Assembly: GCA_018238545.1 (NCBI GenBank)
Contig: JABCTC010000003.1
Coordinates: 1 to 64,000, forward strand
Length of the DNA: 64,000 nucleotides
Reading direction: 5' to 3'
Source: Candidatus Heimdallarchaeota archaeon
GTDB lineage: Archaea; Asgardarchaeota; Heimdallarchaeia; Heimdallarchaeales; Heimdallarchaeaceae
The position numbers and the translations under genes were made by a program. Positions 1 through 64,000 of this stretch are shown piece by piece; position 1 is the first letter of the stretch; each line of letters opens with the position of its first letter. Under the pieces are notes generated by a model. That model saw only the letters and a list, made by a program, of their open reading frames with translations. It did no database searches and was not told the origin of the DNA.

Positions 1-292
1 CTTTCATTTGGATTAACTCCAATTTTATGTGTTCGGTTGAGATACTTTGTGTATTCAACCCAAATTAAAAATACCAATCAGAAATTACTAACTCTTTTAA
101 GATTAAATAAAACTCCAATCGCTTAAATTTTTAACTTAGATAGAAAATTGTGTAACCTATTAATAAATACTCAGTTCTTGATAAAATTTATTGAAAATAA
201 ACAAAGTAATCTCCTCTTTTTTTGTGCTTTTTGTATGAAAGGCCACTCTAAGTGGGAAAAATCTTTAAATTGGGGATAATCTTGGTCGATTA

Positions 293-1318
293 ATGAAAGC
301 TGTTCAGTTAATTAAAATCGGCAAAGATTTAGAAGATCGAGAAATACCAATTCCAGTACCTAAACCTGACGAAGTCTTAATTAAAATCAAAGCAGCGGGT
401 ATATGTCATTCTGATATTCATTATAGAGATGGAGTTTCCTCAGTTGGGTATCGCCCTATCTCTTTAGGGCATGAGGTTGCAGGTGTAATAGAAAAATTAG
501 GCTCATGTGTGCTTGATTTCCAGTTAGGCGAAAGAGTTTGTCTTAATTATATGATTACATGCGGGAAGTGTCAATATTGTGTCAGAGGAACTGAACAATT
601 TTGCGAACAAGGAAAAATGATAGGGAAAGATGTAGATGGAGGATATGCAGAATATATTGCTGTGCCTATAAGAGGAATATACAGAATACCTGATTCTATT
701 TCATTTGAACATGCTTCTGTTATGATGTGCTCATCAGCAACTTCGCTCCATGCTCTTAAAAAAACTCGCTTCAAACCAGGAGAAACCATAGCCATTTTCG
801 GTTTAGGAGGGTTAGGAATATCAGCTATGCAATTAGCTAAAATATTTGGTGCAAGAGTAATCTATGCAATAGATATTGATTCAAGAAAACTTAAGGTAGC
901 AAAAGAAATGGGAGCAGTTCCAATAAATGCAAAGAAGAATGATCCAGTAAAGAAAATAATGGAATTAACAACTGGAGAAGGGGTAGATGTTGCTTTGGAG
1001 CTTATTGGTCTCTCAATAACTATGGAACAAGGAGTAAGATCTTTAGCCAGATTTGGTAGATTAGGTCTTGTAGGCATTACTAAAGATACATTTGATATCA
1101 ACTCATATGAAATAATTTGCAGAGAAAAGGAGATAATTGGCGTTTCTGATCACTTATTATCTGAACTACCATTTTTGTTTAATCTTGCAGAACAAGGAAA
1201 ATTAGATTTAAGTAAAGTAGTGACGAAAACAGTTCCTCTAGAAGCTGATGCTATCAATGAAGTACATCATCGGTTGAAGGAGTTTAATGCTGATTTCAGA
1301 ACTATAATTAAACCTTAG
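293..1318 (+). CDS. Zinc-dependent medium-chain alcohol dehydrogenase
   Basis: GICHSD and GHEVAG catalytic-Zn motifs, structural-Zn cluster CGKCQYC...C, Rossmann GLGGLG. Confidence 0.93.
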   Translation: MKAVQLIKIGKDLEDREIPIPVPKPDEVLIKIKAAGICHSDIHYRDGVSSVGYRPISLGHEVAGVIEKLGSCVLDFQLGERVCLNYMITCGKCQYCVRGTEQFCEQGKMIGKDVDGGYAEYIAVPIRGIYRIPDSISFEHASVMMCSSATSLHALKKTRFKPGETIAIFGLGGLGISAMQLAKIFGARVIYAIDIDSRKLKVAKEMGAVPINAKKNDPVKKIMELTTGEGVDVALELIGLSITMEQGVRSLARFGRLGLVGITKDTFDINSYEIICREKEIIGVSDHLLSELPFLFNLAEQGKLDLSKVVTKTVPLEADAINEVHHRLKEFNADFRTIIKP

Positions 1319-1361
1319 TCCTTCTTCTTCTGATGTACTATCTCGTATAACTTTAGAGAAG

Positions 1362-1997
1362 TTAGCCATTAGTAAAAGACAACTTTTCTCTTAATTGATT
1401 CAATGCTTTTAAGGAAAGTTCTTCAGGATTTGTCAGTATAGCTTCTTTAATTTTTTGAGCACATTCCATTGGACTGGAGTTGGTTGTATCTACTTCTATA
1501 TCATAGATGGTATGGGCATGAACTCTATCATAATGTATCTTAACTAAACCAAGTTTTCTATCCCCTCGTTCTTGTTCTCTTTTTTCTAGTTCTTCAAGAG
1601 TGCAATGAACACCTACAAATACAACTGGAAACTCACCTAGAATGTTGATACATTGTTTTAATACATTCTCTGTATCAAGTACTGTATCAGCAATTATGTT
1701 ATTTCCTGCTTTAGAAAAAGCAGCTAAAAAATGGTGAAAGGTAGAACTTCTTCTATTCCTAACACTGCATTTTTCAAGTAAAACATATCCTTCGTCTGGT
1801 GAAATGTCTTCTGGAATAGGTGTTGGGTTAAAACGCTTGGGAAATGCATCTTTGTATAACTGAAAAAACTTATCTAGTCCAACTATCAGATAAGGTTCAT
1901 CCATAATTTCTTGCAATGAATTTGCTATCATTGACTTCCCTGAACTCGAGACTCCATTTAATAATATGATTGAACCTTTAACCTCTTCAGATGACAT
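1362..1997 (-). CDS. Chloramphenicol-phosphotransferase-like P-loop kinase
   Basis: ILLNGVSSSGKS P-loop, VGVHC..EELEKRE..RGDR and YDIEVDT motifs. Start moved to ATG 1997 (MSSEEV) to avoid overlap with the upstream gene. Confidence 0.85.
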   Translation of the reverse strand: MSSEEVKGSIILLNGVSSSGKSMIANSLQEIMDEPYLIVGLDKFFQLYKDAFPKRFNPTPIPEDISPDEGYVLLEKCSVRNRRSSTFHHFLAAFSKAGNNIIADTVLDTENVLKQCINILGEFPVVFVGVHCTLEELEKREQERGDRKLGLVKIHYDRVHAHTIYDIEVDTTNSSPMECAQKIKEAILTNPEELSLKALNQLREKLSFTNG

Positions 1998-2010
1998 CAA
2001 ACAATTTAAT

Positions 2011-3342
2011 TCAGTTTCTTTTGATAAACATTCCTCTTTTTGTAGCAACAAATTTGCCATTCTCTACGAGGAACTCTCCTCTAAGTATTGTTGAATCAAC
2101 TGCTCCAATTATTTCTGATCCTTCATAAGGGCTATAATCTGATTTTGAGTGACCAGAATCGATGATTAATTGCTTCTTTGGGTCAAAAATGACTAAATCT
2201 GCATCTGATCCTTCTTGGATAATCCCTTTCCTAGGGAATAAACTGTGGATGACAGCAGGATTGATTGTATATTTTGGAATAATACTTTCCCCAAATAGAT
2301 TATACATAAGTGAAAAACTGTATTCCAAACTTCCAAGTCCTTTAGGAACTTGGCTGGGTTTTGCGTATCTCAACTTCTCTTCTTTTGTAAAAGGTGCATG
2401 ATCTGTTCCAATAGTATTTATTATTCCGATGTTTTTCTTCAGTTTTTCTTGTTCTTCTATAGAACGGAGAGGTGGTGCAAGAAGGAATAAGTTCCCATTT
2501 TCAGTAGAGTAAACTTCTTTGGTAAGGTAGAAATACTGGGGACAGCTTTCAATGAAAATATTGTGTTGTAGAAGCTCAGAGTATTTCTCTTTTAGAAGAT
2601 CTATTGAAGACCCACAAGTGACATGTACGAAGTAGATTCTTCCTTTAAGTTCTGAAACGATTTTTGCTAATTTATCTATTTCTTCGATTTCTGCATTAGC
2701 AGGTCTTGAGCTTTCATATACAGCTATTTGGTCTTCTACATTTGAATTTATTATTATTTCATCGTTTTCAGTATGTATTAGGATAAGACTGTCAGTTAAA
2801 CCTGAAATTTCAATAAACTCTCTGATTTTTTCATATGCGCATCTGCGATTTGATTCAGAATATGTTGTAAATAATTTGATTGAAGGAATACCATTATCAA
2901 TCGATAATTTTACGAGTTTTTCTGCATCATCTTCGAAATTACCAACAGTTGTATGGAAACTATAGTCTATAAATGATGTTTCAGCTTCTTTGTGTTTCTG
3001 TTGAAGTTTTTCGTCAAATTCATCCACAGTAATAATCGGTTCAAGGAAATCGATGAAAGTAGTAATTCCACCAAAAGCAGCAGCCCTAGAAGCACTCTCA
3101 TAATCATCACTTGATTTGAATTCACCCAAATCAAGGTTGATATGAACATGAGGGTCGATAAATCCAGGCATGACTAATTTATTTGTACAGTCTACAATTT
3201 TTTTGCATGGTAGGGTTTTTCCAGAAGGAACAATTTTTGTAATTTTTTGATCAGACAGATAGATGTCTTCGAGATAAAAAGTTCCATTATGATATATTGA
3301 ACCATTTACAAGGCTCATGCTATATTCAAAATCCTTTTTCAC
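2011..3342 (-). CDS. Dihydropyrimidinase/hydantoinase-type cyclic amidohydrolase (HyuA-like)
   Basis: PGFIDPHVH, AAAFGGITT, IKLF (carbamylated Lys), HTEN, HVT, TDHAPF, GSDADLV. Confidence 0.85.
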   Translation of the reverse strand: MKKDFEYSMSLVNGSIYHNGTFYLEDIYLSDQKITKIVPSGKTLPCKKIVDCTNKLVMPGFIDPHVHINLDLGEFKSSDDYESASRAAAFGGITTFIDFLEPIITVDEFDEKLQQKHKEAETSFIDYSFHTTVGNFEDDAEKLVKLSIDNGIPSIKLFTTYSESNRRCAYEKIREFIEISGLTDSLILIHTENDEIIINSNVEDQIAVYESSRPANAEIEEIDKLAKIVSELKGRIYFVHVTCGSSIDLLKEKYSELLQHNIFIESCPQYFYLTKEVYSTENGNLFLLAPPLRSIEEQEKLKKNIGIINTIGTDHAPFTKEEKLRYAKPSQVPKGLGSLEYSFSLMYNLFGESIIPKYTINPAVIHSLFPRKGIIQEGSDADLVIFDPKKQLIIDSGHSKSDYSPYEGSEIIGAVDSTILRGEFLVENGKFVATKRGMFIKRN

Positions 3343-3446
3343 GGACTAACACTATCATACTTTCATATTAATATTGTCTTTTTAGAAAGGAAATAAATCA
3401 ATTTTTTTGAGAATATACTTATTAATACAAAATAAAAGGTTTCATA

Positions 3447-3980
3447 ATGAATGAAATGGATAATTCTGATAAAGAAATTGTTTCAGGTAAGAAGGGTATT
3501 TTGTCATTACCAGGTTTTCCTATTGTTATAGGGTGTATTGGTAAAAATCTTATAGCTTTAGCTGCAGTAAGTATGGTTTCATTTGATAACCCTCCTTTAA
3601 TTATGATCGGAATTGTTCCCCAAAGATATTCATTTGAACTGATAAAAGAAGTAAAGGATTATTCAATAAACATCCCCACAACTGAACTTATAGATGATGT
3701 GAAACATATAGGAAAAATTTCAGGTAGAGATGTCGAAGATAAATTTAAAGCAACAGGGCTTACACCAGTAAAAGCTTCAAAAATAAGTTCATATCTAATA
3801 AAAGAATGTCCGGTTAATCTAGAATGTAAGGTTGTTCATACTCTTGATTTAGGGGGAACGCATACGTGGTTTGTTGGTGAAGTAGTAACTGCTCATTTAG
3901 CTAAAGATTATGATCGGTCTAAAGCATTCATGTTCTGGCCTAGACAATTCAGATATGTTGGCGATGTAATCGAAACTTGA
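3447..3980 (+). CDS. Flavin reductase-like (flavoredoxin) FMN-binding protein
   Basis: PPLIMIGI, SGRD, DKF..TGLTP, ECPVNLECKV, GTHTWFVGEV. Confidence 0.88.
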   Translation: MNEMDNSDKEIVSGKKGILSLPGFPIVIGCIGKNLIALAAVSMVSFDNPPLIMIGIVPQRYSFELIKEVKDYSINIPTTELIDDVKHIGKISGRDVEDKFKATGLTPVKASKISSYLIKECPVNLECKVVHTLDLGGTHTWFVGEVVTAHLAKDYDRSKAFMFWPRQFRYVGDVIET

Positions 3981-3985
3981 AAGAT

Positions 3986-4080
3986 GATCCGCAAGTGCTA
4001 CCTAAACTTAGTGTGGGGGCGGGTTAGGAGTGTACGTGATTACCCACTCAGAGTGAGTTATTCAGCGGTGAAACTCTAAA
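3986..4080 (+). mobile_element. Orphan fragment homologous to the 3' end/omegaRNA region of the tnpB at 15734-16999
   Basis: gatccgcaag..cctaaac..taggag..tacgtgat..ccac..agagtgagt..ggtga..ctcta aligns colinearly with 16910-17025. Confidence 0.8.
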
Positions 4081-4118
4081 TAAGAAAATGTTTTAAGCCA
4101 ATATGATAAAATCAAATC

Positions 4119-5072
4119 ATGAGAAGTTTTGTAGGGCGTGACATTATATCATTAAAGGATTTTGAACGCCATGAATTTGAGCGAATATTTGAGGTTGCAG
4201 ATAAATTAGCCCCAATAGTTCGCAATAGAAAAAATGTAGATTTATTGAAAGAAAAAGTAATGGTAACTGCTTTTTATCAGCCTTCAACCAGGACTCGTTT
4301 AGCACACGAAACAGCTATGCTTCGATTGGGTGGAAAGGTGACAGGATTTTCTGACGCTAAAATGACCCGCGCAGGTGACTTTTATATGGAATCCATCAAG
4401 GACACCTTTAAGATGCTCGAAAATTACGGAGACGTCATTGTTATGAGACATTTCCAGAAAGGCGCTCCCAAAGAAGCTGCTAAATGGGTAAGTGTTCCTA
4501 TTATCAATGGTGGAGATGGATGGGGAGAACATCCTACACAAATCCTCACTGATCTTTATACTATTTATAAAGAAAAAGGTCGCTTAGATGGATTAAGGTG
4601 GGTAGCTGTAGGTGATATGAGAATGCGTACCATGCACTCACTTGGTCATGCTTTAACACAGTTCGACTGTCCGATAACCTTCATATCGCCAAAAGACATG
4701 GAACTTCCTGATGAATACAGAGAAGATTTCAAACGTAACGGTCTGAACTTCACCGAAGGTAATGATGTTCGCACAGTTATCGCAGATGCAGATGTAATCC
4801 TTGTTGAACCAGTAGTTCAGCCTGATTATACCAAATCCCGTGATGAAAGAGATGGTGAAGTTGCACTAACACCACCCGAATTCAAAATCACCAAAGAACT
4901 TCTGGAAACCAAAGCAAAATCAGATGCAATATTACTCCACTCTTTACCCCGTATGGATGAAATTCCTCCCGATGTAGATCAAACCCGCTGGGCTCGTTAC
5001 TGGAAGGAAGGTCATAACGGTGTTGTAATGCGTATGGCTCTACTAGCCTTGGTTTTAGGTGCAGAGGAGTAG
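4119..5072 (+). CDS. ATCase-like carbamoyltransferase with non-canonical substrate site
   Basis: FYQPSTRT, HPTQ and HSLPR are present, but the ATCase aspartate-binding motifs are altered (GDMRMRT; EPVVQPD in place of RxQxER). Confidence 0.8.
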   Translation: MRSFVGRDIISLKDFERHEFERIFEVADKLAPIVRNRKNVDLLKEKVMVTAFYQPSTRTRLAHETAMLRLGGKVTGFSDAKMTRAGDFYMESIKDTFKMLENYGDVIVMRHFQKGAPKEAAKWVSVPIINGGDGWGEHPTQILTDLYTIYKEKGRLDGLRWVAVGDMRMRTMHSLGHALTQFDCPITFISPKDMELPDEYREDFKRNGLNFTEGNDVRTVIADADVILVEPVVQPDYTKSRDERDGEVALTPPEFKITKELLETKAKSDAILLHSLPRMDEIPPDVDQTRWARYWKEGHNGVVMRMALLALVLGAEE

Positions 5073-5078
5073 ATTATA

Positions 5079-6059
5079 ATGATATCTGATTTACGAGGTC
5101 GTGACTTAATCGGCGACCTAGATTTTACAAAAGAAGAAGTAGAAACTGTTCTGGAAGTAGCCTGGGATCTTAAGAAAAAACGAGCCCTTGGTGAAAGACA
5201 CGCTTTGCTTCTGGATAAAACGTTATGTATGCTATTCTTCTTCTCAAGCACACGAACACGAGCTTCTTTTGAGTCAGGAATGGCACAGCTAGGAGGACAA
5301 GCAACATTTTTGGAGAGCCGCACAACACAGGTTTCTCATGGAGACACAGAAAAAGAACTAGGAGAAATCCTTGGAAGATATTATGATGGAATTGCCATTC
5401 GTCATTGCGATTGGGGAGTAGGAAACAAGTACATAAACAACGTGGCTTCCGCCTCACGCTCACCTGTTTTGAATATGCAGTGTGATATTTATCATCCTCA
5501 CCAATGCCTTGCCGATATCATGACTATCATGGAGAAAAAAGGTCGGGATTTAAGAGGAAAGAAAATTGTCGTGTCATGGGCATACGCTTCATCTTACCTT
5601 AAACCAATTTCTGTTCCACAGTCATTGATTCTACAGATGCCTCGTTTTGGTCTTGATGTAACACTTGCACATCCACCTGAATTTAAGTTGATGCCGGAGA
5701 TTATGAAACAAGCTCAAGAACAAGCTGATAAATTTGGTAGCAAATTTGAAGTAGTGGATAGCATGGAAGAAGGTTTCAAGGATGCAGATATAGTATATGC
5801 TAAATCTTGGGGACCCTTACTCACAACACAAGATCCAGTTGAAGGCAAAAAGATCCAAGATCAATACAAGGATTGGATTACTGACTCTAAAAAGATGGCT
5901 CTTGCAGACAAGGATGCAATTTATATGCACCCGCTTCCAGCTGATCGCGATGTGGAGGTTACAAGCGAAGTAATGGATGGTCCGCAATCAGTGGTCTTTG
6001 ATCAGGCTGAAAATAGAATGCATGCTCAGAAAGCAGTAATGGCATTAACAATGCGGTAG
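5079..6059 (+). CDS. YgeW-like carbamoyltransferase
   Basis: SSTRT, HPHQ, HPLPAD, plus WAYASSYLKPISVPQS..RFGLDVTLAHP and FKDADIVYAKSW, matching YgeW-type rather than OTCase motifs. Confidence 0.8.
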   Translation: MISDLRGRDLIGDLDFTKEEVETVLEVAWDLKKKRALGERHALLLDKTLCMLFFFSSTRTRASFESGMAQLGGQATFLESRTTQVSHGDTEKELGEILGRYYDGIAIRHCDWGVGNKYINNVASASRSPVLNMQCDIYHPHQCLADIMTIMEKKGRDLRGKKIVVSWAYASSYLKPISVPQSLILQMPRFGLDVTLAHPPEFKLMPEIMKQAQEQADKFGSKFEVVDSMEEGFKDADIVYAKSWGPLLTTQDPVEGKKIQDQYKDWITDSKKMALADKDAIYMHPLPADRDVEVTSEVMDGPQSVVFDQAENRMHAQKAVMALTMR

Positions 6060-6068
6060 GAGATACAA

Positions 6069-7025
6069 ATGTCAGAACAAAAAAAAGTAGCAGTTGTAGC
6101 GATTGGTGGAAATTCACTCATCAAATCCAAACAGCATCAAACAGTAGAAGATCAATATAAAGCAACCCAGGAAACTGCAATTCATCTGGTAGATATGATT
6201 GAAGAAGGCTGGGATATTGCAATTGGACATGGTAATGGACCCCAGGTTGGATTCATTTTACGACGAAGTGAAATTGCTCATAAGGTGGAAGGTATGCATG
6301 AACTTCCCCTGGATGTTTGCGGAGCTGACAGCCAAGGCGCTATCGGTTATGCCTTGCAGCAGAATATACAAAACGAACTCAAAAAAAGGGGAATTGACAA
6401 ACCAGTAGCAACTGTGATTACTCAAGTTCGAGTAGATCCAAATGACCCTGCTTTCCAGACACCTGCTAAACCTATTGGTACATTCATGGAAGTAGAAGAG
6501 GCGGAAAAAAGGAAACAAGATTTATGTTGGAATGTGGTTGAAGATGCCGGTCGTGGCTGGCGTCGAGTGGTAGCTTCCCCGTTACCTGTGGAAATAATGG
6601 AACTAGAAGCTATTAAAACGTTAATCAATTCTGGAACAGTTACAATTACAGTGGGTGGTGGAGGAATACCAGTTATTGAGACCGATCAAGGAATAGAGGG
6701 GACTGCAGCAGTAATTGACAAAGATTTTGCATCTGCGTTCCTGGCCAATAAAATCAATGCGGATATGCTTCTAATTTCAACTGCTGTTGAAAAAGTTTCC
6801 TTGAATTTTGGTAAACCTAATCAAGTTGATTTGGATCAGCTCACAATTGCCGAGGCTAAAAAGTACCTAGCAGAAGGAACTCACTTTGCTAAAGGTTCAA
6901 TGGAACCAAAAATTAAAGCTATCGTTCAGTTTTTGGAGCAAGGTGGTAAAGAAGCCCTAGTTACCAATCCTGAAAACATCGGTCGGGCTTTAAAGGGTGA
7001 AACAGGAACCAAGTTTGTTCCTTAG
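6069..7025 (+). CDS. arcC: Carbamate kinase
   Basis: AIGGNSL, HGNGPQVG, GWRRVVASP, GGGGIPV, AVIDKD, GSMEPK. Confidence 0.96.
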   Translation: MSEQKKVAVVAIGGNSLIKSKQHQTVEDQYKATQETAIHLVDMIEEGWDIAIGHGNGPQVGFILRRSEIAHKVEGMHELPLDVCGADSQGAIGYALQQNIQNELKKRGIDKPVATVITQVRVDPNDPAFQTPAKPIGTFMEVEEAEKRKQDLCWNVVEDAGRGWRRVVASPLPVEIMELEAIKTLINSGTVTITVGGGGIPVIETDQGIEGTAAVIDKDFASAFLANKINADMLLISTAVEKVSLNFGKPNQVDLDQLTIAEAKKYLAEGTHFAKGSMEPKIKAIVQFLEQGGKEALVTNPENIGRALKGETGTKFVP

Positions 7026-7329
7026 TGCAGTATTAATATGCAGCAAGTTACTATAAAAGGAAAAGAAACTGTGGATAGAGAGATAAAAGTTAATTGACAC
7101 CTTCTTTCAGAAAGAATAAAAGCATCTGTTTAAACATTCTCCCATGATTTGTTTAACTACATCCATCATCTTTTCTTTATAAGCACTATGAACTATTTTA
7201 TTACTAATCACATAGAAACAAAGTAATAAGTTAGATGCAATACTGTTAGTATTGGGTACTGGAAGTTCTAAACTAGAATTAAGCTCTTTACTGTAATCTA
7301 ATTTAGTCCTCTAGTTACATAAATTAGAA

Positions 7330-8994
7330 TCACTTTCTTTTTCGTCTAGATATAAACTTGAAATAACCATATAGTGCTAAAGGAATTACTAGTACTAAAG
7401 CAAGATATGAATAATAAACTAAATTGTTCTTGTAGATTGGGGGTTCAGAAAGAGGATAAGGATCTTCGGCAAGTGCTGATCCATCGATACTGTAATTTCC
7501 ACTTCCCTGATAGTCTCCCCAGTAGTTTCCTTCCTCTTTTTGTTCATCATACCAAATGTTGTTTTGACCATCATCTTTGGCTTGAGATGTTCCAAAATGC
7601 TGATTATTATCGTAGAAAGAATTATGATGAACAGAGTTGTTAGATGAGTATGCGTCTAAAACTACACCCCAAACAATGTTGTTTTGTAGAAAATTATAGC
7701 TAAGTTCATTTTTATCAGAGTTTTCTAATACTATTCCTACATAGTTTAAACTACAATTATTATTAATAATCTCAATGTTTGTGGAACCAACTATATTGAT
7801 TCCGTAATTTCGATTATTAGAACAGACAGTACTCTTAATCAAACTATTAGAGCAATAAAACATAGTGATTCCTGTAATTGTATCACAAAGATATTGATTC
7901 TTTATTCGAACATTAGAACAATCTGCAAAAAAAAGTTGACCATAAATTGACTTAGTAATTGTTAGGTCTTTTAAACTTGCAAAATAGCCAAACTCTTTGT
8001 CATTTACTGTGTTATTTAAGACGATATAAGTAGTATAGTCATTTTTGTTTAGTTCATAGAATTTGAAACCACTTCTATACAGAATATTATTGGTGATTTT
8101 AGACTTTTCAGCATCGTTTATAAGAATACCAATTGCATTTCCAGAACAATTATTACAATCAACTGTTATATTCCCCCCATTATCAATAGAAATTCCAACT
8201 CCTCTACCTGAACAATAGTTGTTTAGTACATAAGAATCATTGGATTCATGAAGGGCGATATTATTTTGTACATTGTCAATACACAAGTTATCTGCAACAA
8301 CTGAACTATTGGATTGAGATAAACTAATTCCTCCAGAATAATCATTGTTTTTACATCTATTATCAGCTACGTACGATAAAGGTGATTCTTCCACAACAAT
8401 CCCCCCCATACTATTTGAATTGCAAGTGTTATTATTAATCAAACACGCTTCACTTCGGTCTACAAATATCCCTATCCAACCATCCTGAATACACCGATTG
8501 TTTTCAATTTGTGATTCATAAGAGTTCCCAACATGAATACCAGCAAAGCTATTAAAGTTGCAAGTATTGTTAATTATTTTCGTGCCTGGTGAATGATTGA
8601 TTCGAATGCCTGTTGCAGAATTTCCCACACAAATGTTGTCTTCTATTATAGTTGTTTCTTTCCTTACAGAATCTATAACTATACCGCCCCTATAAGCATC
8701 TACAAAACAATTCTGAATTATAAAATGTTTAGTTGTATTGAAAACATAAATTCCTTTTTCTTCTGTAGTTGTAATATTTAAATTTTCAATCCTATATGAA
8801 TCAAGAGGAGTTCCATTACCTAGAAATCCATAATCTGTGAAATTTGAATCATTTGTTATTATAATTGGTAATGAGTCTAAGTAAGAAAGAGAATAGGGAT
8901 AAGTAGTACTTTCTGAAACAATTATATTCTGAACAGTAATCTCAGTTGAGCTTATTAATATAATTAAAACAAACATTTGATATAATTTATTCAT
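7330..8994 (-). CDS. Membrane-anchored cell-surface right-handed beta-helix (NosD-like) protein
   Basis: N-terminal signal peptide, many NxCxxNxxGI repeats, GNYWGDY and DPYPL motifs, C-terminal TM followed by a basic tail. Confidence 0.88.
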   Translation of the reverse strand: MNKLYQMFVLIILISSTEITVQNIIVSESTTYPYSLSYLDSLPIIITNDSNFTDYGFLGNGTPLDSYRIENLNITTTEEKGIYVFNTTKHFIIQNCFVDAYRGGIVIDSVRKETTIIEDNICVGNSATGIRINHSPGTKIINNTCNFNSFAGIHVGNSYESQIENNRCIQDGWIGIFVDRSEACLINNNTCNSNSMGGIVVEESPLSYVADNRCKNNDYSGGISLSQSNSSVVADNLCIDNVQNNIALHESNDSYVLNNYCSGRGVGISIDNGGNITVDCNNCSGNAIGILINDAEKSKITNNILYRSGFKFYELNKNDYTTYIVLNNTVNDKEFGYFASLKDLTITKSIYGQLFFADCSNVRIKNQYLCDTITGITMFYCSNSLIKSTVCSNNRNYGINIVGSTNIEIINNNCSLNYVGIVLENSDKNELSYNFLQNNIVWGVVLDAYSSNNSVHHNSFYDNNQHFGTSQAKDDGQNNIWYDEQKEEGNYWGDYQGSGNYSIDGSALAEDPYPLSEPPIYKNNLVYYSYLALVLVIPLALYGYFKFISRRKRK

Positions 8995-9022
8995 TGCATA
9001 CTTATCCCCTTTGTTATTTTAT

Positions 9023-9856
9023 TTATTGTGGTGTGATGCCCTCTATTGATAAACAGAATCCATTTCCATAGTCACTCAATTTTGTTGGAGTTTGGTTTGC
9101 GTTGTAGTAATTAACTGACCCTACATAATAATTATACCAAAACAATGCATCATCGAAAATATCTATGAAATCTGCAGTTATTGAACCTGAAGATCCACGT
9201 TCAGAATTTCCATTCCAAGAATAGTGCAGAAAACACTGTGCCCAGCATCTAAATTCTTTATCAACATCCCACCATGAGGTTTCATCGTCGCGAGTAGCTG
9301 CGGCTAGGAAAAAGGTATCTGAGTTATTAAGTAATTCTAGTTCGTTATACATGCCAGAAGCATTACAGCAATCAAAGAAGAAAAACACTCTTTCTGCGAT
9401 TGAGTTTTCCATTATCGTTGCTAATTCTGTATCATTGAAAAATCCCTCGTTGTCTGGATTACCAGGATCTGCTTCGTAGGCACTTAGGGCGTAACTTTCT
9501 CCTTTATCATACTTATAACCATGACCTGAGAAGATGAAAGCTATAATGTCTCCACCATCTGCACCAGAAACCATTGTATTTAGTTTGGTTTTTATTGCAC
9601 TTTCTGTAGCAGCATTATTTTTCAAGACTTCTACATTGTCAAAATCTAAACCAGTTTCGTTTGTGAAGTGGGCATTCCACGTATCAGCATCGTTATCACT
9701 AAATTGTGCGTTACCAAGAGGATAGTAATCTTCAATTCCAACAATGACTGCCCATTTTACGACATAATATAGATCAAAATTATATCTCCAAGGACCACTA
9801 CCTTCGGGTCTTCCTATTAGATTATCATATTGTTGAGTTGTCCAATTTGAGTTCAT
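9023..9856 (-). CDS. Caspase/metacaspase family (C14) peptidase
   Basis: KWAVIVGIEDY, FIFSGHG (catalytic His), FFFDCC (catalytic Cys). Confidence 0.85.
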   Translation of the reverse strand: MNSNWTTQQYDNLIGRPEGSGPWRYNFDLYYVVKWAVIVGIEDYYPLGNAQFSDNDADTWNAHFTNETGLDFDNVEVLKNNAATESAIKTKLNTMVSGADGGDIIAFIFSGHGYKYDKGESYALSAYEADPGNPDNEGFFNDTELATIMENSIAERVFFFFDCCNASGMYNELELLNNSDTFFLAAATRDDETSWWDVDKEFRCWAQCFLHYSWNGNSERGSSGSITADFIDIFDDALFWYNYYVGSVNYYNANQTPTKLSDYGNGFCLSIEGITPQ

Positions 9857-10183
9857 TGAAGCTGTTAATGTGTATCTCTTTTTTTCAGTATTTAAGGTAC
9901 TAGAGAGAGTTCATGACAAGTGAAAAAAGTAATCAAAAAACGGAAAAACTCTAGGTGTTACTTCATTCCTATTTGTTCATGTATAAAGCTTTTATAGAAG
10001 TTTGTAATCAAATCATCTGGAGCTAGCGACTTTCCTTTATATTATATTCAAATCACTTATGAATTTAGTTTAAGGTTGAGCTAGCTCCTTTACTTATTTA
10101 CAATGGATTCTTTTAACTATTTAACTTTAAAATATACTTAAAGTTATTGTACAAAACCTCGCTTCCTTATGAATCCCTCTAAA

Positions 10184-12817
10184 TCATTTTCTTGATATTG
10201 GTAGCTCAAAACGCCATTTACCATCATATTGGTACAGAGCTCCTGCAACTGCTCCAGCTGTTGGTACAAGACCAATCTCTCCCACTCCTTTTGATCCAAA
10301 CCCTCCTACTTCTTCTGGTTCTTCAATTAAAATTACTTCAACCTCTGGCATATCTTTAGCCTTGATTATTTGAAGATCTCTCAGTTTTAAGGAATCTGGA
10401 ACTCCATTTGTTGTTGGAAAGTTTTCTGAAAGACTATGTCCTAGTCCCATATGTATTCCTCCTTCAAATTGTCCAGCACAGGCCATGGGGTTGATTGCTT
10501 TTCCAACATCATGGGCTGCTATCATTTTGGTAAGTTTACCCTTTCCATCTAAGATTGCCATTTGAACAGCGTGACTAAACGCTAAATGTGTTATAGGATT
10601 ATCAGTTTGTGTGCCTGGTTTGACTGTGAAATTACTAATATATTCTCCATGGAATTCTTCACCTGCTAGATCTTTAAGTGATTTTGTTTGAAGAGCAATT
10701 GCAAGTTTTTCTGCAGCAAATTTAGCTGCCATAGTATCCAAAGCAGTACCTCTAGAAGCAGTTGTCATTCCACATTTAGTTTTTGGATAGCTTATTGTTT
10801 TAACATCCATTTGTTTAGGTGAGATGTCTGTAAGTTCTGTTAATACTTGTGTAAGAACAGTAAACAATCCTTGTCCCATCTCCGTAAATCCCGTTAAGAT
10901 TTCAAGTCGTTCATTTTCAAGAACTTTTATGAGAACCCTCCCAGTATCCTCCAAACCGTTACCAATACCGGTATTTTTTATCCCGCAAGCTATCCCTATT
11001 GGATCTTTAGAATTCTTATAGATGTCTTTAACAGCATCTAGACATTGTTGCATTCCATTGATTGTCTTTGTCATCTTTTGACCTGTTGCAAACCTTTGAC
11101 CTTCTCTAAGAATATTTTTTTCTCTTATATCATAATCGTCAATTTCAATCCCATCTTTTTTCATCTTCGCAACAATCATATTAAGACATGTTTCAATAGC
11201 AAAGGAGGTTTGATTGACTCCAAAACCTCTCATCGCTCCACAAGCGGGATTGTTTGTATAAACAGCTTTTGCATCTACATCAACATTAGGAACGAAGTAT
11301 GGCCCACAACAATGTCCTGCTGCGCGTTCTGCAACTTTTGCTCCAACAGATGCATAAGCTCCTGAATCAGCTATTAAACGGAGTTTTACAGCTGTTAACT
11401 TTCCATTTTCATCTGCTCCTACTTCATAATCCATAGTCATTGGGTGTCTCTTAACGCTCATGAGAAGAGACTGTTCTCTTGTAAGAACTGTTTTTACAGG
11501 TTTCTTCATAATCATGGATGCCATAGCTGTCTGTGCTTGGCATGTAAGATCCTCCTTTCCACCAAAAGCACCGCCATTAGAAACAAGTTCAACGATAACT
11601 TGTTCTTTTTCTAATCCGAGTGCTTCTGCAATTTGTCTTTGGTCTTCATGAACTCCTTGTCCTTGACTATATAGATGAACCCCTTTTTCTGTTGGGAATG
11701 CTAAACAACTTTCTACTTCCATGTAAGCATGTTCAATTCGTTGAGTTTTGAAACGCTGTTTTATTACGTATTTGGATTTATCCAAAGCACTCTTAACATC
11801 TCCTCTTCCAAAGAATGTGTGGCCTAGTAAATTGCCTTTTTCATGTATTTTTTCTGCAGAAGGTAATAGAGCTTTTTCTGGGTCAATTATTGGTTCAAGT
11901 ATTTCATAATCAACCTTAATTTTCTCAAGAGCAGCTCGGGCATGAATCATGGAATCAGCAACGACCATTGCAAGCACATCACCTACATATTTTGTAGATT
12001 CACCTTCAGAAACAAAAATAGGCCAATCTGGTATAATATGTCCAATCATCCGTTTGCCAGGTACATCTTTTGCTGTAAATGTCTCTATCACTCCACATGC
12101 TTCCTTAACTTTTGATGTGTCAATATTGATTACTTTAGCATGTGGGTGCTCGCTGAGCAACAAAGCTCCATGAAGCATTTCATCCATTTCCATATCTGCG
12201 ATATAGGGCTTTCTACCTAGAGCCATATCCACTCCACGATAACGATGAGCACTAGAACCTACTCCATTTTCTTTCGGTTCATACTCTCTTTTTAGACCAT
12301 GGCTCTCTCCAAAGAATTCGTTTCTTCGAGGTGGTCCTGTTATGTCATCATCCTTCGGATTCCAATGTTCTTCAGCTGTTTCCATAGCATCGAGAATTCG
12401 TTGGTAACCCGTACATCTGCAGAGATTTCCTGTTATCGCTTTTGCTTTTTCTTCTCTTGTAGATGTAGGATGTTGATCGAGAAAAGATTTAATTCGCAAA
12501 ACAAGTCCTGGAGTGCAGAACCCACATTGTATGGCTCCTTCTTTGACAAAGGATTTTGATAAAATGTCTTGTTCTACTTTATCTAATCCTTCAATTGTTA
12601 CAATTTCTTTACCCTCAATAGATGCAGGTTTCTGCCTACATGAAACCATAGCTCTGCCATTAATTAGAACTGTACAAGCTCCACAAGTTCCTTGACCTGA
12701 ACAACCGTCTTTACAACTTTTTATGTGACAAACTTCTCTGAGTAAATCAAGCACACTCATTCCTTCTTCATAATTAACAGTGGTTTCTTTTCCATTAAGA
12801 GTAAAGGTTACATTCAT
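10184..12817 (-). CDS. xdh: Xanthine dehydrogenase-like molybdoenzyme with fused 2Fe-2S and Mo-binding domains (resembles the selenium-dependent Xdh type)
   Basis: GCSGQGTCGAC, QCGFCTPG, NLCRCTGY, GGAFGGK, AMRGFG, TTASR, KGVGE. Confidence 0.88.
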   Translation of the reverse strand: MNVTFTLNGKETTVNYEEGMSVLDLLREVCHIKSCKDGCSGQGTCGACTVLINGRAMVSCRQKPASIEGKEIVTIEGLDKVEQDILSKSFVKEGAIQCGFCTPGLVLRIKSFLDQHPTSTREEKAKAITGNLCRCTGYQRILDAMETAEEHWNPKDDDITGPPRRNEFFGESHGLKREYEPKENGVGSSAHRYRGVDMALGRKPYIADMEMDEMLHGALLLSEHPHAKVINIDTSKVKEACGVIETFTAKDVPGKRMIGHIIPDWPIFVSEGESTKYVGDVLAMVVADSMIHARAALEKIKVDYEILEPIIDPEKALLPSAEKIHEKGNLLGHTFFGRGDVKSALDKSKYVIKQRFKTQRIEHAYMEVESCLAFPTEKGVHLYSQGQGVHEDQRQIAEALGLEKEQVIVELVSNGGAFGGKEDLTCQAQTAMASMIMKKPVKTVLTREQSLLMSVKRHPMTMDYEVGADENGKLTAVKLRLIADSGAYASVGAKVAERAAGHCCGPYFVPNVDVDAKAVYTNNPACGAMRGFGVNQTSFAIETCLNMIVAKMKKDGIEIDDYDIREKNILREGQRFATGQKMTKTINGMQQCLDAVKDIYKNSKDPIGIACGIKNTGIGNGLEDTGRVLIKVLENERLEILTGFTEMGQGLFTVLTQVLTELTDISPKQMDVKTISYPKTKCGMTTASRGTALDTMAAKFAAEKLAIALQTKSLKDLAGEEFHGEYISNFTVKPGTQTDNPITHLAFSHAVQMAILDGKGKLTKMIAAHDVGKAINPMACAGQFEGGIHMGLGHSLSENFPTTNGVPDSLKLRDLQIIKAKDMPEVEVILIEEPEEVGGFGSKGVGEIGLVPTAGAVAGALYQYDGKWRFELPISRK

Positions 12818-13428
12818 TTTAATTCCTCATATTCTTTCCAAACTTCTCGTGTATTGAGGTTACGTGTGATATTTTTGTCATTAACAGATATAATCTTTGC
12901 TTTCTTTAGGTCTATTTGCTTATAGATTTCAAAATCCAATCGAGAATCAGATTTACATGAAATGAGATGTTGCATAAACTTCTTTGAAATGAGAACAGGA
13001 TGACCCTTTTTTCCTTGGAATTCTGGAATTGTGACTGCGATATCTGAGGGATCTAATGAATTTGATAACTTTTCCCAAACTTCTCTATCTGGGCAAGGCA
13101 CATCAATTGGAAAAATGAAAACTCCTGATGCCACACTAGATCTTGCCTTTTGCATTCCACATTGTATTGAAGAAAATTGTCCTCTCTCTGGAGATGGATT
13201 TATAGTAAACGCTACTCCATTAAGTTCAGGAACTTTTTCGTGGTAGAGTCTGTAATCTTTTCCGAGTACAACGATAATCTCAGATAATCCTATCTCAGAC
13301 ATTTGTTCAATTTGATGGACAAGGAAAGGTTTACCTCGATAGTTAAGAAGCCCTTTCGGTTCTCCCATTCGTTTTGAGTCTCCTCCTGCTAAAATGATTA
13401 CTGGAAGGGTTCTGAAATCGATATTCAT
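12814..13428 (-). CDS. mocA: Molybdenum cofactor cytidylyltransferase-like nucleotidyltransferase
   Basis: ILAGGDSKRMGEPKGLL, GQFSSIQCG, GKKGHPVL; overlaps the xdh start by 4 bp. Confidence 0.82.
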   Translation of the reverse strand: MNIDFRTLPVIILAGGDSKRMGEPKGLLNYRGKPFLVHQIEQMSEIGLSEIIVVLGKDYRLYHEKVPELNGVAFTINPSPERGQFSSIQCGMQKARSSVASGVFIFPIDVPCPDREVWEKLSNSLDPSDIAVTIPEFQGKKGHPVLISKKFMQHLISCKSDSRLDFEIYKQIDLKKAKIISVNDKNITRNLNTREVWKEYEELK

Positions 13429-13492
13429 TAGTTCATACCTAGCTCTTTTTAGCTTTATGTAAACCTTCTAGGGAAACAATTACTAAAGATTT

Positions 13493-13759
13493 CTATTTCT
13501 CTCTTGTAATTTTAAAAACTACTGGATTTTTGTGATCAGGACAACAAATAGTAACACTATCAGGATCATCTGACCAACTAAAACTTCCACCATTTTGTAT
13601 GGTTAAAGCAAATGGATAAAGTGAATGCCAAGCTGCAGCACATATCTTGCTTCTCTCACTAGGATAATCAAAGTTATCCCCTATTTTATGTCCATAATCA
13701 CAATTCTCTGTTAGTAAAATGTCTACAATTTCAATAGTTACTTTCTTTTTTTCAGTCAT
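13493..13759 (-). CDS. TIGR04076-family small Cys-rich protein
   Basis: C..GHKIGD, ICAAAW, CCPD..NPVVF. Confidence 0.8.
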   Translation of the reverse strand: MTEKKKVTIEIVDILLTENCDYGHKIGDNFDYPSERSKICAAAWHSLYPFALTIQNGGSFSWSDDPDSVTICCPDHKNPVVFKITREK

Positions 13760-13771
13760 ACTATCTCTACC

Positions 13772-14296
13772 TTAATCTTCTTTCTTCTGAACACCATACA
13801 CTTTTTCTCTAATATCCTGATCTGTCCAGCCAGTTATTCGCTTGAAAATCCATAGAACTTGACCCAAATGGTTGCTTTCGTGATTTAATAACCCAGAAAT
13901 CCTCTTGAATCTTGGACTATCACCATAGGGTGATTTGAGTATTTCATCTTCTTCCTCAACAGTCATTTTTGCGATTCCTTCGCCAATAATCGAAGATATC
14001 CTGCGAAATTCTTTTTCAATTTCTTCTAATGAGAAGGAATCTTCAGGTTTCTCTCCATATTTAGTTGCCAATGAACTTTCTTCGAAATCAATGTTAGGAA
14101 TAAGTGTTTTGAACCAGTTTAGAACTGATAGATTATGCCGAAAAATGAGCTCTGCAGACCATGTGTCTTCAGTAAAAGATTTGTGGAAAACATCCTTAGG
14201 TGCTAGTTTGAATAGTTTAAAGTAATCATTTCTATCTTTTTCAACCAGTTTATAATATTCTGATAGGTTAAACATAGGTGTTAAAAATACTGCCAA
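13772..14296 (-). CDS. DinB-family four-helix protein
   Basis: WSAELIFRH and HESNHLGQV His motifs. Confidence 0.75.
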   Translation of the reverse strand: MAVFLTPMFNLSEYYKLVEKDRNDYFKLFKLAPKDVFHKSFTEDTWSAELIFRHNLSVLNWFKTLIPNIDFEESSLATKYGEKPEDSFSLEEIEKEFRRISSIIGEGIAKMTVEEEDEILKSPYGDSPRFKRISGLLNHESNHLGQVLWIFKRITGWTDQDIREKVYGVQKKED

Positions 14297-14331
14297 TATT
14301 TAAAATATCCTTATTAAAGATAATTCGAGAT

Positions 14332-15588
14332 TTACCCAGTCATTATTAGATTAGAGATCCAAATCACCCAGTAAATGACAATTAAAATAACACCAATTAT
14401 ACTTGGAATTTTCTTTTTCTTGTCTAGTAGTTTTATTGCTGATATATTTACAGCTGCAAAAATTACCATGAAAATTATGCTTGCCGCCATTGCTACTACA
14501 TCTAACCTGAATAGTAAAACAATGATAATACTCATTATTCCTGAAAGAGCGATAGCTCTCATTGGTACTCGTGTCTTAGGACTGATTTTTGCAATTGCTT
14601 TTGGTATAATTCTCTCATGAGATAGCATATAAGAAAGTCTTGATGACCCTAGTAATGTTGCATTTATAGCTGAAGCTGCGGAGATTATAGCTGCAAAAGC
14701 CATGATTCCTGCTCCTGCTAACCCTAGAAATCTACTTGCTGAATGAGTTAAGATAACTTCTCCAATATCTTTCAAACTCTCATCGTGACCTAACACACCA
14801 ACGGTTACTATCGCTACTGTGATGTATAGAAACAGAACTATGATTATTGAGATGTACATACCTAACTTGAGGTCCTTCTCTGGATTTTTCATTTCTTCAA
14901 CAGAGTTGGACAAAATCTCAAAACCTTCCATCGAAACGAAAATAAGAACAGAACTTGCGATTAGAGGAAAAGCACCATTAGGTAAGAAAGGAACAAAATT
15001 GGAACTTTCAACTGCAAAAATACCTACTACAATATATAGAATTAGAATTGCAACTTTTATGAGAACTAATATATTTTGAGCTCGACTAGATTCTTTTACT
15101 CCTAGCATGTTCAACCCTATGAACAGTAAAATGCTGATAAATTGGAATATAAAAGCTGAAACAGATATTCCGAAATATGGCATAATGTGGTCACCAAAAA
15201 GAGGCCAAACTGCACCTAAGTATCTACCAAAAGTCATAGCATAGAGACCTATAGAAAAACTATAACCGAACCAAAGGACAATACCAAGAGATCCAGATAA
15301 CCATTTCTTCTTGAAAGCTTCTTGAACATAGATGAAAGCCCCACCTGCTCTTGGATATTTGAGTGCTAAATGCACATAACTGTAAGCTGTAAAAGTACTA
15401 ACTACACCTGCTAATAAGAATGCCAAAAAAGCAGCAGGACCTGATTCATATATTACCAGCCCAAGGACACTGAAAACTCCTCCACCAATTAGAGCACCAA
15501 CAGCAATACCAAGAGCTTCTTTTAGCCCAAGCTCTTTGGATAATTCCACCTCTTCACCATTGACGGAACCGTTGTTTTCTTCTGGCAT
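14332..15588 (-). CDS. APC-superfamily amino acid permease
   Basis: GALIGGGVF, YPRAGGAF, FVSMEGFE, EEMKNP; about 12 TM segments. Confidence 0.92.
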   Translation of the reverse strand: MPEENNGSVNGEEVELSKELGLKEALGIAVGALIGGGVFSVLGLVIYESGPAAFLAFLLAGVVSTFTAYSYVHLALKYPRAGGAFIYVQEAFKKKWLSGSLGIVLWFGYSFSIGLYAMTFGRYLGAVWPLFGDHIMPYFGISVSAFIFQFISILLFIGLNMLGVKESSRAQNILVLIKVAILILYIVVGIFAVESSNFVPFLPNGAFPLIASSVLIFVSMEGFEILSNSVEEMKNPEKDLKLGMYISIIIVLFLYITVAIVTVGVLGHDESLKDIGEVILTHSASRFLGLAGAGIMAFAAIISAASAINATLLGSSRLSYMLSHERIIPKAIAKISPKTRVPMRAIALSGIMSIIIVLLFRLDVVAMAASIIFMVIFAAVNISAIKLLDKKKKIPSIIGVILIVIYWVIWISNLIMTG

Positions 15589-15733
15589 GAGTATCCCATT
15601 TTATGAGCAAAAATTCTGGAAGGAATTTAAGAATGTTATGATGCGTTATTTTCATATTGGCTTATTGGCGACAGAATAATCAGTTTAAATGGACTGCTCT
15701 AGGCATATATTACTGGGGTTTTTATAGAAAAAT

Positions 15734-16999
15734 ATGTTTAGAAAAGTGATGACAAAGGTTCTGAGAGTAGAGTGTATAGAAGTAGACTATCATTCTAACT
15801 TGAGTAAGCTGTGTCATCAAACAAAAAATCTCTATAATCGAATAAATTTTCTGATAAAGCATTCTCTAAATCAAACAAATACGCTCCTCTTCTATAATGA
15901 TCTAGACCGATTGTTGAAGCACGAAGAGTGTTATCGCGTCCTTCCTGCACATGTTGCTCAGCAGACGATCAAACTCCTCTGTAGGAGTTGGAAAGGATAT
16001 TTTAATGCTCTCAAGGAGTGGAAACTCAACCCTGATCACTTCTTCGCTATGCCTAATCCCCCTAACTACAAGCGTAAAGATGGGGAAGTGACAGCCATCT
16101 TCACCAACCAGCAGGCACGAATAGTCAATGGTTGGTTGGTTTTACCTAAGAAAGTAGGCTATAGATACAAGACTAGATTAACAGAACATATGGAATTAAA
16201 AGAAGTGCGAATCGTTCCCCGACGTATATGTTACACAATAGAGATAGTTTATCAGAAAACCATACCCAAGTTTGTGAAAAAGAGAGTTAGAAAGGGGGCA
16301 GTAGATTTAGGGATGGACAACCTTGCTGCCTTTGTGGACAACCTCGGAGGACAACCGATTGTTGTCAAGGATGCAGGGAAAGGGATAAAATCCATAACAC
16401 AGTATTACTTGAAAAAACAAAAACAGTTACAGATACAATATGCTCAGCAGCAGAGAAAACAACTGAAAGGCACTAATCGACTGAAGTATGGTCATGCTTA
16501 CTACAAACTCCGAGAAAAGTGGAGGAGAAAACTGAAAGATGCTATCCATAAACTTACTAGTTATTTGATTGATCTATGGGTCGAACGCGACCTTCATGAA
16601 GTTGTCATCGGCTACAATAAGAAGTGGAAACAAGGATTACATTTCTGGAAAAAAGTCACCCAGATGTTCGTCACTATACCCTTCTTGCGGATAATAAATA
16701 TTCTCAAGTATAAGGGAGCTGAGAAAGGGATAAAGGTTGAGACAATCCCCGAGGAGTTCACCTCCAAAAGTAGTTTCCTAGATAATGAGTTTCCCAAAAG
16801 ACGTAAAAGGTACAAAGGAACGAGAACACATCGAGGTCTCTTCCGTTCTGCTCATGGTCACTTGATCAACGCTGATGTTAATGCTGCATATAATATATTG
16901 ATAAAAAGCGATCCGAAAGCCTTGCCTAAACGCAGGGTGAACGGGGTAGGAGGATACGTGATGTATCCACAGAGAGTGAGTATAGAACTACTCCCTTGA
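15734..16999 (+). CDS. tnpB: TnpB RNA-guided endonuclease without TnpA (rearranged RuvC-II, no Zn finger)
   Basis: KNLYN, GAVDLG (RuvC-I), VIGYNKKWKQ, EEFTSK, NADVNAAYNI (RuvC-III). Confidence 0.93.
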   Translation: MFRKVMTKVLRVECIEVDYHSNLSKLCHQTKNLYNRINFLIKHSLNQTNTLLFYNDLDRLLKHEECYRVLPAHVAQQTIKLLCRSWKGYFNALKEWKLNPDHFFAMPNPPNYKRKDGEVTAIFTNQQARIVNGWLVLPKKVGYRYKTRLTEHMELKEVRIVPRRICYTIEIVYQKTIPKFVKKRVRKGAVDLGMDNLAAFVDNLGGQPIVVKDAGKGIKSITQYYLKKQKQLQIQYAQQQRKQLKGTNRLKYGHAYYKLREKWRRKLKDAIHKLTSYLIDLWVERDLHEVVIGYNKKWKQGLHFWKKVTQMFVTIPFLRIINILKYKGAEKGIKVETIPEEFTSKSSFLDNEFPKRRKRYKGTRTHRGLFRSAHGHLINADVNAAYNILIKSDPKALPKRRVNGVGGYVMYPQRVSIELLP

Positions 17000-17158
17000 G
17001 TTTTTCTATATGGTGATCTCTACAAAACTAGCTCAACTATGCTTGTCTTAACAAGACAGTATGACAACAACCCATCATGGTATCCTAAACATCTAATTCT
17101 TCCATATGAGCGCATCTAGTAGGAAGGTATTCTGATTAGAGGCGATTTTTCTATCTTT

Positions 17159-18133
17159 TTAGTATCCTAGTTGAACTGTTGATAATACTATATAAATTAG
17201 AAATAGAAATACTGTAGTTCCTATTAGATACCAGAATAATTTGCTGTTCCAGCTACGAATATATCTTCCACGATTGAACCCAAAAGGAATCATCGAGAAT
17301 AGTATGTAGATGAAGAAGAATATGACAAGTGTTTGAAATCCCAGATAGAAATACAAACTAAAAGTGATAATTCCAGTGATTGATAAAATACTAAATATTA
17401 CAGTAAGAAATTGCCACCCTAATATCCATAAAACCCCACTCAGAGCTACTTTTCCTCTATTTTTTGAGCTGGACCCATGTTCACTGAATAAAAGGAAATT
17501 CGGTGTTATAATTATTGGAAGGAATATGCTAACAATACCTATCAACATACCTTGTAACCATAAAGAGTGAGTAGCTCTAATCCCTAAGCGTTTTGCATAT
17601 AAAGATTCTAGTATCATATGTCCTCCATAAATTATACTTATGCTAATGGAATATCCTATCATGAATAATAAGAAAAATGCAGACCAAACCTCTACTGGGA
17701 GTTTCTTAATCACAGCTAGATCAAATAGAAGACTAAGGCTTACAATAGCTAGGAAATAGAGCGAACCTATAAACATATTTAGAAAATTATACTTGAAGGA
17801 ATAAAATGTGAAAAATGAGGATCTAAGCAAAAATCTATCTTGAGGTTCCACGTACTTAGATTTCATCTCTATATCTCTAGCAGTATAGAACTCTTTTTTC
17901 TCTTTTGACTTCTTTTTTTTCTTTTTACTATCTTTGCTTTTCTCCTTATCTTCCCTTGTAGGGGATAGCTTAGATTTTTTATATTCATCAGTTTGATATA
18001 TGCCAACTCTTGGACAATCGTGTTGTTCAGGTAATCTATGTTTTGCACAAAAGGTTTGACTACATAACTTACATTTGAAAGGCAAAGATTCCTCTTCTTC
18101 GCATCCAAAAAATGAGCAATTTTTCATTTGCAT
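17159..18133 (-). CDS. AN1-type zinc finger fused to a degenerate site-2-protease (M50)-like membrane domain
   Basis: CSFFGC..LPFKCKLCSQTFCAKHRLPEQHDC is AN1. The TM region shows GHMILE, GKVALSG and FSMIPFGFNRG at the positions of HExxH, GxIAxAGP and NxxPxxxxDG. Confidence 0.72.
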   Translation of the reverse strand: MQMKNCSFFGCEEEESLPFKCKLCSQTFCAKHRLPEQHDCPRVGIYQTDEYKKSKLSPTREDKEKSKDSKKKKKKSKEKKEFYTARDIEMKSKYVEPQDRFLLRSSFFTFYSFKYNFLNMFIGSLYFLAIVSLSLLFDLAVIKKLPVEVWSAFFLLFMIGYSISISIIYGGHMILESLYAKRLGIRATHSLWLQGMLIGIVSIFLPIIITPNFLLFSEHGSSSKNRGKVALSGVLWILGWQFLTVIFSILSITGIITFSLYFYLGFQTLVIFFFIYILFSMIPFGFNRGRYIRSWNSKLFWYLIGTTVFLFLIYIVLSTVQLGY

Positions 18134-18139
18134 CTACCT

Positions 18140-19012
18140 TTACAACATGTGATGAATACAAACTCCAGTGTTCAGAAGTTTATCTCTGATTTTGCTGGAT
18201 AGTGGTCTGGAGAGTTTTTGGAAGAAGCTTCTTTGTTTCGATTTCCCTATAATCACAATATCAGGTTCATCTTTACTAAATATGAATTTTAAAGAAGATT
18301 GGATTTTGTGACCTATGACAAATTTTGTTTTTAATATCTGTCCAAAAACCATAGAATAATTTTTCATGTAGTCTTTGAAGATTTTTTCTTCTTTTTTAAT
18401 CTCTTTTTCATTCCTAGCTTCTCTTAAAGGAATAAGTTCAGGAACTCTTGAGATATGATAGACTTTAATCTTAGCTCCTTTCTGAGGTGCTGCAATTGCT
18501 GAAGCCCACCTTAAAAGAAATGGATCTCTTCTAGAATAAGGTAGAAGCACAGCGACTTTTTTCAATTTATCACTCATTTTCTTAATTTTTGGAGGAAAGA
18601 CTTGTAGAACCTCAGTGTGAATCTCTGGAATTATAGTATTAGAGATACTTTTTACTGTAATTTTATCGAAAAATGTTGGTCTTCTCCTACTAGACATAAT
18701 AACTAAATTGTGCTTATGTTTTTTCCAATAATCAATAATTGTTTGTGTAACATTTTTGTTCTTCTTAACAACTAAATCATGTTCTATTTCGAATTTTGCC
18801 AACTTCTTAAGATAACTATCAATATCCTTGCCTGGATCTGCTCCAACATGAAGAAGATCTAGATGCGCACCATATTCATGAGCAATATAGAATGCCAGTT
18901 CTAATCCCATACATTCGAATTCTTTACCACCATAGGGAACTAGAATTCGGTCCAGATTAAGAAAAAACTCATCTTGATAATCGGGATGTAAATTCTTAGA
19001 TATACTTGCCAT
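18140..19012 (-). CDS. Tandem universal stress protein (USP) domain protein
   Basis: RILVPYGG..LLHV..NLVIMS, followed by a second unit ending DIVIIG. Confidence 0.78.
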   Translation of the reverse strand: MASISKNLHPDYQDEFFLNLDRILVPYGGKEFECMGLELAFYIAHEYGAHLDLLHVGADPGKDIDSYLKKLAKFEIEHDLVVKKNKNVTQTIIDYWKKHKHNLVIMSSRRRPTFFDKITVKSISNTIIPEIHTEVLQVFPPKIKKMSDKLKKVAVLLPYSRRDPFLLRWASAIAAPQKGAKIKVYHISRVPELIPLREARNEKEIKKEEKIFKDYMKNYSMVFGQILKTKFVIGHKIQSSLKFIFSKDEPDIVIIGKSKQRSFFQKLSRPLSSKIRDKLLNTGVCIHHML

Positions 19013-19070
19013 TCTCTTGTTCGAATCTGTAATACTTTCATCTAATATAAAGATTATCCAAACTCATAAA

Positions 19071-20081
19071 TCAGCTGTTTTCACGAAGATCGATAATATC
19101 TTCAGCTGATGGTCCAGTGCCAATTAATGACACTTTAACTTTTGTTTCTTTCTCAATGCGGTCAATGAATTCTCTTGCTTCCCCTTTGATTTGGTCAAAA
19201 TTATTTGCTTTGGCGGTATCTGGAAACAAAATATCGAATTTAGTTAGTGCAATCTGTGTTGCTCCATTTAATCTGACAGCTTTTCTAGCTAAATCATAAT
19301 TGAAGGGAGCTGCTCTTCTCAACCTGCCAGTCACTGCACCATATTCAGTCCAACCTCTTTTTTCTGTTTCCTCTACACTAATTTCTCCTGGAAGTTCCCC
19401 AGTTCCAACTCTGGTTACAAATGATTTCAAAACAACTATAACGTCTGTTACTTTGGTAGGTCCAACACCTAAATCGGAACAGATAGCAGCTGCTGAAACA
19501 TCCTTTGAAGTAACATAGGGATAACTTCCATGGAACAATGATAGTAGAATAGCTTGACTTCCTTCAGCAATAACTAGACTACCTTCATTTAAAGTATCAT
19601 CAATCTCTTTGCTAACATCTGTCAAATAAGGTTTAAGTTCAGGAATATCTCTAGCAAGTTTGAGTTTTCTCAGTGCTCTGTCTACATTTGCCGGTCCGCA
19701 TCCACTTCCAGTTGATCCAATCTTTCCTTTAAGATGGGCATCAGTTGAATCAATTTCTATGTGATTTGGTTCTATGATCCCTGATTGGAAGTCAACCCCA
19801 AATCTGTCTTTAGTTTTGGTGACTTCAAGTTCTTTAAGTAACACTTGAGTATTGATAAGCACTCCTGCGCCTATAACAAGCCTGATTTTAGGATTAATAA
19901 AACCAGAGGGAACAAGTCGAAGTTTGTATTCTTTTCCCTCAAATTCAATCGTGTGACCCGCATTAGGCCCTACTCCCGCGCGTGCAACCATTACAGGGTC
20001 ATCAGCTATTGCAAGATAAGAAAGTATTTTTCCTTTCCCTTCATCGCCCCAAAATCCTCCACAAACAATTGAAAATGCCAT
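19071..20081 (-). CDS. purA: Adenylosuccinate synthetase (short archaeal type)
   Basis: WGDEGKGK, GPNAGHT, GSTGSGCGP, YPYVTS, GAVTGRLRR. Confidence 0.97.
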   Translation of the reverse strand: MAFSIVCGGFWGDEGKGKILSYLAIADDPVMVARAGVGPNAGHTIEFEGKEYKLRLVPSGFINPKIRLVIGAGVLINTQVLLKELEVTKTKDRFGVDFQSGIIEPNHIEIDSTDAHLKGKIGSTGSGCGPANVDRALRKLKLARDIPELKPYLTDVSKEIDDTLNEGSLVIAEGSQAILLSLFHGSYPYVTSKDVSAAAICSDLGVGPTKVTDVIVVLKSFVTRVGTGELPGEISVEETEKRGWTEYGAVTGRLRRAAPFNYDLARKAVRLNGATQIALTKFDILFPDTAKANNFDQIKGEAREFIDRIEKETKVKVSLIGTGPSAEDIIDLRENS

Positions 20082-20177
20082 ACACGTGACAAATTAAGAA
20101 CTCATTGTTAAATATTGTTACAACAACCGAGAATATTAGAAAAGCTAATAAATACCCTTTCCAGTATAACCATACTT

Positions 20178-20741
20178 ATGTCCATATATGGTGCTGTTAA
20201 AATAGTTTTGTTAGGAGATTATGCTACTGGAAAAACTACCTTGAAACGTTCTTTCATGGGTTTGCATCTGGATGAAAAATATATGAGTACTTTGGGGGTA
20301 GATCTAGCAACTCACAAATATATGGATGAAGATATGGAAATAACTTTTCAAATATGGGATATGGGAGGTCAGAAGGAGTTTAAAGAAATTAGAATCAAGC
20401 AATATGTTGGAACCGAAGGTGGTCTTCTAGTTTTTGATAAGAGCAGACCTGAGACATTTGCTAATCTAAATAAATGGTTAGAGGAACTTAATTCTTCAAT
20501 AGACTATAAAATTCCATTGCTGATTCTTGGAAATAAACATGATCTTCTAGAGTATGATCAAAATCAGCTTTTTGATGAACAATCCAAACACTTTCTTAAT
20601 GAGTTTAAAGATAAATTCCAGAACATTGACCTTGTAGAATACTTTTCAACGTGCGCTTTAACAGGTAGCAATGTTTACGATGCTTTTCTTAGATTAGGTC
20701 GTACTATTATCAAAAAGAAAAGCAATGAAATGAAAATCTAA
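20178..20741 (+). CDS. Rab/Ras-like small GTPase
   Basis: G1 GDYATGKT, TLGVDL, G3 WDMGGQ, G4 NKHD, G5 TCAL. ATG 20178 preferred over TTG 20115. Confidence 0.92.
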   Translation: MSIYGAVKIVLLGDYATGKTTLKRSFMGLHLDEKYMSTLGVDLATHKYMDEDMEITFQIWDMGGQKEFKEIRIKQYVGTEGGLLVFDKSRPETFANLNKWLEELNSSIDYKIPLLILGNKHDLLEYDQNQLFDEQSKHFLNEFKDKFQNIDLVEYFSTCALTGSNVYDAFLRLGRTIIKKKSNEMKI

Positions 20742-20808
20742 AAGAACGACAAAAAGAAAGTATTAAAATAGGTGAATCTCAAAATCACTAACGAGAGCTG
20801 GTTATTGT

Positions 20809-21711
20809 ATGGCTATTGGTGAAGAAATTCTAAGCATCTTAACAATGTTGATACCAATTATAGGTTTCATAGGTTTGTATGTTGCGTTTTACGTTTGGGG
20901 AAAAATAGTAAACAAAAAGAAAAAGGAAGAATATTTTGATGATGTCTTAACAGCATTAGATCCTTACATAACTAACTATGCCAGAAAAGATCCAAATGAT
21001 AGGCAAGTAGAGATAAGATGCCAACTAAATGAGGAATTCATCCTAAAGAGTGCATCAGTGTGGCTAATTCTCTTACCTAGAACTAGTTTTCCAACAATGC
21101 TGGTTGATGGATTGTTTTATAGAAATAAAGATTCATTTGGAATGGCAGCAAATTTCAAGGATAAACCAAGAGTGGTTTTTGAAATGATACCTTATCGTCT
21201 CAAACCAGCCATAAAAAAGGATTTTGATTACCTTGTTGAAATTGACGATGTCCCTACGCCTAATCCTGAGCTAAATGGTAAATTTCTTATCAAGTCAAAT
21301 CGTTCTAGAGCTGTAAAACAACTAGTTAACAGCAAGATGTTCACAAAAAGCTTAGAGAACTATCCAAAGGAATTACAATGGATTTCAGTAAGAACTGATG
21401 AACCAAATTTTGAAATGAAATTTAATTTAACAAAGAAGCCAGCAGACTTACTACATTTGACAAAGTTTGCTATGACAACTTTGAAGTTTTTTGCTAAAGT
21501 TACCGAGAAAACAAAAGATTTGCCCATTCCTGTTATTTTGAAGAAAGAAGTTAAGAAATTGGATGAAAAAGAGAAACAAAAGCAAGAAAAAGAGAAAGAA
21601 AAATTCATGAAGGAAAGGGAGAAAAGAAGAGAAAAAGAAAGGAAAATTGAAGAAAAAGAAGCAAAAAGACGGGCGAAAAAAGAAGAAAGAGCAAGAAATA
21701 AAGGAAAATAA
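20809..21711 (+). CDS. CCDC47/DUF1682-like single-TM protein with C-terminal charged coiled coil
   Basis: TM ending YVWGKIVN, a globular domain aligning by eye with CCDC47, and a K/E/R-rich tail. Confidence 0.62.
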   Translation: MAIGEEILSILTMLIPIIGFIGLYVAFYVWGKIVNKKKKEEYFDDVLTALDPYITNYARKDPNDRQVEIRCQLNEEFILKSASVWLILLPRTSFPTMLVDGLFYRNKDSFGMAANFKDKPRVVFEMIPYRLKPAIKKDFDYLVEIDDVPTPNPELNGKFLIKSNRSRAVKQLVNSKMFTKSLENYPKELQWISVRTDEPNFEMKFNLTKKPADLLHLTKFAMTTLKFFAKVTEKTKDLPIPVILKKEVKKLDEKEKQKQEKEKEKFMKEREKRREKERKIEEKEAKRRAKKEERARNKGK

Positions 21712-21875
21712 TCTCAATTATTTCTGCTATCTACTTTTATTGTATCGTTTTTTGTTGAAAGACAACGTTTTGACAAATTGTTTATAAAAGACCTCAAGAT
21801 TTCTTATGCATAGCAAAATTTGCTTCTATAACAATTATTGTATCTATTCTGCATCAGATAAAGGAATGAAAATAT

Positions 21876-22733
21876 TTGCCAAAAAGTACTATGAAAGTTA
21901 TAGTTGACAGTACATGTGATCTCCCAGAAGAATTAGCTAGGAAATATGACATTGATATTGTCCCCGTTTATATCCATCATCATGATGAGATTATTGCTGA
22001 TAGATTCGAAATTACTTCTGCTGAATTTTATGAAGTTTTGAGGAATGATGATACTTTACCAAAGACCTCAGGATCAAGTCCAAAAGATTTTCTAGATAAA
22101 ATTAATGAAAATATGAAAAATTATTCCTCAATGTTCATTACTACAATTTCTTCAAAACTTTCTGCTACATATCAATCAGCTTGTATTGTAGTTAAGAGAA
22201 TTAAGAACAAGAGAATCCATCTGGTAGATTCCAAATTTAGTTCAGGAGTATTAGCTTTCATCTCTTTAGCAGCTGCAAAATTGACAAGAAAAGGTGTTCC
22301 TGAAGAAGAAATAATAAGGAAAGTAGAAGAAATACGAGATGAATCAATTCTATTAGGTTATGTGGATAACCTTGAAAATCTAAAAAAATCAGGAAGAATC
22401 TCTCATATTAAGTTTCTAATTGGGTCACTTATAAAATCTAAACCCCTTCTCGAATTAACAGATGGGATATTGCAGTCAATAGGTCAAGCAACTGGAAAGG
22501 ATAAGGCAATCAACAAAGTTCTTTCTTCAATCTTTGAACGAATTAAGAAAAATCAGAAATATGATGTTATGATAACCCATGGGGATGACTCAAAAACAGC
22601 AGAAACAATATTATCTCGCTTAGAAGGCAAATTCCCAATAGGAGAGAAAATTATTAACTTCCTCACTCCTGCTTTAGCAGTTCACTTGGGTTTAGGAACA
22701 ATTGTTGTATCATTGTCTCCAAGCCCTTACTGA
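21876..22733 (+). CDS. DegV/FakB-family fatty-acid-binding protein
   Basis: VIVDSTCDLP, PKTS, ISSKLSATY, VDS, LKKSGRI, KPLL, AVHLG. Confidence 0.92.
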   Translation: MPKSTMKVIVDSTCDLPEELARKYDIDIVPVYIHHHDEIIADRFEITSAEFYEVLRNDDTLPKTSGSSPKDFLDKINENMKNYSSMFITTISSKLSATYQSACIVVKRIKNKRIHLVDSKFSSGVLAFISLAAAKLTRKGVPEEEIIRKVEEIRDESILLGYVDNLENLKKSGRISHIKFLIGSLIKSKPLLELTDGILQSIGQATGKDKAINKVLSSIFERIKKNQKYDVMITHGDDSKTAETILSRLEGKFPIGEKIINFLTPALAVHLGLGTIVVSLSPSPY

Positions 22734-22746
22734 TATCCTAACTCCT

Positions 22747-24291
22747 TTAGATCTCCTTAGCTCTAAAAGCTAAAGCCCTCTCTATTACACTATTGATATA
22801 GTTGGGGATATCTGAAGCCATTAATCCATTTCCGTAGTCTTTTGCAGCTAGTTCTCCAGCTGCTCCTGAGATATAAATACCCAGACATGATGCGAGAAAT
22901 GGATCATCAATAACAGCTTGAAGAGCTCCAATGATACCTGTAAGAACGTCCCCTGTACCCCCAACAGACATCCCAGGATGACCTGTTTTGTTGATTTTAG
23001 TAGTTTTTCCGTTAGATATAATGTCGTTTTTACCTTTCAAAACAATTATAGTATTCCATTTAGCAGCTACTTCTGCTACTATTTCTGCATCTTTATCGAC
23101 GTCTCCCGATAGTTTCTTATTGAAAATCTTACGGAATTCACCTTTGTGAGGGGTAAGAACAGACTGATGGTATTTTAATAGAAACAAGTGTTCCTCTTCC
23201 ATTGAGCTTAAAGCACTAGCATCTATTACGACTCGCTTAGGTTCTTTAGATTTAAGAAACTCGAGTAAAGTATCTTTTGTTGTTTGGGAATCTATCATTC
23301 CAGGACCAATTACATATGCAGAACCTTTTGTCCGATGGTGATTAAAAATGTCTTCAATATCATTAGGTGTGATTTCACCTTCTGCTGCAGGGATTGTTAT
23401 AAAATCAGGTGCATAGGACGAAACCGTATTCCTAATATCAGAAGGTGTGAGAATGAAGATTAAATCAGCTCCTGTTCTAAAAGCTCCAAAACCTACCAAA
23501 GCTGGAGCCCCTATATACTCCCGAGAACCAGCTATAACAGTTACTACACCATTTTGTCTCTTATGACTATCAGGTTTCCTTATAGGATAAAACCATTTGA
23601 GATCTCCTATACCAATAATTTTTTCTGCATCCTCAGGAATGCCTATATCTCTAACTACAATTTGTGCATCAGTAAAATTACCTTTACGAACCTTATTTCT
23701 ACCTAAACAAATGATGAGATTAGGTTGCTTAACAAACTGTTCATTTTGTGTTTCAGGATTGTATCCTGAGGGTATATCTAGAGCAATAATCTTAGCTTGA
23801 CTTCTTGTGTTAAGATACTCAACAGCTGTTTTTACTGGTTCTCTTAAATCTCCAATAACGCCAATTCCTAAGAGAGCATCTAGAATAACTTTGCTTTCCA
23901 ACATTGTTTCTGGTATCTTGATGAAATCCTCTGGTTCTCGAACATAGTACCAATTCTCTTTTGGCAATTTCTTCTGAAGTATCTCATAATTCTTTTGAGA
24001 AGCTAAAGAATCAAACTTATTTTTATTACCAAAAATGACAATATAACAGCTAAAACCTTGTTGTAATAGTAGTTTTGCAGCTACTAAAGAATCTCCACCA
24101 TTATTGCCATAACCAGAAAAGATAGTAATTGAGTTGAGCGATTCTTTTTTGCAAAATTCAATGATTTCCTCTGTTATTACTTTTCCAGCAATTTTCATCA
24201 TCTCAAAAATTGTTTTGCCTTCTGCAAATACATTGTCCTCTAAAGCTCTAGTCATTCGAATTGTAAAGAAATTATGTTCATCTTTACTCAT
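22747..24291 (-). CDS. nnr: Bifunctional NAD(P)H-hydrate epimerase/dehydratase
   Basis: GNNGGD, DALLGIG, DIPSG, HKRQNG, TPHKGEF, GGTGDVL. Confidence 0.95.
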   Translation of the reverse strand: MSKDEHNFFTIRMTRALEDNVFAEGKTIFEMMKIAGKVITEEIIEFCKKESLNSITIFSGYGNNGGDSLVAAKLLLQQGFSCYIVIFGNKNKFDSLASQKNYEILQKKLPKENWYYVREPEDFIKIPETMLESKVILDALLGIGVIGDLREPVKTAVEYLNTRSQAKIIALDIPSGYNPETQNEQFVKQPNLIICLGRNKVRKGNFTDAQIVVRDIGIPEDAEKIIGIGDLKWFYPIRKPDSHKRQNGVVTVIAGSREYIGAPALVGFGAFRTGADLIFILTPSDIRNTVSSYAPDFITIPAAEGEITPNDIEDIFNHHRTKGSAYVIGPGMIDSQTTKDTLLEFLKSKEPKRVVIDASALSSMEEEHLFLLKYHQSVLTPHKGEFRKIFNKKLSGDVDKDAEIVAEVAAKWNTIIVLKGKNDIISNGKTTKINKTGHPGMSVGGTGDVLTGIIGALQAVIDDPFLASCLGIYISGAAGELAAKDYGNGLMASDIPNYINSVIERALAFRAKEI

Positions 24292-24332
24292 TGAAAATTA
24301 ATTGTTCTATAGATTAATAACTCTTTTTCATT

Positions 24333-24411
24333 ATGAGTGACCTTTCCGAACGTTAACGAACATTTAAGGTCTTCAACTGTTATCATCTCTGCAGCGATTA
24401 CTCTAAACAGT
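24333..24411 (-). ncRNA. Putative 3' part of omegaRNA / right end of the tnpB element
   Basis: Hairpins aactgtt/aacagtt and gacctt/aaggtc, followed by ACTCAT, the same terminus as the 33056 and 60084 right ends. Confidence 0.5.
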
Positions 24412-25611
24412 TCAACAGTGAGGATGACTCACGGCATCCACTGTCCCGGAGGTGAAGACCAGCGGGAATACTTTTCGACCGATATTGCCAGCTGAGTTGC
24501 AATCAGCGTTAAGCAGGATACCGGTTTTGCTTCTGAATAAACCTCTTTTCAACCTTCTTCCTAGATATTTGGGGTGTTTTTTGATTACCTCGTTATCTAG
24601 AACCGAACATTTAGATGTATAATCTTCTTCCGTCAAGATGACTTTTATCCCCACCTCTTCAGCTTTATATTGAAGTTTGCGTACCAAGGTCAAGAAAGGA
24701 ATAGTGACGAAATTCTGATTGTTTCTCTTCCCCATCTTGCTCTTCTGTTTCCATTTCTTGTTATAACCGATAACGATGGTACCTATGTTATATTTCAAAC
24801 ATTGGTCGATGACGATCCTTGAAGCTTTATGAAGATAATCTTCCACCTGTTGATAGCGTTTGTCTATCACCTTTTTCATCCCCTCCCCGTAACCTTCTAG
24901 TCTTTGTAAATCGTATGTAGATTGGAGACGGGAACACTCCTTGTTATACCATTGGTTGATCGCTTTCAGTTTCTTCCCGCTGATGAGGAAAGGGGATACA
25001 CAGTTACTCACACAGGCCAAGAGGTTGTTCACCCCTAAATCTATGGCTAAGATATTCTTTGCTCGGAGAGCGTGTTTCGATGGCTCTTGTTTTATTTCTC
25101 GCTCATAAATTATCTCTAAGATAAAACATGTCCCTTTAGGGAGTAAACGGACGTGATTGATCTTACTCCCTTTCTCCAGCCTTGTTTTCACTTTTAACCC
25201 TACTTTTTTGGGAAAATGCAACCACCCCTCTTCTTTCACTTTTGCTTGGCTAGCGGTAAAATAAATGGTGTGGAACCCTCGTTTTTTCTTATACTTGGGT
25301 ACATGGGGTGGAGAGAGGAATTTTTGCGGGTGCTTCTTGTACTCTTTTCTCGCTCTGAAATATGCTTTCCAGTTCTTTACTAAAAATTTTATAGTCTGTT
25401 GTGCTGAGTGGGCGATAAAGTCCGTATAGCAAGGATGATAACGGATCATGCTCACTAATTCATACTCTGAGGTCATATAATTACTATTTTTCAGTTGTCT
25501 TTTAATGATATAATTGCCATAATTATACACATTTTTGCTCTGTCTTGCTAACTGCATAAGCGTGAAACTATGTTTCACTTTTATCCGTTCAGTCCGTCTA
25601 ACGAGCATCAT
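24412..25611 (-). CDS. tnpB: TnpB RNA-guided endonuclease without TnpA (rearranged RuvC-II, no Zn finger)
   Basis: AIDLGVNN, VIGYNKKWKQ, EEDYTSK, NADCNSAGNI. Confidence 0.93.
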   Translation of the reverse strand: MMLVRRTERIKVKHSFTLMQLARQSKNVYNYGNYIIKRQLKNSNYMTSEYELVSMIRYHPCYTDFIAHSAQQTIKFLVKNWKAYFRARKEYKKHPQKFLSPPHVPKYKKKRGFHTIYFTASQAKVKEEGWLHFPKKVGLKVKTRLEKGSKINHVRLLPKGTCFILEIIYEREIKQEPSKHALRAKNILAIDLGVNNLLACVSNCVSPFLISGKKLKAINQWYNKECSRLQSTYDLQRLEGYGEGMKKVIDKRYQQVEDYLHKASRIVIDQCLKYNIGTIVIGYNKKWKQKSKMGKRNNQNFVTIPFLTLVRKLQYKAEEVGIKVILTEEDYTSKCSVLDNEVIKKHPKYLGRRLKRGLFRSKTGILLNADCNSAGNIGRKVFPLVFTSGTVDAVSHPHC

Positions 25612-25717
25612 TACTACCCTCCTTATTACATTATTTAAACCTAAAAACTCTCTCTGAACCTATGCGTTAATGCGGAATAAGACGGAAGATTCAAGCATCT
25701 ATTAGTAACTGAATCTC

Positions 25718-26419
25718 CTAATCTAGACCTTTCCATTCTTTGCTTGCATCTTGCAAATCTTTAGGATTATCTATACTTCTCCAGAAATACTTTGGATCAA
25801 TTTTAAAGGCTTTTAGTTGTTTTTTCTCAGCTAATGAAACGAATATAGTTTCTTCCATTTGCCCTTTCTCGGGAAAATCCTTGAGCAACTCAGATTTGAA
25901 TGTGTCAACACCTGCATGTATCCAATGGTCTAAAATTGGTTTTTCTCTAAATTGTAGAATTGTATCGTCTTCATCGTTTTCTACAATTCCAAATGGACTT
26001 CGCATCTTTGACGTTGCTATTGTCCCCATGGCACCAACCTTAACATGATATGAATTCATCTCTCCCAAATCAAAATTAGTCATAATATCTCCGTTAACAA
26101 TGATGGTTTCTTTGCTCCCAACAAACTCATTTGCTTGTTTAACCGCTCCACCCGAACCAAGTTTTTCTTTTTCTTTGCTATAACTTACTTCTATTGTCCC
26201 ATAATCAGTGCTATATGTGTTCCCAAATTGCTCCTCAATGTAATCTGCTAAATGTCTAACAGCAAGTATAGCATGTTTTACTCCATACTTGCGTAACCAT
26301 GACATCTCCCACTCTAATATGGTCTTTCCAGCTATAGGGATCATAGTCTTTGGGTAACTATCTTGGGTGACTGTTCTGATTCTTGTTCCAAGTCCACCAC
26401 ATAGAATAATTGCATCCAT
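25718..26419 (-). CDS. Sugar-phosphate nucleotidyltransferase
   Basis: ILCGGLGTR, PKTMIPI, EKLGSGGA, NGD, FREKP. Confidence 0.9.
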   Translation of the reverse strand: MDAIILCGGLGTRIRTVTQDSYPKTMIPIAGKTILEWEMSWLRKYGVKHAILAVRHLADYIEEQFGNTYSTDYGTIEVSYSKEKEKLGSGGAVKQANEFVGSKETIIVNGDIMTNFDLGEMNSYHVKVGAMGTIATSKMRSPFGIVENDEDDTILQFREKPILDHWIHAGVDTFKSELLKDFPEKGQMEETIFVSLAEKKQLKAFKIDPKYFWRSIDNPKDLQDASKEWKGLD

Positions 26420-26518
26420 ATTCTGTTTTCGGAACGTTAGAATAATAAACTTTTCTCTCGCTATTTCTCAAATCAATGACATAAAGTTAAAATAGTTTGG
26501 AGAGGAGTCAAAGACATT

Positions 26519-27091
26519 ATGTCAGTTGAAGAAAAATCACCTATAGAAGAATTTGTAGAATTATACGCCAAAATCAAAGGCGATTTTGAAAAACTTCCTG
26601 AAATCTTAACTAAACTATCTAATTTCTCTGGTGATATTGTCAAAGAGAACAATGAACTTAAAGAAAAATTGAAGAATATTGATGAAAAGTTACAAGTTTT
26701 GCAAACAGAGTATGAAACAAAAGATTCCAAAATCTCTGACGTAGAAAAAGAAGCTGCTAAATATAAAAAGAAACTTGAAAGCGTCGAAGACCAGATGTCT
26801 GGATTACGTGATATGTACGAAGATATGGCTCAAGAAAGATCCAAGGACATGGAAATTCAAGACCTTCTAGCAATCTATACAGTTCTATTTGAGAAAGTTT
26901 TTGCAGCAGACCCACATACAAAGATTCTGTTGCTTTTACAAGGTGTAGACAAAGAAGTTTGGACAAGAGATGAATTAGTTAAAACCACAGGTTTTGCTCC
27001 TGCTGCAATCTTGAAAGCATTACATGATTTAAGGAACAACGAAATTGTTGAACTTGATGAATCTGCAAAAGAAGTGAAACTTATTATTTAA
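26519..27091 (+). CDS. Coiled-coil protein with C-terminal winged helix
   Basis: Heptad-rich N-terminus; DPHTKILLLL..TRDELVKTTGFAPAAILKALHDL..IVEL wHTH pattern. Confidence 0.7.
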   Translation: MSVEEKSPIEEFVELYAKIKGDFEKLPEILTKLSNFSGDIVKENNELKEKLKNIDEKLQVLQTEYETKDSKISDVEKEAAKYKKKLESVEDQMSGLRDMYEDMAQERSKDMEIQDLLAIYTVLFEKVFAADPHTKILLLLQGVDKEVWTRDELVKTTGFAPAAILKALHDLRNNEIVELDESAKEVKLII

Positions 27092-27106
27092 AAGAGAAAG
27101 GAGAAT

Positions 27107-27676
27107 TTAGTCAACTAAGGACATTAAATATTCCTTAATTTTCTTCTCTTCATACTTCTCATCGTGAGTTACTTTTTCTAAAGGTATTTTTCTTGGAGAT
27201 TCGGGGTCTTCATCTGGGTAACCAATCGGAATTATAGCCATCGGAAGAACATGTTCAGGTAATTCTAGCAATCTAGAAACCCTCTCATCGTTAAAAGCTC
27301 CTATCCAACAAGATCCCAAACCTAGTGCTTTGCACATTAAAAGAATATTTTGTACTGCAGCACCAGAATCATGATAGATGTACATTTGTTCTCCTCTATC
27401 ACCATACCGAGAAGTTGTTCTTTCTAAATTGACAATAACGACAATTACGGCTGCAGATTCTTTCACAAATTGTTGTGCAGAAATTTTTTGTCTTATAGAT
27501 GAATCCTTTATAACTATAAATTCAACAGGCTGTCGGTTCCCAGCTGAAGGAGCTAACCAACCTGCTTCAAGAATCTTTTGAAGAGTACTATCTGATATCT
27601 CTTGATTGGTAAATGAACGTACACTTCTTCTTGTTTTTATTATCTCATAAACTGTATCAGCTGATTCTTTACTCAT
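27107..27676 (-). CDS. Nitroreductase-family protein
   Basis: RRSVRSF, APSAGNRQP, ALGLGSCWIG, IPIGYP. Start placed at ATG 27676. Confidence 0.93.
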   Translation of the reverse strand: MSKESADTVYEIIKTRRSVRSFTNQEISDSTLQKILEAGWLAPSAGNRQPVEFIVIKDSSIRQKISAQQFVKESAAVIVVIVNLERTTSRYGDRGEQMYIYHDSGAAVQNILLMCKALGLGSCWIGAFNDERVSRLLELPEHVLPMAIIPIGYPDEDPESPRKIPLEKVTHDEKYEEKKIKEYLMSLVD

Positions 27677-27765
27677 GTTTTTCACAGTACAACTGACAAT
27701 GTACAATATTTATCATTTTCGGATGAAGTTTACCTTTTTTGAATTAATATTTACTTAGGTTTCTT

Positions 27766-28695
27766 TCATTCTATATTTAGCATATCTTTTCCTTTTGATT
27801 CTTCTACGTCCTTTTCCTCTTCCTTCTCTCTCTGATTCATAGCATTTTTTACATATGTTAAATCTGCTAGAAATGCTTTCAGAGGGATAATCAACAATCC
27901 TAAGAAGTATATTAGAGCTGCTATAAAAGAAAAGATTGTTATTCCTATTGCAGGGTTAATATCGAAAAAGATATCCAATATAAGTAATGGAGAAAATGCT
28001 AAACCTATTGCAGAGAAAAGTAGCGTTCCTAAACCATAGTTCAATAAAATTGTGCTTATCTTTACAGGTCTCTTAATCTGAAATATCTTGTATAACCAGC
28101 TAGAACTGACATAATAGATTCCAAAAAATGGTGCAGACAATATGAGCGCTCCACCCAATATTCCAGTGATAAGAGGAGGTATTAGTAATTCAAAAAATGC
28201 TAGCCCGATACTGAATATTACTGTGCCTATTGTTATTAATGCTAATGCATATCCAAAAGACTCCAAAGCAGGACTCACAATGTTTGATAATGGTATAGGA
28301 CCACTGAAATAACCAAATGGACGAACTTTATCATAACCATATTTAGTTACAGGAGGTTCATATACTGGACCTTCAGTAATAACTTGTTTTCTTTGTACTA
28401 CTGGTGGGGCATACATCCTACTTTGATCTATTGGTGGCCAAATTACTAATTGAGGCTGTTTCCCAGGAGTTGCTCCTTGTGAAGGAGATTCCCGTTTGAC
28501 ATTGATGGGAGATTCAACTTTAACATCCTTGATATCTTCACCACAAGAACCACAAAACACATCTTCAACTTTGTTATGATCTTTGCATGCTGGACAAATT
28601 TTAAGTGGAATGCCGCAGTACTTGCAGAATTTAGATTCCTCTTTGATGTTTTTAAAACATGCAGGGCATTTAGATGTAACAGTCATTCTATTCAA
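27766..28695 (-). CDS. Double-zinc-ribbon membrane protein
   Basis: Four CxxC pairs at the N-terminus, a Pro-rich linker, about 4 TM helices. Confidence 0.75.
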   Translation of the reverse strand: MNRMTVTSKCPACFKNIKEESKFCKYCGIPLKICPACKDHNKVEDVFCGSCGEDIKDVKVESPINVKRESPSQGATPGKQPQLVIWPPIDQSRMYAPPVVQRKQVITEGPVYEPPVTKYGYDKVRPFGYFSGPIPLSNIVSPALESFGYALALITIGTVIFSIGLAFFELLIPPLITGILGGALILSAPFFGIYYVSSSWLYKIFQIKRPVKISTILLNYGLGTLLFSAIGLAFSPLLILDIFFDINPAIGITIFSFIAALIYFLGLLIIPLKAFLADLTYVKNAMNQREKEEEKDVEESKGKDMLNIE

Positions 28696-28744
28696 AGGAT
28701 GGAGTAAGAAAAATAAAAGGGTTGTGAATCAGTTATTTTTTGAT

Positions 28745-29887
28745 TCAACTTGACAAACTTATAAAGGATTTTCGCAATTTTTCTTCTGTTTCAATAATCT
28801 CCTTTCTACTATCTCTGCCCTTTTCAAGAACTTCCCAAAACCTATCGACATAATCTGGATGAATGCCTGTCAAAACTCCTCTAATGGTGAGATAGGGTTC
28901 ATCAATTGAATTTAGAGCAATCCTGACATCTCCTCTTTCAAACTTCTTGACTATCTTTCTGGTTTCGAAGGTAGATTGGTAAGTTGAAGGCGTTGATATT
29001 GTTAGATATCCTTTTTTTGCTCTGGTTACATCAGCTGTTAAACTTGAATTTCCATCTAATTCATTGAAGAATAAATCTGAAAATCTTACATTTTGAGCTT
29101 GTTCAAGAGTTTCAAATTCCTTATCCAAGGAGACGATAACTCCTAATCCATTTGCTTCTTTAGTGAATGCTAAAAAGAAATCATTCAAACCTGCATTATA
29201 ATCTTCATGATCACTTTCTTGCAAAGCTGCGAGAACAGTTGTGGTCATAGTCACGGCTAACAATTCATTACTTTGTTCTAGAACAACCATTGCTTCTTCT
29301 TCTTCTTCAAAGAATGAAAGAAGTTTCTCATTATCAAATAGTAATATAGGACTTTGAGGTCCCTTAAAATCAAATCCTAGAAAATGTAGTGCTTTTGCTG
29401 CATTATACTGAACTAAGGAGGACTCACCTTTTTCCGGAACGATAAAAATAATTGTTGGAGGGTCTCCTGTTATATCTGCTAGGATTTTGCTTGCTAACAT
29501 CGAACCCGCGCTACCTGTTCCTCCACCACTACCCACAATAAGATGTAGTGCTAAATTTTCTTCATCTCTTCGATCGTCTCTTTTGTAAAAAACTACTTTC
29601 TCAAGCTTATCTCTGAAGTCCATTTCTCTGGTCTTGAGTTTTTCATAAACCGAAGCCAAGTCACTATTTGAAGAAGTTTTATCTCTGTTAAACCACCAAT
29701 GTTCTTCGTAGTTTCTCATTTTTGTTTTGAAATTGTCTGATTGATTAATTGCAAGAGATTTTACTGTGATTCTACTCTCCTTCAAGTGATGAATTATTCT
29801 ATCTCCAATTCTGCAACCAGCATTTCCTATTCCTATAACAGCAATAGAAATTTTCTTTTTGAATAGTTTCCGTTTTAACCAAGACAT
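28745..29887 (-). CDS. Divergent tubulin/FtsZ/CetZ-superfamily GTPase
   Basis: T1 IGIGNAGCRI, signature loop GSGGGTGS, LLFDNEKL, T7-like NAGLND. Confidence 0.88.
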   Translation of the reverse strand: MSWLKRKLFKKKISIAVIGIGNAGCRIGDRIIHHLKESRITVKSLAINQSDNFKTKMRNYEEHWWFNRDKTSSNSDLASVYEKLKTREMDFRDKLEKVVFYKRDDRRDEENLALHLIVGSGGGTGSAGSMLASKILADITGDPPTIIFIVPEKGESSLVQYNAAKALHFLGFDFKGPQSPILLFDNEKLLSFFEEEEEAMVVLEQSNELLAVTMTTTVLAALQESDHEDYNAGLNDFFLAFTKEANGLGVIVSLDKEFETLEQAQNVRFSDLFFNELDGNSSLTADVTRAKKGYLTISTPSTYQSTFETRKIVKKFERGDVRIALNSIDEPYLTIRGVLTGIHPDYVDRFWEVLEKGRDSRKEIIETEEKLRKSFISLSS

Positions 29888-29889
29888 TA

Positions 29890-31251
29890 TTAAACATCTC
29901 CTGCAACTGTGGTAAAGATTCTTCTCATATTGAGTACCCAGATAATTATAGCCATAGAACTTTTTAGCAATTTACCGGTTGAAATTGGCACAGTTCTCAT
30001 GTTAGAAATATAGTTTCTTAACTGGAACATAGTCACGTTTTCTTGTTTTGCATCTTCAGCGTAATTTAATTCAAATTCTACAACATTTGCAAATATATAA
30101 TTGTCTAATTCGATCAAAGCTTTCGTCTTAAATTTCACCATTTTAACTCTGAAGCTGTTTAGAGGAAGATAAACCATCAAAAACATAACAGCTGCAAGAA
30201 GAACTGATATGATAATAACCATAACTGTCCAAGGGCTATCTGCACCTATGAAATTTAAAATCGGGAAGCCTAAACTGGGCATTTCACTAGCAAAACCATA
30301 AATCAGCAAGTTAATTGTTCCCATAGCCATCGCTATGGTAGTTATAAGTGCGGAAAGTAAGCCTGCAACAGGAATGTTTTCTAATTGTCTTATAGATCTT
30401 CCAGGTGTATCTCCCAAAGCCCAAATTATATCATAATTTTCTCTGTTTAGAAGGGTTCCATATTCATCAAGGTAAGTTGTCAATCTTTCTTTTAGCGTTT
30501 TTAGGATTTTGGAGTAAATTTGTGTATTAAGTACAAGGTAATAGGTTGCTAGATAGAAAATATAGAACATCATTGGGCTTACAATGCATGAGATTATACC
30601 AAAAGCATTAGCAACAGAGAGATTTGCTCCCGTAGTTTTAGGGATTGTTACTAATAACATTGGCAGGTTTAAACCTATTCCTGATAGAAGAGATAAAATG
30701 ATTATAATGGGATTCTTAGGTAAGTACCTATCATAATATTTTGCATAATACTCTCGCACTGGTTTTTCTATCCATTCTACACGTTTTTCTAGTGTTAAAC
30801 CTAAATATCCATCGTGTGTGTACTTCAAATAGAATAAGGAAAATAGCACTCCTCCTAGTAAAGGTATGAGCACAGAAACAGATAAATCTACCATGATTCT
30901 GCTGAGATTAAGTGGGTTTGCAAGCTCCTGGAATGGAACAATAACCATTATAATTGTTGGTATAAATAGTAATACAACATAAAACCACAATTTAATGTAA
31001 TTCCACCACTTCAAAGCTAAAATGGAATTAAGCTTAACTTTGAAGAGCGCAATTGGAACTAAGTAAAAATAGCGAAAAGGATTCTCTAGAGCTTTCAAAT
31101 AGCGAGGATTCTCTACCATCGCAGCTGTTCTAGGATACTTCTTATAGTGCTTAATAATTAAATCTTCAAATTCGAAAGAAGGTACCTCAACATCGTTTGG
31201 TTTTATCACTTTTGCTTTTACTGAAATAGATTTAGAAGTACTAGTTTCCAT
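29890..31251 (-). CDS. Hypothetical polytopic membrane protein, tightly linked to the tubulin-like gene
   Basis: About 6-7 hydrophobic segments; 2-bp gap to the downstream gene. Confidence 0.7.
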   Translation of the reverse strand: METSTSKSISVKAKVIKPNDVEVPSFEFEDLIIKHYKKYPRTAAMVENPRYLKALENPFRYFYLVPIALFKVKLNSILALKWWNYIKLWFYVVLLFIPTIIMVIVPFQELANPLNLSRIMVDLSVSVLIPLLGGVLFSLFYLKYTHDGYLGLTLEKRVEWIEKPVREYYAKYYDRYLPKNPIIIILSLLSGIGLNLPMLLVTIPKTTGANLSVANAFGIISCIVSPMMFYIFYLATYYLVLNTQIYSKILKTLKERLTTYLDEYGTLLNRENYDIIWALGDTPGRSIRQLENIPVAGLLSALITTIAMAMGTINLLIYGFASEMPSLGFPILNFIGADSPWTVMVIIISVLLAAVMFLMVYLPLNSFRVKMVKFKTKALIELDNYIFANVVEFELNYAEDAKQENVTMFQLRNYISNMRTVPISTGKLLKSSMAIIIWVLNMRRIFTTVAGDV

Positions 31252-31367
31252 GACATTTCCTTATATCGTGAGCTTACTTTTAACAATTTCGCATGAGTAA
31301 ATTATTTCATCTCTCTCATTTATGTTAGCTTTTTATAGGAAATTCTAATACAAATACTGATTCCAAA

Positions 31368-32839
31368 ATGACGAGTGGGGTGAAAACGACTGTTAGAGTG
31401 AAAATTAAAGCAGAAGGACTCACAACACGGAAAAGAACACGACTAAAACAGATTACGGGAAGAGATACTAGAATAATTAAACAGTACCTCAAAGTAATCT
31501 ATCACAATGAAGAGAAACTAGTGAACAAGAAAAGAGAAAAGAAGATAAATAAATTAAAACTCAACCACCTCACTCTTACAACAAGTAAGAAGAATAAACA
31601 ATTTAACCGGCTGAGTGTTAGACACGATTTAAAAAAGAACTTTCTTCGTTGCTCCCAGAATGAACTACAAGAATGTAGAGAAAATGCCGTAGCAATATAC
31701 CACAGCCAGCGAGTGAAAAATACCTTACCTGCTAAAGAAACACATGCTAAAAGATTCCTCGCACGCAACTAGCACATAATAAAAGGTTTGTAATTGCTTT
31801 TTCCCCTTCAAACACTATTGCTCGATGGTGGGTAGGGATTAGAGACTCTTTAGATACAAAGAAGAATAACACTCGCAATCACGAGAAATTATGGTTACCT
31901 CTTGCTTGTTCACCCTATCACGAGTATAAACTCCACCGGGGGAAAATACAGGCTCTCGAAGTGCTTTACTCTCCCAAGAAAAAGGAATGGTGGGTACATT
32001 TCAATCTGCTTCATGTTCCAGATAAGTACTCTTCTTCTCGTCCTCCAGCTGTGCTGGGGATAGATTTAGGAATCAATAAACGTGCGGTAAGTGCACTCCT
32101 TACACCAAAAGAAACAATCAACCGACATGAGATCAGTTTTTGGTCTGATAAGACACGAAAAAAACTACTAAAGGAAAAAGAAAGAAAAATAGCAGAACTA
32201 CAGAAACTTCTAGCTAAATCTAGTTTGACTTTTGGAAAAAGAAAAGAATTTCTTTACCAACTTAAGTCACTTAGAAAAAGATAAAGAACGGAACATAAGC
32301 TAACCGACCACACATATGTCAATAAAATCGTCAAGTACATTCTCTCATTAGGAAAGAGGTACGACCTCTTTGTGGTAGTAGGTTTTCCAATTCATATCCG
32401 CAAAAGTCATTATCGCGGTAATCTCCGCCCCTATTCTCGTAAAAGTGTCCACAAATGGAATTACAGGAGAATGACAGAATTGCTCAAATTCAAGCTTTTT
32501 CTGCATGGCTGGGAAGAGTACAGAATCCTAGCTATTGGTGAATCGTGGACCTCTTCTACCTGTTCTCGTTGTGGCTCCTATCACACTATCCGTCCTAACC
32601 AACCTACATTCATCTGCAATATTTGTGGGTATCAACTTAATGCTGACTTGAATGGAGCGAAGAATATAGCTAAAAGACTGATCAAGTATGTTCTACAACC
32701 AAAATATAACTCTATTAAAGATCAAGTTAGTGGAAAGTTTTTTCCTCTCAGTTCTTTTCGTGTCTTCCCTGTCCTAAGCCAATGGCTACAGACAAAGCAG
32801 AGTCATCTGCTTACTCCTGGAGCTGGAGTGAGTACCTAA
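31368..32839 (+). pseudogene. tnpB: Disrupted tnpB (frameshift near 31740-31780; in-frame TAA at 32282)
   Basis: Three ORF fragments colinear with the intact 492-aa paralog; CAA in the paralog corresponds to TAA at 32282. Confidence 0.92.
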
Positions 32840-33056
32840 GGTACTCAATAACATTGTCTCCAGTAATGAGTCCCGGGGAGGAGATGAACCCGCTCACCTT
32901 CACTAACCCCGTGTGTTGAAGGTGTAATCCTAGATCTTGAAGCTACCTTACGCTACTGCTTACTGCTATGCTACCTTAATACGTTCTTGGTTGGGAAGAG
33001 TCCTCAAAATTATTTTCCGCTACCCTTAATTGTGGAAAGTAGGAAAAATAACTCAT
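32775..33056 (+). ncRNA. Putative omegaRNA scaffold (copy A)
   Basis: Conserved non-coding tail with hairpins agcaga/tctgct, tgagtacc/ggtactca and caccttca/tgaaggtg, and a compensatory change relative to copy B; 5' limit approximate. Confidence 0.72.
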
Positions 33057-33075
33057 AGTTACAAAACAAATTTAT

Positions 33076-34515
33076 GTGAATACATGCTTACTAAACTTGA
33101 TTCAGTTGAAATATTCGAAAATAGTTTGTACGATTGGACCTTCTTCTAGTGATGAATCAACTCTCAAAAAGATGATTAACGCAGGCATGGATGTAGCTCG
33201 GTTGAACTTCTCTCATGGGACTCACCAATCACATGAAGAAGTGTTCAAAAGAATAAGAAATATCGATTCTCGCATTGCTATAGCGATTGATATTAGCGGG
33301 CCAAAGATAAGACTTGGTAAACTAGAACAAAGTTATGTTTTAGAAAGGGATCAACAGGTTATACTTACTACTGACGATGTAGTGGGAACTAAAGATTTAC
33401 TCCCTGTTAATTATCCTTCTTTGATAAAGGAAGTCCAACAAGATTCTTTTGTTTATATTAATGATGGATTTGTAAAACTCAAGGTTATTCAGAAAGAGAA
33501 CAATAATCTAATTTGTAAGATTATTTATGGCGGTTACGTCTCATCTAGAAAGGGTGTTAACGTTCCAGAATCTAATCTTTCGATGAGAGTTCCTACAGAG
33601 AAAGATATAACTGATATCAAAAAAGCATGCGAACTGGGTGCAGATTATCTGTTTATATCCTTTGTTAGAAGTTCTACTGATCTTGTTAAAGTAAGAGAAA
33701 TTATCAATAATTGCTCCGATAGAACTATTGGATTAGTTTCAAAGATTGAGCACAAAGACGCAGTAGATAACATTAAGGAAATTGTAACTGCAAGTGATGG
33801 TATAATGGTTGCTAGGGGCGACTTAGGCGTTGAAGTAGGTGCAGCTAAAGTTCCTGTCCTTCAGAAGGAAATAATTAGGCTTTCTGTGAATATGGCCAAA
33901 CCTGTAATTGTTGCAACACAGATGCTTGAATCTATGACTAAAGAGTCTTTACCTACACGAGCTGAGGCAAGTGATGTAGCTCATGCCGTATTTGATGGAG
34001 CTGATGCACTGATGTTATCTGGAGAAACAGCTAAAGGGCATCATCCTGTTACGGTTGTTAAAACTATGTCAGAGATTATTCATGAGGCAGAAAACAATCT
34101 TTCCTTCAACACTTCCTTTATTTCTGAATCAAATCTTCCTAAAGGAGGCGAAATAGGTCAAGCAGCAGTTAAACTTGGTCAAAAATTAGCTGTGGAAGCT
34201 TTAGTTGCTATTACTCAAACAGGATACTCGGCAAGAATGATATCAAGAAACAGAGTCCCCCTACCTATTTATGCTGTTACTCCAGACGAATCAACAATGA
34301 GAAGGACCAATTTATTATGGGCAGTAAAATCTCTCTATCATCCTTATGATGGTGACTTTAATCAGATGATATCGAGTACAATAAAAAAACTCCACACTGA
34401 AAAATTCATTCATCTTAACAATGATGTAATAGTTGTTGCTGGTTCAGTAGTTGGACTTCCTGGAAGGATTAATACCATACAAGTTCTCAATGTTAAAGAA
34501 ACTATTGAGAGTTAA
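33076..34515 (+). CDS. pyk: Pyruvate kinase
   Basis: KIVCTIGP, RLNFSHG, GPKIR, MVARGDLG, ATQMLESM, LMLSGETA. True start may be a few codons downstream. Confidence 0.97.
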   Translation: MNTCLLNLIQLKYSKIVCTIGPSSSDESTLKKMINAGMDVARLNFSHGTHQSHEEVFKRIRNIDSRIAIAIDISGPKIRLGKLEQSYVLERDQQVILTTDDVVGTKDLLPVNYPSLIKEVQQDSFVYINDGFVKLKVIQKENNNLICKIIYGGYVSSRKGVNVPESNLSMRVPTEKDITDIKKACELGADYLFISFVRSSTDLVKVREIINNCSDRTIGLVSKIEHKDAVDNIKEIVTASDGIMVARGDLGVEVGAAKVPVLQKEIIRLSVNMAKPVIVATQMLESMTKESLPTRAEASDVAHAVFDGADALMLSGETAKGHHPVTVVKTMSEIIHEAENNLSFNTSFISESNLPKGGEIGQAAVKLGQKLAVEALVAITQTGYSARMISRNRVPLPIYAVTPDESTMRRTNLLWAVKSLYHPYDGDFNQMISSTIKKLHTEKFIHLNNDVIVVAGSVVGLPGRINTIQVLNVKETIES

Positions 34516-34597
34516 ACTAACTCTCACCTATTTTTCTTTTTACAATAAATTAGAAAACTCTTAAAAGGAAGAATGAATCTCAGTAATTGAAGTAGAG

Positions 34598-35872
34598 ATG
34601 ACAAAGATAAGCTCAATATTTGGAAAGAAAAAACGAAAAGAAAAGGAAGAACAGCCAAGTTTTTTCAATGGACTATACAAATTTAATCATCAAAATATAG
34701 TTAAGAACAGTCAAACCTCTGAAGAGATCTTGCTTGGCAGTGAAAAATCCGATACTTTGTTTTTAGAAACTACTACAAAATTTTCTTCGTTCGGATATGT
34801 TTTTGCTGGAAAAACAGGGATCAATATACTTTCTCAAATGAAGACACGCATAAGAGAAAACTTCCCCCCAGCACTAATTGTATCTACTTTAAATGAATTC
34901 GATAGAATTGGTGAAAAATTTCCATTTATTGAAGTTCCAAATATATCCTTAGAGGATCAAACATTCTTTCAGGGTAATCAGTGGTATCTTACAAACAAGG
35001 ACAGAGTTGAGGATAGATTAGCTCGTTTACACAAAGAAGTTTCAATTGTATTTATCTTTGTAGAAAATAATGCTTTCTTATTAGGCTTGCTTACACCCAT
35101 ACTCAAATTCTTAGAAACTACTGATGTTCAACCCGTTGTGGTTCTAAACTTACCCAATGATGAAAGTGCACTAAATGAAACTGTCAGTGCTCTTACCTTC
35201 ATTTATAATCTCATGAATAAGGAAGAATCAACAAACATTCCTTTCATCCTCTTCGATGAAAATATACTTGTGAAAGCCAATCCAACAATGAATTTGGGTG
35301 AGTTATTAACAAGATTTACTGATCGAGTAGCTAATATATTCTGTGATATAATGCTTGGTTCGTTAACTACATCAACTTTCTATCAAACAGATTTAAGCAA
35401 TTTTATTAGAATATTTGAAAATGTGAGAGGACCTTGTAAACTGGTTTCCGTTGATATTTATGATAATAAACCAAATATATCAAGTCTTCTTGAACAGAAA
35501 CAGCTCTATGGGTCAAGTTTTTCAGTGAAAAAAGATGCAACTAGAGGATTTATGATAATTCAACCAAGTAACAAAGGCCTTAGTACTAAGGAGTACAGAA
35601 ATTTTAGAGATATTTACTCCAATTTTGATGTAAACATCTCAATTCTTGAAAAGCGAAATAATGGTTCAATAATTAGAGGTATTTTTACTTATAATGAGTT
35701 ACCAAAATCATTATTAGAGCTGTATGAAAACCTCTCTGAAATCTATATTGAAATTCTAGATGATCAAAATAACGTTAGTGAATATTTTGATTTAATAAAT
35801 CTTGAAGATTTAATGAATATACAACGATACAGAATCAATGTTAGAGTTAAAGAAGAAAAAGTAAAAGAATAG
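34598..35872 (+). CDS. Degenerate tubulin/FtsZ-like paralog lacking the GGGTG loop
   Basis: Colinear matches to 28745-29887: ILFDENIL/LLFDNEKL, DLSNFIRIF/GLNDFFLAF, ATRGFMII/AKKGYLTI, IIRGIFT/TIRGVLT. Confidence 0.65.
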   Translation: MTKISSIFGKKKRKEKEEQPSFFNGLYKFNHQNIVKNSQTSEEILLGSEKSDTLFLETTTKFSSFGYVFAGKTGINILSQMKTRIRENFPPALIVSTLNEFDRIGEKFPFIEVPNISLEDQTFFQGNQWYLTNKDRVEDRLARLHKEVSIVFIFVENNAFLLGLLTPILKFLETTDVQPVVVLNLPNDESALNETVSALTFIYNLMNKEESTNIPFILFDENILVKANPTMNLGELLTRFTDRVANIFCDIMLGSLTTSTFYQTDLSNFIRIFENVRGPCKLVSVDIYDNKPNISSLLEQKQLYGSSFSVKKDATRGFMIIQPSNKGLSTKEYRNFRDIYSNFDVNISILEKRNNGSIIRGIFTYNELPKSLLELYENLSEIYIEILDDQNNVSEYFDLINLEDLMNIQRYRINVRVKEEKVKE

Positions 35873-36103
35873 GAGTAAACTTTTTCTTATTTCTATTCAT
35901 TATTTCATGCTATTTAAAATATCTAAATTAACGTCTTATCCTTTCTTTTTACCAAATTCTTGGTATATGTAGAGCGAAAGGTATATAATAGTTCAAAATT
36001 GTTTTTTACAAAATTAAATCTCGCTGATGAATGTTTCAGTCATTACCTTTAAATATATATTAGCGAGACGAAACGATAAATAATCATTAATGAGGATACT
36101 AGA

Positions 36104-39100
36104 ATGCAAGGTAAACTCCGTACAATTATAGGTATTTTAATTTTAACAATTACAGTAAGTTCATCAGTCGCAATGGGTGTATTGCTTCCTCTTCACTCTT
36201 CGAATTTAATTACCCAAATATATACAGATATGGATAATAATGCTCGGTTGACAGAGAGTGATTTCTTTCCAAATGACGGAAGCGGTAATTACTCTGAATG
36301 GATGTATACAGGTGTAGGAACAAACACTTCAAAATTTGTTGATCAAGCAGTTTTTGAATTCTTCAATATTACAGATAGAGAGGCTTACCTCGACTACAAT
36401 ACGAAAATAGCGTACTTCTTTGTGCAAGGTGAACTAGTTTTTGACATTATTATTAATAAAACAGTTTTAGAATACGACGTAGAATCTGACTATGTAGTTT
36501 ATGCTTATAGAAAACAATTTCTCTTCAATGCAGAAGACTCATCCCTAACTGGTGATGAAACTGTTTTGAATTTCAACTATCTTTGGCCATATTATATTGA
36601 ACATTTTGGAAATGGATCAGAATATGGTTTTCAGAGTTTTATAGCATCAAAACTAATTCAAGAAGAATTAATCGGTTTTAATACATCACTAGGTTATACC
36701 TTTGATGAATTAGCTTATGCAGTTATGAATAGAACATATGCTGAAGAAGAAGGTATAGTGGATTTAGGCATCTATTTGCCCCACAATTGGTTAAGTGTAA
36801 GACCTGCTTTTCCAGATCTTAACTTTGATATTGCAACAAGTTATCAGATATTGTATGATGCTATATATAATGGTCATGATTACTCATTACTAACAGGCGA
36901 AGCTGGTTCAACTAAATACTTCCTTGATTTAGTAAGAGGTCTTGATTTTGAAGGACAATATGATTTGATTGTTGATGTTGAACAACTTTTAACAGATATT
37001 TATGGAATTGATACTCCACAAGAACAAGAATACGCAAAATCCCTTGCAGCCTATATGAATTATTTACTAGGAAAGCCTTCATTGGATTGGCTTTATGAAA
37101 ATCAAATATCATATGTTTGTGAAAGAACTGCTATGGATTGGGTATTAGGTATTGAAGATCCTCTTATGGATGGAAAAAGATTCCCCTTAGTTAACAATCA
37201 ATCATTATCAAGTTCAAGTATTGATTGGGATTTAGATTTGTATTATGCAGAAAAACTTGGATCATATGATGTAAATGATGTTGGTAAAATCATAGCAATA
37301 GCTAATATTCCAGGGTATTATTATTCTCAATCTATGGAACTATTCGTGGAAGATAACCTAGCTTACGTGATAGAAGGTGGAACTGATATTAAAATAGTTA
37401 ATATGACAGATCCCTTATTCAAAGCAATCGGTCAATTCGGAGACTTCATTCTTGACACTGCTCTTCCCAATCCTTCATACGATCCTATAGGCGTTGATGG
37501 TTATATTTCAAACCTTGTTGTAGTTGATTCATATATTTATGCAGTAGAAGGTGACACTGGATTAGAAATACTCAATGCAACCGACCCAAGTGCTATTTAC
37601 GAACTTGACCAGTGGGATAATTTTGGGAATGCTGATATGCGAGATGTTGATAACGCCGTTTTTGGAACATCAACTCCTTATGATGCTCTTATAATAGCAA
37701 ATGGACAACATGGTCTAACTTATGCCAGATTGCAAACTGAAGATAGAACAGTAAGTACAGTTGTTAATTTTGCAGGGTTATCTGGAGAGGCTTATTCCGT
37801 AGATGAATACAATGATTACGCTTTCGTAGGTTTAGGAATTGATGGAATTGATGTAGTTAGTATAGATGGTCTCGACGGTACAATGGCGCTTGAATATCAT
37901 TATGATTCAATCAATTTTGCAACATTCAATAACATTCTAGATGTTAAAGCAGAAAATGGATTCCTATACGTTCTTGATGCAGTTGAGGGATTGTTAATAT
38001 TCGATATATTGTTTAATGGTACTCTTATTGAACAAGGTCAATTTGCATATGGACCTACGGAAACACCTTACATTGATGTTTATGTTGAAGGAACTAATGC
38101 CTATTTAGCACAAGGAGATTATGGTCTTGTTGTAGTAGATATCTCTAACAAACTCAGTCCTTCTGAAAATGCCAGATTTGACGGTGCTGAACACAAAGGT
38201 TTAGCATACAGCGTATATGTTGATGGAAGTGATGTTTATCTTTCAGATTATTCTCAAGGACTGGTTCATCTCAATTATGTCTCTAACACCTTTTCAATTG
38301 CTAATAAAGATCAGTTACACACTTTCGTTGAAGCTTGGCAAAGCGAGAACAATATTCAATTCAATAATTGGCTTCTAAGTGATCCTGAATTCGAAGCAAA
38401 TGAAACATATGATTCATTCGGATTATACACATTTGTTGAAAGAGGTTTCAGACAACAATGGACAGAGTATTTCCTTAGACCTTACATCTTCTCCTCATTA
38501 ACAGATACAGCTCTGTTTGTTGATAAAACAGTATTAGTTTATACCGCACAAGCTCAGATACCATATCTACAAAATGAGGAAAACAGCCTGTATTGGATGC
38601 AAGACGCTAACTTCCTCAATGAAAGTTTCCAACATGCAGGAAGATGGAGCATCCTTCATGGGGTAGAATATCAAGCAACAGATTTTGATATTACTCATTC
38701 CTTCCCTGGTACATTACGAGATGAATTCCACATGCAATTCATGTTAGTAGAACCTAAAACAGGGTCTATAATTGAACGCAAAGATAGAGTACAATATAAT
38801 ACACGAGCTATAGACTATAAAGAGGCTTATTCACTTCTCAATAAGACTACATTCGGATACGAGTGGGAAGTCCCTGGGGCTAATTACGTCAATTTACCTG
38901 TTGATCACATCTACAAGACATGGCATGTTACATATCCAGCTTTACCTGGAGATATGGCAACACTCTTCTGGCAAGAAGATGTCTACAAAGCTACAAATAA
39001 TTTCTATGAAGTGTTAAGAGAAGACTTCTTAGATAAAATCGACAATGCTGATGCTCTGAGAACATTAGGTGCTTTTGGTTCAATGTTCAGTGTTGCCGCT

Positions 39101-39163
39101 GGTTTTATTGTAGCTTCTGTTGTGCTCAATTTCATGAAGAAGAGAGCAGAAATTCCAAAATAA
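36104..39163 (+). CDS. CD36/SR-B-like two-TM protein with an inserted LVIVD-repeat beta-propeller
   Basis: N- and C-terminal TM; FEFFNITD..QG, RTAMDWVLGIEDPL, HMQFMLVEPKTG..DRVQYN and LFWQE match CD36 motifs; central GLVVVDISN-type repeats. Confidence 0.72.
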   Translation: MQGKLRTIIGILILTITVSSSVAMGVLLPLHSSNLITQIYTDMDNNARLTESDFFPNDGSGNYSEWMYTGVGTNTSKFVDQAVFEFFNITDREAYLDYNTKIAYFFVQGELVFDIIINKTVLEYDVESDYVVYAYRKQFLFNAEDSSLTGDETVLNFNYLWPYYIEHFGNGSEYGFQSFIASKLIQEELIGFNTSLGYTFDELAYAVMNRTYAEEEGIVDLGIYLPHNWLSVRPAFPDLNFDIATSYQILYDAIYNGHDYSLLTGEAGSTKYFLDLVRGLDFEGQYDLIVDVEQLLTDIYGIDTPQEQEYAKSLAAYMNYLLGKPSLDWLYENQISYVCERTAMDWVLGIEDPLMDGKRFPLVNNQSLSSSSIDWDLDLYYAEKLGSYDVNDVGKIIAIANIPGYYYSQSMELFVEDNLAYVIEGGTDIKIVNMTDPLFKAIGQFGDFILDTALPNPSYDPIGVDGYISNLVVVDSYIYAVEGDTGLEILNATDPSAIYELDQWDNFGNADMRDVDNAVFGTSTPYDALIIANGQHGLTYARLQTEDRTVSTVVNFAGLSGEAYSVDEYNDYAFVGLGIDGIDVVSIDGLDGTMALEYHYDSINFATFNNILDVKAENGFLYVLDAVEGLLIFDILFNGTLIEQGQFAYGPTETPYIDVYVEGTNAYLAQGDYGLVVVDISNKLSPSENARFDGAEHKGLAYSVYVDGSDVYLSDYSQGLVHLNYVSNTFSIANKDQLHTFVEAWQSENNIQFNNWLLSDPEFEANETYDSFGLYTFVERGFRQQWTEYFLRPYIFSSLTDTALFVDKTVLVYTAQAQIPYLQNEENSLYWMQDANFLNESFQHAGRWSILHGVEYQATDFDITHSFPGTLRDEFHMQFMLVEPKTGSIIERKDRVQYNTRAIDYKEAYSLLNKTTFGYEWEVPGANYVNLPVDHIYKTWHVTYPALPGDMATLFWQEDVYKATNNFYEVLREDFLDKIDNADALRTLGAFGSMFSVAAGFIVASVVLNFMKKRAEIPK

Positions 39164-39354
39164 AAGAATAAACTGCGCATTCTTTTCACTCTTTTTTTCT
39201 ATCTAAGTTTTTCAAAATGCCTGTCTAATCATTTTTGCCGGTAAAATTTAACTTTAAATAGGTATAACAACAATATGATTTATATTGACAAGAACAGTCT
39301 CAATATTATTATATGTTAAGGGGACATATGACAAGAGGATAAGAGGTAAACACA

Positions 39355-42300
39355 TTGTCTGATGATACAAGAGCAAAGAAAATGTCAGCAGCTGCATTCT
39401 TCAATGATAACAAAGCAATAGCTGGCTTTGGAAATTCAATGAGGGCAGTATTTACGAGTATCAGAGAACTTGTAGAAAATGGTTTGGATGCAGCAGAAAT
39501 AAGGGGAGTCAACCCTGTTATTTCAGTTGACTTACGTAAGCTTTCTAGCAGAGAAATTAACGATCTGCTAGATGTTACACAATATAAAAAGTTGGAAAAG
39601 CATCTTGATTTTCTGCAGTTAACTTGTAGAGATAACGGTGTTGGGGTTCCAAGTAATCAAATAGCAGATTTGTTCGGACGAGTATTAACCGGAACTAAAT
39701 ACGGTGTGATTCAGACTCGTGGTCGATTTGGTCTTGGAGCAAAAATGTGTTTACTTCACTCTATGTCTTCAGTTGATCTACCTGCTCGTATCAAAAGTCG
39801 TTATTTTATGGATGATATGACTCATGAACTACATTTAATGATAGATCTTGAAAGAAATCAACCTATCGTCATGGAACAAAGAGAATATTTATCTGGAGAT
39901 CCAAATGCGCTAGAAGAACCGGGTGTTGAGATTAGCATAACCTTTACAGGTGCTTGGAGATTAGCAAAGAATAGCGTTAAAGAATACTTCAGACAGTTAG
40001 CAATTATTACTCCTTATGCAAGTTTTGATATAAAAGTTCCTGGTGATAAGGAAGGAGAATATGAGGAATTACATTATGTGAATGTGGTAGATGATATGCC
40101 TTCCCCTCCCCAGCACGTTAAAATTCATCCTTGGGGTTGTGATATCACTCAATTCAAATCAGAATTATCTTCAACTAAAGCTAAAAAAATGAAGAAATTT
40201 CTTGCAGAACATTTTATGGGAGTAACAGAAGAAATTGCTGAAGATTTCTTCCAGTTATTGGAAATCGACCCAAACAAATCACCTTCGAATATAACTTCAA
40301 AAGAAATTCGAAGAATAGTTCACGAAGGTTTTGTTAAAGCTTATCAAGAAGCCAAGGATGTTAAGAGGAAACGAGATAGGATATTTCAGTTTGACCCACC
40401 TAGAGGAGATGCTCTTTCTCCATTAGGTGCAGGAAGATTAAGGAAAGGTCTCGAGAAAGAATTACAACCAAAATTTGTTGAAGCGGTTACAAGACCTCCT
40501 AAGGCTTATTCTGGTCATCCTTTCGCAATTGAAGCAACAATGGGTTATGGTGGGGGAGTAAATGAAGCAGCTCAAGCTAAAGGAACTACCGTCCACGACA
40601 ATAAGATAATTTACAGGTATGCTAATAGAATCCCTCTTATTTTTGGGGCTGGAAATGATGTTATCACTCAAGTCGTTTCCTCTATTCGGTGGAACGATTA
40701 TGGACTAACTAGACAGTCTGACCCTCTTGCCATCGCTGTTTCGTTAGTCAGTACAAAAATACCTTTCCCTGAGACAAGTAAAGAATATATTTCTAATGTT
40801 CCTGAAATTGAAGAAGAAATAAGATTAGCTCTGATGCAATTAGGAAGGAGACTTAAAACCTTTTTGAGCAGAGCAAAACGAAGAAAGAGAGAACATGCTC
40901 GATTATCAAGATTTGTTAAATCAGCACCAGTAATAATTGAAAATCTCACTCAAATTCTTGAAGATGAGAACCTTAAATTTACCGATTTCCGACTAGAAAC
41001 AGATCGGATTTCTGCAGCTCTCGCTCATGGTACTCCGAGGAAGGTTCGCCTTTATATGCCAATTGGAAAGCGGTTATTCGGAGCAAATATTTGGTGCCCA
41101 AATAATATTCAAACTACATTAAAGAATAACAATGTTGAGTCAGTTGCAGAATTTTTACTCAAAGATTCAAAAGAATTAGTTACAATCCTTCAATTAACAG
41201 AATCTCAAGTTTACGACATAAAATTAAGAACCATTTCTGAATTGGATAGAGACAACTTGAGTCCAAATTTTGACACAAAGACCTTAGTATCTCGTCTTGT
41301 TGAAAGAAGGTTCTCCTCCGAAGGTGAAAGAAAATTCATTTCCCTAAAAGATGCATTATTTAGGCGATGGATACAAAATGTTTACCACTATTTAGCAACG
41401 GATTTCGAAAAATTACGTAATGTCTCCGGAATGCTTGAGAAATTTTTTGAAACTAAAAAAGACGAATTACTTAATGATTATTTAGCTAAAGGAGCTAAAA
41501 CAAGTAAAAATACCATATTAACAATAGACAAAGCTATTGCTACTTACGCTAAAGCATCAGATTTAAAGAAAGAACAACTTTACCCTCCTTTTAAATATTT
41601 AAAATCTGAAACTGACAATGTTCTTGGAGAAGATTTATCGATAGAAGAATTTCTTTACCAGACTGTACAACCCACATCTATCAACTATCATCCAGAAATA
41701 ACTCGAACACTTATCGAGTATCTGAAAATTGTATTTACCCACATCAAAAACAAATTCCCTGCTTTCGCAACAACCAGTATAACAAAAATGCAACCTGATT
41801 GGACAGACGGTTATACAAAAAACGCTTTCCACAGAAGAAAGATAAAAACTGTTGGTGATTTTCTAAACCATTCTACTGATGATCTTATCGACATAAAAGA
41901 ACTGGAAAGAATAATGTATGAACAATACATTGAACTGATCACATTAAATACCAAATCTGTTCCTTTGAATGATTTCTCTTTTGTTGAGATTCAACAGCTA
42001 AAAGAAGAAGAAAACCGTATTAAGAGAGTTTTGGCTAAACACGGAATAAAAACCCTTGCTCAGTTCTTAAGTTATCCCTCTGAATCGATTTTACTTAAGA
42101 AGTTTGATACTTTAAGTGCTCTTCTGCTCAAGGAATCAAAATTCAAATTATTTACAAATTTACACGATACTAATAGAATTATTAATCAATCTTACATCAA
42201 AGTTATTCCTAAAAATGTTGAAACAGAATTAGTGAAAAATCAAATATTTACAACTTCTACCTTTTTAGCCAAATCTTCTGTAATTTTGAAGAAAATGGGC

Positions 42301-45300
42301 ATGAAGAAAAAAGATATTGAGAAAGCAAAGAAAGAACTTGGTACACCTTTACAGAATTGGGTTGATCATGATGAAATTCTCAAGAAATGTGGTATAGTAG
42401 TTTTAGAAGAATTATTCTTCAATGACGCCTCTGAATATAATCTCACAACTGAAGAAAGTAAGAAATATACTGAAAATATCATTTTCCTCCGTACGCCATT
42501 AGTTTTTGTGTTACCTGAATTAAGAAGTTCTTCTTATCTTCTTACTGAAATTGGCATCAATAATATTGGTCGTTTTTTGATATGGTCTAATACTGAACTT
42601 TCAGATATCCTTTATCTATCTGTCAATGAAATAAAAGCTCTAAAGAAGAAAATTGCCTTTCAAAAACAAATTCAATCAAAAGAAGAACTGAAGAAAGATT
42701 TAGTACTTTTTTCAAGGCACTATCCCAATTTAGTGAAATATTTTGGTAATGAAACACCATCGATTCAGGATTTGTATTATGCTTACCAATCAGAGAATTT
42801 CTCGCTTAATACAGGTTTTTGGAAGAAATTATACAAATTGAGTGAACTATCTCAACAAGAAGCTGTTGATTTAGTACATCTTTATCCAAAGAACTTCAAA
42901 GATATAGAGACGGTGAAAGATGCTCTTCTACGCTTGAAATCGAGGAATGTTGAAACTATACGTCAATTCATGGAATTACAACCAGAGATAATTGAATCAA
43001 AATTGAGTAACTCAAAGGAAAGAAAAGTTGCATTAGATCTTTATGATAAAATACTATTCAGAAGATTTGAAGGAGAACAGGAACTTCATAAACAAATACT
43101 TCTTCTTAGTGAGTATGATGAACTTCAAAGAAATTTTGGATCTCCTATCTCTAGAATCCCTGAACTTACTCTAGAGGAATTGGAAAAATTCCGAAGCCAC
43201 GATATACTAGCTGTTCATCAAATATTCGATTATACAGTTGATGAAATTGCTACTTTGCTTGGTCGTGACAAAGGCTCGGTTCAACACTTCATGGAAAGCT
43301 TTACACTCTTACGGAAAGGAACACCGTTTTTTGAGAAAGCAGATAGAAACAGATACAAATCACTTGTTTCCTTTGAATTTGAGGATTTAGAACGATTTTC
43401 TTCCATAGAGATTCAATCCCTTATTCAAGCTGGCTATGCTTCAGTTGACCAGATTTTTTACCTCACACACCCACTTACTTTTTCCTCTTCCATTCTAAAT
43501 TGGAATGTTGTAGACAAATTTAGAAAATTATTACGATCTCCACTTACATTGGTTACATGGGAAAAATCAGTTAAGTTAAAATCTTTTGATGAGGTTAAAA
43601 ATAAAGAAGTTGAGGTTGTGGATATTCAGATTTCTACATTAACTACTTCACAATTAACCGTTTTGCAGAATCAAGGCATTTCAAGAATCATCGATCTTCT
43701 TGTAAGTGAACCAGAAACGCTTTCAGAATCTCTTAACATCAGTTTGGATGAAGCTAAGATGCTTCAGAAAGATATCAGAATTATTGATACTGGAACTGAT
43801 TTAGCAGATTTAGACATCTTCAAATCAGAAATTGTTGATCAATTAGAAGAAAACAACATCTTAACTCTTGAGGATTTATATTTCTCAACTACGAAGAGTA
43901 AATGGCGAGTTAAGGAAGTTCCATGGGATATCATTATGTCATTCAAAAGTGTCCTCAACCTCCCCCTTGCACATTTGTCAGATATGTTGGATGAAGATAT
44001 TATAGTTGCATTAGAGGGCGCAAATGTTAAAACTCTATTAGGATTTATTCTTACAACTCCTGAAAGTTTAATGAATAAAACTGGTATACCTGATGAAAGA
44101 TTCGAAACAATAAAACGCGGATTGGATATCTCCGATATATTCAGTTATTTCTCACTTCCAAGTTATTTTCTTCCAAATTTAACCTTCCAGCAAACCGAAA
44201 TTCTACAAGAAAATGGCATTAAATCGGTTGCAGAATTTGTAAATAGCTCTCCACAGAAAATTAACAAACTAATCAAAGTAACTGCAAAGCAGTTTCGAGA
44301 AATCACTACGGCTTTAACCACTCAAAACCTCCAAGCTCTTTACGATGAGAAAGGTATCTTTGCTTTTGAAACAAAGCTCTTCGATAAAATGGAACAACGG
44401 CAATTGGGCAGAGATTCAATATTTGAATTTGATAGGTTTCAAACTATCCAAGAAATATACTATACGTTGAATAGAGATTTCTATTCAAATAATCAAAACC
44501 TGTGGGGAAAGGTCTCGGCAATCCAGAAAGTATTATTACTTCCTCTGCACATATTCACCGAAATTTCTGAATATGCTCTTGAGATTATGAGTCAAAACAG
44601 TATTGATTTTGTTTATCAGCTACTCTTTATTCTTGATGCAGATATTACTGATCCCTTATTATTCAGAACTGTATCAACTTATTCTTCAAAAATAATTGAG
44701 ATGAGAGCATTTCATTACTTTTCTAAGCTCCCTGCTTCTGTTTATAACTCAAGTTATTTCAAAAAAATATTGAAGGATACTGACAACAAATCTCTATCTG
44801 ATGTTATTACTGATGAGAAGATTATCAAAGATTTATCTGCTAAGGATAAACAATACCTATATGAAAATTATAACTTAACTCTCATTCGATCAATTCTAGA
44901 ATTACCTCTAAGGATTACTCCTTACTTTACAAGAATAAAGAAAGTTAGAAGAGAAGAATATAAAAATACAAAAATCGGAGATGTTTTTGATATTGATTTA
45001 GAGGAGCACTCTGCTCTGTCTTCTTTTTACTCTAGATTACTTGAAGAAAATTCTTTCAACAAATTAATCTCACAATTAACTATCCCTATATCTTCAATGG
45101 GATTACCTCGCGAACTTGCATTGAAGCTAAGCAAATCCTCTATAGGTACGTTATTAGCTTTCTATTCTACTCCTGAGAAACAAGTTTCTGAAATCTCTGG
45201 TTTCTCACAGAAGAATATTCGAGAAATAAAAGATGAATTAAAATATTCCAACATTGTTTCTATCCGAGTTTCACAAGCTCATAAAATTAAACCCTCTTCC

Positions 45301-48300
45301 TTTGCATCAGAAAAACAAATTTTTGACCTTATGGGGAGATCGATATCGGATATTGAGTCTCTCTTCTACTCCGCAGAACATTTAGGAATCTCAAAATGCC
45401 TTCCCATTGAAAATTATAAGAAAATCAAGGAAATTCTATCAGGATCTATAAGATTCATAGGATTTCTTTCATTTGATGAAATAAGGCGGTTGGAGTATCA
45501 TAATATTAATTCAATAATAGATTTTGCTCTACTCTCGAAAAAAGAACTTTTCACTATTACACAGAATCCAATTTACAAGGAATTTCATGTTCTAGATCTG
45601 ATTTCTTTTGATGAATTATCAGAAAAAAGGATTCAAGCTGCTATACCCCTCTCTCTGTGTCCCTCGATAGAAGAAGACTATTTAGATAAAATCAAAGAAA
45701 TAGGAATCAACTCTATTCAAGATTTTATCTCTAGAATGCCAGAAATTAGAGAATCTCATCCTCATTTAGTGAAATTAGATATCTTCCGCGAAGTGCAAAT
45801 GTATCTGTCCTCTGTTGCTTATATCGGACTTCCAAATGAAAGCGTTCAAAAACTGATTTACTCAGGTGTTGGCGATATTTTATCTTTCATTACTGAAGAT
45901 CCTTCAACTATCTCTCTGATTCTTGGAATAAGTGAGAAACAAGTTGAGAAATATAGCAAACTTGCTGTTCCAAGTAATTTGGTCACAGAAGTCGACAACA
46001 AAGGTGTTCTTCTCACTGAATTTTCAGCGTTATCTAAAGGAAGAAGAAATTCCTTACTTAAATCTGGTAAAGAAACAGTTCAAGATCTATTTAGTTCCCG
46101 TTATCAAGCATATTCTCAATCTAACATCTCTGATGTGTTAATGAGCGAATTTATTGAAAGTTGTAATGTGTCTTTATACAGAATTGAAGAAATTGAACCA
46201 GAAATTAAAGCTAAACTTTCAAAGAGTGAAATAACTAGGATTATTGACTTATTATGTAGTACTGATGCAGAACTAAAGAAAGCTCTTGATGGTAAACTCC
46301 CAAAAGAGTTTAAGCAAATTAGAAAAGGTCAGTTTACTTTAACAAAAGGCATTCCACTAATTTTGAATGAACCTTTGCAGGATATTATTAGAGAACTTAA
46401 TATCGAACCTTCCAACAAAAAAGTTGAGGACATGTTTGGTTTTGTACCCGAATTTCTACTTCAATTTACAGAATCTGAAAGGATTGAAAAAGACAAGAAT
46501 TTGGCTTTTCTTGAACAGATAGTTAGTTTCTTGAGTCTTAATATACTATCATTACCATTATTTAATACAACTACTAAACTAATTCTTTGGAACCGTGGAA
46601 TCCGACATGTTATAGAACTTTTATCTACTAATATGAACACAATTGATGGTATCCCATTTCAAGTAATATCAGAGGTTCGCTCTTTCCAGAAAGAATTTAG
46701 TTTAACTAGAAGCATGTCAGAGACATTGTCACCATACATTGATGATGTACTCATCTTGCCTGCAAAGAAGCAAGCTAAATTCCAGAATTATGGTCTCACT
46801 AATGCATTGTTATTTGTTGATTTTATACCTCATCCTATATTCAGTTTCACAGCAAGTGAGCAATCTATTCTCAGGATTGTTTCAAATAACATGTTCAAAC
46901 CTATAGCCTGGTTATCTTCAGATATGTCATTTAAGATAGAAGATATGAATTTACTTATTCAAAATAGAGCAATAAATATCCTTTCAGCTCTTCTTTTGTT
47001 ATCTGATCAAAATGATACTAAAGTTCTAGAAACTTTATCTAATAAATACTACAAATCGATTTCTACTTACCTAAATTCATCAATCTTACAATTTAGTGCT
47101 CCTGAATGGGCCTTGCAATTAACAGATACAAAGATAATAACTGATTCTAACAGTTTGAAGATACTAAAGAAAGATAATATCTCTTATCTTGATGAATTTT
47201 TAACACTAGAAAGCAAGTTCTTGAATAACCCTAATCTTGTAGCAGAGATTTTGCCAAAATTACTCTCCCTAAAGAGTCTCCCTATTTCCTCTATCAGTGA
47301 TCTATCACCCAGTAACATTCAAAAATTAAAACGTTCAAGAATAAATAATGTTTATGAGTTTCTTGTTTTTCCAGCTCCGTTGCTTTCAAATCTTCTGTCG
47401 ATTTCTGTTGAGAATGTTAACGCAATTAAATCTTCAATTGATCTTTCATCATTGGAAAAAACAGCTAAGCTTACAGGTTTAGATCTAGAGCTCTTCCCAG
47501 AACTTTCCCAAGATTCTAGAACAATTCTTCAAAGAAGAGGTTGCGTATCTCTGAATCAAGCATCAAAAATGGATCTAGACTTGATTCCACTTCTTTCAGA
47601 AGATAAAGCGATTCTACAAAATCTAATAGCTATGTTGTTTACTCCTACTACATTAATTGGAAAAATACTTAAATTAACAAAAAATGAAATTGATGAATTA
47701 TTGGTTCAGAACGTATGTACCTATGCAGACCTGTTGGAGCTTCCTCAAAAAACATGGCCAGCAAAAATAAGGAAGAGTCTTTCTGATAAGGATTCTGATC
47801 CAACATACCTTATCAAGAATCTACAGAACCTTGAGAAATTCGGAGTACCTATAGAAAAGTTAGATTTAGCGAAAAGTGTAACTAAATCTTTGGTAGAAGC
47901 AGGAATTGTGACAATTGATCATCTATACTATCTACCCATAGCCTATGTAAGTGCAAGAAGTAAAGTTAAACAGCATATTCTTGAAGAAATAAAGAAGAAA
48001 TTATCATATAATATTAATTTCCTTCAAGATATCTCACTTACAACTTTATCTGTTTGCTATTCAAAAGATTCATTCACGATAATTAGTTGCTTGATTTATT
48101 GGAATGGTTTATCGAAAGATGTAAGAACAGACTTAGAAGGTTCTTTAGACAGTATCAAATTAATTGAAGAAACAAGTTTTATAGAACCACTGACTCCAAC
48201 GGAAACAAAGTTAAAATCAATAGGTATTTTCTCCTTAAGATCATTCATTTTATCTCCTCAGATTAAGAAAGAAGCAGGCTTAACAACCAAACTTTTACCA

Positions 48301-51300
48301 TCTCTATTAGCAAATATTCGTTTCTTAAATCTAGATCCAAAGCAGAGTTATCGCTTGAAGAAAACAGGTTTTACAACTGTTGCTGACTTGCTTCTAAATA
48401 CATCAAAAACTATATCTGTTAAGTCTAAATTGGGCAAGAACGCAATTGATGAAGTTATCAATAACATAAAAATTGATAACCTAACCAGTTTGATTAAATC
48501 GATGGAACGAGAGCATTTACATGATGCATTTTATCTGAATTCTAACGATAAAGCATTCTTGAAATCAATAGGTGTTTATAGTTTAGCAGACTTAAACGAG
48601 TATACTGTTTTTGATTGGTTTGTTTCAAAACAAAAAATACAGAAAATCAAAAAGAAAATTAATTCCTTATTAGATACTAACATTTTGTACTATCCAGGAA
48701 TCACATCTAAGCAGTATGCAGAAGTTGTTGAACAATTCTTCATGAAGGATATATTTACAATCAAAGATCTGATGATATCAACAACAGTTGAGCAGTCAAG
48801 TGATTTAATTGAATTTTTAACCATTTTCTCTACTAACAAACCTAAAATCCAATCCCAGTATTTAACTTCTCTATCATTCTTAAAAGGGATTGAAGCCAAA
48901 GACTTGTTTAAGATTGACGTAAAAATGGAAAAATCTGCAACAATTAATGATCTTATTATAGCATTATACAAAAATTCAGCAGAATTGACCAAAAAGGGTG
49001 ATGATGTTCTTAAGCAAATCAGCTACCCCATTTCTATTTCATCGAAACTCAATCTCGATGAAGTAAATATTTTACTTAGTAAAAATATCCTCTCTTATGG
49101 AGATGTGCTTACCAAACCATCAGGTTATTGGGTAGCATTTACTCCAGTGAAACTAAAGAAGAAACTTCTTGAAATTCTTAGTACAATAACATCGAAAACT
49201 ATTAGCAATGATAGTAGTAAGGGCGTTCAATTAAGTAACATGAAAATATTTGATGCAAACCTCAAGAAACAGCTTACATCAAATTTTAAAACACTCGATG
49301 AAGTTGCTCATGCAATAAGAATAGGTGATTCTCGGATCTTAAAACCATTAGAGAGGAAAATCACTAAGGTTCTCTCTACTCCTATTTCTCTCCTTAAACT
49401 GCCAAAAATCAGCATCAAATCTTGGAAACGACTGTTATCTACAGCATCTACATTAGAAGAATTTTACTTATTAACAGATCAAGAACTTGTCAAAATATTT
49501 TCTTCTACCAAAGAAGAAATCGTAAAATTAAAAAATAATCTTGGTCCTGATAATATCGTCCTACCTCCAAGGATAAAGGAAAATAAAATCTTTACTAGTT
49601 CTGATGTTAAAGAATTGAGTGATAATAGTATTTCAAATTACATACAAATATTTGATAAATCTGCAGAAAAAGCAGATCTCAGCACTTCCTTAAAAGATAA
49701 AATTGCTTTCTACAAAGAGTTTGATGTTAAGCAACTAGATGAAAACTTAGAAGAAACTATACTCTTGAAAGATTTTGTAATTCTTGAATCTTATGCAGAT
49801 TCTCTAGAATTAAGTAGAAAACAAAAAGAATCTGTAAAGAACCTTTCTTCCTTGCTTCTATCTCGTGGTACATATTTGTCAAAGATTTTTGATATAGATT
49901 CTAATAAAGACAAAAGTGGTTTGCTCAATACAACTATAGAGTATTTCCTCTTAATTGAGAAATATCAACCTAAAATATACTCGAAAATTATTGAATCTTT
50001 ACCGGGAAATATCTCTTCACAATTCAACTCTTTACTGTCTTATCTCAATCGATCACCAATTCTCCTTTCAGGACCAAATCTAAAAAATATCAATAAAATA
50101 GTTAAACTTCCTTATGAAAATGTAAAGGACTTGCTATTATTGTCCAAGGAGAAACTTGTTCAAGAAATAGATGACACTGCAGTTCAAAGAAATATTAGAG
50201 GATTGACATTATCTATTTTGAAGAGTCTTAATTCCAAACTGACCTCTATTCCAAAAGAATTTTTGACAGCTTACGAGTTAAATCAGTTAAAGAAAGAGAA
50301 TATTTATTCCTTTGAGGAAGCTTTGGTTTTCAATAGAAAATCAACTAGTAAGAAGTCTAAGACTTGGTTACTCTCTGAGAAAGTAAGAAAAATTTCCACT
50401 ATCAACACACTCTCACTTTCTTCGTATCTCCCCTCATCTAAAATACAAGAAAGACTACTAAAACTTAAGATATCCAATGTTTATGAGCTGGTTTATTATT
50501 GCCAGAATACAGAAAAAGAAGAAGATCTGAGTCTTTGTCAAACTGTAATTCAATCTGTAAGTTCCATTAACATTGAGGAAATTGAAATAAAAGAGAGAAA
50601 AAGATTTGCTAAATTCTTTAATGACCCTGATATTCTTTCTTATTTGCGAAGCCAAGATATCAGAACTTTTGGACCTTTAGTACACTATCTAGAGCAATTA
50701 GAGGATGAAACTATTACACCTGAAATTGAGAAAATCTTATCCGTTATGCGTTTTCCAATTTCTGTTCTATCAGAAAATAAGAAACTTGTACAAAAATTAG
50801 AAAGTGAAGGTTATAACCAAGTAATTGATCTTCTTCTTCCTGCAAAAATTCAAAACAGTTTGAAAAGCAATATTACAGAGAATCAGCGGAAAGTTCTTGC
50901 GTCTTTAATCAACATGTTTTATCAAGAAATATACCAAACAATCCTAAAAAATCATTATCCAGTTTCAAAACTTACTTTGATCGATGATATTTTACAAAAA
51001 GAATTAATAAAAGCTGGATATGCAACAGTAGCTCATCTCAAATCACCTGATATAATTATTGCTGATACAAGCAAATTAAATCTGCAACAAATTTCACGTA
51101 TTGTGAGACTGTTTGATGCTTCTACCTACTACTTGTCTGAAATGCTCAAAGACTATCCACAAAGTGCTTTTGTTTTGTATAGCAATGGAATTAACACACT
51201 ATGGGACATTTTCCTTACAGGAAGTAAGGAAATATCCAAGATTACAGGTATATCTGTTCGTCAAGTAAATTCCTACTTATCAACTATCAATCCTCAAGCT

Positions 51301-52059
51301 ATGAAACTTTCGCAGAAAGATCAAATTATTCTGAAAGAAACACTTACCTACTTAACAACCGATGATGTGGGACGATTGGAACAAGATAACATCACATCTA
51401 TCCAACAATTATTGTTCCTAACAAAGGAAAACAAAACCAGTTCTTCACTCCAACGAAGTAATGTAAAGAAATTCATTCAATTACTTAGTATGCCTTTAAG
51501 TACAATAGACATACAAGAAACAGTTATTAAACAGCTGGAAGTACTCGGCATTAAATTAGTAAAAGATTTTGTTGTTTATCCAGCAGAACCTATGGCTGGC
51601 AAAGTAGACATAAGTTATGTAATGATAAAAAGAATTAAGGGAAGACTTCCTTTGGTTACAAAAAAGAAAGTAAAACAAACTGCCAAAACTTCGACCTTAA
51701 AGAAACCAACAGCTAAAAAATCTGCTACAACTAAGGGAGCTACTCCCGCTAAAAAGCGTTCTTCAACAAAGTCTAAGACCACAAAGAAAACTATAGCTCC
51801 GAAGAAATCAGCAAAAACTCAACAAAAAGCTAAACCAAAGGCTAAACCAAAGGCTAAACCAAAGGCTAAACCAAAGGCTAAACCAAAGGCTAAACCAAAG
51901 GCTAAACCAAAGGCTAAACCAAAGGCTAAACCAAAACCGAAATCCACTAAACAAATGACTTTGATGGATATTAAACCTACTTCCACAAAGAAACCATCTT
52001 CAACTTCAAAAACGAGAAAAAGCTCAAAATCCACTACTAAAAAAGGTGAAAAATCATGA
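39355..52059 (+). CDS. top6B: DNA topoisomerase VI subunit B with about 3,600-aa extension of HhH-like repeats and basic tail (4234 aa)
   Basis: GHKL motifs RELVENGLDA, DNGVG, RGRFGLG; transducer RYANRIPL and STKIPF; one uninterrupted ORF; repeats such as PIEKLDLAKSVTKSLVEAGIVTIDHL. Confidence 0.92.
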   Translation: MSDDTRAKKMSAAAFFNDNKAIAGFGNSMRAVFTSIRELVENGLDAAEIRGVNPVISVDLRKLSSREINDLLDVTQYKKLEKHLDFLQLTCRDNGVGVPSNQIADLFGRVLTGTKYGVIQTRGRFGLGAKMCLLHSMSSVDLPARIKSRYFMDDMTHELHLMIDLERNQPIVMEQREYLSGDPNALEEPGVEISITFTGAWRLAKNSVKEYFRQLAIITPYASFDIKVPGDKEGEYEELHYVNVVDDMPSPPQHVKIHPWGCDITQFKSELSSTKAKKMKKFLAEHFMGVTEEIAEDFFQLLEIDPNKSPSNITSKEIRRIVHEGFVKAYQEAKDVKRKRDRIFQFDPPRGDALSPLGAGRLRKGLEKELQPKFVEAVTRPPKAYSGHPFAIEATMGYGGGVNEAAQAKGTTVHDNKIIYRYANRIPLIFGAGNDVITQVVSSIRWNDYGLTRQSDPLAIAVSLVSTKIPFPETSKEYISNVPEIEEEIRLALMQLGRRLKTFLSRAKRRKREHARLSRFVKSAPVIIENLTQILEDENLKFTDFRLETDRISAALAHGTPRKVRLYMPIGKRLFGANIWCPNNIQTTLKNNNVESVAEFLLKDSKELVTILQLTESQVYDIKLRTISELDRDNLSPNFDTKTLVSRLVERRFSSEGERKFISLKDALFRRWIQNVYHYLATDFEKLRNVSGMLEKFFETKKDELLNDYLAKGAKTSKNTILTIDKAIATYAKASDLKKEQLYPPFKYLKSETDNVLGEDLSIEEFLYQTVQPTSINYHPEITRTLIEYLKIVFTHIKNKFPAFATTSITKMQPDWTDGYTKNAFHRRKIKTVGDFLNHSTDDLIDIKELERIMYEQYIELITLNTKSVPLNDFSFVEIQQLKEEENRIKRVLAKHGIKTLAQFLSYPSESILLKKFDTLSALLLKESKFKLFTNLHDTNRIINQSYIKVIPKNVETELVKNQIFTTSTFLAKSSVILKKMGMKKKDIEKAKKELGTPLQNWVDHDEILKKCGIVVLEELFFNDASEYNLTTEESKKYTENIIFLRTPLVFVLPELRSSSYLLTEIGINNIGRFLIWSNTELSDILYLSVNEIKALKKKIAFQKQIQSKEELKKDLVLFSRHYPNLVKYFGNETPSIQDLYYAYQSENFSLNTGFWKKLYKLSELSQQEAVDLVHLYPKNFKDIETVKDALLRLKSRNVETIRQFMELQPEIIESKLSNSKERKVALDLYDKILFRRFEGEQELHKQILLLSEYDELQRNFGSPISRIPELTLEELEKFRSHDILAVHQIFDYTVDEIATLLGRDKGSVQHFMESFTLLRKGTPFFEKADRNRYKSLVSFEFEDLERFSSIEIQSLIQAGYASVDQIFYLTHPLTFSSSILNWNVVDKFRKLLRSPLTLVTWEKSVKLKSFDEVKNKEVEVVDIQISTLTTSQLTVLQNQGISRIIDLLVSEPETLSESLNISLDEAKMLQKDIRIIDTGTDLADLDIFKSEIVDQLEENNILTLEDLYFSTTKSKWRVKEVPWDIIMSFKSVLNLPLAHLSDMLDEDIIVALEGANVKTLLGFILTTPESLMNKTGIPDERFETIKRGLDISDIFSYFSLPSYFLPNLTFQQTEILQENGIKSVAEFVNSSPQKINKLIKVTAKQFREITTALTTQNLQALYDEKGIFAFETKLFDKMEQRQLGRDSIFEFDRFQTIQEIYYTLNRDFYSNNQNLWGKVSAIQKVLLLPLHIFTEISEYALEIMSQNSIDFVYQLLFILDADITDPLLFRTVSTYSSKIIEMRAFHYFSKLPASVYNSSYFKKILKDTDNKSLSDVITDEKIIKDLSAKDKQYLYENYNLTLIRSILELPLRITPYFTRIKKVRREEYKNTKIGDVFDIDLEEHSALSSFYSRLLEENSFNKLISQLTIPISSMGLPRELALKLSKSSIGTLLAFYSTPEKQVSEISGFSQKNIREIKDELKYSNIVSIRVSQAHKIKPSSFASEKQIFDLMGRSISDIESLFYSAEHLGISKCLPIENYKKIKEILSGSIRFIGFLSFDEIRRLEYHNINSIIDFALLSKKELFTITQNPIYKEFHVLDLISFDELSEKRIQAAIPLSLCPSIEEDYLDKIKEIGINSIQDFISRMPEIRESHPHLVKLDIFREVQMYLSSVAYIGLPNESVQKLIYSGVGDILSFITEDPSTISLILGISEKQVEKYSKLAVPSNLVTEVDNKGVLLTEFSALSKGRRNSLLKSGKETVQDLFSSRYQAYSQSNISDVLMSEFIESCNVSLYRIEEIEPEIKAKLSKSEITRIIDLLCSTDAELKKALDGKLPKEFKQIRKGQFTLTKGIPLILNEPLQDIIRELNIEPSNKKVEDMFGFVPEFLLQFTESERIEKDKNLAFLEQIVSFLSLNILSLPLFNTTTKLILWNRGIRHVIELLSTNMNTIDGIPFQVISEVRSFQKEFSLTRSMSETLSPYIDDVLILPAKKQAKFQNYGLTNALLFVDFIPHPIFSFTASEQSILRIVSNNMFKPIAWLSSDMSFKIEDMNLLIQNRAINILSALLLLSDQNDTKVLETLSNKYYKSISTYLNSSILQFSAPEWALQLTDTKIITDSNSLKILKKDNISYLDEFLTLESKFLNNPNLVAEILPKLLSLKSLPISSISDLSPSNIQKLKRSRINNVYEFLVFPAPLLSNLLSISVENVNAIKSSIDLSSLEKTAKLTGLDLELFPELSQDSRTILQRRGCVSLNQASKMDLDLIPLLSEDKAILQNLIAMLFTPTTLIGKILKLTKNEIDELLVQNVCTYADLLELPQKTWPAKIRKSLSDKDSDPTYLIKNLQNLEKFGVPIEKLDLAKSVTKSLVEAGIVTIDHLYYLPIAYVSARSKVKQHILEEIKKKLSYNINFLQDISLTTLSVCYSKDSFTIISCLIYWNGLSKDVRTDLEGSLDSIKLIEETSFIEPLTPTETKLKSIGIFSLRSFILSPQIKKEAGLTTKLLPSLLANIRFLNLDPKQSYRLKKTGFTTVADLLLNTSKTISVKSKLGKNAIDEVINNIKIDNLTSLIKSMEREHLHDAFYLNSNDKAFLKSIGVYSLADLNEYTVFDWFVSKQKIQKIKKKINSLLDTNILYYPGITSKQYAEVVEQFFMKDIFTIKDLMISTTVEQSSDLIEFLTIFSTNKPKIQSQYLTSLSFLKGIEAKDLFKIDVKMEKSATINDLIIALYKNSAELTKKGDDVLKQISYPISISSKLNLDEVNILLSKNILSYGDVLTKPSGYWVAFTPVKLKKKLLEILSTITSKTISNDSSKGVQLSNMKIFDANLKKQLTSNFKTLDEVAHAIRIGDSRILKPLERKITKVLSTPISLLKLPKISIKSWKRLLSTASTLEEFYLLTDQELVKIFSSTKEEIVKLKNNLGPDNIVLPPRIKENKIFTSSDVKELSDNSISNYIQIFDKSAEKADLSTSLKDKIAFYKEFDVKQLDENLEETILLKDFVILESYADSLELSRKQKESVKNLSSLLLSRGTYLSKIFDIDSNKDKSGLLNTTIEYFLLIEKYQPKIYSKIIESLPGNISSQFNSLLSYLNRSPILLSGPNLKNINKIVKLPYENVKDLLLLSKEKLVQEIDDTAVQRNIRGLTLSILKSLNSKLTSIPKEFLTAYELNQLKKENIYSFEEALVFNRKSTSKKSKTWLLSEKVRKISTINTLSLSSYLPSSKIQERLLKLKISNVYELVYYCQNTEKEEDLSLCQTVIQSVSSINIEEIEIKERKRFAKFFNDPDILSYLRSQDIRTFGPLVHYLEQLEDETITPEIEKILSVMRFPISVLSENKKLVQKLESEGYNQVIDLLLPAKIQNSLKSNITENQRKVLASLINMFYQEIYQTILKNHYPVSKLTLIDDILQKELIKAGYATVAHLKSPDIIIADTSKLNLQQISRIVRLFDASTYYLSEMLKDYPQSAFVLYSNGINTLWDIFLTGSKEISKITGISVRQVNSYLSTINPQAMKLSQKDQIILKETLTYLTTDDVGRLEQDNITSIQQLLFLTKENKTSSSLQRSNVKKFIQLLSMPLSTIDIQETVIKQLEVLGIKLVKDFVVYPAEPMAGKVDISYVMIKRIKGRLPLVTKKKVKQTAKTSTLKKPTAKKSATTKGATPAKKRSSTKSKTTKKTIAPKKSAKTQQKAKPKAKPKAKPKAKPKAKPKAKPKAKPKAKPKAKPKPKSTKQMTLMDIKPTSTKKPSSTSKTRKSSKSTTKKGEKS
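51829..51936 (+). repeat. Coding 12-bp tandem repeat (gctaaaccaaag)x9 encoding (AKPK)9
   Basis: 8 perfect units plus 1 with a single mismatch. Confidence 0.97.
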
Positions 52060-53465
52060 GTTCAGATTGCAAATTCATTATTAGTAATTCAACAGTTTTA
52101 CCTGCTATTGAGAGAACTGCTTCTTTTGACAAGGATATTCTAGTTCGAGAGATATACAGTTGGGCCAGAGAAACATTTGACCTCAAACGAGGGTCATATG
52201 TACTATTTTTAAGAAGCTTCAAGAAATGGCACAAACTTGAGCCTACAAGAAAATTATCTAGATACAATCTACAAAAAGATACCATGAGTATTAGTGTAAA
52301 AAACACAGTTTCAATCGACAAACTAAAAATCGTTAGAGAAGAATTGAAACATCTAACTGAATACTTGATGCCTTTCGGTGTTACTCACGTAGCAACTAAA
52401 AATTCTCAAGAAACAAACAATCTTCTTGTAGAATATTCTTTAGATTTCCTAAATCAAGCAATGTTATCACCTAATGATGCATCTTTTCAGATTCCATCTA
52501 GAGCTGGTACAAATGTAGGTTTTGATGAGGATCAAGAATTAGTTCTTATTGGTCGTCAAATGATTGATAGACAATTTAGAAATTTAGCTTCAGTTAGTTC
52601 TGTCGAACAAATGACCATTGTTATGAAACTTATTCATGATATTCTATCCAGAGATATTCACAGTACTAAAAGAGATATATTTTACATGAATGTAAATGCA
52701 TTTGATAAACAGTCTGTCTCTGATTCTCTCATAGAAGATGTTGGCGCAATGTTACAGGTTACTCGTTCATCTTTGAATATTAGTGCTTCTTCTAAAGGTA
52801 TTGTTGTTGGGAGGATTAGTTTCAAAGAAAAAGGAGATCTCATAAATTGCCGTGCAATAGGGGCTGGCAAAGCTATTTCCCCTAATATTGATGATATAGA
52901 AAACATGGAAACTGATGCAGAGATGTGTTTAGTTATTGAGAAGGATGCTGTCTTCAATAGGCTAGCTGAGGATCAATTCTATGATTATGTCCCAAGTATC
53001 CTTGTAACAGCAAAAGGTCAACCAGATATAGCTACAAGACAATTTTTGAAGAAGATAAACGATGATCTCAATCTACCTATATTTGCTGTAATGGATGCTG
53101 ATCCTTATGGGTTCGAAATTATGAGAGTATATAGTGTAGGGAGCAAAGCATTGAGTTTTGAATCAAGTCATTTAGCTGTTCCCAGCATTAAATGGTTAGG
53201 TTTACTACCTAGTGATCTCGCTCCTGAAAGTGGATTTGATATTCCGAGAAGTGCTTTAATTAAAATGACTTCCAAAGATCTTCATCGATCTAAACTGATG
53301 CTAGATGAGGAATTTGTTAAAAGAAAGCCAAAATGGAAAGAACAACTAGAAATACAAATAGCAACTGGTTTAAAAGCTGAAATACAGGCTCTTAACGCAA
53401 GAGATCCACAATATATTACCAATTTTTATCTTCCACAAAAAATCGAGGCTGGAGATTTTATCTAA
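52056..53465 (+). CDS. top6A: DNA topoisomerase VI subunit A with N-terminal ubiquitin-like domain
   Basis: KRDIFY (catalytic Tyr), TOPRIM IEKDAVF and DADPYG, KAEIQAL; N-terminal LEPTRKLSRYNLQKD; ATGA overlap with top6B and an AGGTGA SD. Confidence 0.93.
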   Translation: MSSDCKFIISNSTVLPAIERTASFDKDILVREIYSWARETFDLKRGSYVLFLRSFKKWHKLEPTRKLSRYNLQKDTMSISVKNTVSIDKLKIVREELKHLTEYLMPFGVTHVATKNSQETNNLLVEYSLDFLNQAMLSPNDASFQIPSRAGTNVGFDEDQELVLIGRQMIDRQFRNLASVSSVEQMTIVMKLIHDILSRDIHSTKRDIFYMNVNAFDKQSVSDSLIEDVGAMLQVTRSSLNISASSKGIVVGRISFKEKGDLINCRAIGAGKAISPNIDDIENMETDAEMCLVIEKDAVFNRLAEDQFYDYVPSILVTAKGQPDIATRQFLKKINDDLNLPIFAVMDADPYGFEIMRVYSVGSKALSFESSHLAVPSIKWLGLLPSDLAPESGFDIPRSALIKMTSKDLHRSKLMLDEEFVKRKPKWKEQLEIQIATGLKAEIQALNARDPQYITNFYLPQKIEAGDFI

Positions 53466-53525
53466 AATTATGTAAACTAATAGGATAAAAATTATAGGAA
53501 AAAATTAGTGACTTAAAATCCCTAA

Positions 53526-54032
53526 TTATCCCTTTAGAAGTACAATCTCAATTGTGGAAACTGTTTTTGGACCGTATCCTTCTATATCGCTTGGTAATTC
53601 TTCAGATCCTATAACCACTTTATCTATTACTACACTATCTTGTAGAAATTTTCTGCGAGCAATTTCAGCAACATCAACTGCTTTAGAGATTTGTCTCCCG
53701 CGGGCTTGAATTGCGCATTTATCGCGTTTATTTAATATAGTAACTGCAACTAAAACATAACTAATTGTTGGTTTTTTTCCAATGTAAATAATATGACTCT
53801 GCTCTCTGTATTCAGTTTTAGGTTTAGGTTTAGGGGTTTCTTTGGGAGCTTCCTCTTTGACTTCCTCTCTGACTTCCTCTCTGACTTCCTCTCTGACTTC
53901 CTCTCTGACTTCCTCTCTGACTTCCTCTCTGACTTCCTCTTTGACTTCCTCTTTGACTTCCTCTTTGACTTCCTCTTTGACTTCCTCTTTGACTTCCTCT
54001 TTGACTTCTTCCTTAGCTACTTTCTTACTCAT
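53526..54032 (-). CDS. albA: Alba DNA/RNA-binding protein with N-terminal acidic repeat extension
   Basis: IYIGKKP..SYV, ARGRQISKAVDVAE, VSTIEIVL; AGGTGA SD before ATG 54032. Confidence 0.93.
   Translation of the reverse strand: MSKKVAKEEVKEEVKEEVKEEVKEEVKEEVKEEVREEVREEVREEVREEVREEVREEVKEEAPKETPKPKPKTEYREQSHIIYIGKKPTISYVLVAVTILNKRDKCAIQARGRQISKAVDVAEIARRKFLQDSVVIDKVVIGSEELPSDIEGYGPKTVSTIEIVLLKG
53850..54005 (-). repeat. Coding 12-bp tandem repeat x13 encoding (VKEE)6(VREE)6(VKEE)
   Basis: ttcctct(t/c)tgac units on the + strand. Confidence 0.97.
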
Positions 54033-54204
54033 GAACATCACCTATTTTTCTTTTGTCTGTCAAATGTTTCAGTATAAGTAGTATCAAAAAGGTATTGCAA
54101 CGTTAAAAATATTTCCTATTACATTTGTGACAGAAAAGAACAGATAAATACATTAAAGTAGACTACATTACGGGTTTGATATCACCAAAGGATGTTTAAT
54201 AGAT

Positions 54205-56001
54205 TTGAAGCCTCAACGTTTACTAATTGATTCTTTAATAATTGTGCTAAGCATATCATTGCTTACTGCCCTTTCTACTACATTTAGGTGGTTTTTACCC
54301 CTCTATGAAAGTTACATTATAATCTTATATATTTTCGTTGGGATAGGTTTTATCATCTATGGGTGGTTATTAAGACGATGGTTTATTAAGAAGAATCTTG
54401 ATGAGAAAGATGGTTCATTAATACATTTACTGAAGATAATTCTACCAGTATTTAGTTTAATATTGATTTTTACCTTAGTAATTGGTTTATCAAGTCTATC
54501 AGAGATTATTCTCCTTTCAATGATATCTAGTTATTTGCTAAGTATATTTCAAATCTTCATAATATCGATTCTAGTTGGGATTTTCGCGTTTACTTTTATC
54601 GAGAATAATTTAGGAATTCTTCTTTTCAAAGAACCGGTTGCAGAACAAGAAACCGAACTGGGTTTTGGTTTAATGAGAAAACAGCTAAAAAATCTCATGG
54701 ACAAACAATGGAAATATGGTATGATTATTCTTTGGCTTTCTATTATGATTGCAAACATGCTGGTTTTTTTTGTATATCCATCTATACCTTCAAGTGATGT
54801 GGCATTTGGACTACAAAGTCTACATTTTAGTTTTCCAAATATTGCGTTTACATTTAATCCAGAAACAGGCTTTTATCAAGAATTTTTTTCTAGTGTTGCT
54901 CTCCCCTCATCAGCATTGCTAAACTGGAAGTTAATTCAATCTCTCATCAGTCTTACTTTTCTAGGCTTGCTTGTAATGCTAATATATCTACCTCATTCAA
55001 AGCTCCTAATGAACAAAAAGAAGGTTGATGAAAATACAAACAATATAGAGAAAATTCAAGAAAGTGATGAGAAAATAGTTGCTGTTGTAACTTCTTTAAC
55101 CGCTCCTGAAATTATTGAGCACTTTGATGATATAGACCCTGAAATTCTTGCTTATAAAATTCTGTCTCCATTGTCTACAAAAGAATACTTGCCTTCAAAT
55201 ATAATAAATCCTAAACCAAGGAGAAAGTTCTCTAAACTAATAAACAGAATGAAGAATAGTGATGTTATCCCAGTTATGAATTTAGCGAGCTTAAATCTTG
55301 TTGTTGCGGTTTATATAGTTAGTTTATTTCAAAGATTGGGAATAATAACAATTATTGTAAATGATCTGTATCAAGATTCATATGCTCAATTAACACATCT
55401 TTACTGGGCTGGTTTGGCCGAAGAAATATCTTATCGTTTTCTTATTTTTGGTGTCCCATTGTTTATCATCTATGGAGTAGTTTTTCTATTTATTTTCATT
55501 TTAAAGAAGACATTAATCAAAGAGAAGAAAGATGAAGATCTTTCAAGATTTGCATTATGGGTTAAGTCTAGAACACCTATAAACCCCTTACTTTATTTGA
55601 GTGGAAGATGGAAAAAACTGAGGATTCTTGACATTATGTTACTATTATTATCGTCATTTGGTTTTGGTTATGCTCACTACCAGTTTAGCCCAGATTACTG
55701 GGGTACATGGAAAATATTTCAAGCTGGTGTAGCTGGACTTATTTTTGGCTATGCTTTCTGCAAATACGGATTACACGCTGCAATAATTTTACATACAATT
55801 AATGATTTTGTCATAGGAATGATTGTAACTCCTAATCTTGGACTTTTGTTAGATGGTGGTATTCTATTTATGGTTATTATTTTTGCTGGAACGTTAGTTT
55901 TACTAAGTTTAGTGGCAAAGGCACTAACAGTATCTTTTAAATTCATAAATACAACATTAAAAAGAACTCAACCAATTACTGATACCTCTAAACAAAAGTG
56001 A
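54205..56001 (+). CDS. CPBP (Rce1/Abi-type) intramembrane glutamic protease with extra N-terminal TM region
   Basis: EEISYR, FGYAH and HTIND motifs. Confidence 0.85.
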   Translation: MKPQRLLIDSLIIVLSISLLTALSTTFRWFLPLYESYIIILYIFVGIGFIIYGWLLRRWFIKKNLDEKDGSLIHLLKIILPVFSLILIFTLVIGLSSLSEIILLSMISSYLLSIFQIFIISILVGIFAFTFIENNLGILLFKEPVAEQETELGFGLMRKQLKNLMDKQWKYGMIILWLSIMIANMLVFFVYPSIPSSDVAFGLQSLHFSFPNIAFTFNPETGFYQEFFSSVALPSSALLNWKLIQSLISLTFLGLLVMLIYLPHSKLLMNKKKVDENTNNIEKIQESDEKIVAVVTSLTAPEIIEHFDDIDPEILAYKILSPLSTKEYLPSNIINPKPRRKFSKLINRMKNSDVIPVMNLASLNLVVAVYIVSLFQRLGIITIIVNDLYQDSYAQLTHLYWAGLAEEISYRFLIFGVPLFIIYGVVFLFIFILKKTLIKEKKDEDLSRFALWVKSRTPINPLLYLSGRWKKLRILDIMLLLLSSFGFGYAHYQFSPDYWGTWKIFQAGVAGLIFGYAFCKYGLHAAIILHTINDFVIGMIVTPNLGLLLDGGILFMVIIFAGTLVLLSLVAKALTVSFKFINTTLKRTQPITDTSKQK

Positions 56002-56591
56002 AGAACATGAGCTATGGACAAAAATTATTCCTTAAAGTAATTTTAGCTGGAGAAGCGGAAGTAGGAAAAACAAGTTTAAGACGTTCATATCTTGGAGAAG
56101 GATTTGTCAAAAACCATCTTCAAACAATCGGTGCTGATTTTGCTTCATTACCAAAAACAATCAAAGATTATAACGTTCTTTTTCAGATCTGGGACGTAGC
56201 AGGACAAGATATTTTTGAAAACGTCAGGATGATGTACTATAAGGGGACTCTTGGAGCTCTAATGGTATTTGATGCTACAAAGATTGCTACATTTAGAACA
56301 TTAGATCGTTGGATAAAAGAGCTTGAGAAAGGTACAGAAAGAGGGATTGTTCCATTCTTTATACTTGGTAATAAGATGGATTTAGTTACTTCTGCAAAAA
56401 AAACCAAGCTAAAAGCAGAAGTCACTAAGTATATAGCTGCATTAAACAAGAAGTATTCTGATAAGGGATTCACCGTAGAGTATATTGAAACCTCTGCAAA
56501 AACAGGTGAGAATGTCCATTCAGCTTTTGAGCAATTAGGTGTTAAAATTATAGATTACATTCAGCATAGAAAGAAGATGAGGGGGAAATAA
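55998..56591 (+). CDS. Rab-like small GTPase
   Basis: GEAEVGKT, TIGADF, FQIWDVAGQ, YYKG, NKMD, ETSAK. Confidence 0.93.
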   Translation: MKNMSYGQKLFLKVILAGEAEVGKTSLRRSYLGEGFVKNHLQTIGADFASLPKTIKDYNVLFQIWDVAGQDIFENVRMMYYKGTLGALMVFDATKIATFRTLDRWIKELEKGTERGIVPFFILGNKMDLVTSAKKTKLKAEVTKYIAALNKKYSDKGFTVEYIETSAKTGENVHSAFEQLGVKIIDYIQHRKKMRGK

Positions 56592-56592
56592 A

Positions 56593-58947
56593 TTGAGTTT
56601 AGAGGAAATTAGAAACCTCATAATAGCTGATAAAAGCAATGAAATTAGACTTAATAACATCAAAGTCTATCAGCATTTAATAAAATTACTTAAGGATACG
56701 GAAGATTATATTAGAAAAAAAACTACTTCAATTATATTTAATTCTGATTTTGTTCCAACAGAGAAAATTATTGAGGAATATCTAAGTGATCCTGACCCCT
56801 TACTTAAGGACATAATTGTCAACAAGTTTCATTTTTTTGTTCCAATTTTATCGAAATATCTTGTTCAAGATAGAAGTTTCAAACCAATTTCAGAAATTAT
56901 CAATTCAATGAAAACTAAAACTCTGCACGATGCAATAGCGAAAGCCTACAAAATTACACCCGTGCTAGCATCTTTAACAGAGCTATCAATTAGAATATGT
57001 CATTCTTCACTAGCTCAACAAGAAGCAACAGTTATTTCTTTTCATTTAATTACTGAACATGCAAAAGAGGTTAAAAGAATACTTATTTTCGGATTCAAGC
57101 AAGTAGAACCAATCTATGCAGAACTTGTTTTGCTAACAGTCACTTTGTTTCCAGAATTAGCCACTTTAATAGAAAAACAAATACGCGATGTTGTAGTGAA
57201 ATCTAATTCAGAGGAACAAATAAAATATGCATCAATTGCTCTTATGAACCTGCAAGATCCTAAAAATGCAGACGTGCTAATCACAAGACTCGCAAATAAA
57301 GAAGATTCTCTTGACACAAAATTATCGATTATAGAATCACTTGGAAACTTAGGTAATCAAAAAGCTAGTCAAGTATTAATTAATCAATTCTCTAAAAATG
57401 ATACTCTTGCATATTATTCAACTCGATCTCTTGCAATGCTTGGAGATAGTGTTCTACCTTTGCTCATAAAAGAGCTAGAGCATGATAGCAAAGTTCCTTA
57501 CATTATTGAAACTATGAAGCGCATTGGTGATACTAGTTACGATTATTTAATGTACGCTCTCAATAAAGGAAAAGGTAACGTTCGAAAAAATGCAGCTCAA
57601 TGTCTTACACTTGTCATGAGCCAGAAGTATGGATATGAAGGTGCAATACGCTTACTTACTACTCAGCTCGCAGGAAAAAACACAGCAATTGTGGAATCAG
57701 TTACTCAAGCGCTGTTAACCTTAGGTACTCCATCGATTAGGGTGTTAATCGAAGAGTTGGCAGATGATGACCTAAAACTAAGGAAAAATGCAACTGAGGT
57801 TTTACAATATTTTGGTCACAATAATATAGAACTCACATTAGATGGTTTATTGGAAACTGACATTACGCTTGGAGTGAAACTTGGTATTATCCTTTACATG
57901 TATTATCCAAATGATGAAATGCAAAAATTAGGTTATGGTTTTGCTATTACCAAGAACAAGATACGGGATAAAGACGACGTAACATATGAACTGATTTTAA
58001 AAGGTTTGAAGGAACTCGATCCAGATATCCGCGAAAAATCATGTGAATTACTTTATTACTTTGGAACAAAAGCAGTGCCAACACTTTCTTCAGTTTTATC
58101 TGATCCCAACATACATGTTAGACGGAAAGCTGTAGGGTCTCTTCGGAAACTAAAAAATAAACGTGCTCTTATCACCTTAATCAAAGGTGCTAAAGATAAC
58201 GATGATATAATTGCAGAAATATCAACACGAGCACTGGGAGAACTGAAAGATCCTGGCGTGATTGATGTAATAGTTAACAATATGAAGCGTTCAAAAACTT
58301 TAGTCAGGGATGCCGCTGTATATGCCGCAACACAAATAGGTTCCCCTATAGCAAAGAAACTTTCAGCTCAGCTTAACGCGAATAATCAGTACTTAGTTAA
58401 AGCAACGATAACTGCTTTGAGTAAAATGGATTGTAAAACACTGAAAGATATGTTATCTAATTTGCAAAATGCTGATGAACGTTGGTTTTCAAATATGAAG
58501 AAAGTTGTCCAAAAGATGGGTCCTTCAGCTGCCCCTACCCTACAATCTTTGCATAAAAAGGCAAAAAATGAAAAAGCTAACCATCGATTACTCATTTTAC
58601 TTTCACTATGTAAAGATACTACCATAATCCCCAACTTGATTCAATTGATACTTGAAGATAAACAGAAAACTGGTATTGTAGGTCTAAATAATTTTGGAGA
58701 AGATGGATCAGAGAAAATTGCCGAAGTGTTACTAGATGCACCTGCTAAAAACAGAAAATTGTTCGTTGAAAAATCTAAAGGATTAGACGGAGAACTAGCT
58801 GTAGCTTTAGTTTCAGCATTTAAGAAAGAGAAAAAGCTGAAATCTCTTATTAACTCAATGTTGAAAGTTCACAATAGATCAATCAGAAAATACTGTCAAA
58901 CTAAAGAAATGAAACATGAAAATTTCATAGAAAATTACAGAAAATAA
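56593..58947 (+). CDS. HEAT-repeat (alpha-solenoid) protein
   Basis: Repeated VRKNAA, IREKS, VRRKAV and VRDAAV HEAT-like units. Confidence 0.85.
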   Translation: MSLEEIRNLIIADKSNEIRLNNIKVYQHLIKLLKDTEDYIRKKTTSIIFNSDFVPTEKIIEEYLSDPDPLLKDIIVNKFHFFVPILSKYLVQDRSFKPISEIINSMKTKTLHDAIAKAYKITPVLASLTELSIRICHSSLAQQEATVISFHLITEHAKEVKRILIFGFKQVEPIYAELVLLTVTLFPELATLIEKQIRDVVVKSNSEEQIKYASIALMNLQDPKNADVLITRLANKEDSLDTKLSIIESLGNLGNQKASQVLINQFSKNDTLAYYSTRSLAMLGDSVLPLLIKELEHDSKVPYIIETMKRIGDTSYDYLMYALNKGKGNVRKNAAQCLTLVMSQKYGYEGAIRLLTTQLAGKNTAIVESVTQALLTLGTPSIRVLIEELADDDLKLRKNATEVLQYFGHNNIELTLDGLLETDITLGVKLGIILYMYYPNDEMQKLGYGFAITKNKIRDKDDVTYELILKGLKELDPDIREKSCELLYYFGTKAVPTLSSVLSDPNIHVRRKAVGSLRKLKNKRALITLIKGAKDNDDIIAEISTRALGELKDPGVIDVIVNNMKRSKTLVRDAAVYAATQIGSPIAKKLSAQLNANNQYLVKATITALSKMDCKTLKDMLSNLQNADERWFSNMKKVVQKMGPSAAPTLQSLHKKAKNEKANHRLLILLSLCKDTTIIPNLIQLILEDKQKTGIVGLNNFGEDGSEKIAEVLLDAPAKNRKLFVEKSKGLDGELAVALVSAFKKEKKLKSLINSMLKVHNRSIRKYCQTKEMKHENFIENYRK

Positions 58948-58959
58948 TATTGCATCAAA

Positions 58960-60033
58960 TCAGTAATTTATTACTGATTCAGTTGTTATCTTATCTAATG
59001 TCTCTTCCTCTTGTTTTGAAACTAATTTGCTTAAATTACTTGCTAAAACAGGAGCTAAAGAAAATTCATGTTGGAGGGGCAGTAAAAACTGAATAAGTTT
59101 TGTATTGGCATATCTCTTAATACTACTGTCAGAAAGCACAGGATTTTTTACAATTGCAAACATTTCATCAACTATTTCGAGAGTATCCATATGAGGGAAA
59201 ATGGAAGTAAATAATGCTTTAATCTTGCTCGTAGCTTCCTGAGGGTTAAGATCGCTTAATAGTTGAAAAATATGGAAGTAACCAGCTTCTTCTAACCACA
59301 TAGAAGAATTCGTATCTACATCATACAAGCTTATGCGCGGAAATTTTTCAATAATTGGTGTTGATACTTTGAACCCTTTCATCTCTTGATAAGTGCTATT
59401 TGGTAAAAGATCAATTGATGTTGAAATGATGAGATTTCTAGCATTGTACGTATAATCTTTTGTAATAATACTATTGTCTGATTCATCATATTTAATCTCA
59501 CTATTCTCGCTTATTGTGTGGACATTGTTTTCCTCTGCAACTTTCGTATATGTAGCTATAAGACTGTGAATATCAGAACATGTGAATGAATCAAATATTT
59601 CAGTCAAAAAAATATCATTTTCTAGATTTATGAACGAGTAGTTTCTAGCTATATCTTTAGCTGTATAATTGATGTGTTTAATATCCGAATCTTCTATTTT
59701 GGAGAGGATCTTATCCATCAAGTTAATTGACTTCTTAGTTCGGAATAGTAGTGCTAAGGGTTTTTTAGAGAGTTCAAATTGAGATGTGATAGAGTGTAAA
59801 TCTTCTAGCAATAATCCAGATTTTAAATATGCTTTTGCCATCAGTGAACTTTGCAATTCAGTAACTGGAGTTAGGACGCTTGGTGTTAAGAATGAAAACG
59901 TATCTTTCCTATCCTCTCTTTGTAATAATGTTATATCCTCGTTTGGATTGTTTAATGAAATATAATAGGCAAGAGCTGATGCAGATAATCCATCTCCTTC
60001 AATTAGAATATCTGTGCTATACTTTTCATGCAT
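58960..60033 (-). CDS. Degenerate FAD-dependent oxidoreductase (DAO family-like)
   Basis: ILIEGDGLSASALAYY (eroded GxGxxG) and C-terminal HEFSLAP. Confidence 0.55.
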   Translation of the reverse strand: MHEKYSTDILIEGDGLSASALAYYISLNNPNEDITLLQREDRKDTFSFLTPSVLTPVTELQSSLMAKAYLKSGLLLEDLHSITSQFELSKKPLALLFRTKKSINLMDKILSKIEDSDIKHINYTAKDIARNYSFINLENDIFLTEIFDSFTCSDIHSLIATYTKVAEENNVHTISENSEIKYDESDNSIITKDYTYNARNLIISTSIDLLPNSTYQEMKGFKVSTPIIEKFPRISLYDVDTNSSMWLEEAGYFHIFQLLSDLNPQEATSKIKALFTSIFPHMDTLEIVDEMFAIVKNPVLSDSSIKRYANTKLIQFLLPLQHEFSLAPVLASNLSKLVSKQEEETLDKITTESVINY

Positions 60034-60054
60034 AAGGTAAGAATAAGGAATACC

Positions 60055-60062
60055 TATATAAA
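60055..60062. promoter_or_regulatory. Archaeal TATA box, possibly bidirectional
   Basis: tatataaa lies 21 nt from the minus-strand ATG at 60033 and 21 nt from the ATG at 60084 (element junction). Confidence 0.5.
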
Positions 60063-60083
60063 TTTAGAACATTATCTACTGAC

Positions 60084-60365
60084 ATGAGTTATTTTTCCCA
60101 CTTTCCCCATAGTGAGGAAGGTGGAGAGCAATTTTGAGGACTCTTCCCAACCCAAGAACGTACAAGGTAGCATCGCAGCAAGCAGTAGCGTAAGGGGGTT
60201 CAAGCTCTGGAATTACACCTCCAACACACAGTGTTAGCGGAGGTGAACGGGTTCATCTCCTCTCCGGGACTCATTTCTGGAGGCAATGTTGTTGAGCACC
60301 TTAGGTACTCACTCCAGCTCCGGGGGTAAGCAGATGACTCTGCTTTGTCTGTAGCCATTGGCTCA
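60084..60365 (-). ncRNA. Putative omegaRNA scaffold (copy B)
   Basis: The 217 nt after the stop are the same length as in copy A and highly similar, with conserved hairpins; similarity ends after ACTCAT; 5' limit approximate. Confidence 0.72.
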
Positions 60366-61779
60366 AGACAGGGAAAACACGAAAAGAACTGAGAGGGAAA
60401 TATTTTCCTGTAAGTTGATCTTTTATTGAAGTATACTTTGGTTGCAGAACATATTTGATCAGTCTTTTAGCTATATTCTTCGCTCCATTCAAGTCAGCAT
60501 TGAGGTTATACCCACAAGTCTGGCAGGTGAATGTAGGTTGGTTATGACGAGTAGTGAGATAGGAACCACAGCGAGAACAAGTAGAAGAAGTCCATGATTC
60601 ATTGATGGCTAGTATCCTGTGTTCTTCCCAGCCATTAAGTGAGAGCTTGAATTTGAGTAATTCTATCACTCTCCTATAATTCCATTTGTGGACACTTTTA
60701 CGTGTGCTCGGTTTTTGGTTTCCCCTATATTGACTCTTACGGATGTTATGGGGGAAACCTACTACCACATGGAGATCATACCTCTTTCCTAAGGAGAGAA
60801 TGTACTTGACAAGTTTGTTGACATAGGTATGGTCGGTTAGCTTATGTTCCGTTCTTTGTCTCTTTCGGAGTAGTTTAAGTTGATAAACAACTTGTTTTCT
60901 TTTTCCAAAACTCAAACTAGGTTTAGCTAGAACCTTTTGCAGTTTAGAGGTTTTTTGTTCAGTTTCCTTTAGCAGTTTTTTTCTTGTCTTATCAGACCAA
61001 AATCTGATCTCATGTTGGTTGATTGTTCCTTTCGGAGTTAGAAGCGCACTTACTGCACGTTTATTGATTCCTAGATCTATCCCCAGCACAGCTGGAGGAC
61101 GAGATGAAGAATATTTATCTGGAACATGAAGCAGGATGAAATGTACCCACCATTCCTTTTTCTTGGGAGAGTATAGTACTTCTAGAGCTTGTATTTTCCC
61201 TTGGTGGATTTTGTACTCGTGATAGGGTGAACAAGCCAGAGGTAACCATAGTTTCTCGTGATTGCGAGTGTTATTCTTCTTTGTATCTAAGGAGTCTCTT
61301 ATCCCCACCCACCATCGAGCGATGGAGTTTGAAGGAGTACAAGTAAGAACAAATCTCTTCTTATTCGCTGATTGTGTTCGTGGTATTTTCTTTGGTAAGG
61401 TTTTTTTTGTAGGGGAAGAGTTGAGTGCTTGTTGGCTGTGATAAATAGCTGTAGCATTGTCTCTACATTCTTGTAGTTCATCATGAGAGGAGCGAGGAAA
61501 GCGCCTCTTCAAATCATGTCTAACCTTAGGACGAGATGCATGTGTAGTATTTTTTGTTGTTGTCAAGGTAAGTTGATCTAGTTTAACTTTATTCACCTTT
61601 TTCTTCCCACTTTTTCCACTGATAAGGTGATCTTCATTATGGTAAATGACCTTAAGAAAATGGTGAATGGTTCTTGTATCTCTCCCTGTAATCTGTTCCA
61701 ACCTTCTCTGTTTACGAGCTGTGAGCACTTCTGTTTTAATTCTCGCTTTTACAGTTGTTCTCACTCTACTTCTCGTCAT
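60301..61779 (-). CDS. tnpB: Large TnpB (492 aa) with Zn finger and rearranged RuvC-II
   Basis: GIDLG, VVVGFP, NESWTSSTCSRC..CQTC, NADLNGAKNI. Confidence 0.92.
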   Translation of the reverse strand: MTRSRVRTTVKARIKTEVLTARKQRRLEQITGRDTRTIHHFLKVIYHNEDHLISGKSGKKKVNKVKLDQLTLTTTKNTTHASRPKVRHDLKRRFPRSSHDELQECRDNATAIYHSQQALNSSPTKKTLPKKIPRTQSANKKRFVLTCTPSNSIARWWVGIRDSLDTKKNNTRNHEKLWLPLACSPYHEYKIHQGKIQALEVLYSPKKKEWWVHFILLHVPDKYSSSRPPAVLGIDLGINKRAVSALLTPKGTINQHEIRFWSDKTRKKLLKETEQKTSKLQKVLAKPSLSFGKRKQVVYQLKLLRKRQRTEHKLTDHTYVNKLVKYILSLGKRYDLHVVVGFPHNIRKSQYRGNQKPSTRKSVHKWNYRRVIELLKFKLSLNGWEEHRILAINESWTSSTCSRCGSYLTTRHNQPTFTCQTCGYNLNADLNGAKNIAKRLIKYVLQPKYTSIKDQLTGKYFPLSSFRVFPVLSQWLQTKQSHLLTPGAGVST

Positions 61780-61853
61780 TCAGGAATCATTACTTATAGT
61801 AGATTTTCCTATAAAAAGCTAACATTAATATGGGAAAATGGGTAGAAACTACC

Positions 61854-62126
61854 ATGGCTCACGATATAGTGTTAAAAGTTATCAAACAAGAAGGTAATTG
61901 TGCAGCTGGTCACAATGTTGGAGATGAAATCATTATAAGCTTCGAAAATAATGAAATCAAAGGTAAAATATGCCTCCATGCACTTTATTCTGTTTTCCCT
62001 AAAGTGTTTGCGATGGCTTATGGGGCAGAATTTCCTTGGCTAGAAGATGCTGATATATCAACTCATGCTTGTCCTGATGCTTGGAACCCTCTTGTTTATG
62101 AAGTAAAAAGAAAAAGGGAAAAGTAG
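61854..62126 (+). CDS. TIGR04076-family small Cys-rich protein
   Basis: GNCAAGHNVGD, ICLHAL, ACPD..NPLVYEV; start at ATG 61854. Confidence 0.82.
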   Translation: MAHDIVLKVIKQEGNCAAGHNVGDEIIISFENNEIKGKICLHALYSVFPKVFAMAYGAEFPWLEDADISTHACPDAWNPLVYEVKRKREK

Positions 62127-62134
62127 GATAGTTA

Positions 62135-63055
62135 CTATATTATTAAGTAAACTATCTTGTCGACTATAAAGAGTGTTAAGAAAACTAGGAAGACTATTAG
62201 AAGTATTTCCTTTGTGGTATAAGCCCACTTAGGGCTCTGGTTTATCAAGATAGCTACAGCTAAGAACAACACTAACGCGATTACAAGATATCCAATTATT
62301 TGGCTTGCCAAGTAATGTAAACCGATAAAAACAGCTGTCCCCCCTCCTGCAAGTAGACAAAATAGAAAGAAGGATCCTATAATAGCAGCTTTTTTAACTC
62401 CAAATTTCACGGCTAATGTTCTAACTCCTGCATCTCTATCTCCTTCAACATCTGGTAAGCCTTTTATTATTTCTCTACCAATATTTCCAAGACCTGCTGC
62501 AGCTCCTACTATTATGGGTACATATTGGAACTCTCCACCATATACTAAATATGAGTGTAATGCACCATAAGCAAACAATGCAGTAACATTCATTCCTATT
62601 GTGGTATTCCCCCAAATTCCAAGTTTCTTTAGTTTAAAATCATAAAGGTCAAGAGAACCTCCAAATAGTATTACTGTTAATACACTCAAACCATACAAAC
62701 CGTTGATTACATCAATTACAACACCTGTAATTAATGCAAGAATAGCAACAATTACTCCATAAATATACGCCGCTTTAATAGATATTTTTCCGGAAGGTAT
62801 AGGTCTATGAGGTGCATTAGTTTTATCTTCTTCTATATCAGCTATATCATTGAAAATCATAGCTTGACAGGAAACAAGTGCCGCTGCTAGGACTACCAGA
62901 CCTAAACTTAGATAGTCGATGTTTGATACAGAGTCGGGAAGCGAAAGCACTAATCCGAATGCTGCTGCAGCTCCTGATACAATTCCATTGACTATTCTTA
63001 TAATAGTAAAATAGGAAAGTACAATTTGTCCTTTTGAAAATTGGGTTTTAGACAT
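62135..63055 (-). CDS. UbiA-family prenyltransferase, likely digeranylgeranylglyceryl-phosphate synthase
   Basis: NDIADIEEDKTNAPHRPIPSG, REIIKGLPDVEGD..AGVRTL. Confidence 0.88.
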   Translation of the reverse strand: MSKTQFSKGQIVLSYFTIIRIVNGIVSGAAAAFGLVLSLPDSVSNIDYLSLGLVVLAAALVSCQAMIFNDIADIEEDKTNAPHRPIPSGKISIKAAYIYGVIVAILALITGVVIDVINGLYGLSVLTVILFGGSLDLYDFKLKKLGIWGNTTIGMNVTALFAYGALHSYLVYGGEFQYVPIIVGAAAGLGNIGREIIKGLPDVEGDRDAGVRTLAVKFGVKKAAIIGSFFLFCLLAGGGTAVFIGLHYLASQIIGYLVIALVLFLAVAILINQSPKWAYTTKEILLIVFLVFLTLFIVDKIVYLII

Positions 63056-63310
63056 GATGCTATGATACCATCAAGTCAGATATAAAATTTACCTAGCATT
63101 CTTTCAATCAGCTAGCGTAATAGATAGTTCTATCTCTTTAAGATTCTTTTCGTCAACACCTTTAAGAGAGGTAATTAAAGCAAGGTTTAATTTCTTAAAT
63201 AATTGTTTAATGTAATTGTTCATCGGAACTTTTTCGTTATTAATTTTTAATAGAATCCTGTCTGTCATTTATGTCACTAATAACAATAAAAAAAAGAGTA
63301 TAATAAAAAG

Positions 63311-64000
63311 TTATTTTAGCTTGATAGTTGGGTTGGGGTCATCTTTTCCATGCATTTCGATATCAACAAGTCCTGCAGATTCTAGCATTTGTACATATCT
63401 TAGAATTGCATGAGTTGATGAACCGGTAGACATAGCTAATCTTTTCAGTTCAATTACTTTGTATTTTTCAAGAGTGCCAAGCCAGCTATAGGATGGATCA
63501 TTTTCTGCTATGATTGTATATCTTCTAACAGCTTCCTCTTTGTCTTTTAATTGATCTTTTATTTGATCTAATCTAGAAGATTCAGCTAGAAACTCATTAT
63601 GTTTGTTCTCAAGTGTTGCATTCTCGTCTTTAAGTTGCTCTAACTGTGCTTTAAGTTCAGTTGTAACACTTTCAGTCTCCGCTAAATTTTCTCTTAGCTT
63701 GTCTATTGTTTGCTGTTTTTCTTGAAACTCGTCTTTATCAGTTTCTACTTCTCTCTTGAAATTTCCAATTTCTGTTTCCTTTTGTAATAAGTCATTTTTT
63801 AATTGTTGAATCTCATTTTGGCTGTCTTCTTTCTCAGTTTGAAATTCGGAAATTTGTTGATTTAGAGCTGATATTTCTGTTTCTAGGTCAATCTTTTTAG
63901 TTTCTAGTTTCCCAAGAACAGCTGATTTTCCTTTAATGTCAGTTAGCTCTTCAATGAGAGAATTGTTTTTGGTTTCTAATTCTCCGTTTTTTGTTTCAAG
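63311..64000 (-). CDS. 5'-truncated coiled-coil protein with C-terminal winged helix (not in the ORF track)
   Basis: Frame open from the window edge (LETKNGELETK...) to DPSYSWLGTL..LAMSTGSSTHAILRYVQMLESAGLVDI..KLK-stop at 63311. Confidence 0.8.
   Translation of the reverse strand, partial: LETKNGELETKNNSLIEELTDIKGKSAVLGKLETKKIDLETEISALNQQISEFQTEKEDSQNEIQQLKNDLLQKETEIGNFKREVETDKDEFQEKQQTIDKLRENLAETESVTTELKAQLEQLKDENATLENKHNEFLAESSRLDQIKDQLKDKEEAVRRYTIIAENDPSYSWLGTLEKYKVIELKRLAMSTGSSTHAILRYVQMLESAGLVDIEMHGKDDPNPTIKLK

Follow-up and report, generated by a model that had tools for sequence, protein, structure and literature searches.

Two divergent members of the tubulin/FtsZ superfamily, one with the GTP-binding loops and one without, are encoded close together, with a membrane protein gene between them, in a Heimdallarchaeial window of 64,000 nucleotides (the whole stretch of DNA that was analysed). 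Few known archaea are closer to eukaryotes than the Heimdallarchaeia, and the way in which tubulin-type proteins divided into catalytic and non-catalytic partners is central to explaining the origin of microtubules. Both reading frames were found where the original prediction had placed them; they lie on opposite strands and are divergently oriented, a detail absent from that prediction. The neighborhood is as follows:

27766-28695, minus strand: double zinc-ribbon protein (PF12773 and PF13248) with 5 hydrophobic segments
28745-29887, minus strand: gene A, predicted divergent GTPase of the tubulin/FtsZ superfamily, 380 aa
29890-31251, minus strand: TM453, orphan multi-pass membrane protein, 453 aa, about 6-7 hydrophobic segments
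31368-32839, plus strand: remnant of a broken tnpB (Cas12f1-like), split into three ORF pieces, between TM453 and pyk
33076-34515, plus strand: pyk, pyruvate kinase (PF00224 and PF02887), directly upstream of gene B
34598-35872, plus strand: gene B, paralog of A with a tubulin/FtsZ fold and, as judged from sequence, no GTP site, 424 aa
36104-39163, plus strand: CD36-like membrane protein into which a propeller is inserted (LVIVD match, weak CD36 match), directly downstream of gene B

Motifs and Predicted Folds of the Two Proteins

Gene A has the T1 loop (GIGNAGC) and the glycine-rich T4 loop (GSGGGTGSAG) that had been ascribed to it, and this T4 sequence, which represents the phosphate-binding signature GGGTG[ST]G of the superfamily, is invariant in the family alignment; the Pfam Tubulin model PF00091 matches the protein at 37 bits, above its cut-off of 33. 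The T7 loop, originally described as altered, is hardly altered: it reads NAGLND in the window against a family consensus of NADLND, which is the canonical NxDxxD pattern, and since the asparagine and the terminal aspartate are retained, T7 of A is nearly intact. The T3 loop is not glycine-rich in the motif alignment, and for this reason A's own GTPase cycle may be unusual. A conserved N-terminal peptide, MSWLKRKLFKKK, and a long C-terminal helix frame the protein. Its best matches among PDB sequences were CetZ2 (E 1e-5) and CetZ1 (E 1e-3); the AF2 model (pLDDT 85) has the two-domain fold of the superfamily, with a Rossmann-like GTPase domain, H7 and a C-terminal domain (Foldseek TM 0.74-0.84), and its top Foldseek match was TubZ (4ei7, E 5e-17), with CetZ2 (4b45) reaching TM 0.84.

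In the aligned columns of gene B, FAGKTG stands at T1, VENNAF takes the place of T4, and the T7 loop (residues 259-273) reads QTDLSN, with its acid replaced; the exchange of the glycine-rich loop for VENNAF had been noticed at the outset, and the losses extend to T1 and the T7 acid as well. The protein had no match in Pfam at E <= 1 (PF00091 included), in NCBIfam or among PDB sequences, and a PDB sequence search with the B-family profile was equally negative. Despite these absent sequence matches, B is predicted from its AF2 model (pLDDT 87, pTM 0.88) to have a full tubulin/FtsZ fold, as had been proposed for it: Foldseek retrieved TubZ first (E 2.6e-17), followed by FtsZ and CetZ, the top structural match in VIA-align was CetZ 3zid (Z 28.6 over residues 61-405), and both programs recognise the two-domain arrangement. 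Censuses of the tubulin superfamily that rely on Pfam thus overlook proteins like B, which are GTP-dead and retain the fold.

Ahead of this core, B has a conserved 60-aa N-terminal extension starting MTKISSIFGKKKRK. A basic N-terminal peptide with L/I-F residues is conserved in both paralogs and in all families, which bears out the basic, hydrophobic half of the suggestion that both N-termini are basic and amphipathic; the hydrophobic moment of the N-terminal helices is just moderate (0.45-0.5, compared with a protein-wide 95th percentile of 0.64), which lends strongly amphipathic helices no more than moderate support.

Kinship of A and B

A direct BLASTP comparison of A with B is not significant (E=3). 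Profile comparisons recover a homology that spans both domains: hhalign joins family A and family B with 96% probability (E 2e-9, 301 columns), and the B-family HMM finds the A genes of related genomes at E values of about 1e-11. The five motif pairs originally quoted as evidence that B aligns to A throughout are in register in both the hhalign and the MAFFT alignments. In a phylogeny calculated with IQ-TREE under a mixture model, which included FtsZ and TubZ-like proteins and contained no verified CetZ sequence, A (100/98) and B (91/93) form separate clades; together with one long-branch protein (P0126) they split from FtsZ and the TubZ-like proteins (96/94). Profiles and tree indicate that A and B are true sister paralogs, best explained by one ancient duplication of which both products originally bound GTP.

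Loss of the GTP Loops by Family

The window belongs to family f1 of its order, in which the homologs carry the NCBI name Heimdallarchaeaceae. In families f2, f3 and f5, B retains GIGGAG, GxGGTGxG and the T7 acid, which is Asp or Glu in the sister families, and in the sister-family locus L013, for example, both paralogs are canonical; in the window's family, T1 and T4 of B are lost in all five genera, and the T7 acid is replaced by Asn in genera g1 and g10 and kept as Asp in g13. Read across these alignments, the loss of the GTP loops in B is a derived state confined to the window's family. The sister family f4 presents the reverse case, in which A has lost T4 (SSDGFSTA, SSGTFSSG). This reciprocal erosion would fit partners that share one job, and it strengthens the original idea of a subfunctionalization comparable to that of tubulins: if one working GTP site were enough per pair, either partner could turn into a pseudo-GTPase, B in the Heimdallarchaeaceae and A in the sister family. 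The order thereby holds what look like living intermediates, with both paralogs active, B dead with its T7 acid, B fully dead, and A eroded.

Both copies were read in two f4 genomes; G030 has a recognisable B site, and in G028, where B is also partly eroded, T4 is eroded in both copies, an observation that counts against the explanation preferred below.

Gene Order and Distribution

Tubulin-like matches occur in 45 of the 46 genomes of the order, mostly exactly two per genome, and A and B co-occur with the membrane protein gene in almost every genome, as the original prediction required of relatives. In every locus compared, the TM453 gene is found between A and B or next to them; in the window, 2 nt separate its stop codon from the start codon of A. 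In the sister families the three are packed closely into a B-TM-A operon, in which neighbours overlap or lie 0-4 nt apart. The N-terminal segment of TM453 is acidic (FEFEDL). TM453 itself matches no Pfam or NCBIfam family, and in the ESM Atlas it retrieved its own Heimdall cluster alone, apart from unnamed low-value matches. The TM453 profile matched 28/29, 1/1, 2/3 and 12/12 genomes in the order's four families and 1/22 genomes of a neighbouring family; the remainder of the 399-genome Asgard set yielded nothing except one borderline partial match of 17 bits. TM453 is a lineage marker of the module, and gene order and distribution together indicate that A, B and TM453 are one vertically inherited module of a single Heimdallarchaeial order. 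The contig is chromosome-like, carrying pyk and Topo VI, and the locus lies among housekeeping genes.

In the window's family, B has left the TM-A operon and stands on the other strand, in a row of pyk, B and the CD36-like gene. The neighbours of the module differ in how far they are conserved. The pyk gene had been taken as a mere separator of A and B; it is a conserved neighbour throughout the order, adjoining B or the module in loci of all four families, and is probably not a functional part of it. The tnpB piece was correctly recognised as an insertion: PF07282 matches the last of its ORF pieces only, and in a relative of the same genus (L018) the end of pyk and the start of the TM gene are 90 nt apart with nothing between them, so that the remnant is an insertion specific to the window's genome. 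The CD36-like gene adjoins B in L001-L012, L017, L018, L036-L038 and L049, in an order conserved in the window's family. The zinc-ribbon gene, on the same strand 49 nt downstream of A, follows A also in L017, L018, L036, L037 and L039 and is conserved there in the window's family only; the fetched loci of other families gave no tblastn match to its product (E <= 1e-4 / 1e-5). A 658-aa protein encoded beside pyk in the sister families was considered as a conserved partner and is absent from the window.

Selection, Conserved Surfaces and the Question of a New Role for B

With a dN/dS of 0.14, B is under purifying selection; the values for A and TM453 are 0.05 each. The most conserved stretch of B is the T7/H8 block, and its T1, T2 and T5 regions are relaxed. 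To our knowledge, the sole role of the T7/H8 face in this superfamily is insertion into the nucleotide pocket of a partner subunit. The segment that replaces T4 and the region equivalent to T3 are also conserved in the B family, which argues that the top face of B is not simply decaying; this conservation fits a subunit within a filament, or the binding of a new ligand, equally well as a cap.

These observations bear on the possibility that B was neofunctionalised and has ceased to work with A, acting as a scaffold or adaptor that does not polymerise and that serves, for example, the CD36-like protein. The departure of B from the TM-A operon could be read in this way, as could the fact that in four genera of the family it runs in the same direction as pyk and the CD36-like gene; a stem branch of 1.53 (compared with 0.68 for A of the same family) and the higher dN/dS are in keeping with it, and the conserved N-terminal extension and the remodelled, conserved T4 segment point to new contacts. 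Yet in most genomes B is found no more than a few kb from TM-A, and it accompanies A in nearly all of them; its best-conserved part is the very face that would contact a partner subunit, and the reciprocal erosion in f4 speaks for a joint function. Genus g11 speaks to both sides: B lies on a different contig, beside a gene for a coiled-coil protein, and the CD36-like gene still adjoins TM-A, which dissociates B from its supposed client; at the same time, the position of B outside the operon, and elsewhere altogether in g11, suggests that B may have another role and counts against the explanation that we prefer. On these grounds a purely neofunctionalised B appears unlikely.

Comparison with Known Tubulin-Type Systems

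The A/B proteins form a family specific to their lineage and are not demonstrably members of CetZ, TubZ or the true tubulins. Canonical FtsZ was rejected, as A reaches 16 bits with TIGR00065, whose cut-off is 295, and B gives no match; the real FtsZ of this genome is encoded elsewhere and reaches 148 bits to PF00091. CetZ (PDB 3zid, 4b45, 4b46), which provides the best PDB sequence match of A and the top structural match of B, resembles the pair in its FtsZ-like core with a C-terminal helix and in its chromosomal location outside any division cluster; unlike CetZ, A lacks a glycine-rich T3, and the sequence similarity is marginal. CetZ is not known to have a GTP-dead paralog or a polytopic membrane protein as its dedicated partner. 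In a profile search of 1.8 billion proteins, the clades that were identified among the nearest outside relatives were TubZ-like and divergent FtsZ-like, with no canonical CetZ identified.

TubZ/RepX (PDB 4ei7, 2xka, 3v3t), the top Foldseek match of both proteins, shares the long C-terminal helix, and TubZ-like clusters are among the nearest sequences. TubZ/RepX systems reside on plasmids or phages and operate with TubR and a centromere, whereas A and B are chromosomal, inherited vertically across the order and accompanied by a membrane protein, and they comprise two paralogs, one of them without a GTP site. A type III (TubZ) partition system was rejected on the chromosome-like contig, the order-wide inheritance and the multi-pass membrane partner. 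The more general reading of the module as a device for cell division or DNA segregation, either replacing a second FtsZ or acting as a TubZ-like partition motor, draws on the kinship with TubZ/RepX in nearest outside sequences and folds, and on the finding of one canonical FtsZ in this 92%-complete genome, where most archaea have two (PMC9871819). The chromosomal locus among housekeeping genes, the polytopic membrane protein in place of a DNA-binding adaptor, and the lack of an FtsZ-type C-terminal tail and of any division or ribosomal-gene context make this reading highly improbable.

The paired tubulins (alpha/beta-tubulin, BtubAB, AtubAB) are alike in consisting of two sister paralogs with divided roles. 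Lys254 of beta-tubulin faces the GTP on alpha-tubulin, which stays unhydrolysed; by analogy, this lysine may correspond to the non-catalytic T7 residue of B. Both tubulin subunits bind GTP, whereas one subunit of the A/B pair appears to lack any nucleotide site. The AtubAB genes lie next to each other and overlap, and no membrane protein gene accompanies them (PMC13394414, PMC13371889); these published Heimdallarchaeial alpha/beta tubulins or AtubAB are true tubulins found by BLAST with OdinTubulin, and are distinct from A and B. True tubulins, OdinTubulin included, were also rejected by similarity: Tubulin_C gave no match, no tubulin appeared among PDB sequence matches at E <= 1, and the structural Z to tubulins in VIA-align is about 23, lower than for CetZ and TubZ.

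A CetZ-like group termed Asg.Tub, found with PF00091 in Heimdallarchaeia and Lokiarchaeia and considered a nearer relative of CetZ than of tubulin (Santana-Molina et al., 2023; PMC9871819), could include family A and the canonical B orthologs. Its genes were reported to be surrounded by 'unknown genes' (PMC9871819); the same paper describes no paralog pair, membrane partner or GTP-dead member, and B of the window is invisible to the PF00091 model by which the group was found. Asg.Tub includes Lokiarchaeia; the families of Lokiarchaeia size that were searched yielded no TM453. The divergent FtsZl1/Tubulin_2 proteins are likewise encoded together with membrane proteins and have a predicted membrane role (Makarova and Koonin, 2010; PMC2875224), but their partners, domain layout and taxonomic range differ, and neither A nor B matches Tubulin_2 (PF13809) at E <= 1. 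No description of the A/B pair, its membrane partner or its GTP-dead member was found in the literature searched.

A Proposed Membrane-Associated Pair with One GTP Site

On balance, and with some reserve, we favour the view that A, B and TM453 constitute a lineage-specific, membrane-associated tubulin-like system, in which nucleotide-free B docks via its T7 face on GTP-bound A. From the results described above on fold and paralogy, on motif states and selection, and on synteny and distribution, we infer contact between A and B, polymerisation, GTP chemistry and membrane anchoring in three steps. The B of the window's family has given up T1 and T4, and in most genera the T7 acid as well, and has kept its fold and above all its T7/H8 face. 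A would bind GTP and could polymerise; nucleotide-free B would then dock with its T7 face on the side of A that carries the GTP, and either cap and stabilise A assemblies or form a fixed A-B pair; finally, TM453, and possibly the basic-hydrophobic N-terminal peptides of both paralogs, would hold the assembly at the membrane. Since T7 of B has Asn instead of Asp or Glu, GTP would not be hydrolysed at the A-B interface, hence the cap or the fixed pair, comparable to the unhydrolysed GTP on alpha-tubulin that Lys254 of beta-tubulin faces. In CetZ1, the T7 exchange E218A produces hyperstabilised assemblies (bioRxiv 10.1101/2024.04.08.588506).

A closely related arrangement would be an obligate A-B-A-B polymer, an analogue of alpha/beta-tubulin instead of an A homopolymer with a cap; the present data fit a cap and a co-polymer alike. 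The ancestral state of two GTP-binding paralogs in one operon, with one copy of each per genome, suits alternation, as does the loss of T4 in either partner depending on the family; conserved T3-equivalent and T4-replacing segments in B are expected of an interface, and B of genus g13, with its T7 acid, could still activate the GTPase of A. Such a polymer would be static in the window's genus, GTP hydrolysis being impossible at either interface. The relaxed T1, T2 and T5 loops of B argue against it, and A and B are no longer co-transcribed in the window's family, so that equal protein amounts are not enforced; we assign it a low probability.

Under the preferred reading of B docking on GTP-bound A, the module would be a second, independent natural case of tubulin-type labour division, coupled to a dedicated membrane protein. 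The stronger claim, an independent, Asgard-specific origin of an obligate pair of the alpha/beta kind that would assemble on its own seven-pass membrane protein into a cytoskeletal structure at the membrane, unseen in other lineages, is a tentative one that we regard as possible if rather doubtful. All three proteins are small, and the predicted structures (the AF2 models of A and B) are called confident.

Gene Arrangement

Gene A, a divergent member of the tubulin/FtsZ superfamily, and gene B, its paralog, are encoded on the minus and the plus strand of the window, respectively, and are therefore divergently oriented. The genes of this region are:

26519-27091, plus strand: 190-aa coiled-coil protein, near A
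27766-28695, minus strand: double zinc-ribbon membrane protein, downstream of A, 5 hydrophobic segments
28745-29887, minus strand: gene A, ORF, 380 aa
29890-31251, minus strand: multi-pass membrane protein TM453, ORF, 453 aa; stop codon 2 nt ahead of the A start
31368-32839, plus strand: tnpB remnant in three ORF pieces, of which only the last (C-terminal) one matches PF07282, the Cas12f1-like TNB domain
33076-34515, plus strand: pyk (pyruvate kinase), ORF
34598-35872, plus strand: gene B, ORF, 424 aa
36104-39163, plus strand: CD36-like membrane protein with inserted propeller, directly downstream of B

The tnpB remnant is peculiar to the genome of the window; in a relative of the same genus, pyk abuts the TM453 gene. 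Source records list the homologs of A and B as MAG proteins of Heimdallarchaeota or Heimdallarchaeaceae.

Fold and Phylogeny of A and B

The A protein matches the Pfam Tubulin family (PF00091) barely over threshold (37 bits; cut-off 33), and its only PDB sequence matches are Haloferax CetZ2 (E 1e-5), CetZ1 (E 1e-3) and B. cereus TubZ/RepX (E 0.02); the structures closest to its AF2 model (pLDDT 85) are TubZ 4ei7 and CetZ2 4b45 (TM 0.84). Loops T4 (GGGTGSAG), T1 (GxGNAGC) and T6 (FDNEK) are strongly conserved across the A family, the Gly-rich T3 loop is absent, and conservation of T7, the loop with the catalytic acid, is merely average. The original prediction described A as having the GTP loop and an altered T7; T4 is indeed intact, but the T7 change was overstated, since the window copy (NAGLND; family consensus NADLND) retains the Asn and the terminal Asp.

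Searches of Pfam, NCBIfam and PDB sequences with B, its family profile included, yielded no match. The AF2 model of B is confident (pLDDT 87, pTM 0.88) and predicts a complete tubulin/FtsZ fold: Foldseek ranked TubZ first (E 2.6e-17), ahead of hundreds of FtsZ and CetZ chains, and VIA-align matched Methanosaeta CetZ (Z 28.6), TubZ (26.8) and CetZ2 (26.6) over residues 61-405 of B, so that the fold originally proposed for B is borne out. Outside this fold, B has a conserved N-terminal extension (residues 1-60).

BLASTP of A against B is not significant (E=3). An hhalign comparison of the A-family and B-family alignments covers both domains (96% probability, E 2e-9, 301 columns), the B-family HMM matches A genes of related genomes at about 1e-11, and all five motif pairs previously claimed between the two proteins are in register; these comparisons show A and B to be paralogs. 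Among 1.84 billion representative proteins, a profile built from A and B orthologs matched 42 at E < 1e-30; these make up the family proper, and beyond them scores fall sharply to 99 bits or less. Four outside proteins, the top match and a representative from each of the three largest clades, were compared with PDB sequences, which identified a phage-type TubZ, a RepX-type TubZ, one protein of another TubZ-like group and a divergent FtsZ. In an IQ-TREE phylogeny with a mixture model, the A and B clades received support of 100/98 and 91/93, and A and B plus one long-branch sequence, P0126, were split from all FtsZ and TubZ-like rows (96/94); the stem of B in the window's family measures 1.53 substitutions per site, that of the matching A 0.68.

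A short basic peptide with L/I-F opens both paralogs in every family (for example MSWLKRKLFKKK, MTKISSIFGKKK, MAKKRSLFRFFKK and MFKRLFGK). Of the basic amphipathic N-termini originally predicted, the basic character holds and is conserved in both paralogs; amphipathicity, judged by the hydrophobic moment, is moderate only. The conserved N-terminus of TM453 is acidic (FEFEDL), and we infer that the A/B peptide may either target the membrane as a helix or dock onto TM453.

A Three-Gene Module and Its Distribution

A, B and the TM453 gene together make up one module of three genes. The TM453 protein contains about 6-7 hydrophobic segments and matches no known family in Pfam, NCBIfam or the ESM Atlas. 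Loci of three sister families of the same order, and one genome of the neighbouring family f5, have the co-directional order B-TM-A, in which consecutive genes overlap or are 0-4 nt apart and which pyk usually adjoins; in the window's family, the CD36-like gene, B and usually pyk share one strand, and TM453, A and the zinc-ribbon membrane protein gene the other. Among 399 Asgard genomes, the TM453 profile is present in 28/29, 1/1, 2/3 and 12/12 genomes of the order's four families and in 1/22 genomes of f5 (the positive genome has 8% contamination); the remainder of the set yielded nothing except one borderline 17-bit partial match. The combined A and B profile matches 45 of 46 genomes of the order, mostly exactly twice per genome, so A and B clearly co-occur in relatives, as the original prediction of a pair implied.

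Despite inversions, all four families of the order have pyk next to the module. In four genera of the window's family, the gene immediately after B encodes the CD36-like protein; genus g11 has B at another location and the CD36-like gene still beside TM-A. The zinc-ribbon and coiled-coil protein genes are kept in the neighbourhood within the window's family only. In sister family f3, a PlsY-type glycerol-3-phosphate acyltransferase (PF02660, E 1e-46), a bacterial-type lipid-synthesis gene that is absent from the window, adjoins A in four genera (L013:11717-12367, minus strand; also L014, L020, L031 and L045). The f5 operon (L040; G060:C52:1-4055) is about 49-55% identical to the f3 version and represents either a transfer or a contaminating contig.

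Loss of GTP-Binding Motifs

The B orthologs of f2 (a sister family), f3 and f5 retain T1 (GIGGAG), T4 (GxGGTGxG) and the T7 acid. In the window's family, B has lost T1 and T4 in each of the five genera, with ENNAF, DNTCF, DNSFY, SNSRF or GNDGF at the T4 position; in place of the T7 acid, genera g1 and g10 have Asn, and g13 still has Asp. The situation is reversed in sister family f4, where A has lost the T4 signature (SSDGFSTA, SSGTFSSG); two f4 genomes retain G-x-G-[SA]-T-G in B, and in a third B too is eroded. Judging from these motif states, GTP-site loss is derived, has occurred more than once, and can affect either partner.

Both copies are eroded at f4 locus L016 (G028:C296; A SSGTFSSG, T7 KATLNN; B GSDSIGVG), and the module there may work without any canonical GTP site.

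B is not decaying; dN/dS against the closest ortholog is 0.14, compared to 0.05 for both A and TM453. The entropy minimum in B is the T7/H8 block (residues 259-273), the T4-replacement segment and the N-terminal extension are likewise well conserved, and conservation is relaxed in T1, T2 and T5, the loops that contact the nucleotide.

Proposed Function and Relation to Known Systems

The best-supported reading of A, B and TM453 is a heteromeric, membrane-linked system, in which A would bind GTP and nucleotide-free B would apply its T7 face to the GTP face of A; B of the window's genus would not trigger GTP hydrolysis at A, and would either cap A filaments or alternate with A. In tubulin, Lys254 of the beta subunit leaves the alpha-bound GTP unhydrolysed. 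The E218A change in T7 of CetZ1 leads to hyperstabilised assemblies (bioRxiv 10.1101/2024.04.08.588506). A shift of B to another job, away from A, is a real alternative: in the window's family it is placed in a pyk-B-CD36-like row, and in one genus it is found on a separate contig by the coiled-coil-protein gene, apart from TM-A and the CD36-like gene. The pair as originally observed is confirmed, and its interpretation as a heteromeric system is partly supported: all points testable by sequence and predicted structure agree with it, and the physical interaction is putative. The module bears on how tubulin-type proteins split labour, and is readily bench-testable.

Family A may belong to the CetZ-like 'Asg.Tub' group of Heimdallarchaeia and Lokiarchaeia, whose neighbouring genes were unknown (Santana-Molina et al., 2023; PMC9871819); that paper reports no pair, membrane partner or GTP-dead member, and a full-text literature search found no further description of these. 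The A/B pair is a lineage-specific novel form within the tubulin/FtsZ superfamily.

The Heimdallarchaeial tubulins already published as an alpha/beta or AtubAB pair were rejected as a match; they are true tubulins encoded by adjacent genes (PMC13394414, PMC13371889). A single canonical FtsZ was detected in the 92%-complete genome of the window (G000:C49:48443-48919; L021:1285-2469), with the T4 loop GLGKGTGTG.

Follow-up and report, generated by a model that had tools for sequence, protein, structure and literature searches.

The B subunits of archaeal topoisomerase VI, such as those of S. shibatae (2ZBK/1MX0) and M. mazei (2Q2E/9O0G), are built on a common GHKL-H2TH-transducer-stalk core, after which the M. 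mazei protein carries only an Ig-like C-terminal domain of about 100 aa. The sole described precedent found for the combination of a topoisomerase with a tandem (HhH)2 array is topoisomerase V (Topo V) of Methanopyrus kandleri, a type IC enzyme with 12 such domains, in which many of the repeats surround the DNA but make no contact with it, in a cavity of only slight positive charge (PMC9489208). C-terminal additions of Top6B have been proposed to be a specialisation beside gyrase (Villain et al., PMC9348778). In the Topo VI literature searched, no mention of an arm and no description of a giant Top6B was found. The available part of Wu et al. 2022 (PMC8813620) contains no topoisomerase in its text and supplements, and its figure of Asgard proteins above 3,000 aa may list the giant described here, which databases annotate as plain 'Top6B'.

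The window analyzed (64,000 nucleotides of contig JABCTC010000003.1 from a Candidatus Heimdallarchaeota archaeon) contains the one Top6B copy found in the genome. It is about eight times the normal size of a topoisomerase VI B subunit, as a single ORF fuses an intact Top6B core with ~3,550 aa of RadA/Rad51-N-like (HhH)2 modules.

39355..52059, + strand: giant top6B ORF, 4,234 aa, ~484 kDa, TTG start
39343..39347, + strand: GAGGT, Shine-Dalgarno-like from its sequence, 7 nt 5' of the TTG start
39355..40104, + strand: GHKL ATPase domain, with N-box E38/N42, G1 D93 and G2 RGxxGxG at 122-128
40105..40398, + strand: H2TH domain, approximate boundaries from alignment to 2ZBK and 2Q2E
40399..40989, + strand: transducer and stalk, with W446-x-x-Y449, switch K476 and basic stalk residues R498/R499/K501/R506

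A wrong joining of a Top6B gene to an unrelated ORF, by assembly or annotation, could be suspected from one relative (G033) in which core and arm lie in two ORFs, and from the shortened top6B frames of two single-contig bins with masked stretches. However, the G033 break consists of one missing A in a homopolymer within the stalk and looks like a single-base frameshift. Furthermore, dozens of genomes of several families, complete chromosomes included, carry the fusion as an open frame. Orthologues are open across 4,140-4,341 aa, two single-contig genomes among these, and the complete H. aukensis genome also encodes a giant Top6B. A separately assembled run, possibly of the window's own sample, yielded an 8,039-nt contig that spans the core/arm junction and matches positions 39340-47378 gap-free, with 20 substitutions. 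Across four runs, the sole indel or skip listed within the ORF was in-frame and located in the PKAK tail; shorter database matches were fragments, labelled partial or lying on short contigs. The artefact is refuted, and the frame running on from the core into a long repeat extension, as described in the initial annotation, withstood both the check for misassembly and the survey of relatives.

When compared with NCBIfam Top6B models, residues 1-545 exceeded the cut-offs (NF003218, 454 against 274; TIGR01052, 397 against 381), in agreement with the intact core first assigned to the initial ~550 aa. The core gave a PF09239 match (E 5e-54), was aligned end to end with 2ZBK and 2Q2E, and corresponds to the common archaeal core over aa 6-540 (E 1e-87). 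The GHKL N-, G1- and G2-box residues were all present (E38/N42, D93-N-G-x-G, RGxxGxG). The lysine of the WKxY motif is replaced by Asn, whereas W446, Y449 and switch K476 are kept. The AlphaFold model showed a long stalk helix (VIA Z 16.6 to 2ZBK). Judged from these motifs, the giant protein is predicted to be a type IIB topoisomerase B subunit with an intact catalytic apparatus.

Directly behind the stalk, the ORF encodes the following array.

41062..51654, + strand: array of ~57 RadA/Rad51-N-like (HhH)2 modules (42 from the profile, 5 from models, ~10 inferred)
43555..43638, + strand: beta-hairpin inserted in the array (aa ~1401-1428), at a modelled tile edge and of lower confidence

Pfam analysis of the whole protein gave RAD51D_N (E 5e-23) and HHH_5 (E 8e-11), both above cut-off, and neither an intein nor a protease domain. 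A repeat HMM detected 24-29 units, against none in 114 shuffled extensions, and an ortholog-averaged profile found 42, compared with 0-1 when the alignment was reversed and none in the core. AlphaFold tiles revealed 5 further units inside the profile gaps (4 regular and 1 irregular). The remaining gaps fit about 10 more, so that the ~57 cores earlier counted by eye were reached again as a total, but with those ten or so deduced from the available room. The unit is a five-helix (HhH)2 fold of ~55-60 aa (VIA Z 8.4, rmsd 3.3 Å over 61 aa to RAD51D). Its profile matched Dmc1 with an E of 3e-5, and Dmc1/Rad51 N-termini and alphaCTD came out on top of the search, with Topo V outside the best 60; structural neighbours included NusA AR1/AR2, alphaCTD and many SAM domains (Z 5-6.5). 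Profile and structure comparisons agree on a RadA-N/alphaCTD/NusA-AR-like (HhH)2 fold, the kinship already recognised at the start. The units are strongly diverged (identity 13% on average, 33% at most), as expected of the old expansion that had been proposed, and no self-match was obtained with BLASTN or BLASTP. A search of 1.84 billion representative proteins with the unit profile found no (HhH)2 array longer than this one.

The tiles were modelled with a pLDDT of ~86 and a pTM of 0.68 (806 aa) and 0.73 (931 aa), values in favour of a fixed inter-module packing; according to the models, the modules are rigidly packed in ~121-aa pairs. Such pairs (54 + 67 aa) make up the distal array: the 54/67 alternation was followed in 19 of 24 cases overall and in all 16 from aa 1920 onwards, a split chosen post hoc, and a class-level profile test gave a p of 0.011. 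Because of irregular proximal units, the spacings across the entire array gave no significant lag-1 correlation (r 0.11). The 931-aa model had no significant global match in Foldseek and Atlas searches, which does not by itself show a new fold.

As regards DNA binding, the GhG hairpin was found in only 0-3% of the first and 2-9% of the second HhH motifs of the units detected in giants (0% and 2% for the 287 units of Heimdallarchaeaceae-family giants). In contrast, a 7-unit form from a sister clade has GhG in 43% of first and 54% of second hairpins. Giant arrays carry a net charge of -3.4 to +1.0 per 100 aa and are acidic in most lineages. Over aa 545-1100, 46 orthologues share 13 conserved basic against 9 conserved acidic positions, and these basic residues of the proximal modules may be structural; over aa 1400-2330, the conserved charged positions are 12 acidic against 6 basic. 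Foldseek placed Topo V in its top row, non-significantly (E 0.044, TM-score at most 0.14), and AP-lyase activity found no support in the sequence. The type IIB topoisomerase with a long DNA-wrapping arm of the initial annotation thus keeps its core and its (HhH)2 fold, but wrapping of the Topo V type was not borne out as stated, the GhG hairpins being mostly lost, the array neutral to acidic and the Topo V match non-significant.

The last ~130 aa of the giant are not repeats but a Lys-rich tail.

51670..52056, + strand: basic tail rich in Lys, Thr and Ser, 129 aa, pI 11.5, containing a tandem PKAK repeat (51821-51935) that is polymorphic
51949..51972, + strand: PIP-box-like motif KQMTLMDI, aa 4199-4206

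The Q, T and L of this motif are invariant in 13 family orthologues, while the rest of the tails is variable. The pattern KQx(T/S)h occurred in 34 of 74 complete tails, which are related and partly redundant rows, whereas shuffling gave 0.8 on average and 5 at most, and 0.6% of the ORF ends of the genome itself have it. In a Hodarchaeales form it reads QKSLNAF, and it resembles the PIP of the host Fen1, KQKSLDAFF. A canonical PIP box is QxxhxxAA, with aromatics at positions 7 and 8. The tail motif has the Q at position 1, the aliphatic residue at position 4 and the disordered terminal setting, but the strict motif was found in 0 of 74 tails: position 7 is I, M, L or V in the host family and F or Y in some other lineages. 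From its sequence it is at best a non-canonical PIP-like motif. It was absent from the complete Kariarchaeaceae tails compared, so clamp binding cannot explain the arm in all lineages. When the tail was modelled with the host PCNA, residues 15-22 were placed in the PIP pocket with a score of 0.68 against 0.10 for the best control, which may be owed to likeness with solved PIP-PCNA complexes. At least 80% of contacts agreed between runs, with a partner pLDDT of at least 51; 58 of 80 solved pairs attained the score mark used, as did 2 of 110 mismatched ones. We regard the tail motif as a probable PCNA-binding motif. A PIP box in Top6B was not found described in the literature searched; Topo VI has only been co-purified with NucS and PCNA (PMC4929162). 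In one family, the tail contains SAP DNA-binding domains.

The partner gene overlaps the top6B stop (ATGA).

52056..53465, + strand: top6A, 469 aa, with catalytic Y210, Toprim E295 and D347-x-D349
52056..52310, + strand: ubiquitin-like (beta-grasp) domain at the Top6A N-terminus, present in lineages with the giant B subunit

Top6A matched PF04406 and PF21180 and was placed in the main Asgard Top6A clade; the Top6A lineage of the giant has been reported as sister to eukaryotic Top6A/Spo11 (PMC12680538). The ubiquitin-like domain exceeded the Pfam cut-offs for PF00240 and PF11976 in Borrarchaeum orthologues, whereas the host Top6A alone stayed under the cut-off. An alignment including the host N-terminus matched single ubiquitin chains (E 2e-4 to 5e-3), a pairwise BLASTP of this N-terminus against the Borrarchaeum domain gave no match, and an Atlas feature search returned only leads below 0.9. 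In 11 family loci, an alba gene in convergent orientation adjoins the locus.

Giant Top6B proteins of about 2,290-4,341 aa are conserved in Heimdallarchaeaceae, Kariarchaeaceae, Hodarchaeales and Borrarchaeum. Length is nearly constant within a family (4,140-4,341, ~3,470-3,690 or 2,312-2,346 aa), with almost no indels. In five genome pairs, dN/dS was 0.04-0.19 in each 550-650-codon segment and did not exceed 0.17 in the distal ones, which points to purifying selection along the whole gene. Conservation drops with distance from the core, distal modules being 30-40% identical within a genus, the Kariarchaeaceae arm is short of ~700 aa, and module order is kept between families over the proximal ~1,200 aa. 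Long Top6B of the Lokiarchaeia type (1,000-1,200 aa) contained no HhH units. The order of the steps of arm growth is an inference, since the Top6B tree was a quick one, lacking an AU test and a true root, from which nine long-insert or partial rows were excluded.

In most of the Hodarchaeales, Kariarchaeaceae and Heimdallarchaeaceae genomes searched, no Topo VI other than the giant enzyme was found. Of the 63 giant-lineage genomes of the class, 61 had GyrA; the two HhH-armed lineages in which it was not found have retained another, short Topo VI, and every lineage checked had a second type II topoisomerase. This link to the arm rests on few independent lineages, and a strict need of the giant form for gyrase was rejected, as GyrA was not found in four Borrarchaeum genomes (two of them 100% complete) with the 2,290-aa form. 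In Thorarchaeia, 22 of 23 Top6A sequences carry QxTL, a Lys-rich tract and 2 to ~8 canonical HhH domains. As these are nested among HhH-less relatives, the gain was independent. The idea that this arm is the giant array with a shifted gene boundary was discarded: the order is mirrored, the likeness is at the level of the HhH motif only, and HhH-less relatives lie between.

Taken together, we put at about one half the probability that the giant is a conserved Topo VI specialised as a clamp- and DNA-tethered decatenase, in an A2B2 holoenzyme of roughly 1.07 MDa. The core would perform ordinary ATP-dependent strand passage. The arm would have begun with a small number of canonical, DNA-binding HhH domains, like those of the 7-unit form, and grown by duplication of a two-module unit, most modules losing their DNA hairpins to become a rigid structural boom. 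DNA would be contacted mainly by the basic tail and by the conserved basic residues of the first modules, the latter extending the DNA-arm path along Top6B. Through weak PCNA binding, the terminal motif would bring the enzyme to freshly replicated DNA in the wake of the fork, the place at which precatenanes and catenanes arise. The cell could afford this specialisation in decatenation since supercoils would be handled by another type II enzyme, either gyrase or the short second Topo VI. The Lys-rich tail, the PIP-like motif and the ubiquitin-like domain of Top6A, all absent from the initial annotation, favour tethering rather than wrapping; the loss of GhG in near-neutral or acidic giant arrays, compared with its retention in the 7-unit form, and the independent QxTL, Lys tract and HhH domains of Thorarchaeia Top6A were counted on the same side. 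Against it, a tether could do with an arm much shorter than 57 modules; by sequence, conserved basic residues of the proximal part are nearly matched by acidic ones (13 to 9), and the motif lacks the two canonical aromatics and is missing from Kariarchaeaceae.

A rigid array might instead encircle or wrap DNA over a large part of its length, by means of a charged groove in place of GhG hairpins, raising processivity or biasing supercoiling as a Topo V-like clamp, which is the view of the initial annotation. We consider this possible but unlikely. The (HhH)2 fold class is common to both, Topo V heads the Foldseek rows, albeit non-significantly, and canonical hairpins are kept in the 7-unit form and in Thorarchaeia arms; since Topo V repeats often surround DNA without contact in an only slightly positive cavity, net charge does not exclude it. 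These points are opposed by the GhG content of giant units (0-9%), the acidity of most lineages' arrays and of the conserved charges of aa 1400-2330, the TM-score to Topo V, and a unit profile that ranks Dmc1/Rad51 N-termini and alphaCTD ahead. Decidedly unlikely, in our view, is a scaffold or chromosome organiser whose modules, behaving like NusA-AR, alphaCTD or SAM domains, bind proteins (RNA polymerase, RadA, histones, Alba or another Topo VI arm) to build a chromosome axis or a condensate. Strong purifying selection despite hairpin loss, the module order shared by families in the proximal part, the NusA, alphaCTD and SAM neighbours, the co-occurring ubiquitin-like domain and the adjacent alba would suit it. 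Yet no partner was identified, SAM and NusA scores are of a size that common helical arrangements also reach, the distal modules diverge fast, ~700 aa are absent in Kariarchaeaceae, and alba is convergent, not co-transcribed.

Finally, only the proximal modules and the tail may matter, the remainder being tolerated duplication conserved for folding, or removed after translation. An entrenched spacer or processed polyprotein of this kind would account for lengths of 2,300-4,340 aa between families, for conservation declining away from the core and for conserved arm positions that are mostly hydrophobic core. It is nevertheless highly improbable, in view of the nearly fixed length and scarce indels within each family, the low distal dN/dS, the cost of a 12.7-kb gene, and a Pfam analysis free of intein and protease domains.

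The tethered decatenase would offer a candidate localisation mechanism, PCNA plus basic tail, that has arisen twice in Asgard archaea. Two questions become testable: the division of labour between Topo VI and gyrase (PMC9348778), and whether eukaryotes branch inside or beside Heimdallarchaeia, as an origin within the group would imply that an arm of 1,800-3,700 aa and the ubiquitin-like domain were lost. Hodarchaeales, Kariarchaeaceae and Heimdallarchaeaceae are the archaea nearest to eukaryotes. A bolder reading, which we hold to be rather unlikely, is that the two ~57-module arms of this megadalton Topo VI form a chromosome-organising or segregation device on PCNA and basic-tail DNA sites, spacing sisters or forming an axis while the core decatenates there. 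If true, such a device would be a shared derived trait of this clade, on the Spo11-ancestral Top6A lineage, and one chain would do what accessory subunits do in eukaryotes.

Compared with known systems, the giant shares the core, catalytic motifs, basic stalk and top6B-top6A operon of other archaeal Top6B, from which it differs by ~3,690 additional residues, the Asn of its WKxY motif and a partner Top6A with an N-terminal ubiquitin-like domain. Its module fold is that of the N-terminal domain of RadA, Rad51, Dmc1 and RAD51D, of the RNA polymerase alphaCTD and of NusA AR1/AR2 (PF14520, PF21794, PF03118), which occurs there in one or two copies, whereas ~57 are paired in tandem here, mostly with loss of GhG hairpins. 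Like PIP-box partners of PCNA (Fen1, RFC-L, PolB, NucS, NreA), it has Q-x-T-L-x-D-h in a disordered terminal tail that models into the PIP pocket, but its family lacks aromatics at positions 7-8. The Thorarchaeia Top6A arm brings QxTL, a Lys-rich tract and RadA-N-like HhH to the same conserved Asgard Topo VI and to the same B-stalk/A-N-terminus side of the holoenzyme; it differs in lying on the A subunit, in mirror order, with 2 to ~8 modules, canonical GhG and flexible basic linkers, and no paper describing it was found. With Topo V, the giant has in common a catalytic domain with a tandem (HhH)2 array behind it, but it belongs to an unrelated catalytic class (type IIB), shows no significant sequence or global fold match and no evidence of AP-lyase sites, has ~57 modules instead of 12, and adds a basic tail with a PIP-like motif.

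The giant top6B and the genes around it lie at the following positions of the window:

36104-39163 (+): 1,019-aa LVIVD-repeat protein immediately upstream of top6B, a position conserved across Heimdallarchaeaceae
39355-52059 (+): giant top6B, 4,234 codons open from a TTG start, with an SD-like GAGGT ahead
53526-54041 (-): Alba gene convergent with top6A, an adjacency kept in 11 family loci; the product bears an acidic tandem repeat at its N-terminus (EEVK/EEVR; at least 12.7 copies of a 12-nt unit)
55998-58947 (+): small GTPase, then a HEAT-repeat protein of 784 aa; Hodarchaeales-type loci also have a related small GTPase in the vicinity of top6A
60301-61779 (-): 492-aa TnpB/Cas12f-like RNA-guided nuclease (NF040570, E 4e-25, under the cut-off)

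Residues 1-545 of the giant protein scored above both general NCBIfam Top6B cut-offs and were aligned end to end with Top6B of S. shibatae and M. mazei. The N-box, G1, G2, WxxY, the switch lysine and the basic stalk are retained, and the region is recognized from its sequence, as the initial annotation had stated, as a complete Top6B; by every testable feature the protein belongs to this family. It is the sole transducer-domain match in the genome (92% complete). Its stop codon overlaps the ATG of the neighbouring top6A, in which the catalytic tyrosine and the Toprim residues are present. Top6A of giant-B lineages carries a ubiquitin-like N-terminal domain of ~85 aa, which is absent with the 7-unit form, a shorter Top6B (1,108-1,155 aa, seven modules) that is the sister clade of the giants in the Top6B tree. 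In the Top6A tree, the partner of the giant groups within the main Asgard clade, apart from the extra copies; this clade was reported to be the closest to eukaryotic Top6A/Spo11 (PMC12680538).

The fused architecture is real and conserved. An assembly artefact was ruled out by the same open frame in relatives with 57-96% core identity and by an 8,039-nt contig of a public run (which may be the source sample) bridging the core-arm junction without a gap. Neither a stop nor a misassembly was found after the stalk, and the only indel or skip that four runs list within the ORF is in frame, in the PKAK tail. Relatives keep the fusion; the core/arm split seen in one of them is one A missing from a homopolymer. 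The long form is common to several lineages. Heimdallarchaeaceae proteins, that of the single-contig Ca. Heimdallarchaeum aukensis genome among them, are 4,140-4,341 aa long; those of Kariarchaeaceae and a neighbouring family have ~3,470-3,920 aa, those of Hodarchaeales-type genomes 2,300-2,980 aa and that of Ca. Borrarchaeum ~2,290 aa. For five genome pairs, the core has a dN/dS of 0.02-0.06, and each of the six extension segments lies within 0.04-0.19. The architecture is undescribed in the searchable literature, a scope outside which the giant-Asgard-protein figure of PMC8813620 lies.

Other Top6B variants were also encountered. Lokiarchaeia-type Top6B (1,000-1,200 aa; L112:3326-6634, L114:3220-6687, L113, L115, L122, L123) is very divergent, with large unannotated inserts ahead of the transducer, a C-terminal segment of winged-helix look by eye and no HhH units. 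A 1,353-aa Top6B (L121:2079-6137) is longer by ~270 residues at the N-terminus and has ~600 aa inserted between GHKL and transducer, with no Pfam intein match. In genome G003, of the same genus, a 3.7-kb contig (L078:2-2455) carries a second Top6B, which is a 7-unit form; this contig is probably mis-binned, as it groups with another family.

The orthologue profile of the arm gave the unit consensus P-I-x-x-L-x-x-L-S-x-E-x-I-x-K-L-x-x-x-G-I-x-T-I-x-D-F-L-x-x-P-x-E-E-L-x-x-I-L-G-L-S. On the giant alone, 24-29 units were detected with this profile, and none in shuffles; averaging over 20 aligned family sequences raised the number to 42, versus 0-1 in the reversed alignment. Five further units, one of them irregular, were recognized in the profile gaps by matching helix pattern in AlphaFold models. 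Thus, of the ~57 repeats counted initially, 42 were recovered by profile and five by model; about ten more would fit the remaining gaps, which would again bring the total to about 57. The proposed RadA-N/NusA-AR/alphaCTD-like HhH fold was borne out: the top structural matches of single modules were the N-terminal domains of RAD51D (Z 8.4) and RAD51C (Z 7.8), then NusA AR and alphaCTD, and profile searches agreed. The expansion is old, as had been supposed, since the units share 13% identity on average and the array has no self-match at the DNA or protein level. From aa 1920, all 16 adjacent pairs show unit spacings that alternate between 54 and 67 aa, a rhythm also present in Hodarchaeales-type proteins, which points to a two-module unit as the duplicated element. 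The high pTM of models over 800-930 residues (aa 345-1150, pLDDT 85.9, pTM 0.68; aa 1400-2330, pLDDT 86.7, pTM 0.73) suggests a fixed packing of the modules against each other. Among 1.84 billion representative proteins, every one with at least 12 such units belonged to the giant Top6B family or its fragments, save an unassignable 1,590-aa piece whose frame is open on both sides.

In the 7-unit form, GhG, the DNA-contacting hairpin motif, is kept by 43% of first and 54% of second hairpins, and the ancestral modules probably bound DNA. In giants it occurs in 0-3% and 2-9%, and the arrays carry a net charge between -3.4 and +1.0 per 100 aa. The giant modules have the RadA-N (HhH)2 fold but do not pass as DNA-binding HhH domains by the GhG motif. 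Conserved basic residues are concentrated in the first modules, with 13 of them in aa 545-1100; over aa 1400-2330 they are outnumbered by acidic ones. As the DNA arms follow the stalk and H2TH in M. mazei Topo VI (PMC13040014), the proximal modules would be placed to extend this path.

The last 129 aa form a basic tail (pI 11.5), and such tails are present in most lineages. In one family, the Lys-rich tail at the end of the giant Top6B contains two or more SAP DNA-binding domains (L048:1026-13757, and also protein P0051). Within the otherwise variable tail, the PIP-like motif KQMTLMDI (aa 4199-4206) has Q, T and L invariant in 13 aligned family members and is enriched far above shuffles and background. 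Its form in other lineages is QKSLNAF or QKSLDEY; it is missing from Kariarchaeaceae tails and falls outside the canonical aromatic criterion of PIP boxes. The host Fen1 has KQKSLDAFF at its C-terminal end. Folded with host PCNA, the tail peptide scored 0.68 (best control, 0.10), the motif sitting in the PIP pocket, with runs agreeing in at least 80% of contacts and a partner pLDDT of at least 51; the mark applied was reached by 58 of 80 solved versus 2 of 110 mismatched pairs. Since PIP-PCNA is a textbook complex, the model shows likeness rather than binding.

The most likely reading, with a probability of about 0.5, is that the giant Topo VI is a tethered decatenase. The core would perform the usual strand passage, DNA would be held by the proximal modules and the tail, and the terminal motif would engage PCNA on new DNA, the long rigid array acting as a boom between these parts. 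The Topo V-like wrapping of DNA by the array, proposed initially, appears rather unlikely, as GhG is mostly lost, the arrays are near neutral or acidic and the fold match to Topo V is non-significant; it is weakened only, because Topo V encloses its DNA in an array that makes few direct contacts with it (PMC9489208). A role as protein scaffold or chromosome axis seems doubtful, still more so than wrapping, and an entrenched spacer or processed chain improbable. The fixed arm length within families is accounted for by none of these four readings, the tethered decatenase included.

Of 63 genomes from giant-bearing families, 61 gave a GyrA match, versus none of 10 from the 7-unit family. Neither Borrarchaeum nor the 7-unit family gave a GyrA match, and both have a second, short Topo VI; each armed lineage checked thus has another type II enzyme. 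This agrees, over few independent lineages, with the proposal of Villain et al. (PMC9348778) that type II enzymes divide their labour. Hodarchaeales-type genomes have an apparent gyrase-Topo VI operon, in which gyrA immediately precedes the giant top6B on one strand and overlaps or abuts it (L064:3-1397, L072:1-1530). The 2,290-aa Top6B of Ca. Borrarchaeum has ~17-18 modules followed by ~550 helical aa with no Pfam match, and the short top6B-top6A pair lies a few kb away (L073:3938-10816, L131:2776-5627). The gyrA of the window's genome (1,286 aa; L079/L080, G000:C59:5441-8074) is interrupted within the catalytic domain by ~430 extra aa, a probable intein with a patchy distribution in its relatives.

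Thorarchaeia Top6A (658-954 aa) combines an N-terminal PIP-like QxTL, present in 22 of 23 sequences, with a Lys-rich tract followed by 2 to ~8 canonical HhH domains. It is encoded at these loci:

L120:370-3231, Thorarchaeia Top6A
L124:3889-6477, Thorarchaeia Top6A
L125:3851-6097, Thorarchaeia Top6A
L152-L171, Thorarchaeia Top6A

As these HhH-armed proteins are nested among HhH-less relatives in the tree, a clamp motif, a basic tract and HhH modules came together twice on Topo VI. The Thorarchaeia arm is the mirror image of the Heimdall Top6B arm, carried by the A subunit.

Follow-up and report, generated by a model that had tools for sequence, protein, structure and literature searches.

A ubiquitin-like beta-grasp domain built into the N-terminus of topoisomerase VI subunit A in Heimdallarchaeia

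The window, a 64,000-nucleotide stretch of a Heimdallarchaeota contig, encodes a giant Top6B subunit of topoisomerase VI (topo VI) followed by an overlapping Top6A subunit (Table 1). Top6A is the subunit that cuts DNA and is related to the meiotic protein Spo11. The genome is 92% complete, and the ORF at 52056-53465 is the only Top6A copy that we found in it; its nearest homologues carry the names Heimdallarchaeota or Heimdallarchaeaceae. Pfam placed TP6A_N at residues 183-242 and a Toprim domain at residues 290-463, with E-values of 2e-21 for PF04406 and 2e-57 for PF21180 (Toprim). R206, Y210, E295, D347, D349, and E442, the counterparts of the M. mazei clasp, catalytic tyrosine, and metal ligands, are all invariant across 94 Top6A homologues. 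The adjacent Top6B ORF matched PF09239 (E 5e-54) and, weakly, HATPase_c (E 0.004). On each sequence feature examined the protein is a Top6A, with ATP-dependent strand passage by an A2B2 holoenzyme as its predicted activity. We regard an antisense ORF at 52037-52321 as a shadow ORF opposite the true gene.

Table 1. Features of the top6B-top6A locus in the window
Feature	Coordinates	Strand	Details
Giant Top6B	39355..52059	+	4,234 aa; GHKL and transducer core (about residues 1-540), HhH/RadA-N-like array, Lys-rich tail
First Top6B tail modules	41002..41454	+	about residues 550-700; candidate neighbor of the ubiquitin-like domain
Shine-Dalgarno-like site and start/stop overlap	52045..52059	+	GGTGA (52045-52049) and ATGA, coupling top6A to top6B
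top6A ORF	52056-53465	+	469 aa
Integral ubiquitin-type beta-grasp domain	52056..52304	+	Top6A residues 1-83; no GG; N11, L15, F51, K56-K57-W58, and K82 conserved
Helix alpha1	52311..52355	+	residues 86-100, joined straight to the last strand of the ubiquitin-like domain; helix at 88-98 in the model
Winged-helix/CAP domain (TP6A_N)	52602..52781	+	clasp R206 and catalytic Y210 (codon 52683-52685)
Toprim domain	52923..53444	+	E295, D347, D349, E442

The protein has the same winged-helix (WH) and Toprim core, catalytic tyrosine, clasp, and metal ligands as the canonical archaeal Top6A of S. shibatae (2zbk_A), M. jannaschii (1d3y), and M. mazei (2q2e and 9o0g), with sequence matches at E 1.6e-54 to 6e-36, a target TM of 0.82-0.87, and the top6B-top6A operon in common. 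In contrast to these enzymes, the Heimdall protein is about 100 residues longer at its N-terminus and its partner Top6B is several times the core length. The sequence-only reading had counted about 80 extra residues, which fits the ubiquitin-like domain (Ubl) itself at residues 1-83 but falls short of the full extension, in which the Ubl is followed by helix alpha1 (about residues 86-100). A helix of the alpha1 type is also present in Asgard Top6A proteins lacking a Ubl, and one study describes alpha1 as an N-terminal Top6A helix common to Asgard archaea and eukaryotes, so that the Heimdall protein has it in common with Asgard and eukaryotic Top6A and Spo11 (PMC9665070). The same study and another place a conserved Asgard Top6A lineage as sister to eukaryotes (PMC9665070, PMC12680538). 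Since it is the sole genomic copy, the Heimdall Top6A presumably belongs to this lineage.

The extension is part of the translated protein. The ATG at 52056, which overlaps the top6B stop codon, occurs at the identical codon in all 16 close relatives examined, and pN/pS for the domain was 0.025/0.28 and 0.07/0.70 in the nearest relatives, indicating that the Ubl is under purifying selection. The conserved ATG, the Shine-Dalgarno-like site, and this selection together rule out a downstream start at M77 or M105. Selection on the Ubl is about three times weaker than on the Top6A core, with the domain evolving about three times faster, and Ubl identity drops to 11-20% in Hodarchaea. The N-terminal extension is kept by about 120 homologues of 460-500 aa each.

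Structure prediction and family-level comparisons confirmed that Top6A residues 1-83 belong to the ubiquitin-like beta-grasp superfamily, as proposed from the sequence. An AF2 model of the domain (pLDDT 87) has the ubiquitin topology, with strands at residues 4-11, 18-25, 48-54, 57-60, and 77-83, a helix at 30-41, and a short helix before the last strand. The top Foldseek matches of this model were ubiquitins (TM about 0.65-0.8), and VIA-align against many Ubls gave Z-scores of 11-12.7, with the RNA-bound ubiquitin-fold domain of SF3A1 (8id2) among the structural matches. A peptide originally read as a close match to the end of ubiquitin is indeed present at residues 60-81, but single-sequence similarity to ubiquitin is weak alone (3.7 bits per unit) and the strong evidence comes from the family. 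In Pfam, the window's own copy of the domain matched FERM_f0 at E 0.002 and fell below the PF00240 cut-off. A profile of 57 family sequences matched monomeric PDB ubiquitin along profile positions 12-76, with E-values from 1e-5 to 3e-8, and HHalign gave 95% for homology to ubiquitin. Pfam ubiquitin was detected at E<=0.1 in 22 of the 57 members (best 1.4e-7), with weak matches to the Npl4 UBD in 18 (best 8.8e-5) and to OTU1 UBXL in three, and three Borrarchaeum/Sifarchaeum orthologues passed the curated PF00240 cut-off of 25.4 bits with scores of 29-32 bits. The ESM Atlas holds the family as its own cluster of 65 members auto-named "ubiquitin-like protein," implying that databases half-notice the domain. 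When 1.84 billion proteins were searched with the profile, polyubiquitins came out on top, a dominance that would hide rarer fusions. Because polyubiquitin is the best match in this search and the profile also matches free ubiquitin-like ORFs, the likely source of the domain on these sequence comparisons is a ubiquitin-family gene.

The Ubl resembles ubiquitin and free Asgard ubiquitins in fold, with detectable sequence similarity, and ends where ubiquitin ends: in the full-length AF2 model, strand 5 stops at K82 (about ubiquitin R72) and is followed by a helix at residues 88-98. It differs from ubiquitin in being fused in frame, in its longer strand 3-4 hairpin (KKW), and in the missing C-terminal GG. 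This absence had been seen in the original sequence and holds for 119 of 120 homologues within residues 70-110. Because there is no GG and the last strand continues into alpha1, the Ubl is not a conjugatable (type I) modifier. The description of the domain as an integral, non-cleaved Ubl stands, but the suggestion of a UBX-type module is unsupported. UBX domains bind the Cdc48/p97 N-domain, and their signature is of the R..FPR type, placing Phe-Pro in the loop between strands 3 and 4; this loop reads R53-S-F-K-K-W58 in the Ubl, with proline absent and F55 unconserved, and PF00789 (UBX) had no match in the whole genome at E 0.1. In its non-cleaved placement within a larger protein, the domain is like the type II Ubls of TBCE/TBCB, Rad23/Dsk2, Npl4 (UBD), OTU1 (UBXL), talin (F0), and SF3A1, whose structural Z-scores against it are tied at 10.5-12.7. 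All of these proteins come from eukaryotes, there is no topoisomerase among them, and the comparison showed no specific orthology.

Full-length Ubl-Top6A matches (E<1e-200) were obtained in 66 genomes, among which no loss of the Ubl was seen. Six families of the class carry the fusion (f1-f6; Heimdallarchaeaceae, Kariarchaeaceae-like families, and Hodarchaeales), as do three Borrarchaeum/Sifarchaeum genomes. We take the seventh family (f7) to be Gerdarchaeales; both of its Top6A copies, 375-417 aa long, lack a Ubl, and the domain was absent from the sampled Gerd-like, Loki, Thor, and other Asgard Top6A proteins. Across 399 Asgard genomes, most of the profile matches listed outside f1-f6 and family f28 were short free ubiquitin-like ORFs; with the sampled Top6A proteins there lacking the domain, the fusion is not Asgard-wide. 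In an unrooted tree of 49 rows built from the C-terminal 366 residues only, with the Ubl excluded and with neither an outgroup nor eukaryotic sequences, the 23 Ubl-bearing rows formed one side of a branch with support of 100/99. On this core-only phylogeny, a single origin of the Ubl-Top6A fusion would be the simplest reading.

Co-occurrence of the Ubl with a long Top6B, suggested as a check when the domain was first noticed, was found throughout. At all of the about 40 loci with readable upstream DNA, the Top6B upstream of Ubl-Top6A is of the giant, HhH-tailed type (2,194-4,305 aa; three broken by a frameshift, split, or rearrangement), whereas the Top6B beside sampled Ubl-less Top6A proteins measures 543-1,249 aa. 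Borrarchaeum has both arrangements in tandem, a short Top6B (564 aa) with a Ubl-less Top6A and a giant Top6B (2,293 aa) with a Ubl-Top6A. Since this may be one event in one operon, it documents co-inheritance and is not independent proof of contact between the subunits.

Neither the ubiquitin system nor gyrase follows the same distribution. The genome encodes ubiquitin, E1, E2, and two Cdc48 proteins, with a ubiquitin-E1-UEV-ESCRT locus, and across the class including f7, free ubiquitin occurs in 78 of 82 genomes and E2 in all 82. Because the Gerd-like genomes have ubiquitin (11 of 12) and E2 (12 of 12) without the fusion, the presence of Ubl-Top6A is not tied to that of the ubiquitin system; Loki genomes likewise have free ubiquitin and no Ubl-Top6A. 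GyrA was found in 68 of 70 genomes of f1-f6 and in none of the 12 of f7, and its gene lies directly upstream of top6B in Hodarchaeales. A strict link between the fusion and gyrase is ruled out by Borrarchaeum, which has the fusion and no GyrA (0 of 5), and by two Loki-like genomes with GyrA and no fusion. A second type II enzyme, either gyrase or another topo VI, is nevertheless present in every Ubl lineage. One paper proposes that accessory domains specialize topo VI (PMC9348778), an idea that our observation would match. The Ig-like C-terminal domain of M. mazei Top6B is likewise an accessory domain near the A/B junction, and it is proposed to localize or specialize topo VI alongside a second type II enzyme (PMC9348778, PMC13040014). 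Unlike that domain, the Ubl has another fold, sits on the other subunit, and occurs also in gyrase-less Borrarchaeum.

The best-conserved residues of the Ubl are hydrophobic. Strand 3 (residues 48-52) has five consecutive hydrophobic residues family-wide (consensus F-[VIL]-[LVI]-F-[LFY]), so that hydrophobic side chains face outward whichever register applies. F51, the sole position conserved in at least 90% of 61 sequences, aligns with ubiquitin I44 in HMMER and with the buried F45, one residue later, in HHalign. L15, W58, K56/K57, and K82 are likewise conserved. Ubls of the Rad23/Dsk2 type, which are ligands of ubiquitin receptors, have an intact L8-I44-V70 patch. In the Top6A domain the residues matching L8 and I44 (L15 and F51) are hydrophobic and the one matching V70 is polar (S/D/R), in an alignment that HMMER and HHalign place one residue apart. 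In the AF2 model of full-length Top6A, pTM was 0.85 and the share of residues outside the Ubl was 0.82; as pTM exceeds this share, the model suggests that the Ubl is held at a fixed position on the Top6A core.

The architecture of solved topo VI indicates what may lie near the Ubl. There, the C-terminal hairpin of Top6B binds to the WH domain of Top6A, and G-segment DNA arches up beside the Top6B stalk, close to the A/B junction (PMC13040014). The hairpin contact implies that the giant tail begins beside the Top6A N-terminal region, and by analogy the Ubl should be near both the first tail modules (Top6B residues 550-700) and the DNA flank. These modules are strongly conserved in Ubl-carrying lineages, with invariant W, F, L, and P positions across 78 giant Top6Bs. 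A complex prediction with Top6B 350-780, Top6A 86-469, and Ubl 1-85 scored 0.46, as did a control in which Top6B was replaced, and so carries no weight for or against contact. Mean-field covariation over 236 Top6A rows (effective number 59) was noise-dominated and yielded no usable Ubl-core contacts. No candidate partner residue of the Ubl was identifiable.

The conserved hydrophobic strand 3, the fixed position in the model, and the proximity of tail and DNA at the A/B junction lead us to favor, with about even confidence, a role as docking module: within a specialized giant topo VI, the domain would sit at the A/B junction and dock through the conserved hydrophobic face of its sheet. Which partner it has, through what interface, and how activity might change are our inferences. 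Co-inheritance with the giant Top6B and the failure of the fusion to track ubiquitin machinery or gyrase support this role further. A free Asgard ubiquitin-family gene may have been fused once to the front of a housekeeping Top6A, losing its GG, in a lineage that also built a 2,000-4,000-residue HhH tail on Top6B. The domain would now serve at the A/B junction as an immobile block for protein-protein docking, with L15, V49, F51, and W58 of its sheet face probably buried against alpha1 and the core, the first Top6B HhH modules, or both, and the docked Ubl would keep the giant arm positioned relative to the DNA gate. The earlier suggestion that the Ubl docks on the Top6B arm fits this geometry and co-inheritance. 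Against docking are the alignment of F51 with buried F45 in HHalign, the fast evolution of the domain, and its low identity in Hodarchaea.

It is possible, if doubtful, that the Ubl is instead an auxiliary DNA-binding domain whose basic strand 3-4 hairpin touches the bent G-segment flank or the T-segment. R53, K56, K57, and K82/R83 are conserved, and the net charge of the Ubl is +7 here and in close relatives, but it spans -7 to +14 family-wide and the best-conserved residues are the hydrophobics. Sampled Top6A proteins of other Asgard families carry a short basic tail in this N-terminal slot instead or, in Thor-like genomes, Lys-rich tails and HhH repeats. The course of the arched G-segment past the Top6B stalk, close to the A/B junction, and the RNA-bound fold of SF3A1 also speak for contact with DNA, yet dozens of HhH modules are already present on the Top6B tail.

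We consider it unlikely that the Ubl mimics ubiquitin from within the enzyme, recruiting Cdc48, PAN/proteasome, or proteins that bind ubiquitin, or being ubiquitylated on K56/K57, and so clears trapped cleavage complexes or turns the enzyme over, a link to Cdc48 and the proteasome that the sequence-only reading had put forward. Uncleavable ubiquitin fusions feed the eukaryotic UFD pathway and provide a parallel. The nearest non-Top6A relatives of the domain are ubiquitins, family members match the Npl4 UBD and OTU1 UBXL weakly, and the genome has the ubiquitin-E1-UEV-ESCRT locus and two Cdc48 proteins. The hydrophobic L8- and I44-equivalents and a conserved lysine near K48 (K57, aligned with K48 by HMMER) agree with such a handle, but the V70-equivalent is polar and the UBX signature is absent. 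Gerd-like and Loki genomes have free ubiquitin yet no fusion, and a permanent handle on an essential enzyme would need an unexplained switch. To our knowledge, archaeal PAN proteasomes also lack receptors of the Rpn1/10/13 type. Finally, it is very unlikely that the Ubl is a near-neutral passenger that has no specific partner and persists mainly because it aids folding or solubility: the Ubl evolves faster than the core and both most Asgard Top6A and eukaryotic Top6A work without one, but purifying selection, conserved surface residues, and the absence of loss among the 66 genomes count against it.

We know of no Ubl on eukaryotic Top6A or Spo11. The word ubiquitin has no occurrence in the main texts of PMC9665070 and PMC12680538, and keyword searches of PMC12680538, PMC9665070, PMC11302465, PMC12962969, and PMC13734099 returned no mention of a Ubl on Top6A; within this incomplete coverage of the literature, we found no description of a topo VI or Spo11 that contains a ubiquitin fold as part of the protein.

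In most Heimdallarchaeia, no Top6A other than Ubl-Top6A was found. Many studies put this class closest to eukaryotes. These findings indicate that archaea recruited the ubiquitin fold into a core DNA enzyme, where it forms an integral domain, and Ubl-Top6A with the giant Top6B represents an undescribed topo VI architecture that is expressible and testable. The Ubl and the giant tail also provide a discrete character for the debate on eukaryote origin. If eukaryotes arose inside Heimdallarchaeia, for example as sister to Hodarchaeales, both would have been lost or replaced, whereas an origin outside Heimdallarchaeia would imply no such loss.

Several genes around top6B-top6A in the window are listed in the table, together with two features from elsewhere. 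In H. endolithica (L113), the ORF upstream of top6B resembles the LVIVD-repeat gene of the window in size and place.

Features in and beyond the window (G000:C59, a contig of the window's own genome; L163, a Borrarchaeum locus)
Feature	Location	Strand
LVIVD-repeat protein, 1,019 aa, directly upstream of top6B	window 36104-39163	+
Alba, transcribed towards top6A; its N terminus has an acidic repeat of four residues (EVKE/EVRE)	window 53526-54041	-
Apparent operon: membrane protein, Ras-family small GTPase, HEAT-repeat protein (784 aa)	window 54205-58947	+
Ras-family small GTPase of that operon	window 55998-56591	+
GyrA, 1,286 aa, insertion after Pfam position 92	G000:C59:5441-8074	
P-loop ATPase with Ubl at its end	L163:3572-5314	

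Borrarchaeum and Sifarchaeum carry a tandem pair of topo VI operons (L109:3365-17627; L111; L112) in the order short B-A, a 970-aa HEAT-repeat gene and giant B-Ubl-A, and GyrA is absent from these genomes. In Hodarchaeales (L114:2372-15220), a single apparent four-gene operon starts with a 657-aa ORF, probably gyrB, followed by gyrA directly upstream of giant top6B. The insertion in GyrA of the window's genome, which several relatives share, is probably an intein.

Canonical Top6A was not found in three near-complete genomes of family f9 (G002, G003, and G004; no matches at 1e-20), where a TP6A_N match reached only about 1e-5. In G063:C1, a closed chromosome, giant top6B is broken near residue 1,424 into halves 1.7 Mb apart (L115 and 2040465), representing either an assembly error or a real rearrangement.

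The Borrarchaeum P-loop ATPase, putatively HerA-like as judged by its motifs, is a further Ubl fusion in Asgard. Its gene adjoins an E1 gene, and the Ubl at its end is nearly a copy of the neighboring free Ubl.

By eye, a PIP-like QxTL motif, a candidate PCNA-binding site, can be seen close to where the Lys-rich tail of Top6B finishes in the window (51985 to 52056), and also at the N termini of Thorarchaeia-like Top6A (L129-L134). The main Top6A ORFs of these loci, which belong to family f31, span 709-951 aa, because the N terminus of Top6A is fused to several HhH modules of RadA-N-like type as well as to Lys-rich tails. Top6B at these loci is just 670-725 aa. HhH arrays thus occur on the A subunit in Thorarchaeia-like genomes and on the B subunit in Heimdall and Gerd genomes.
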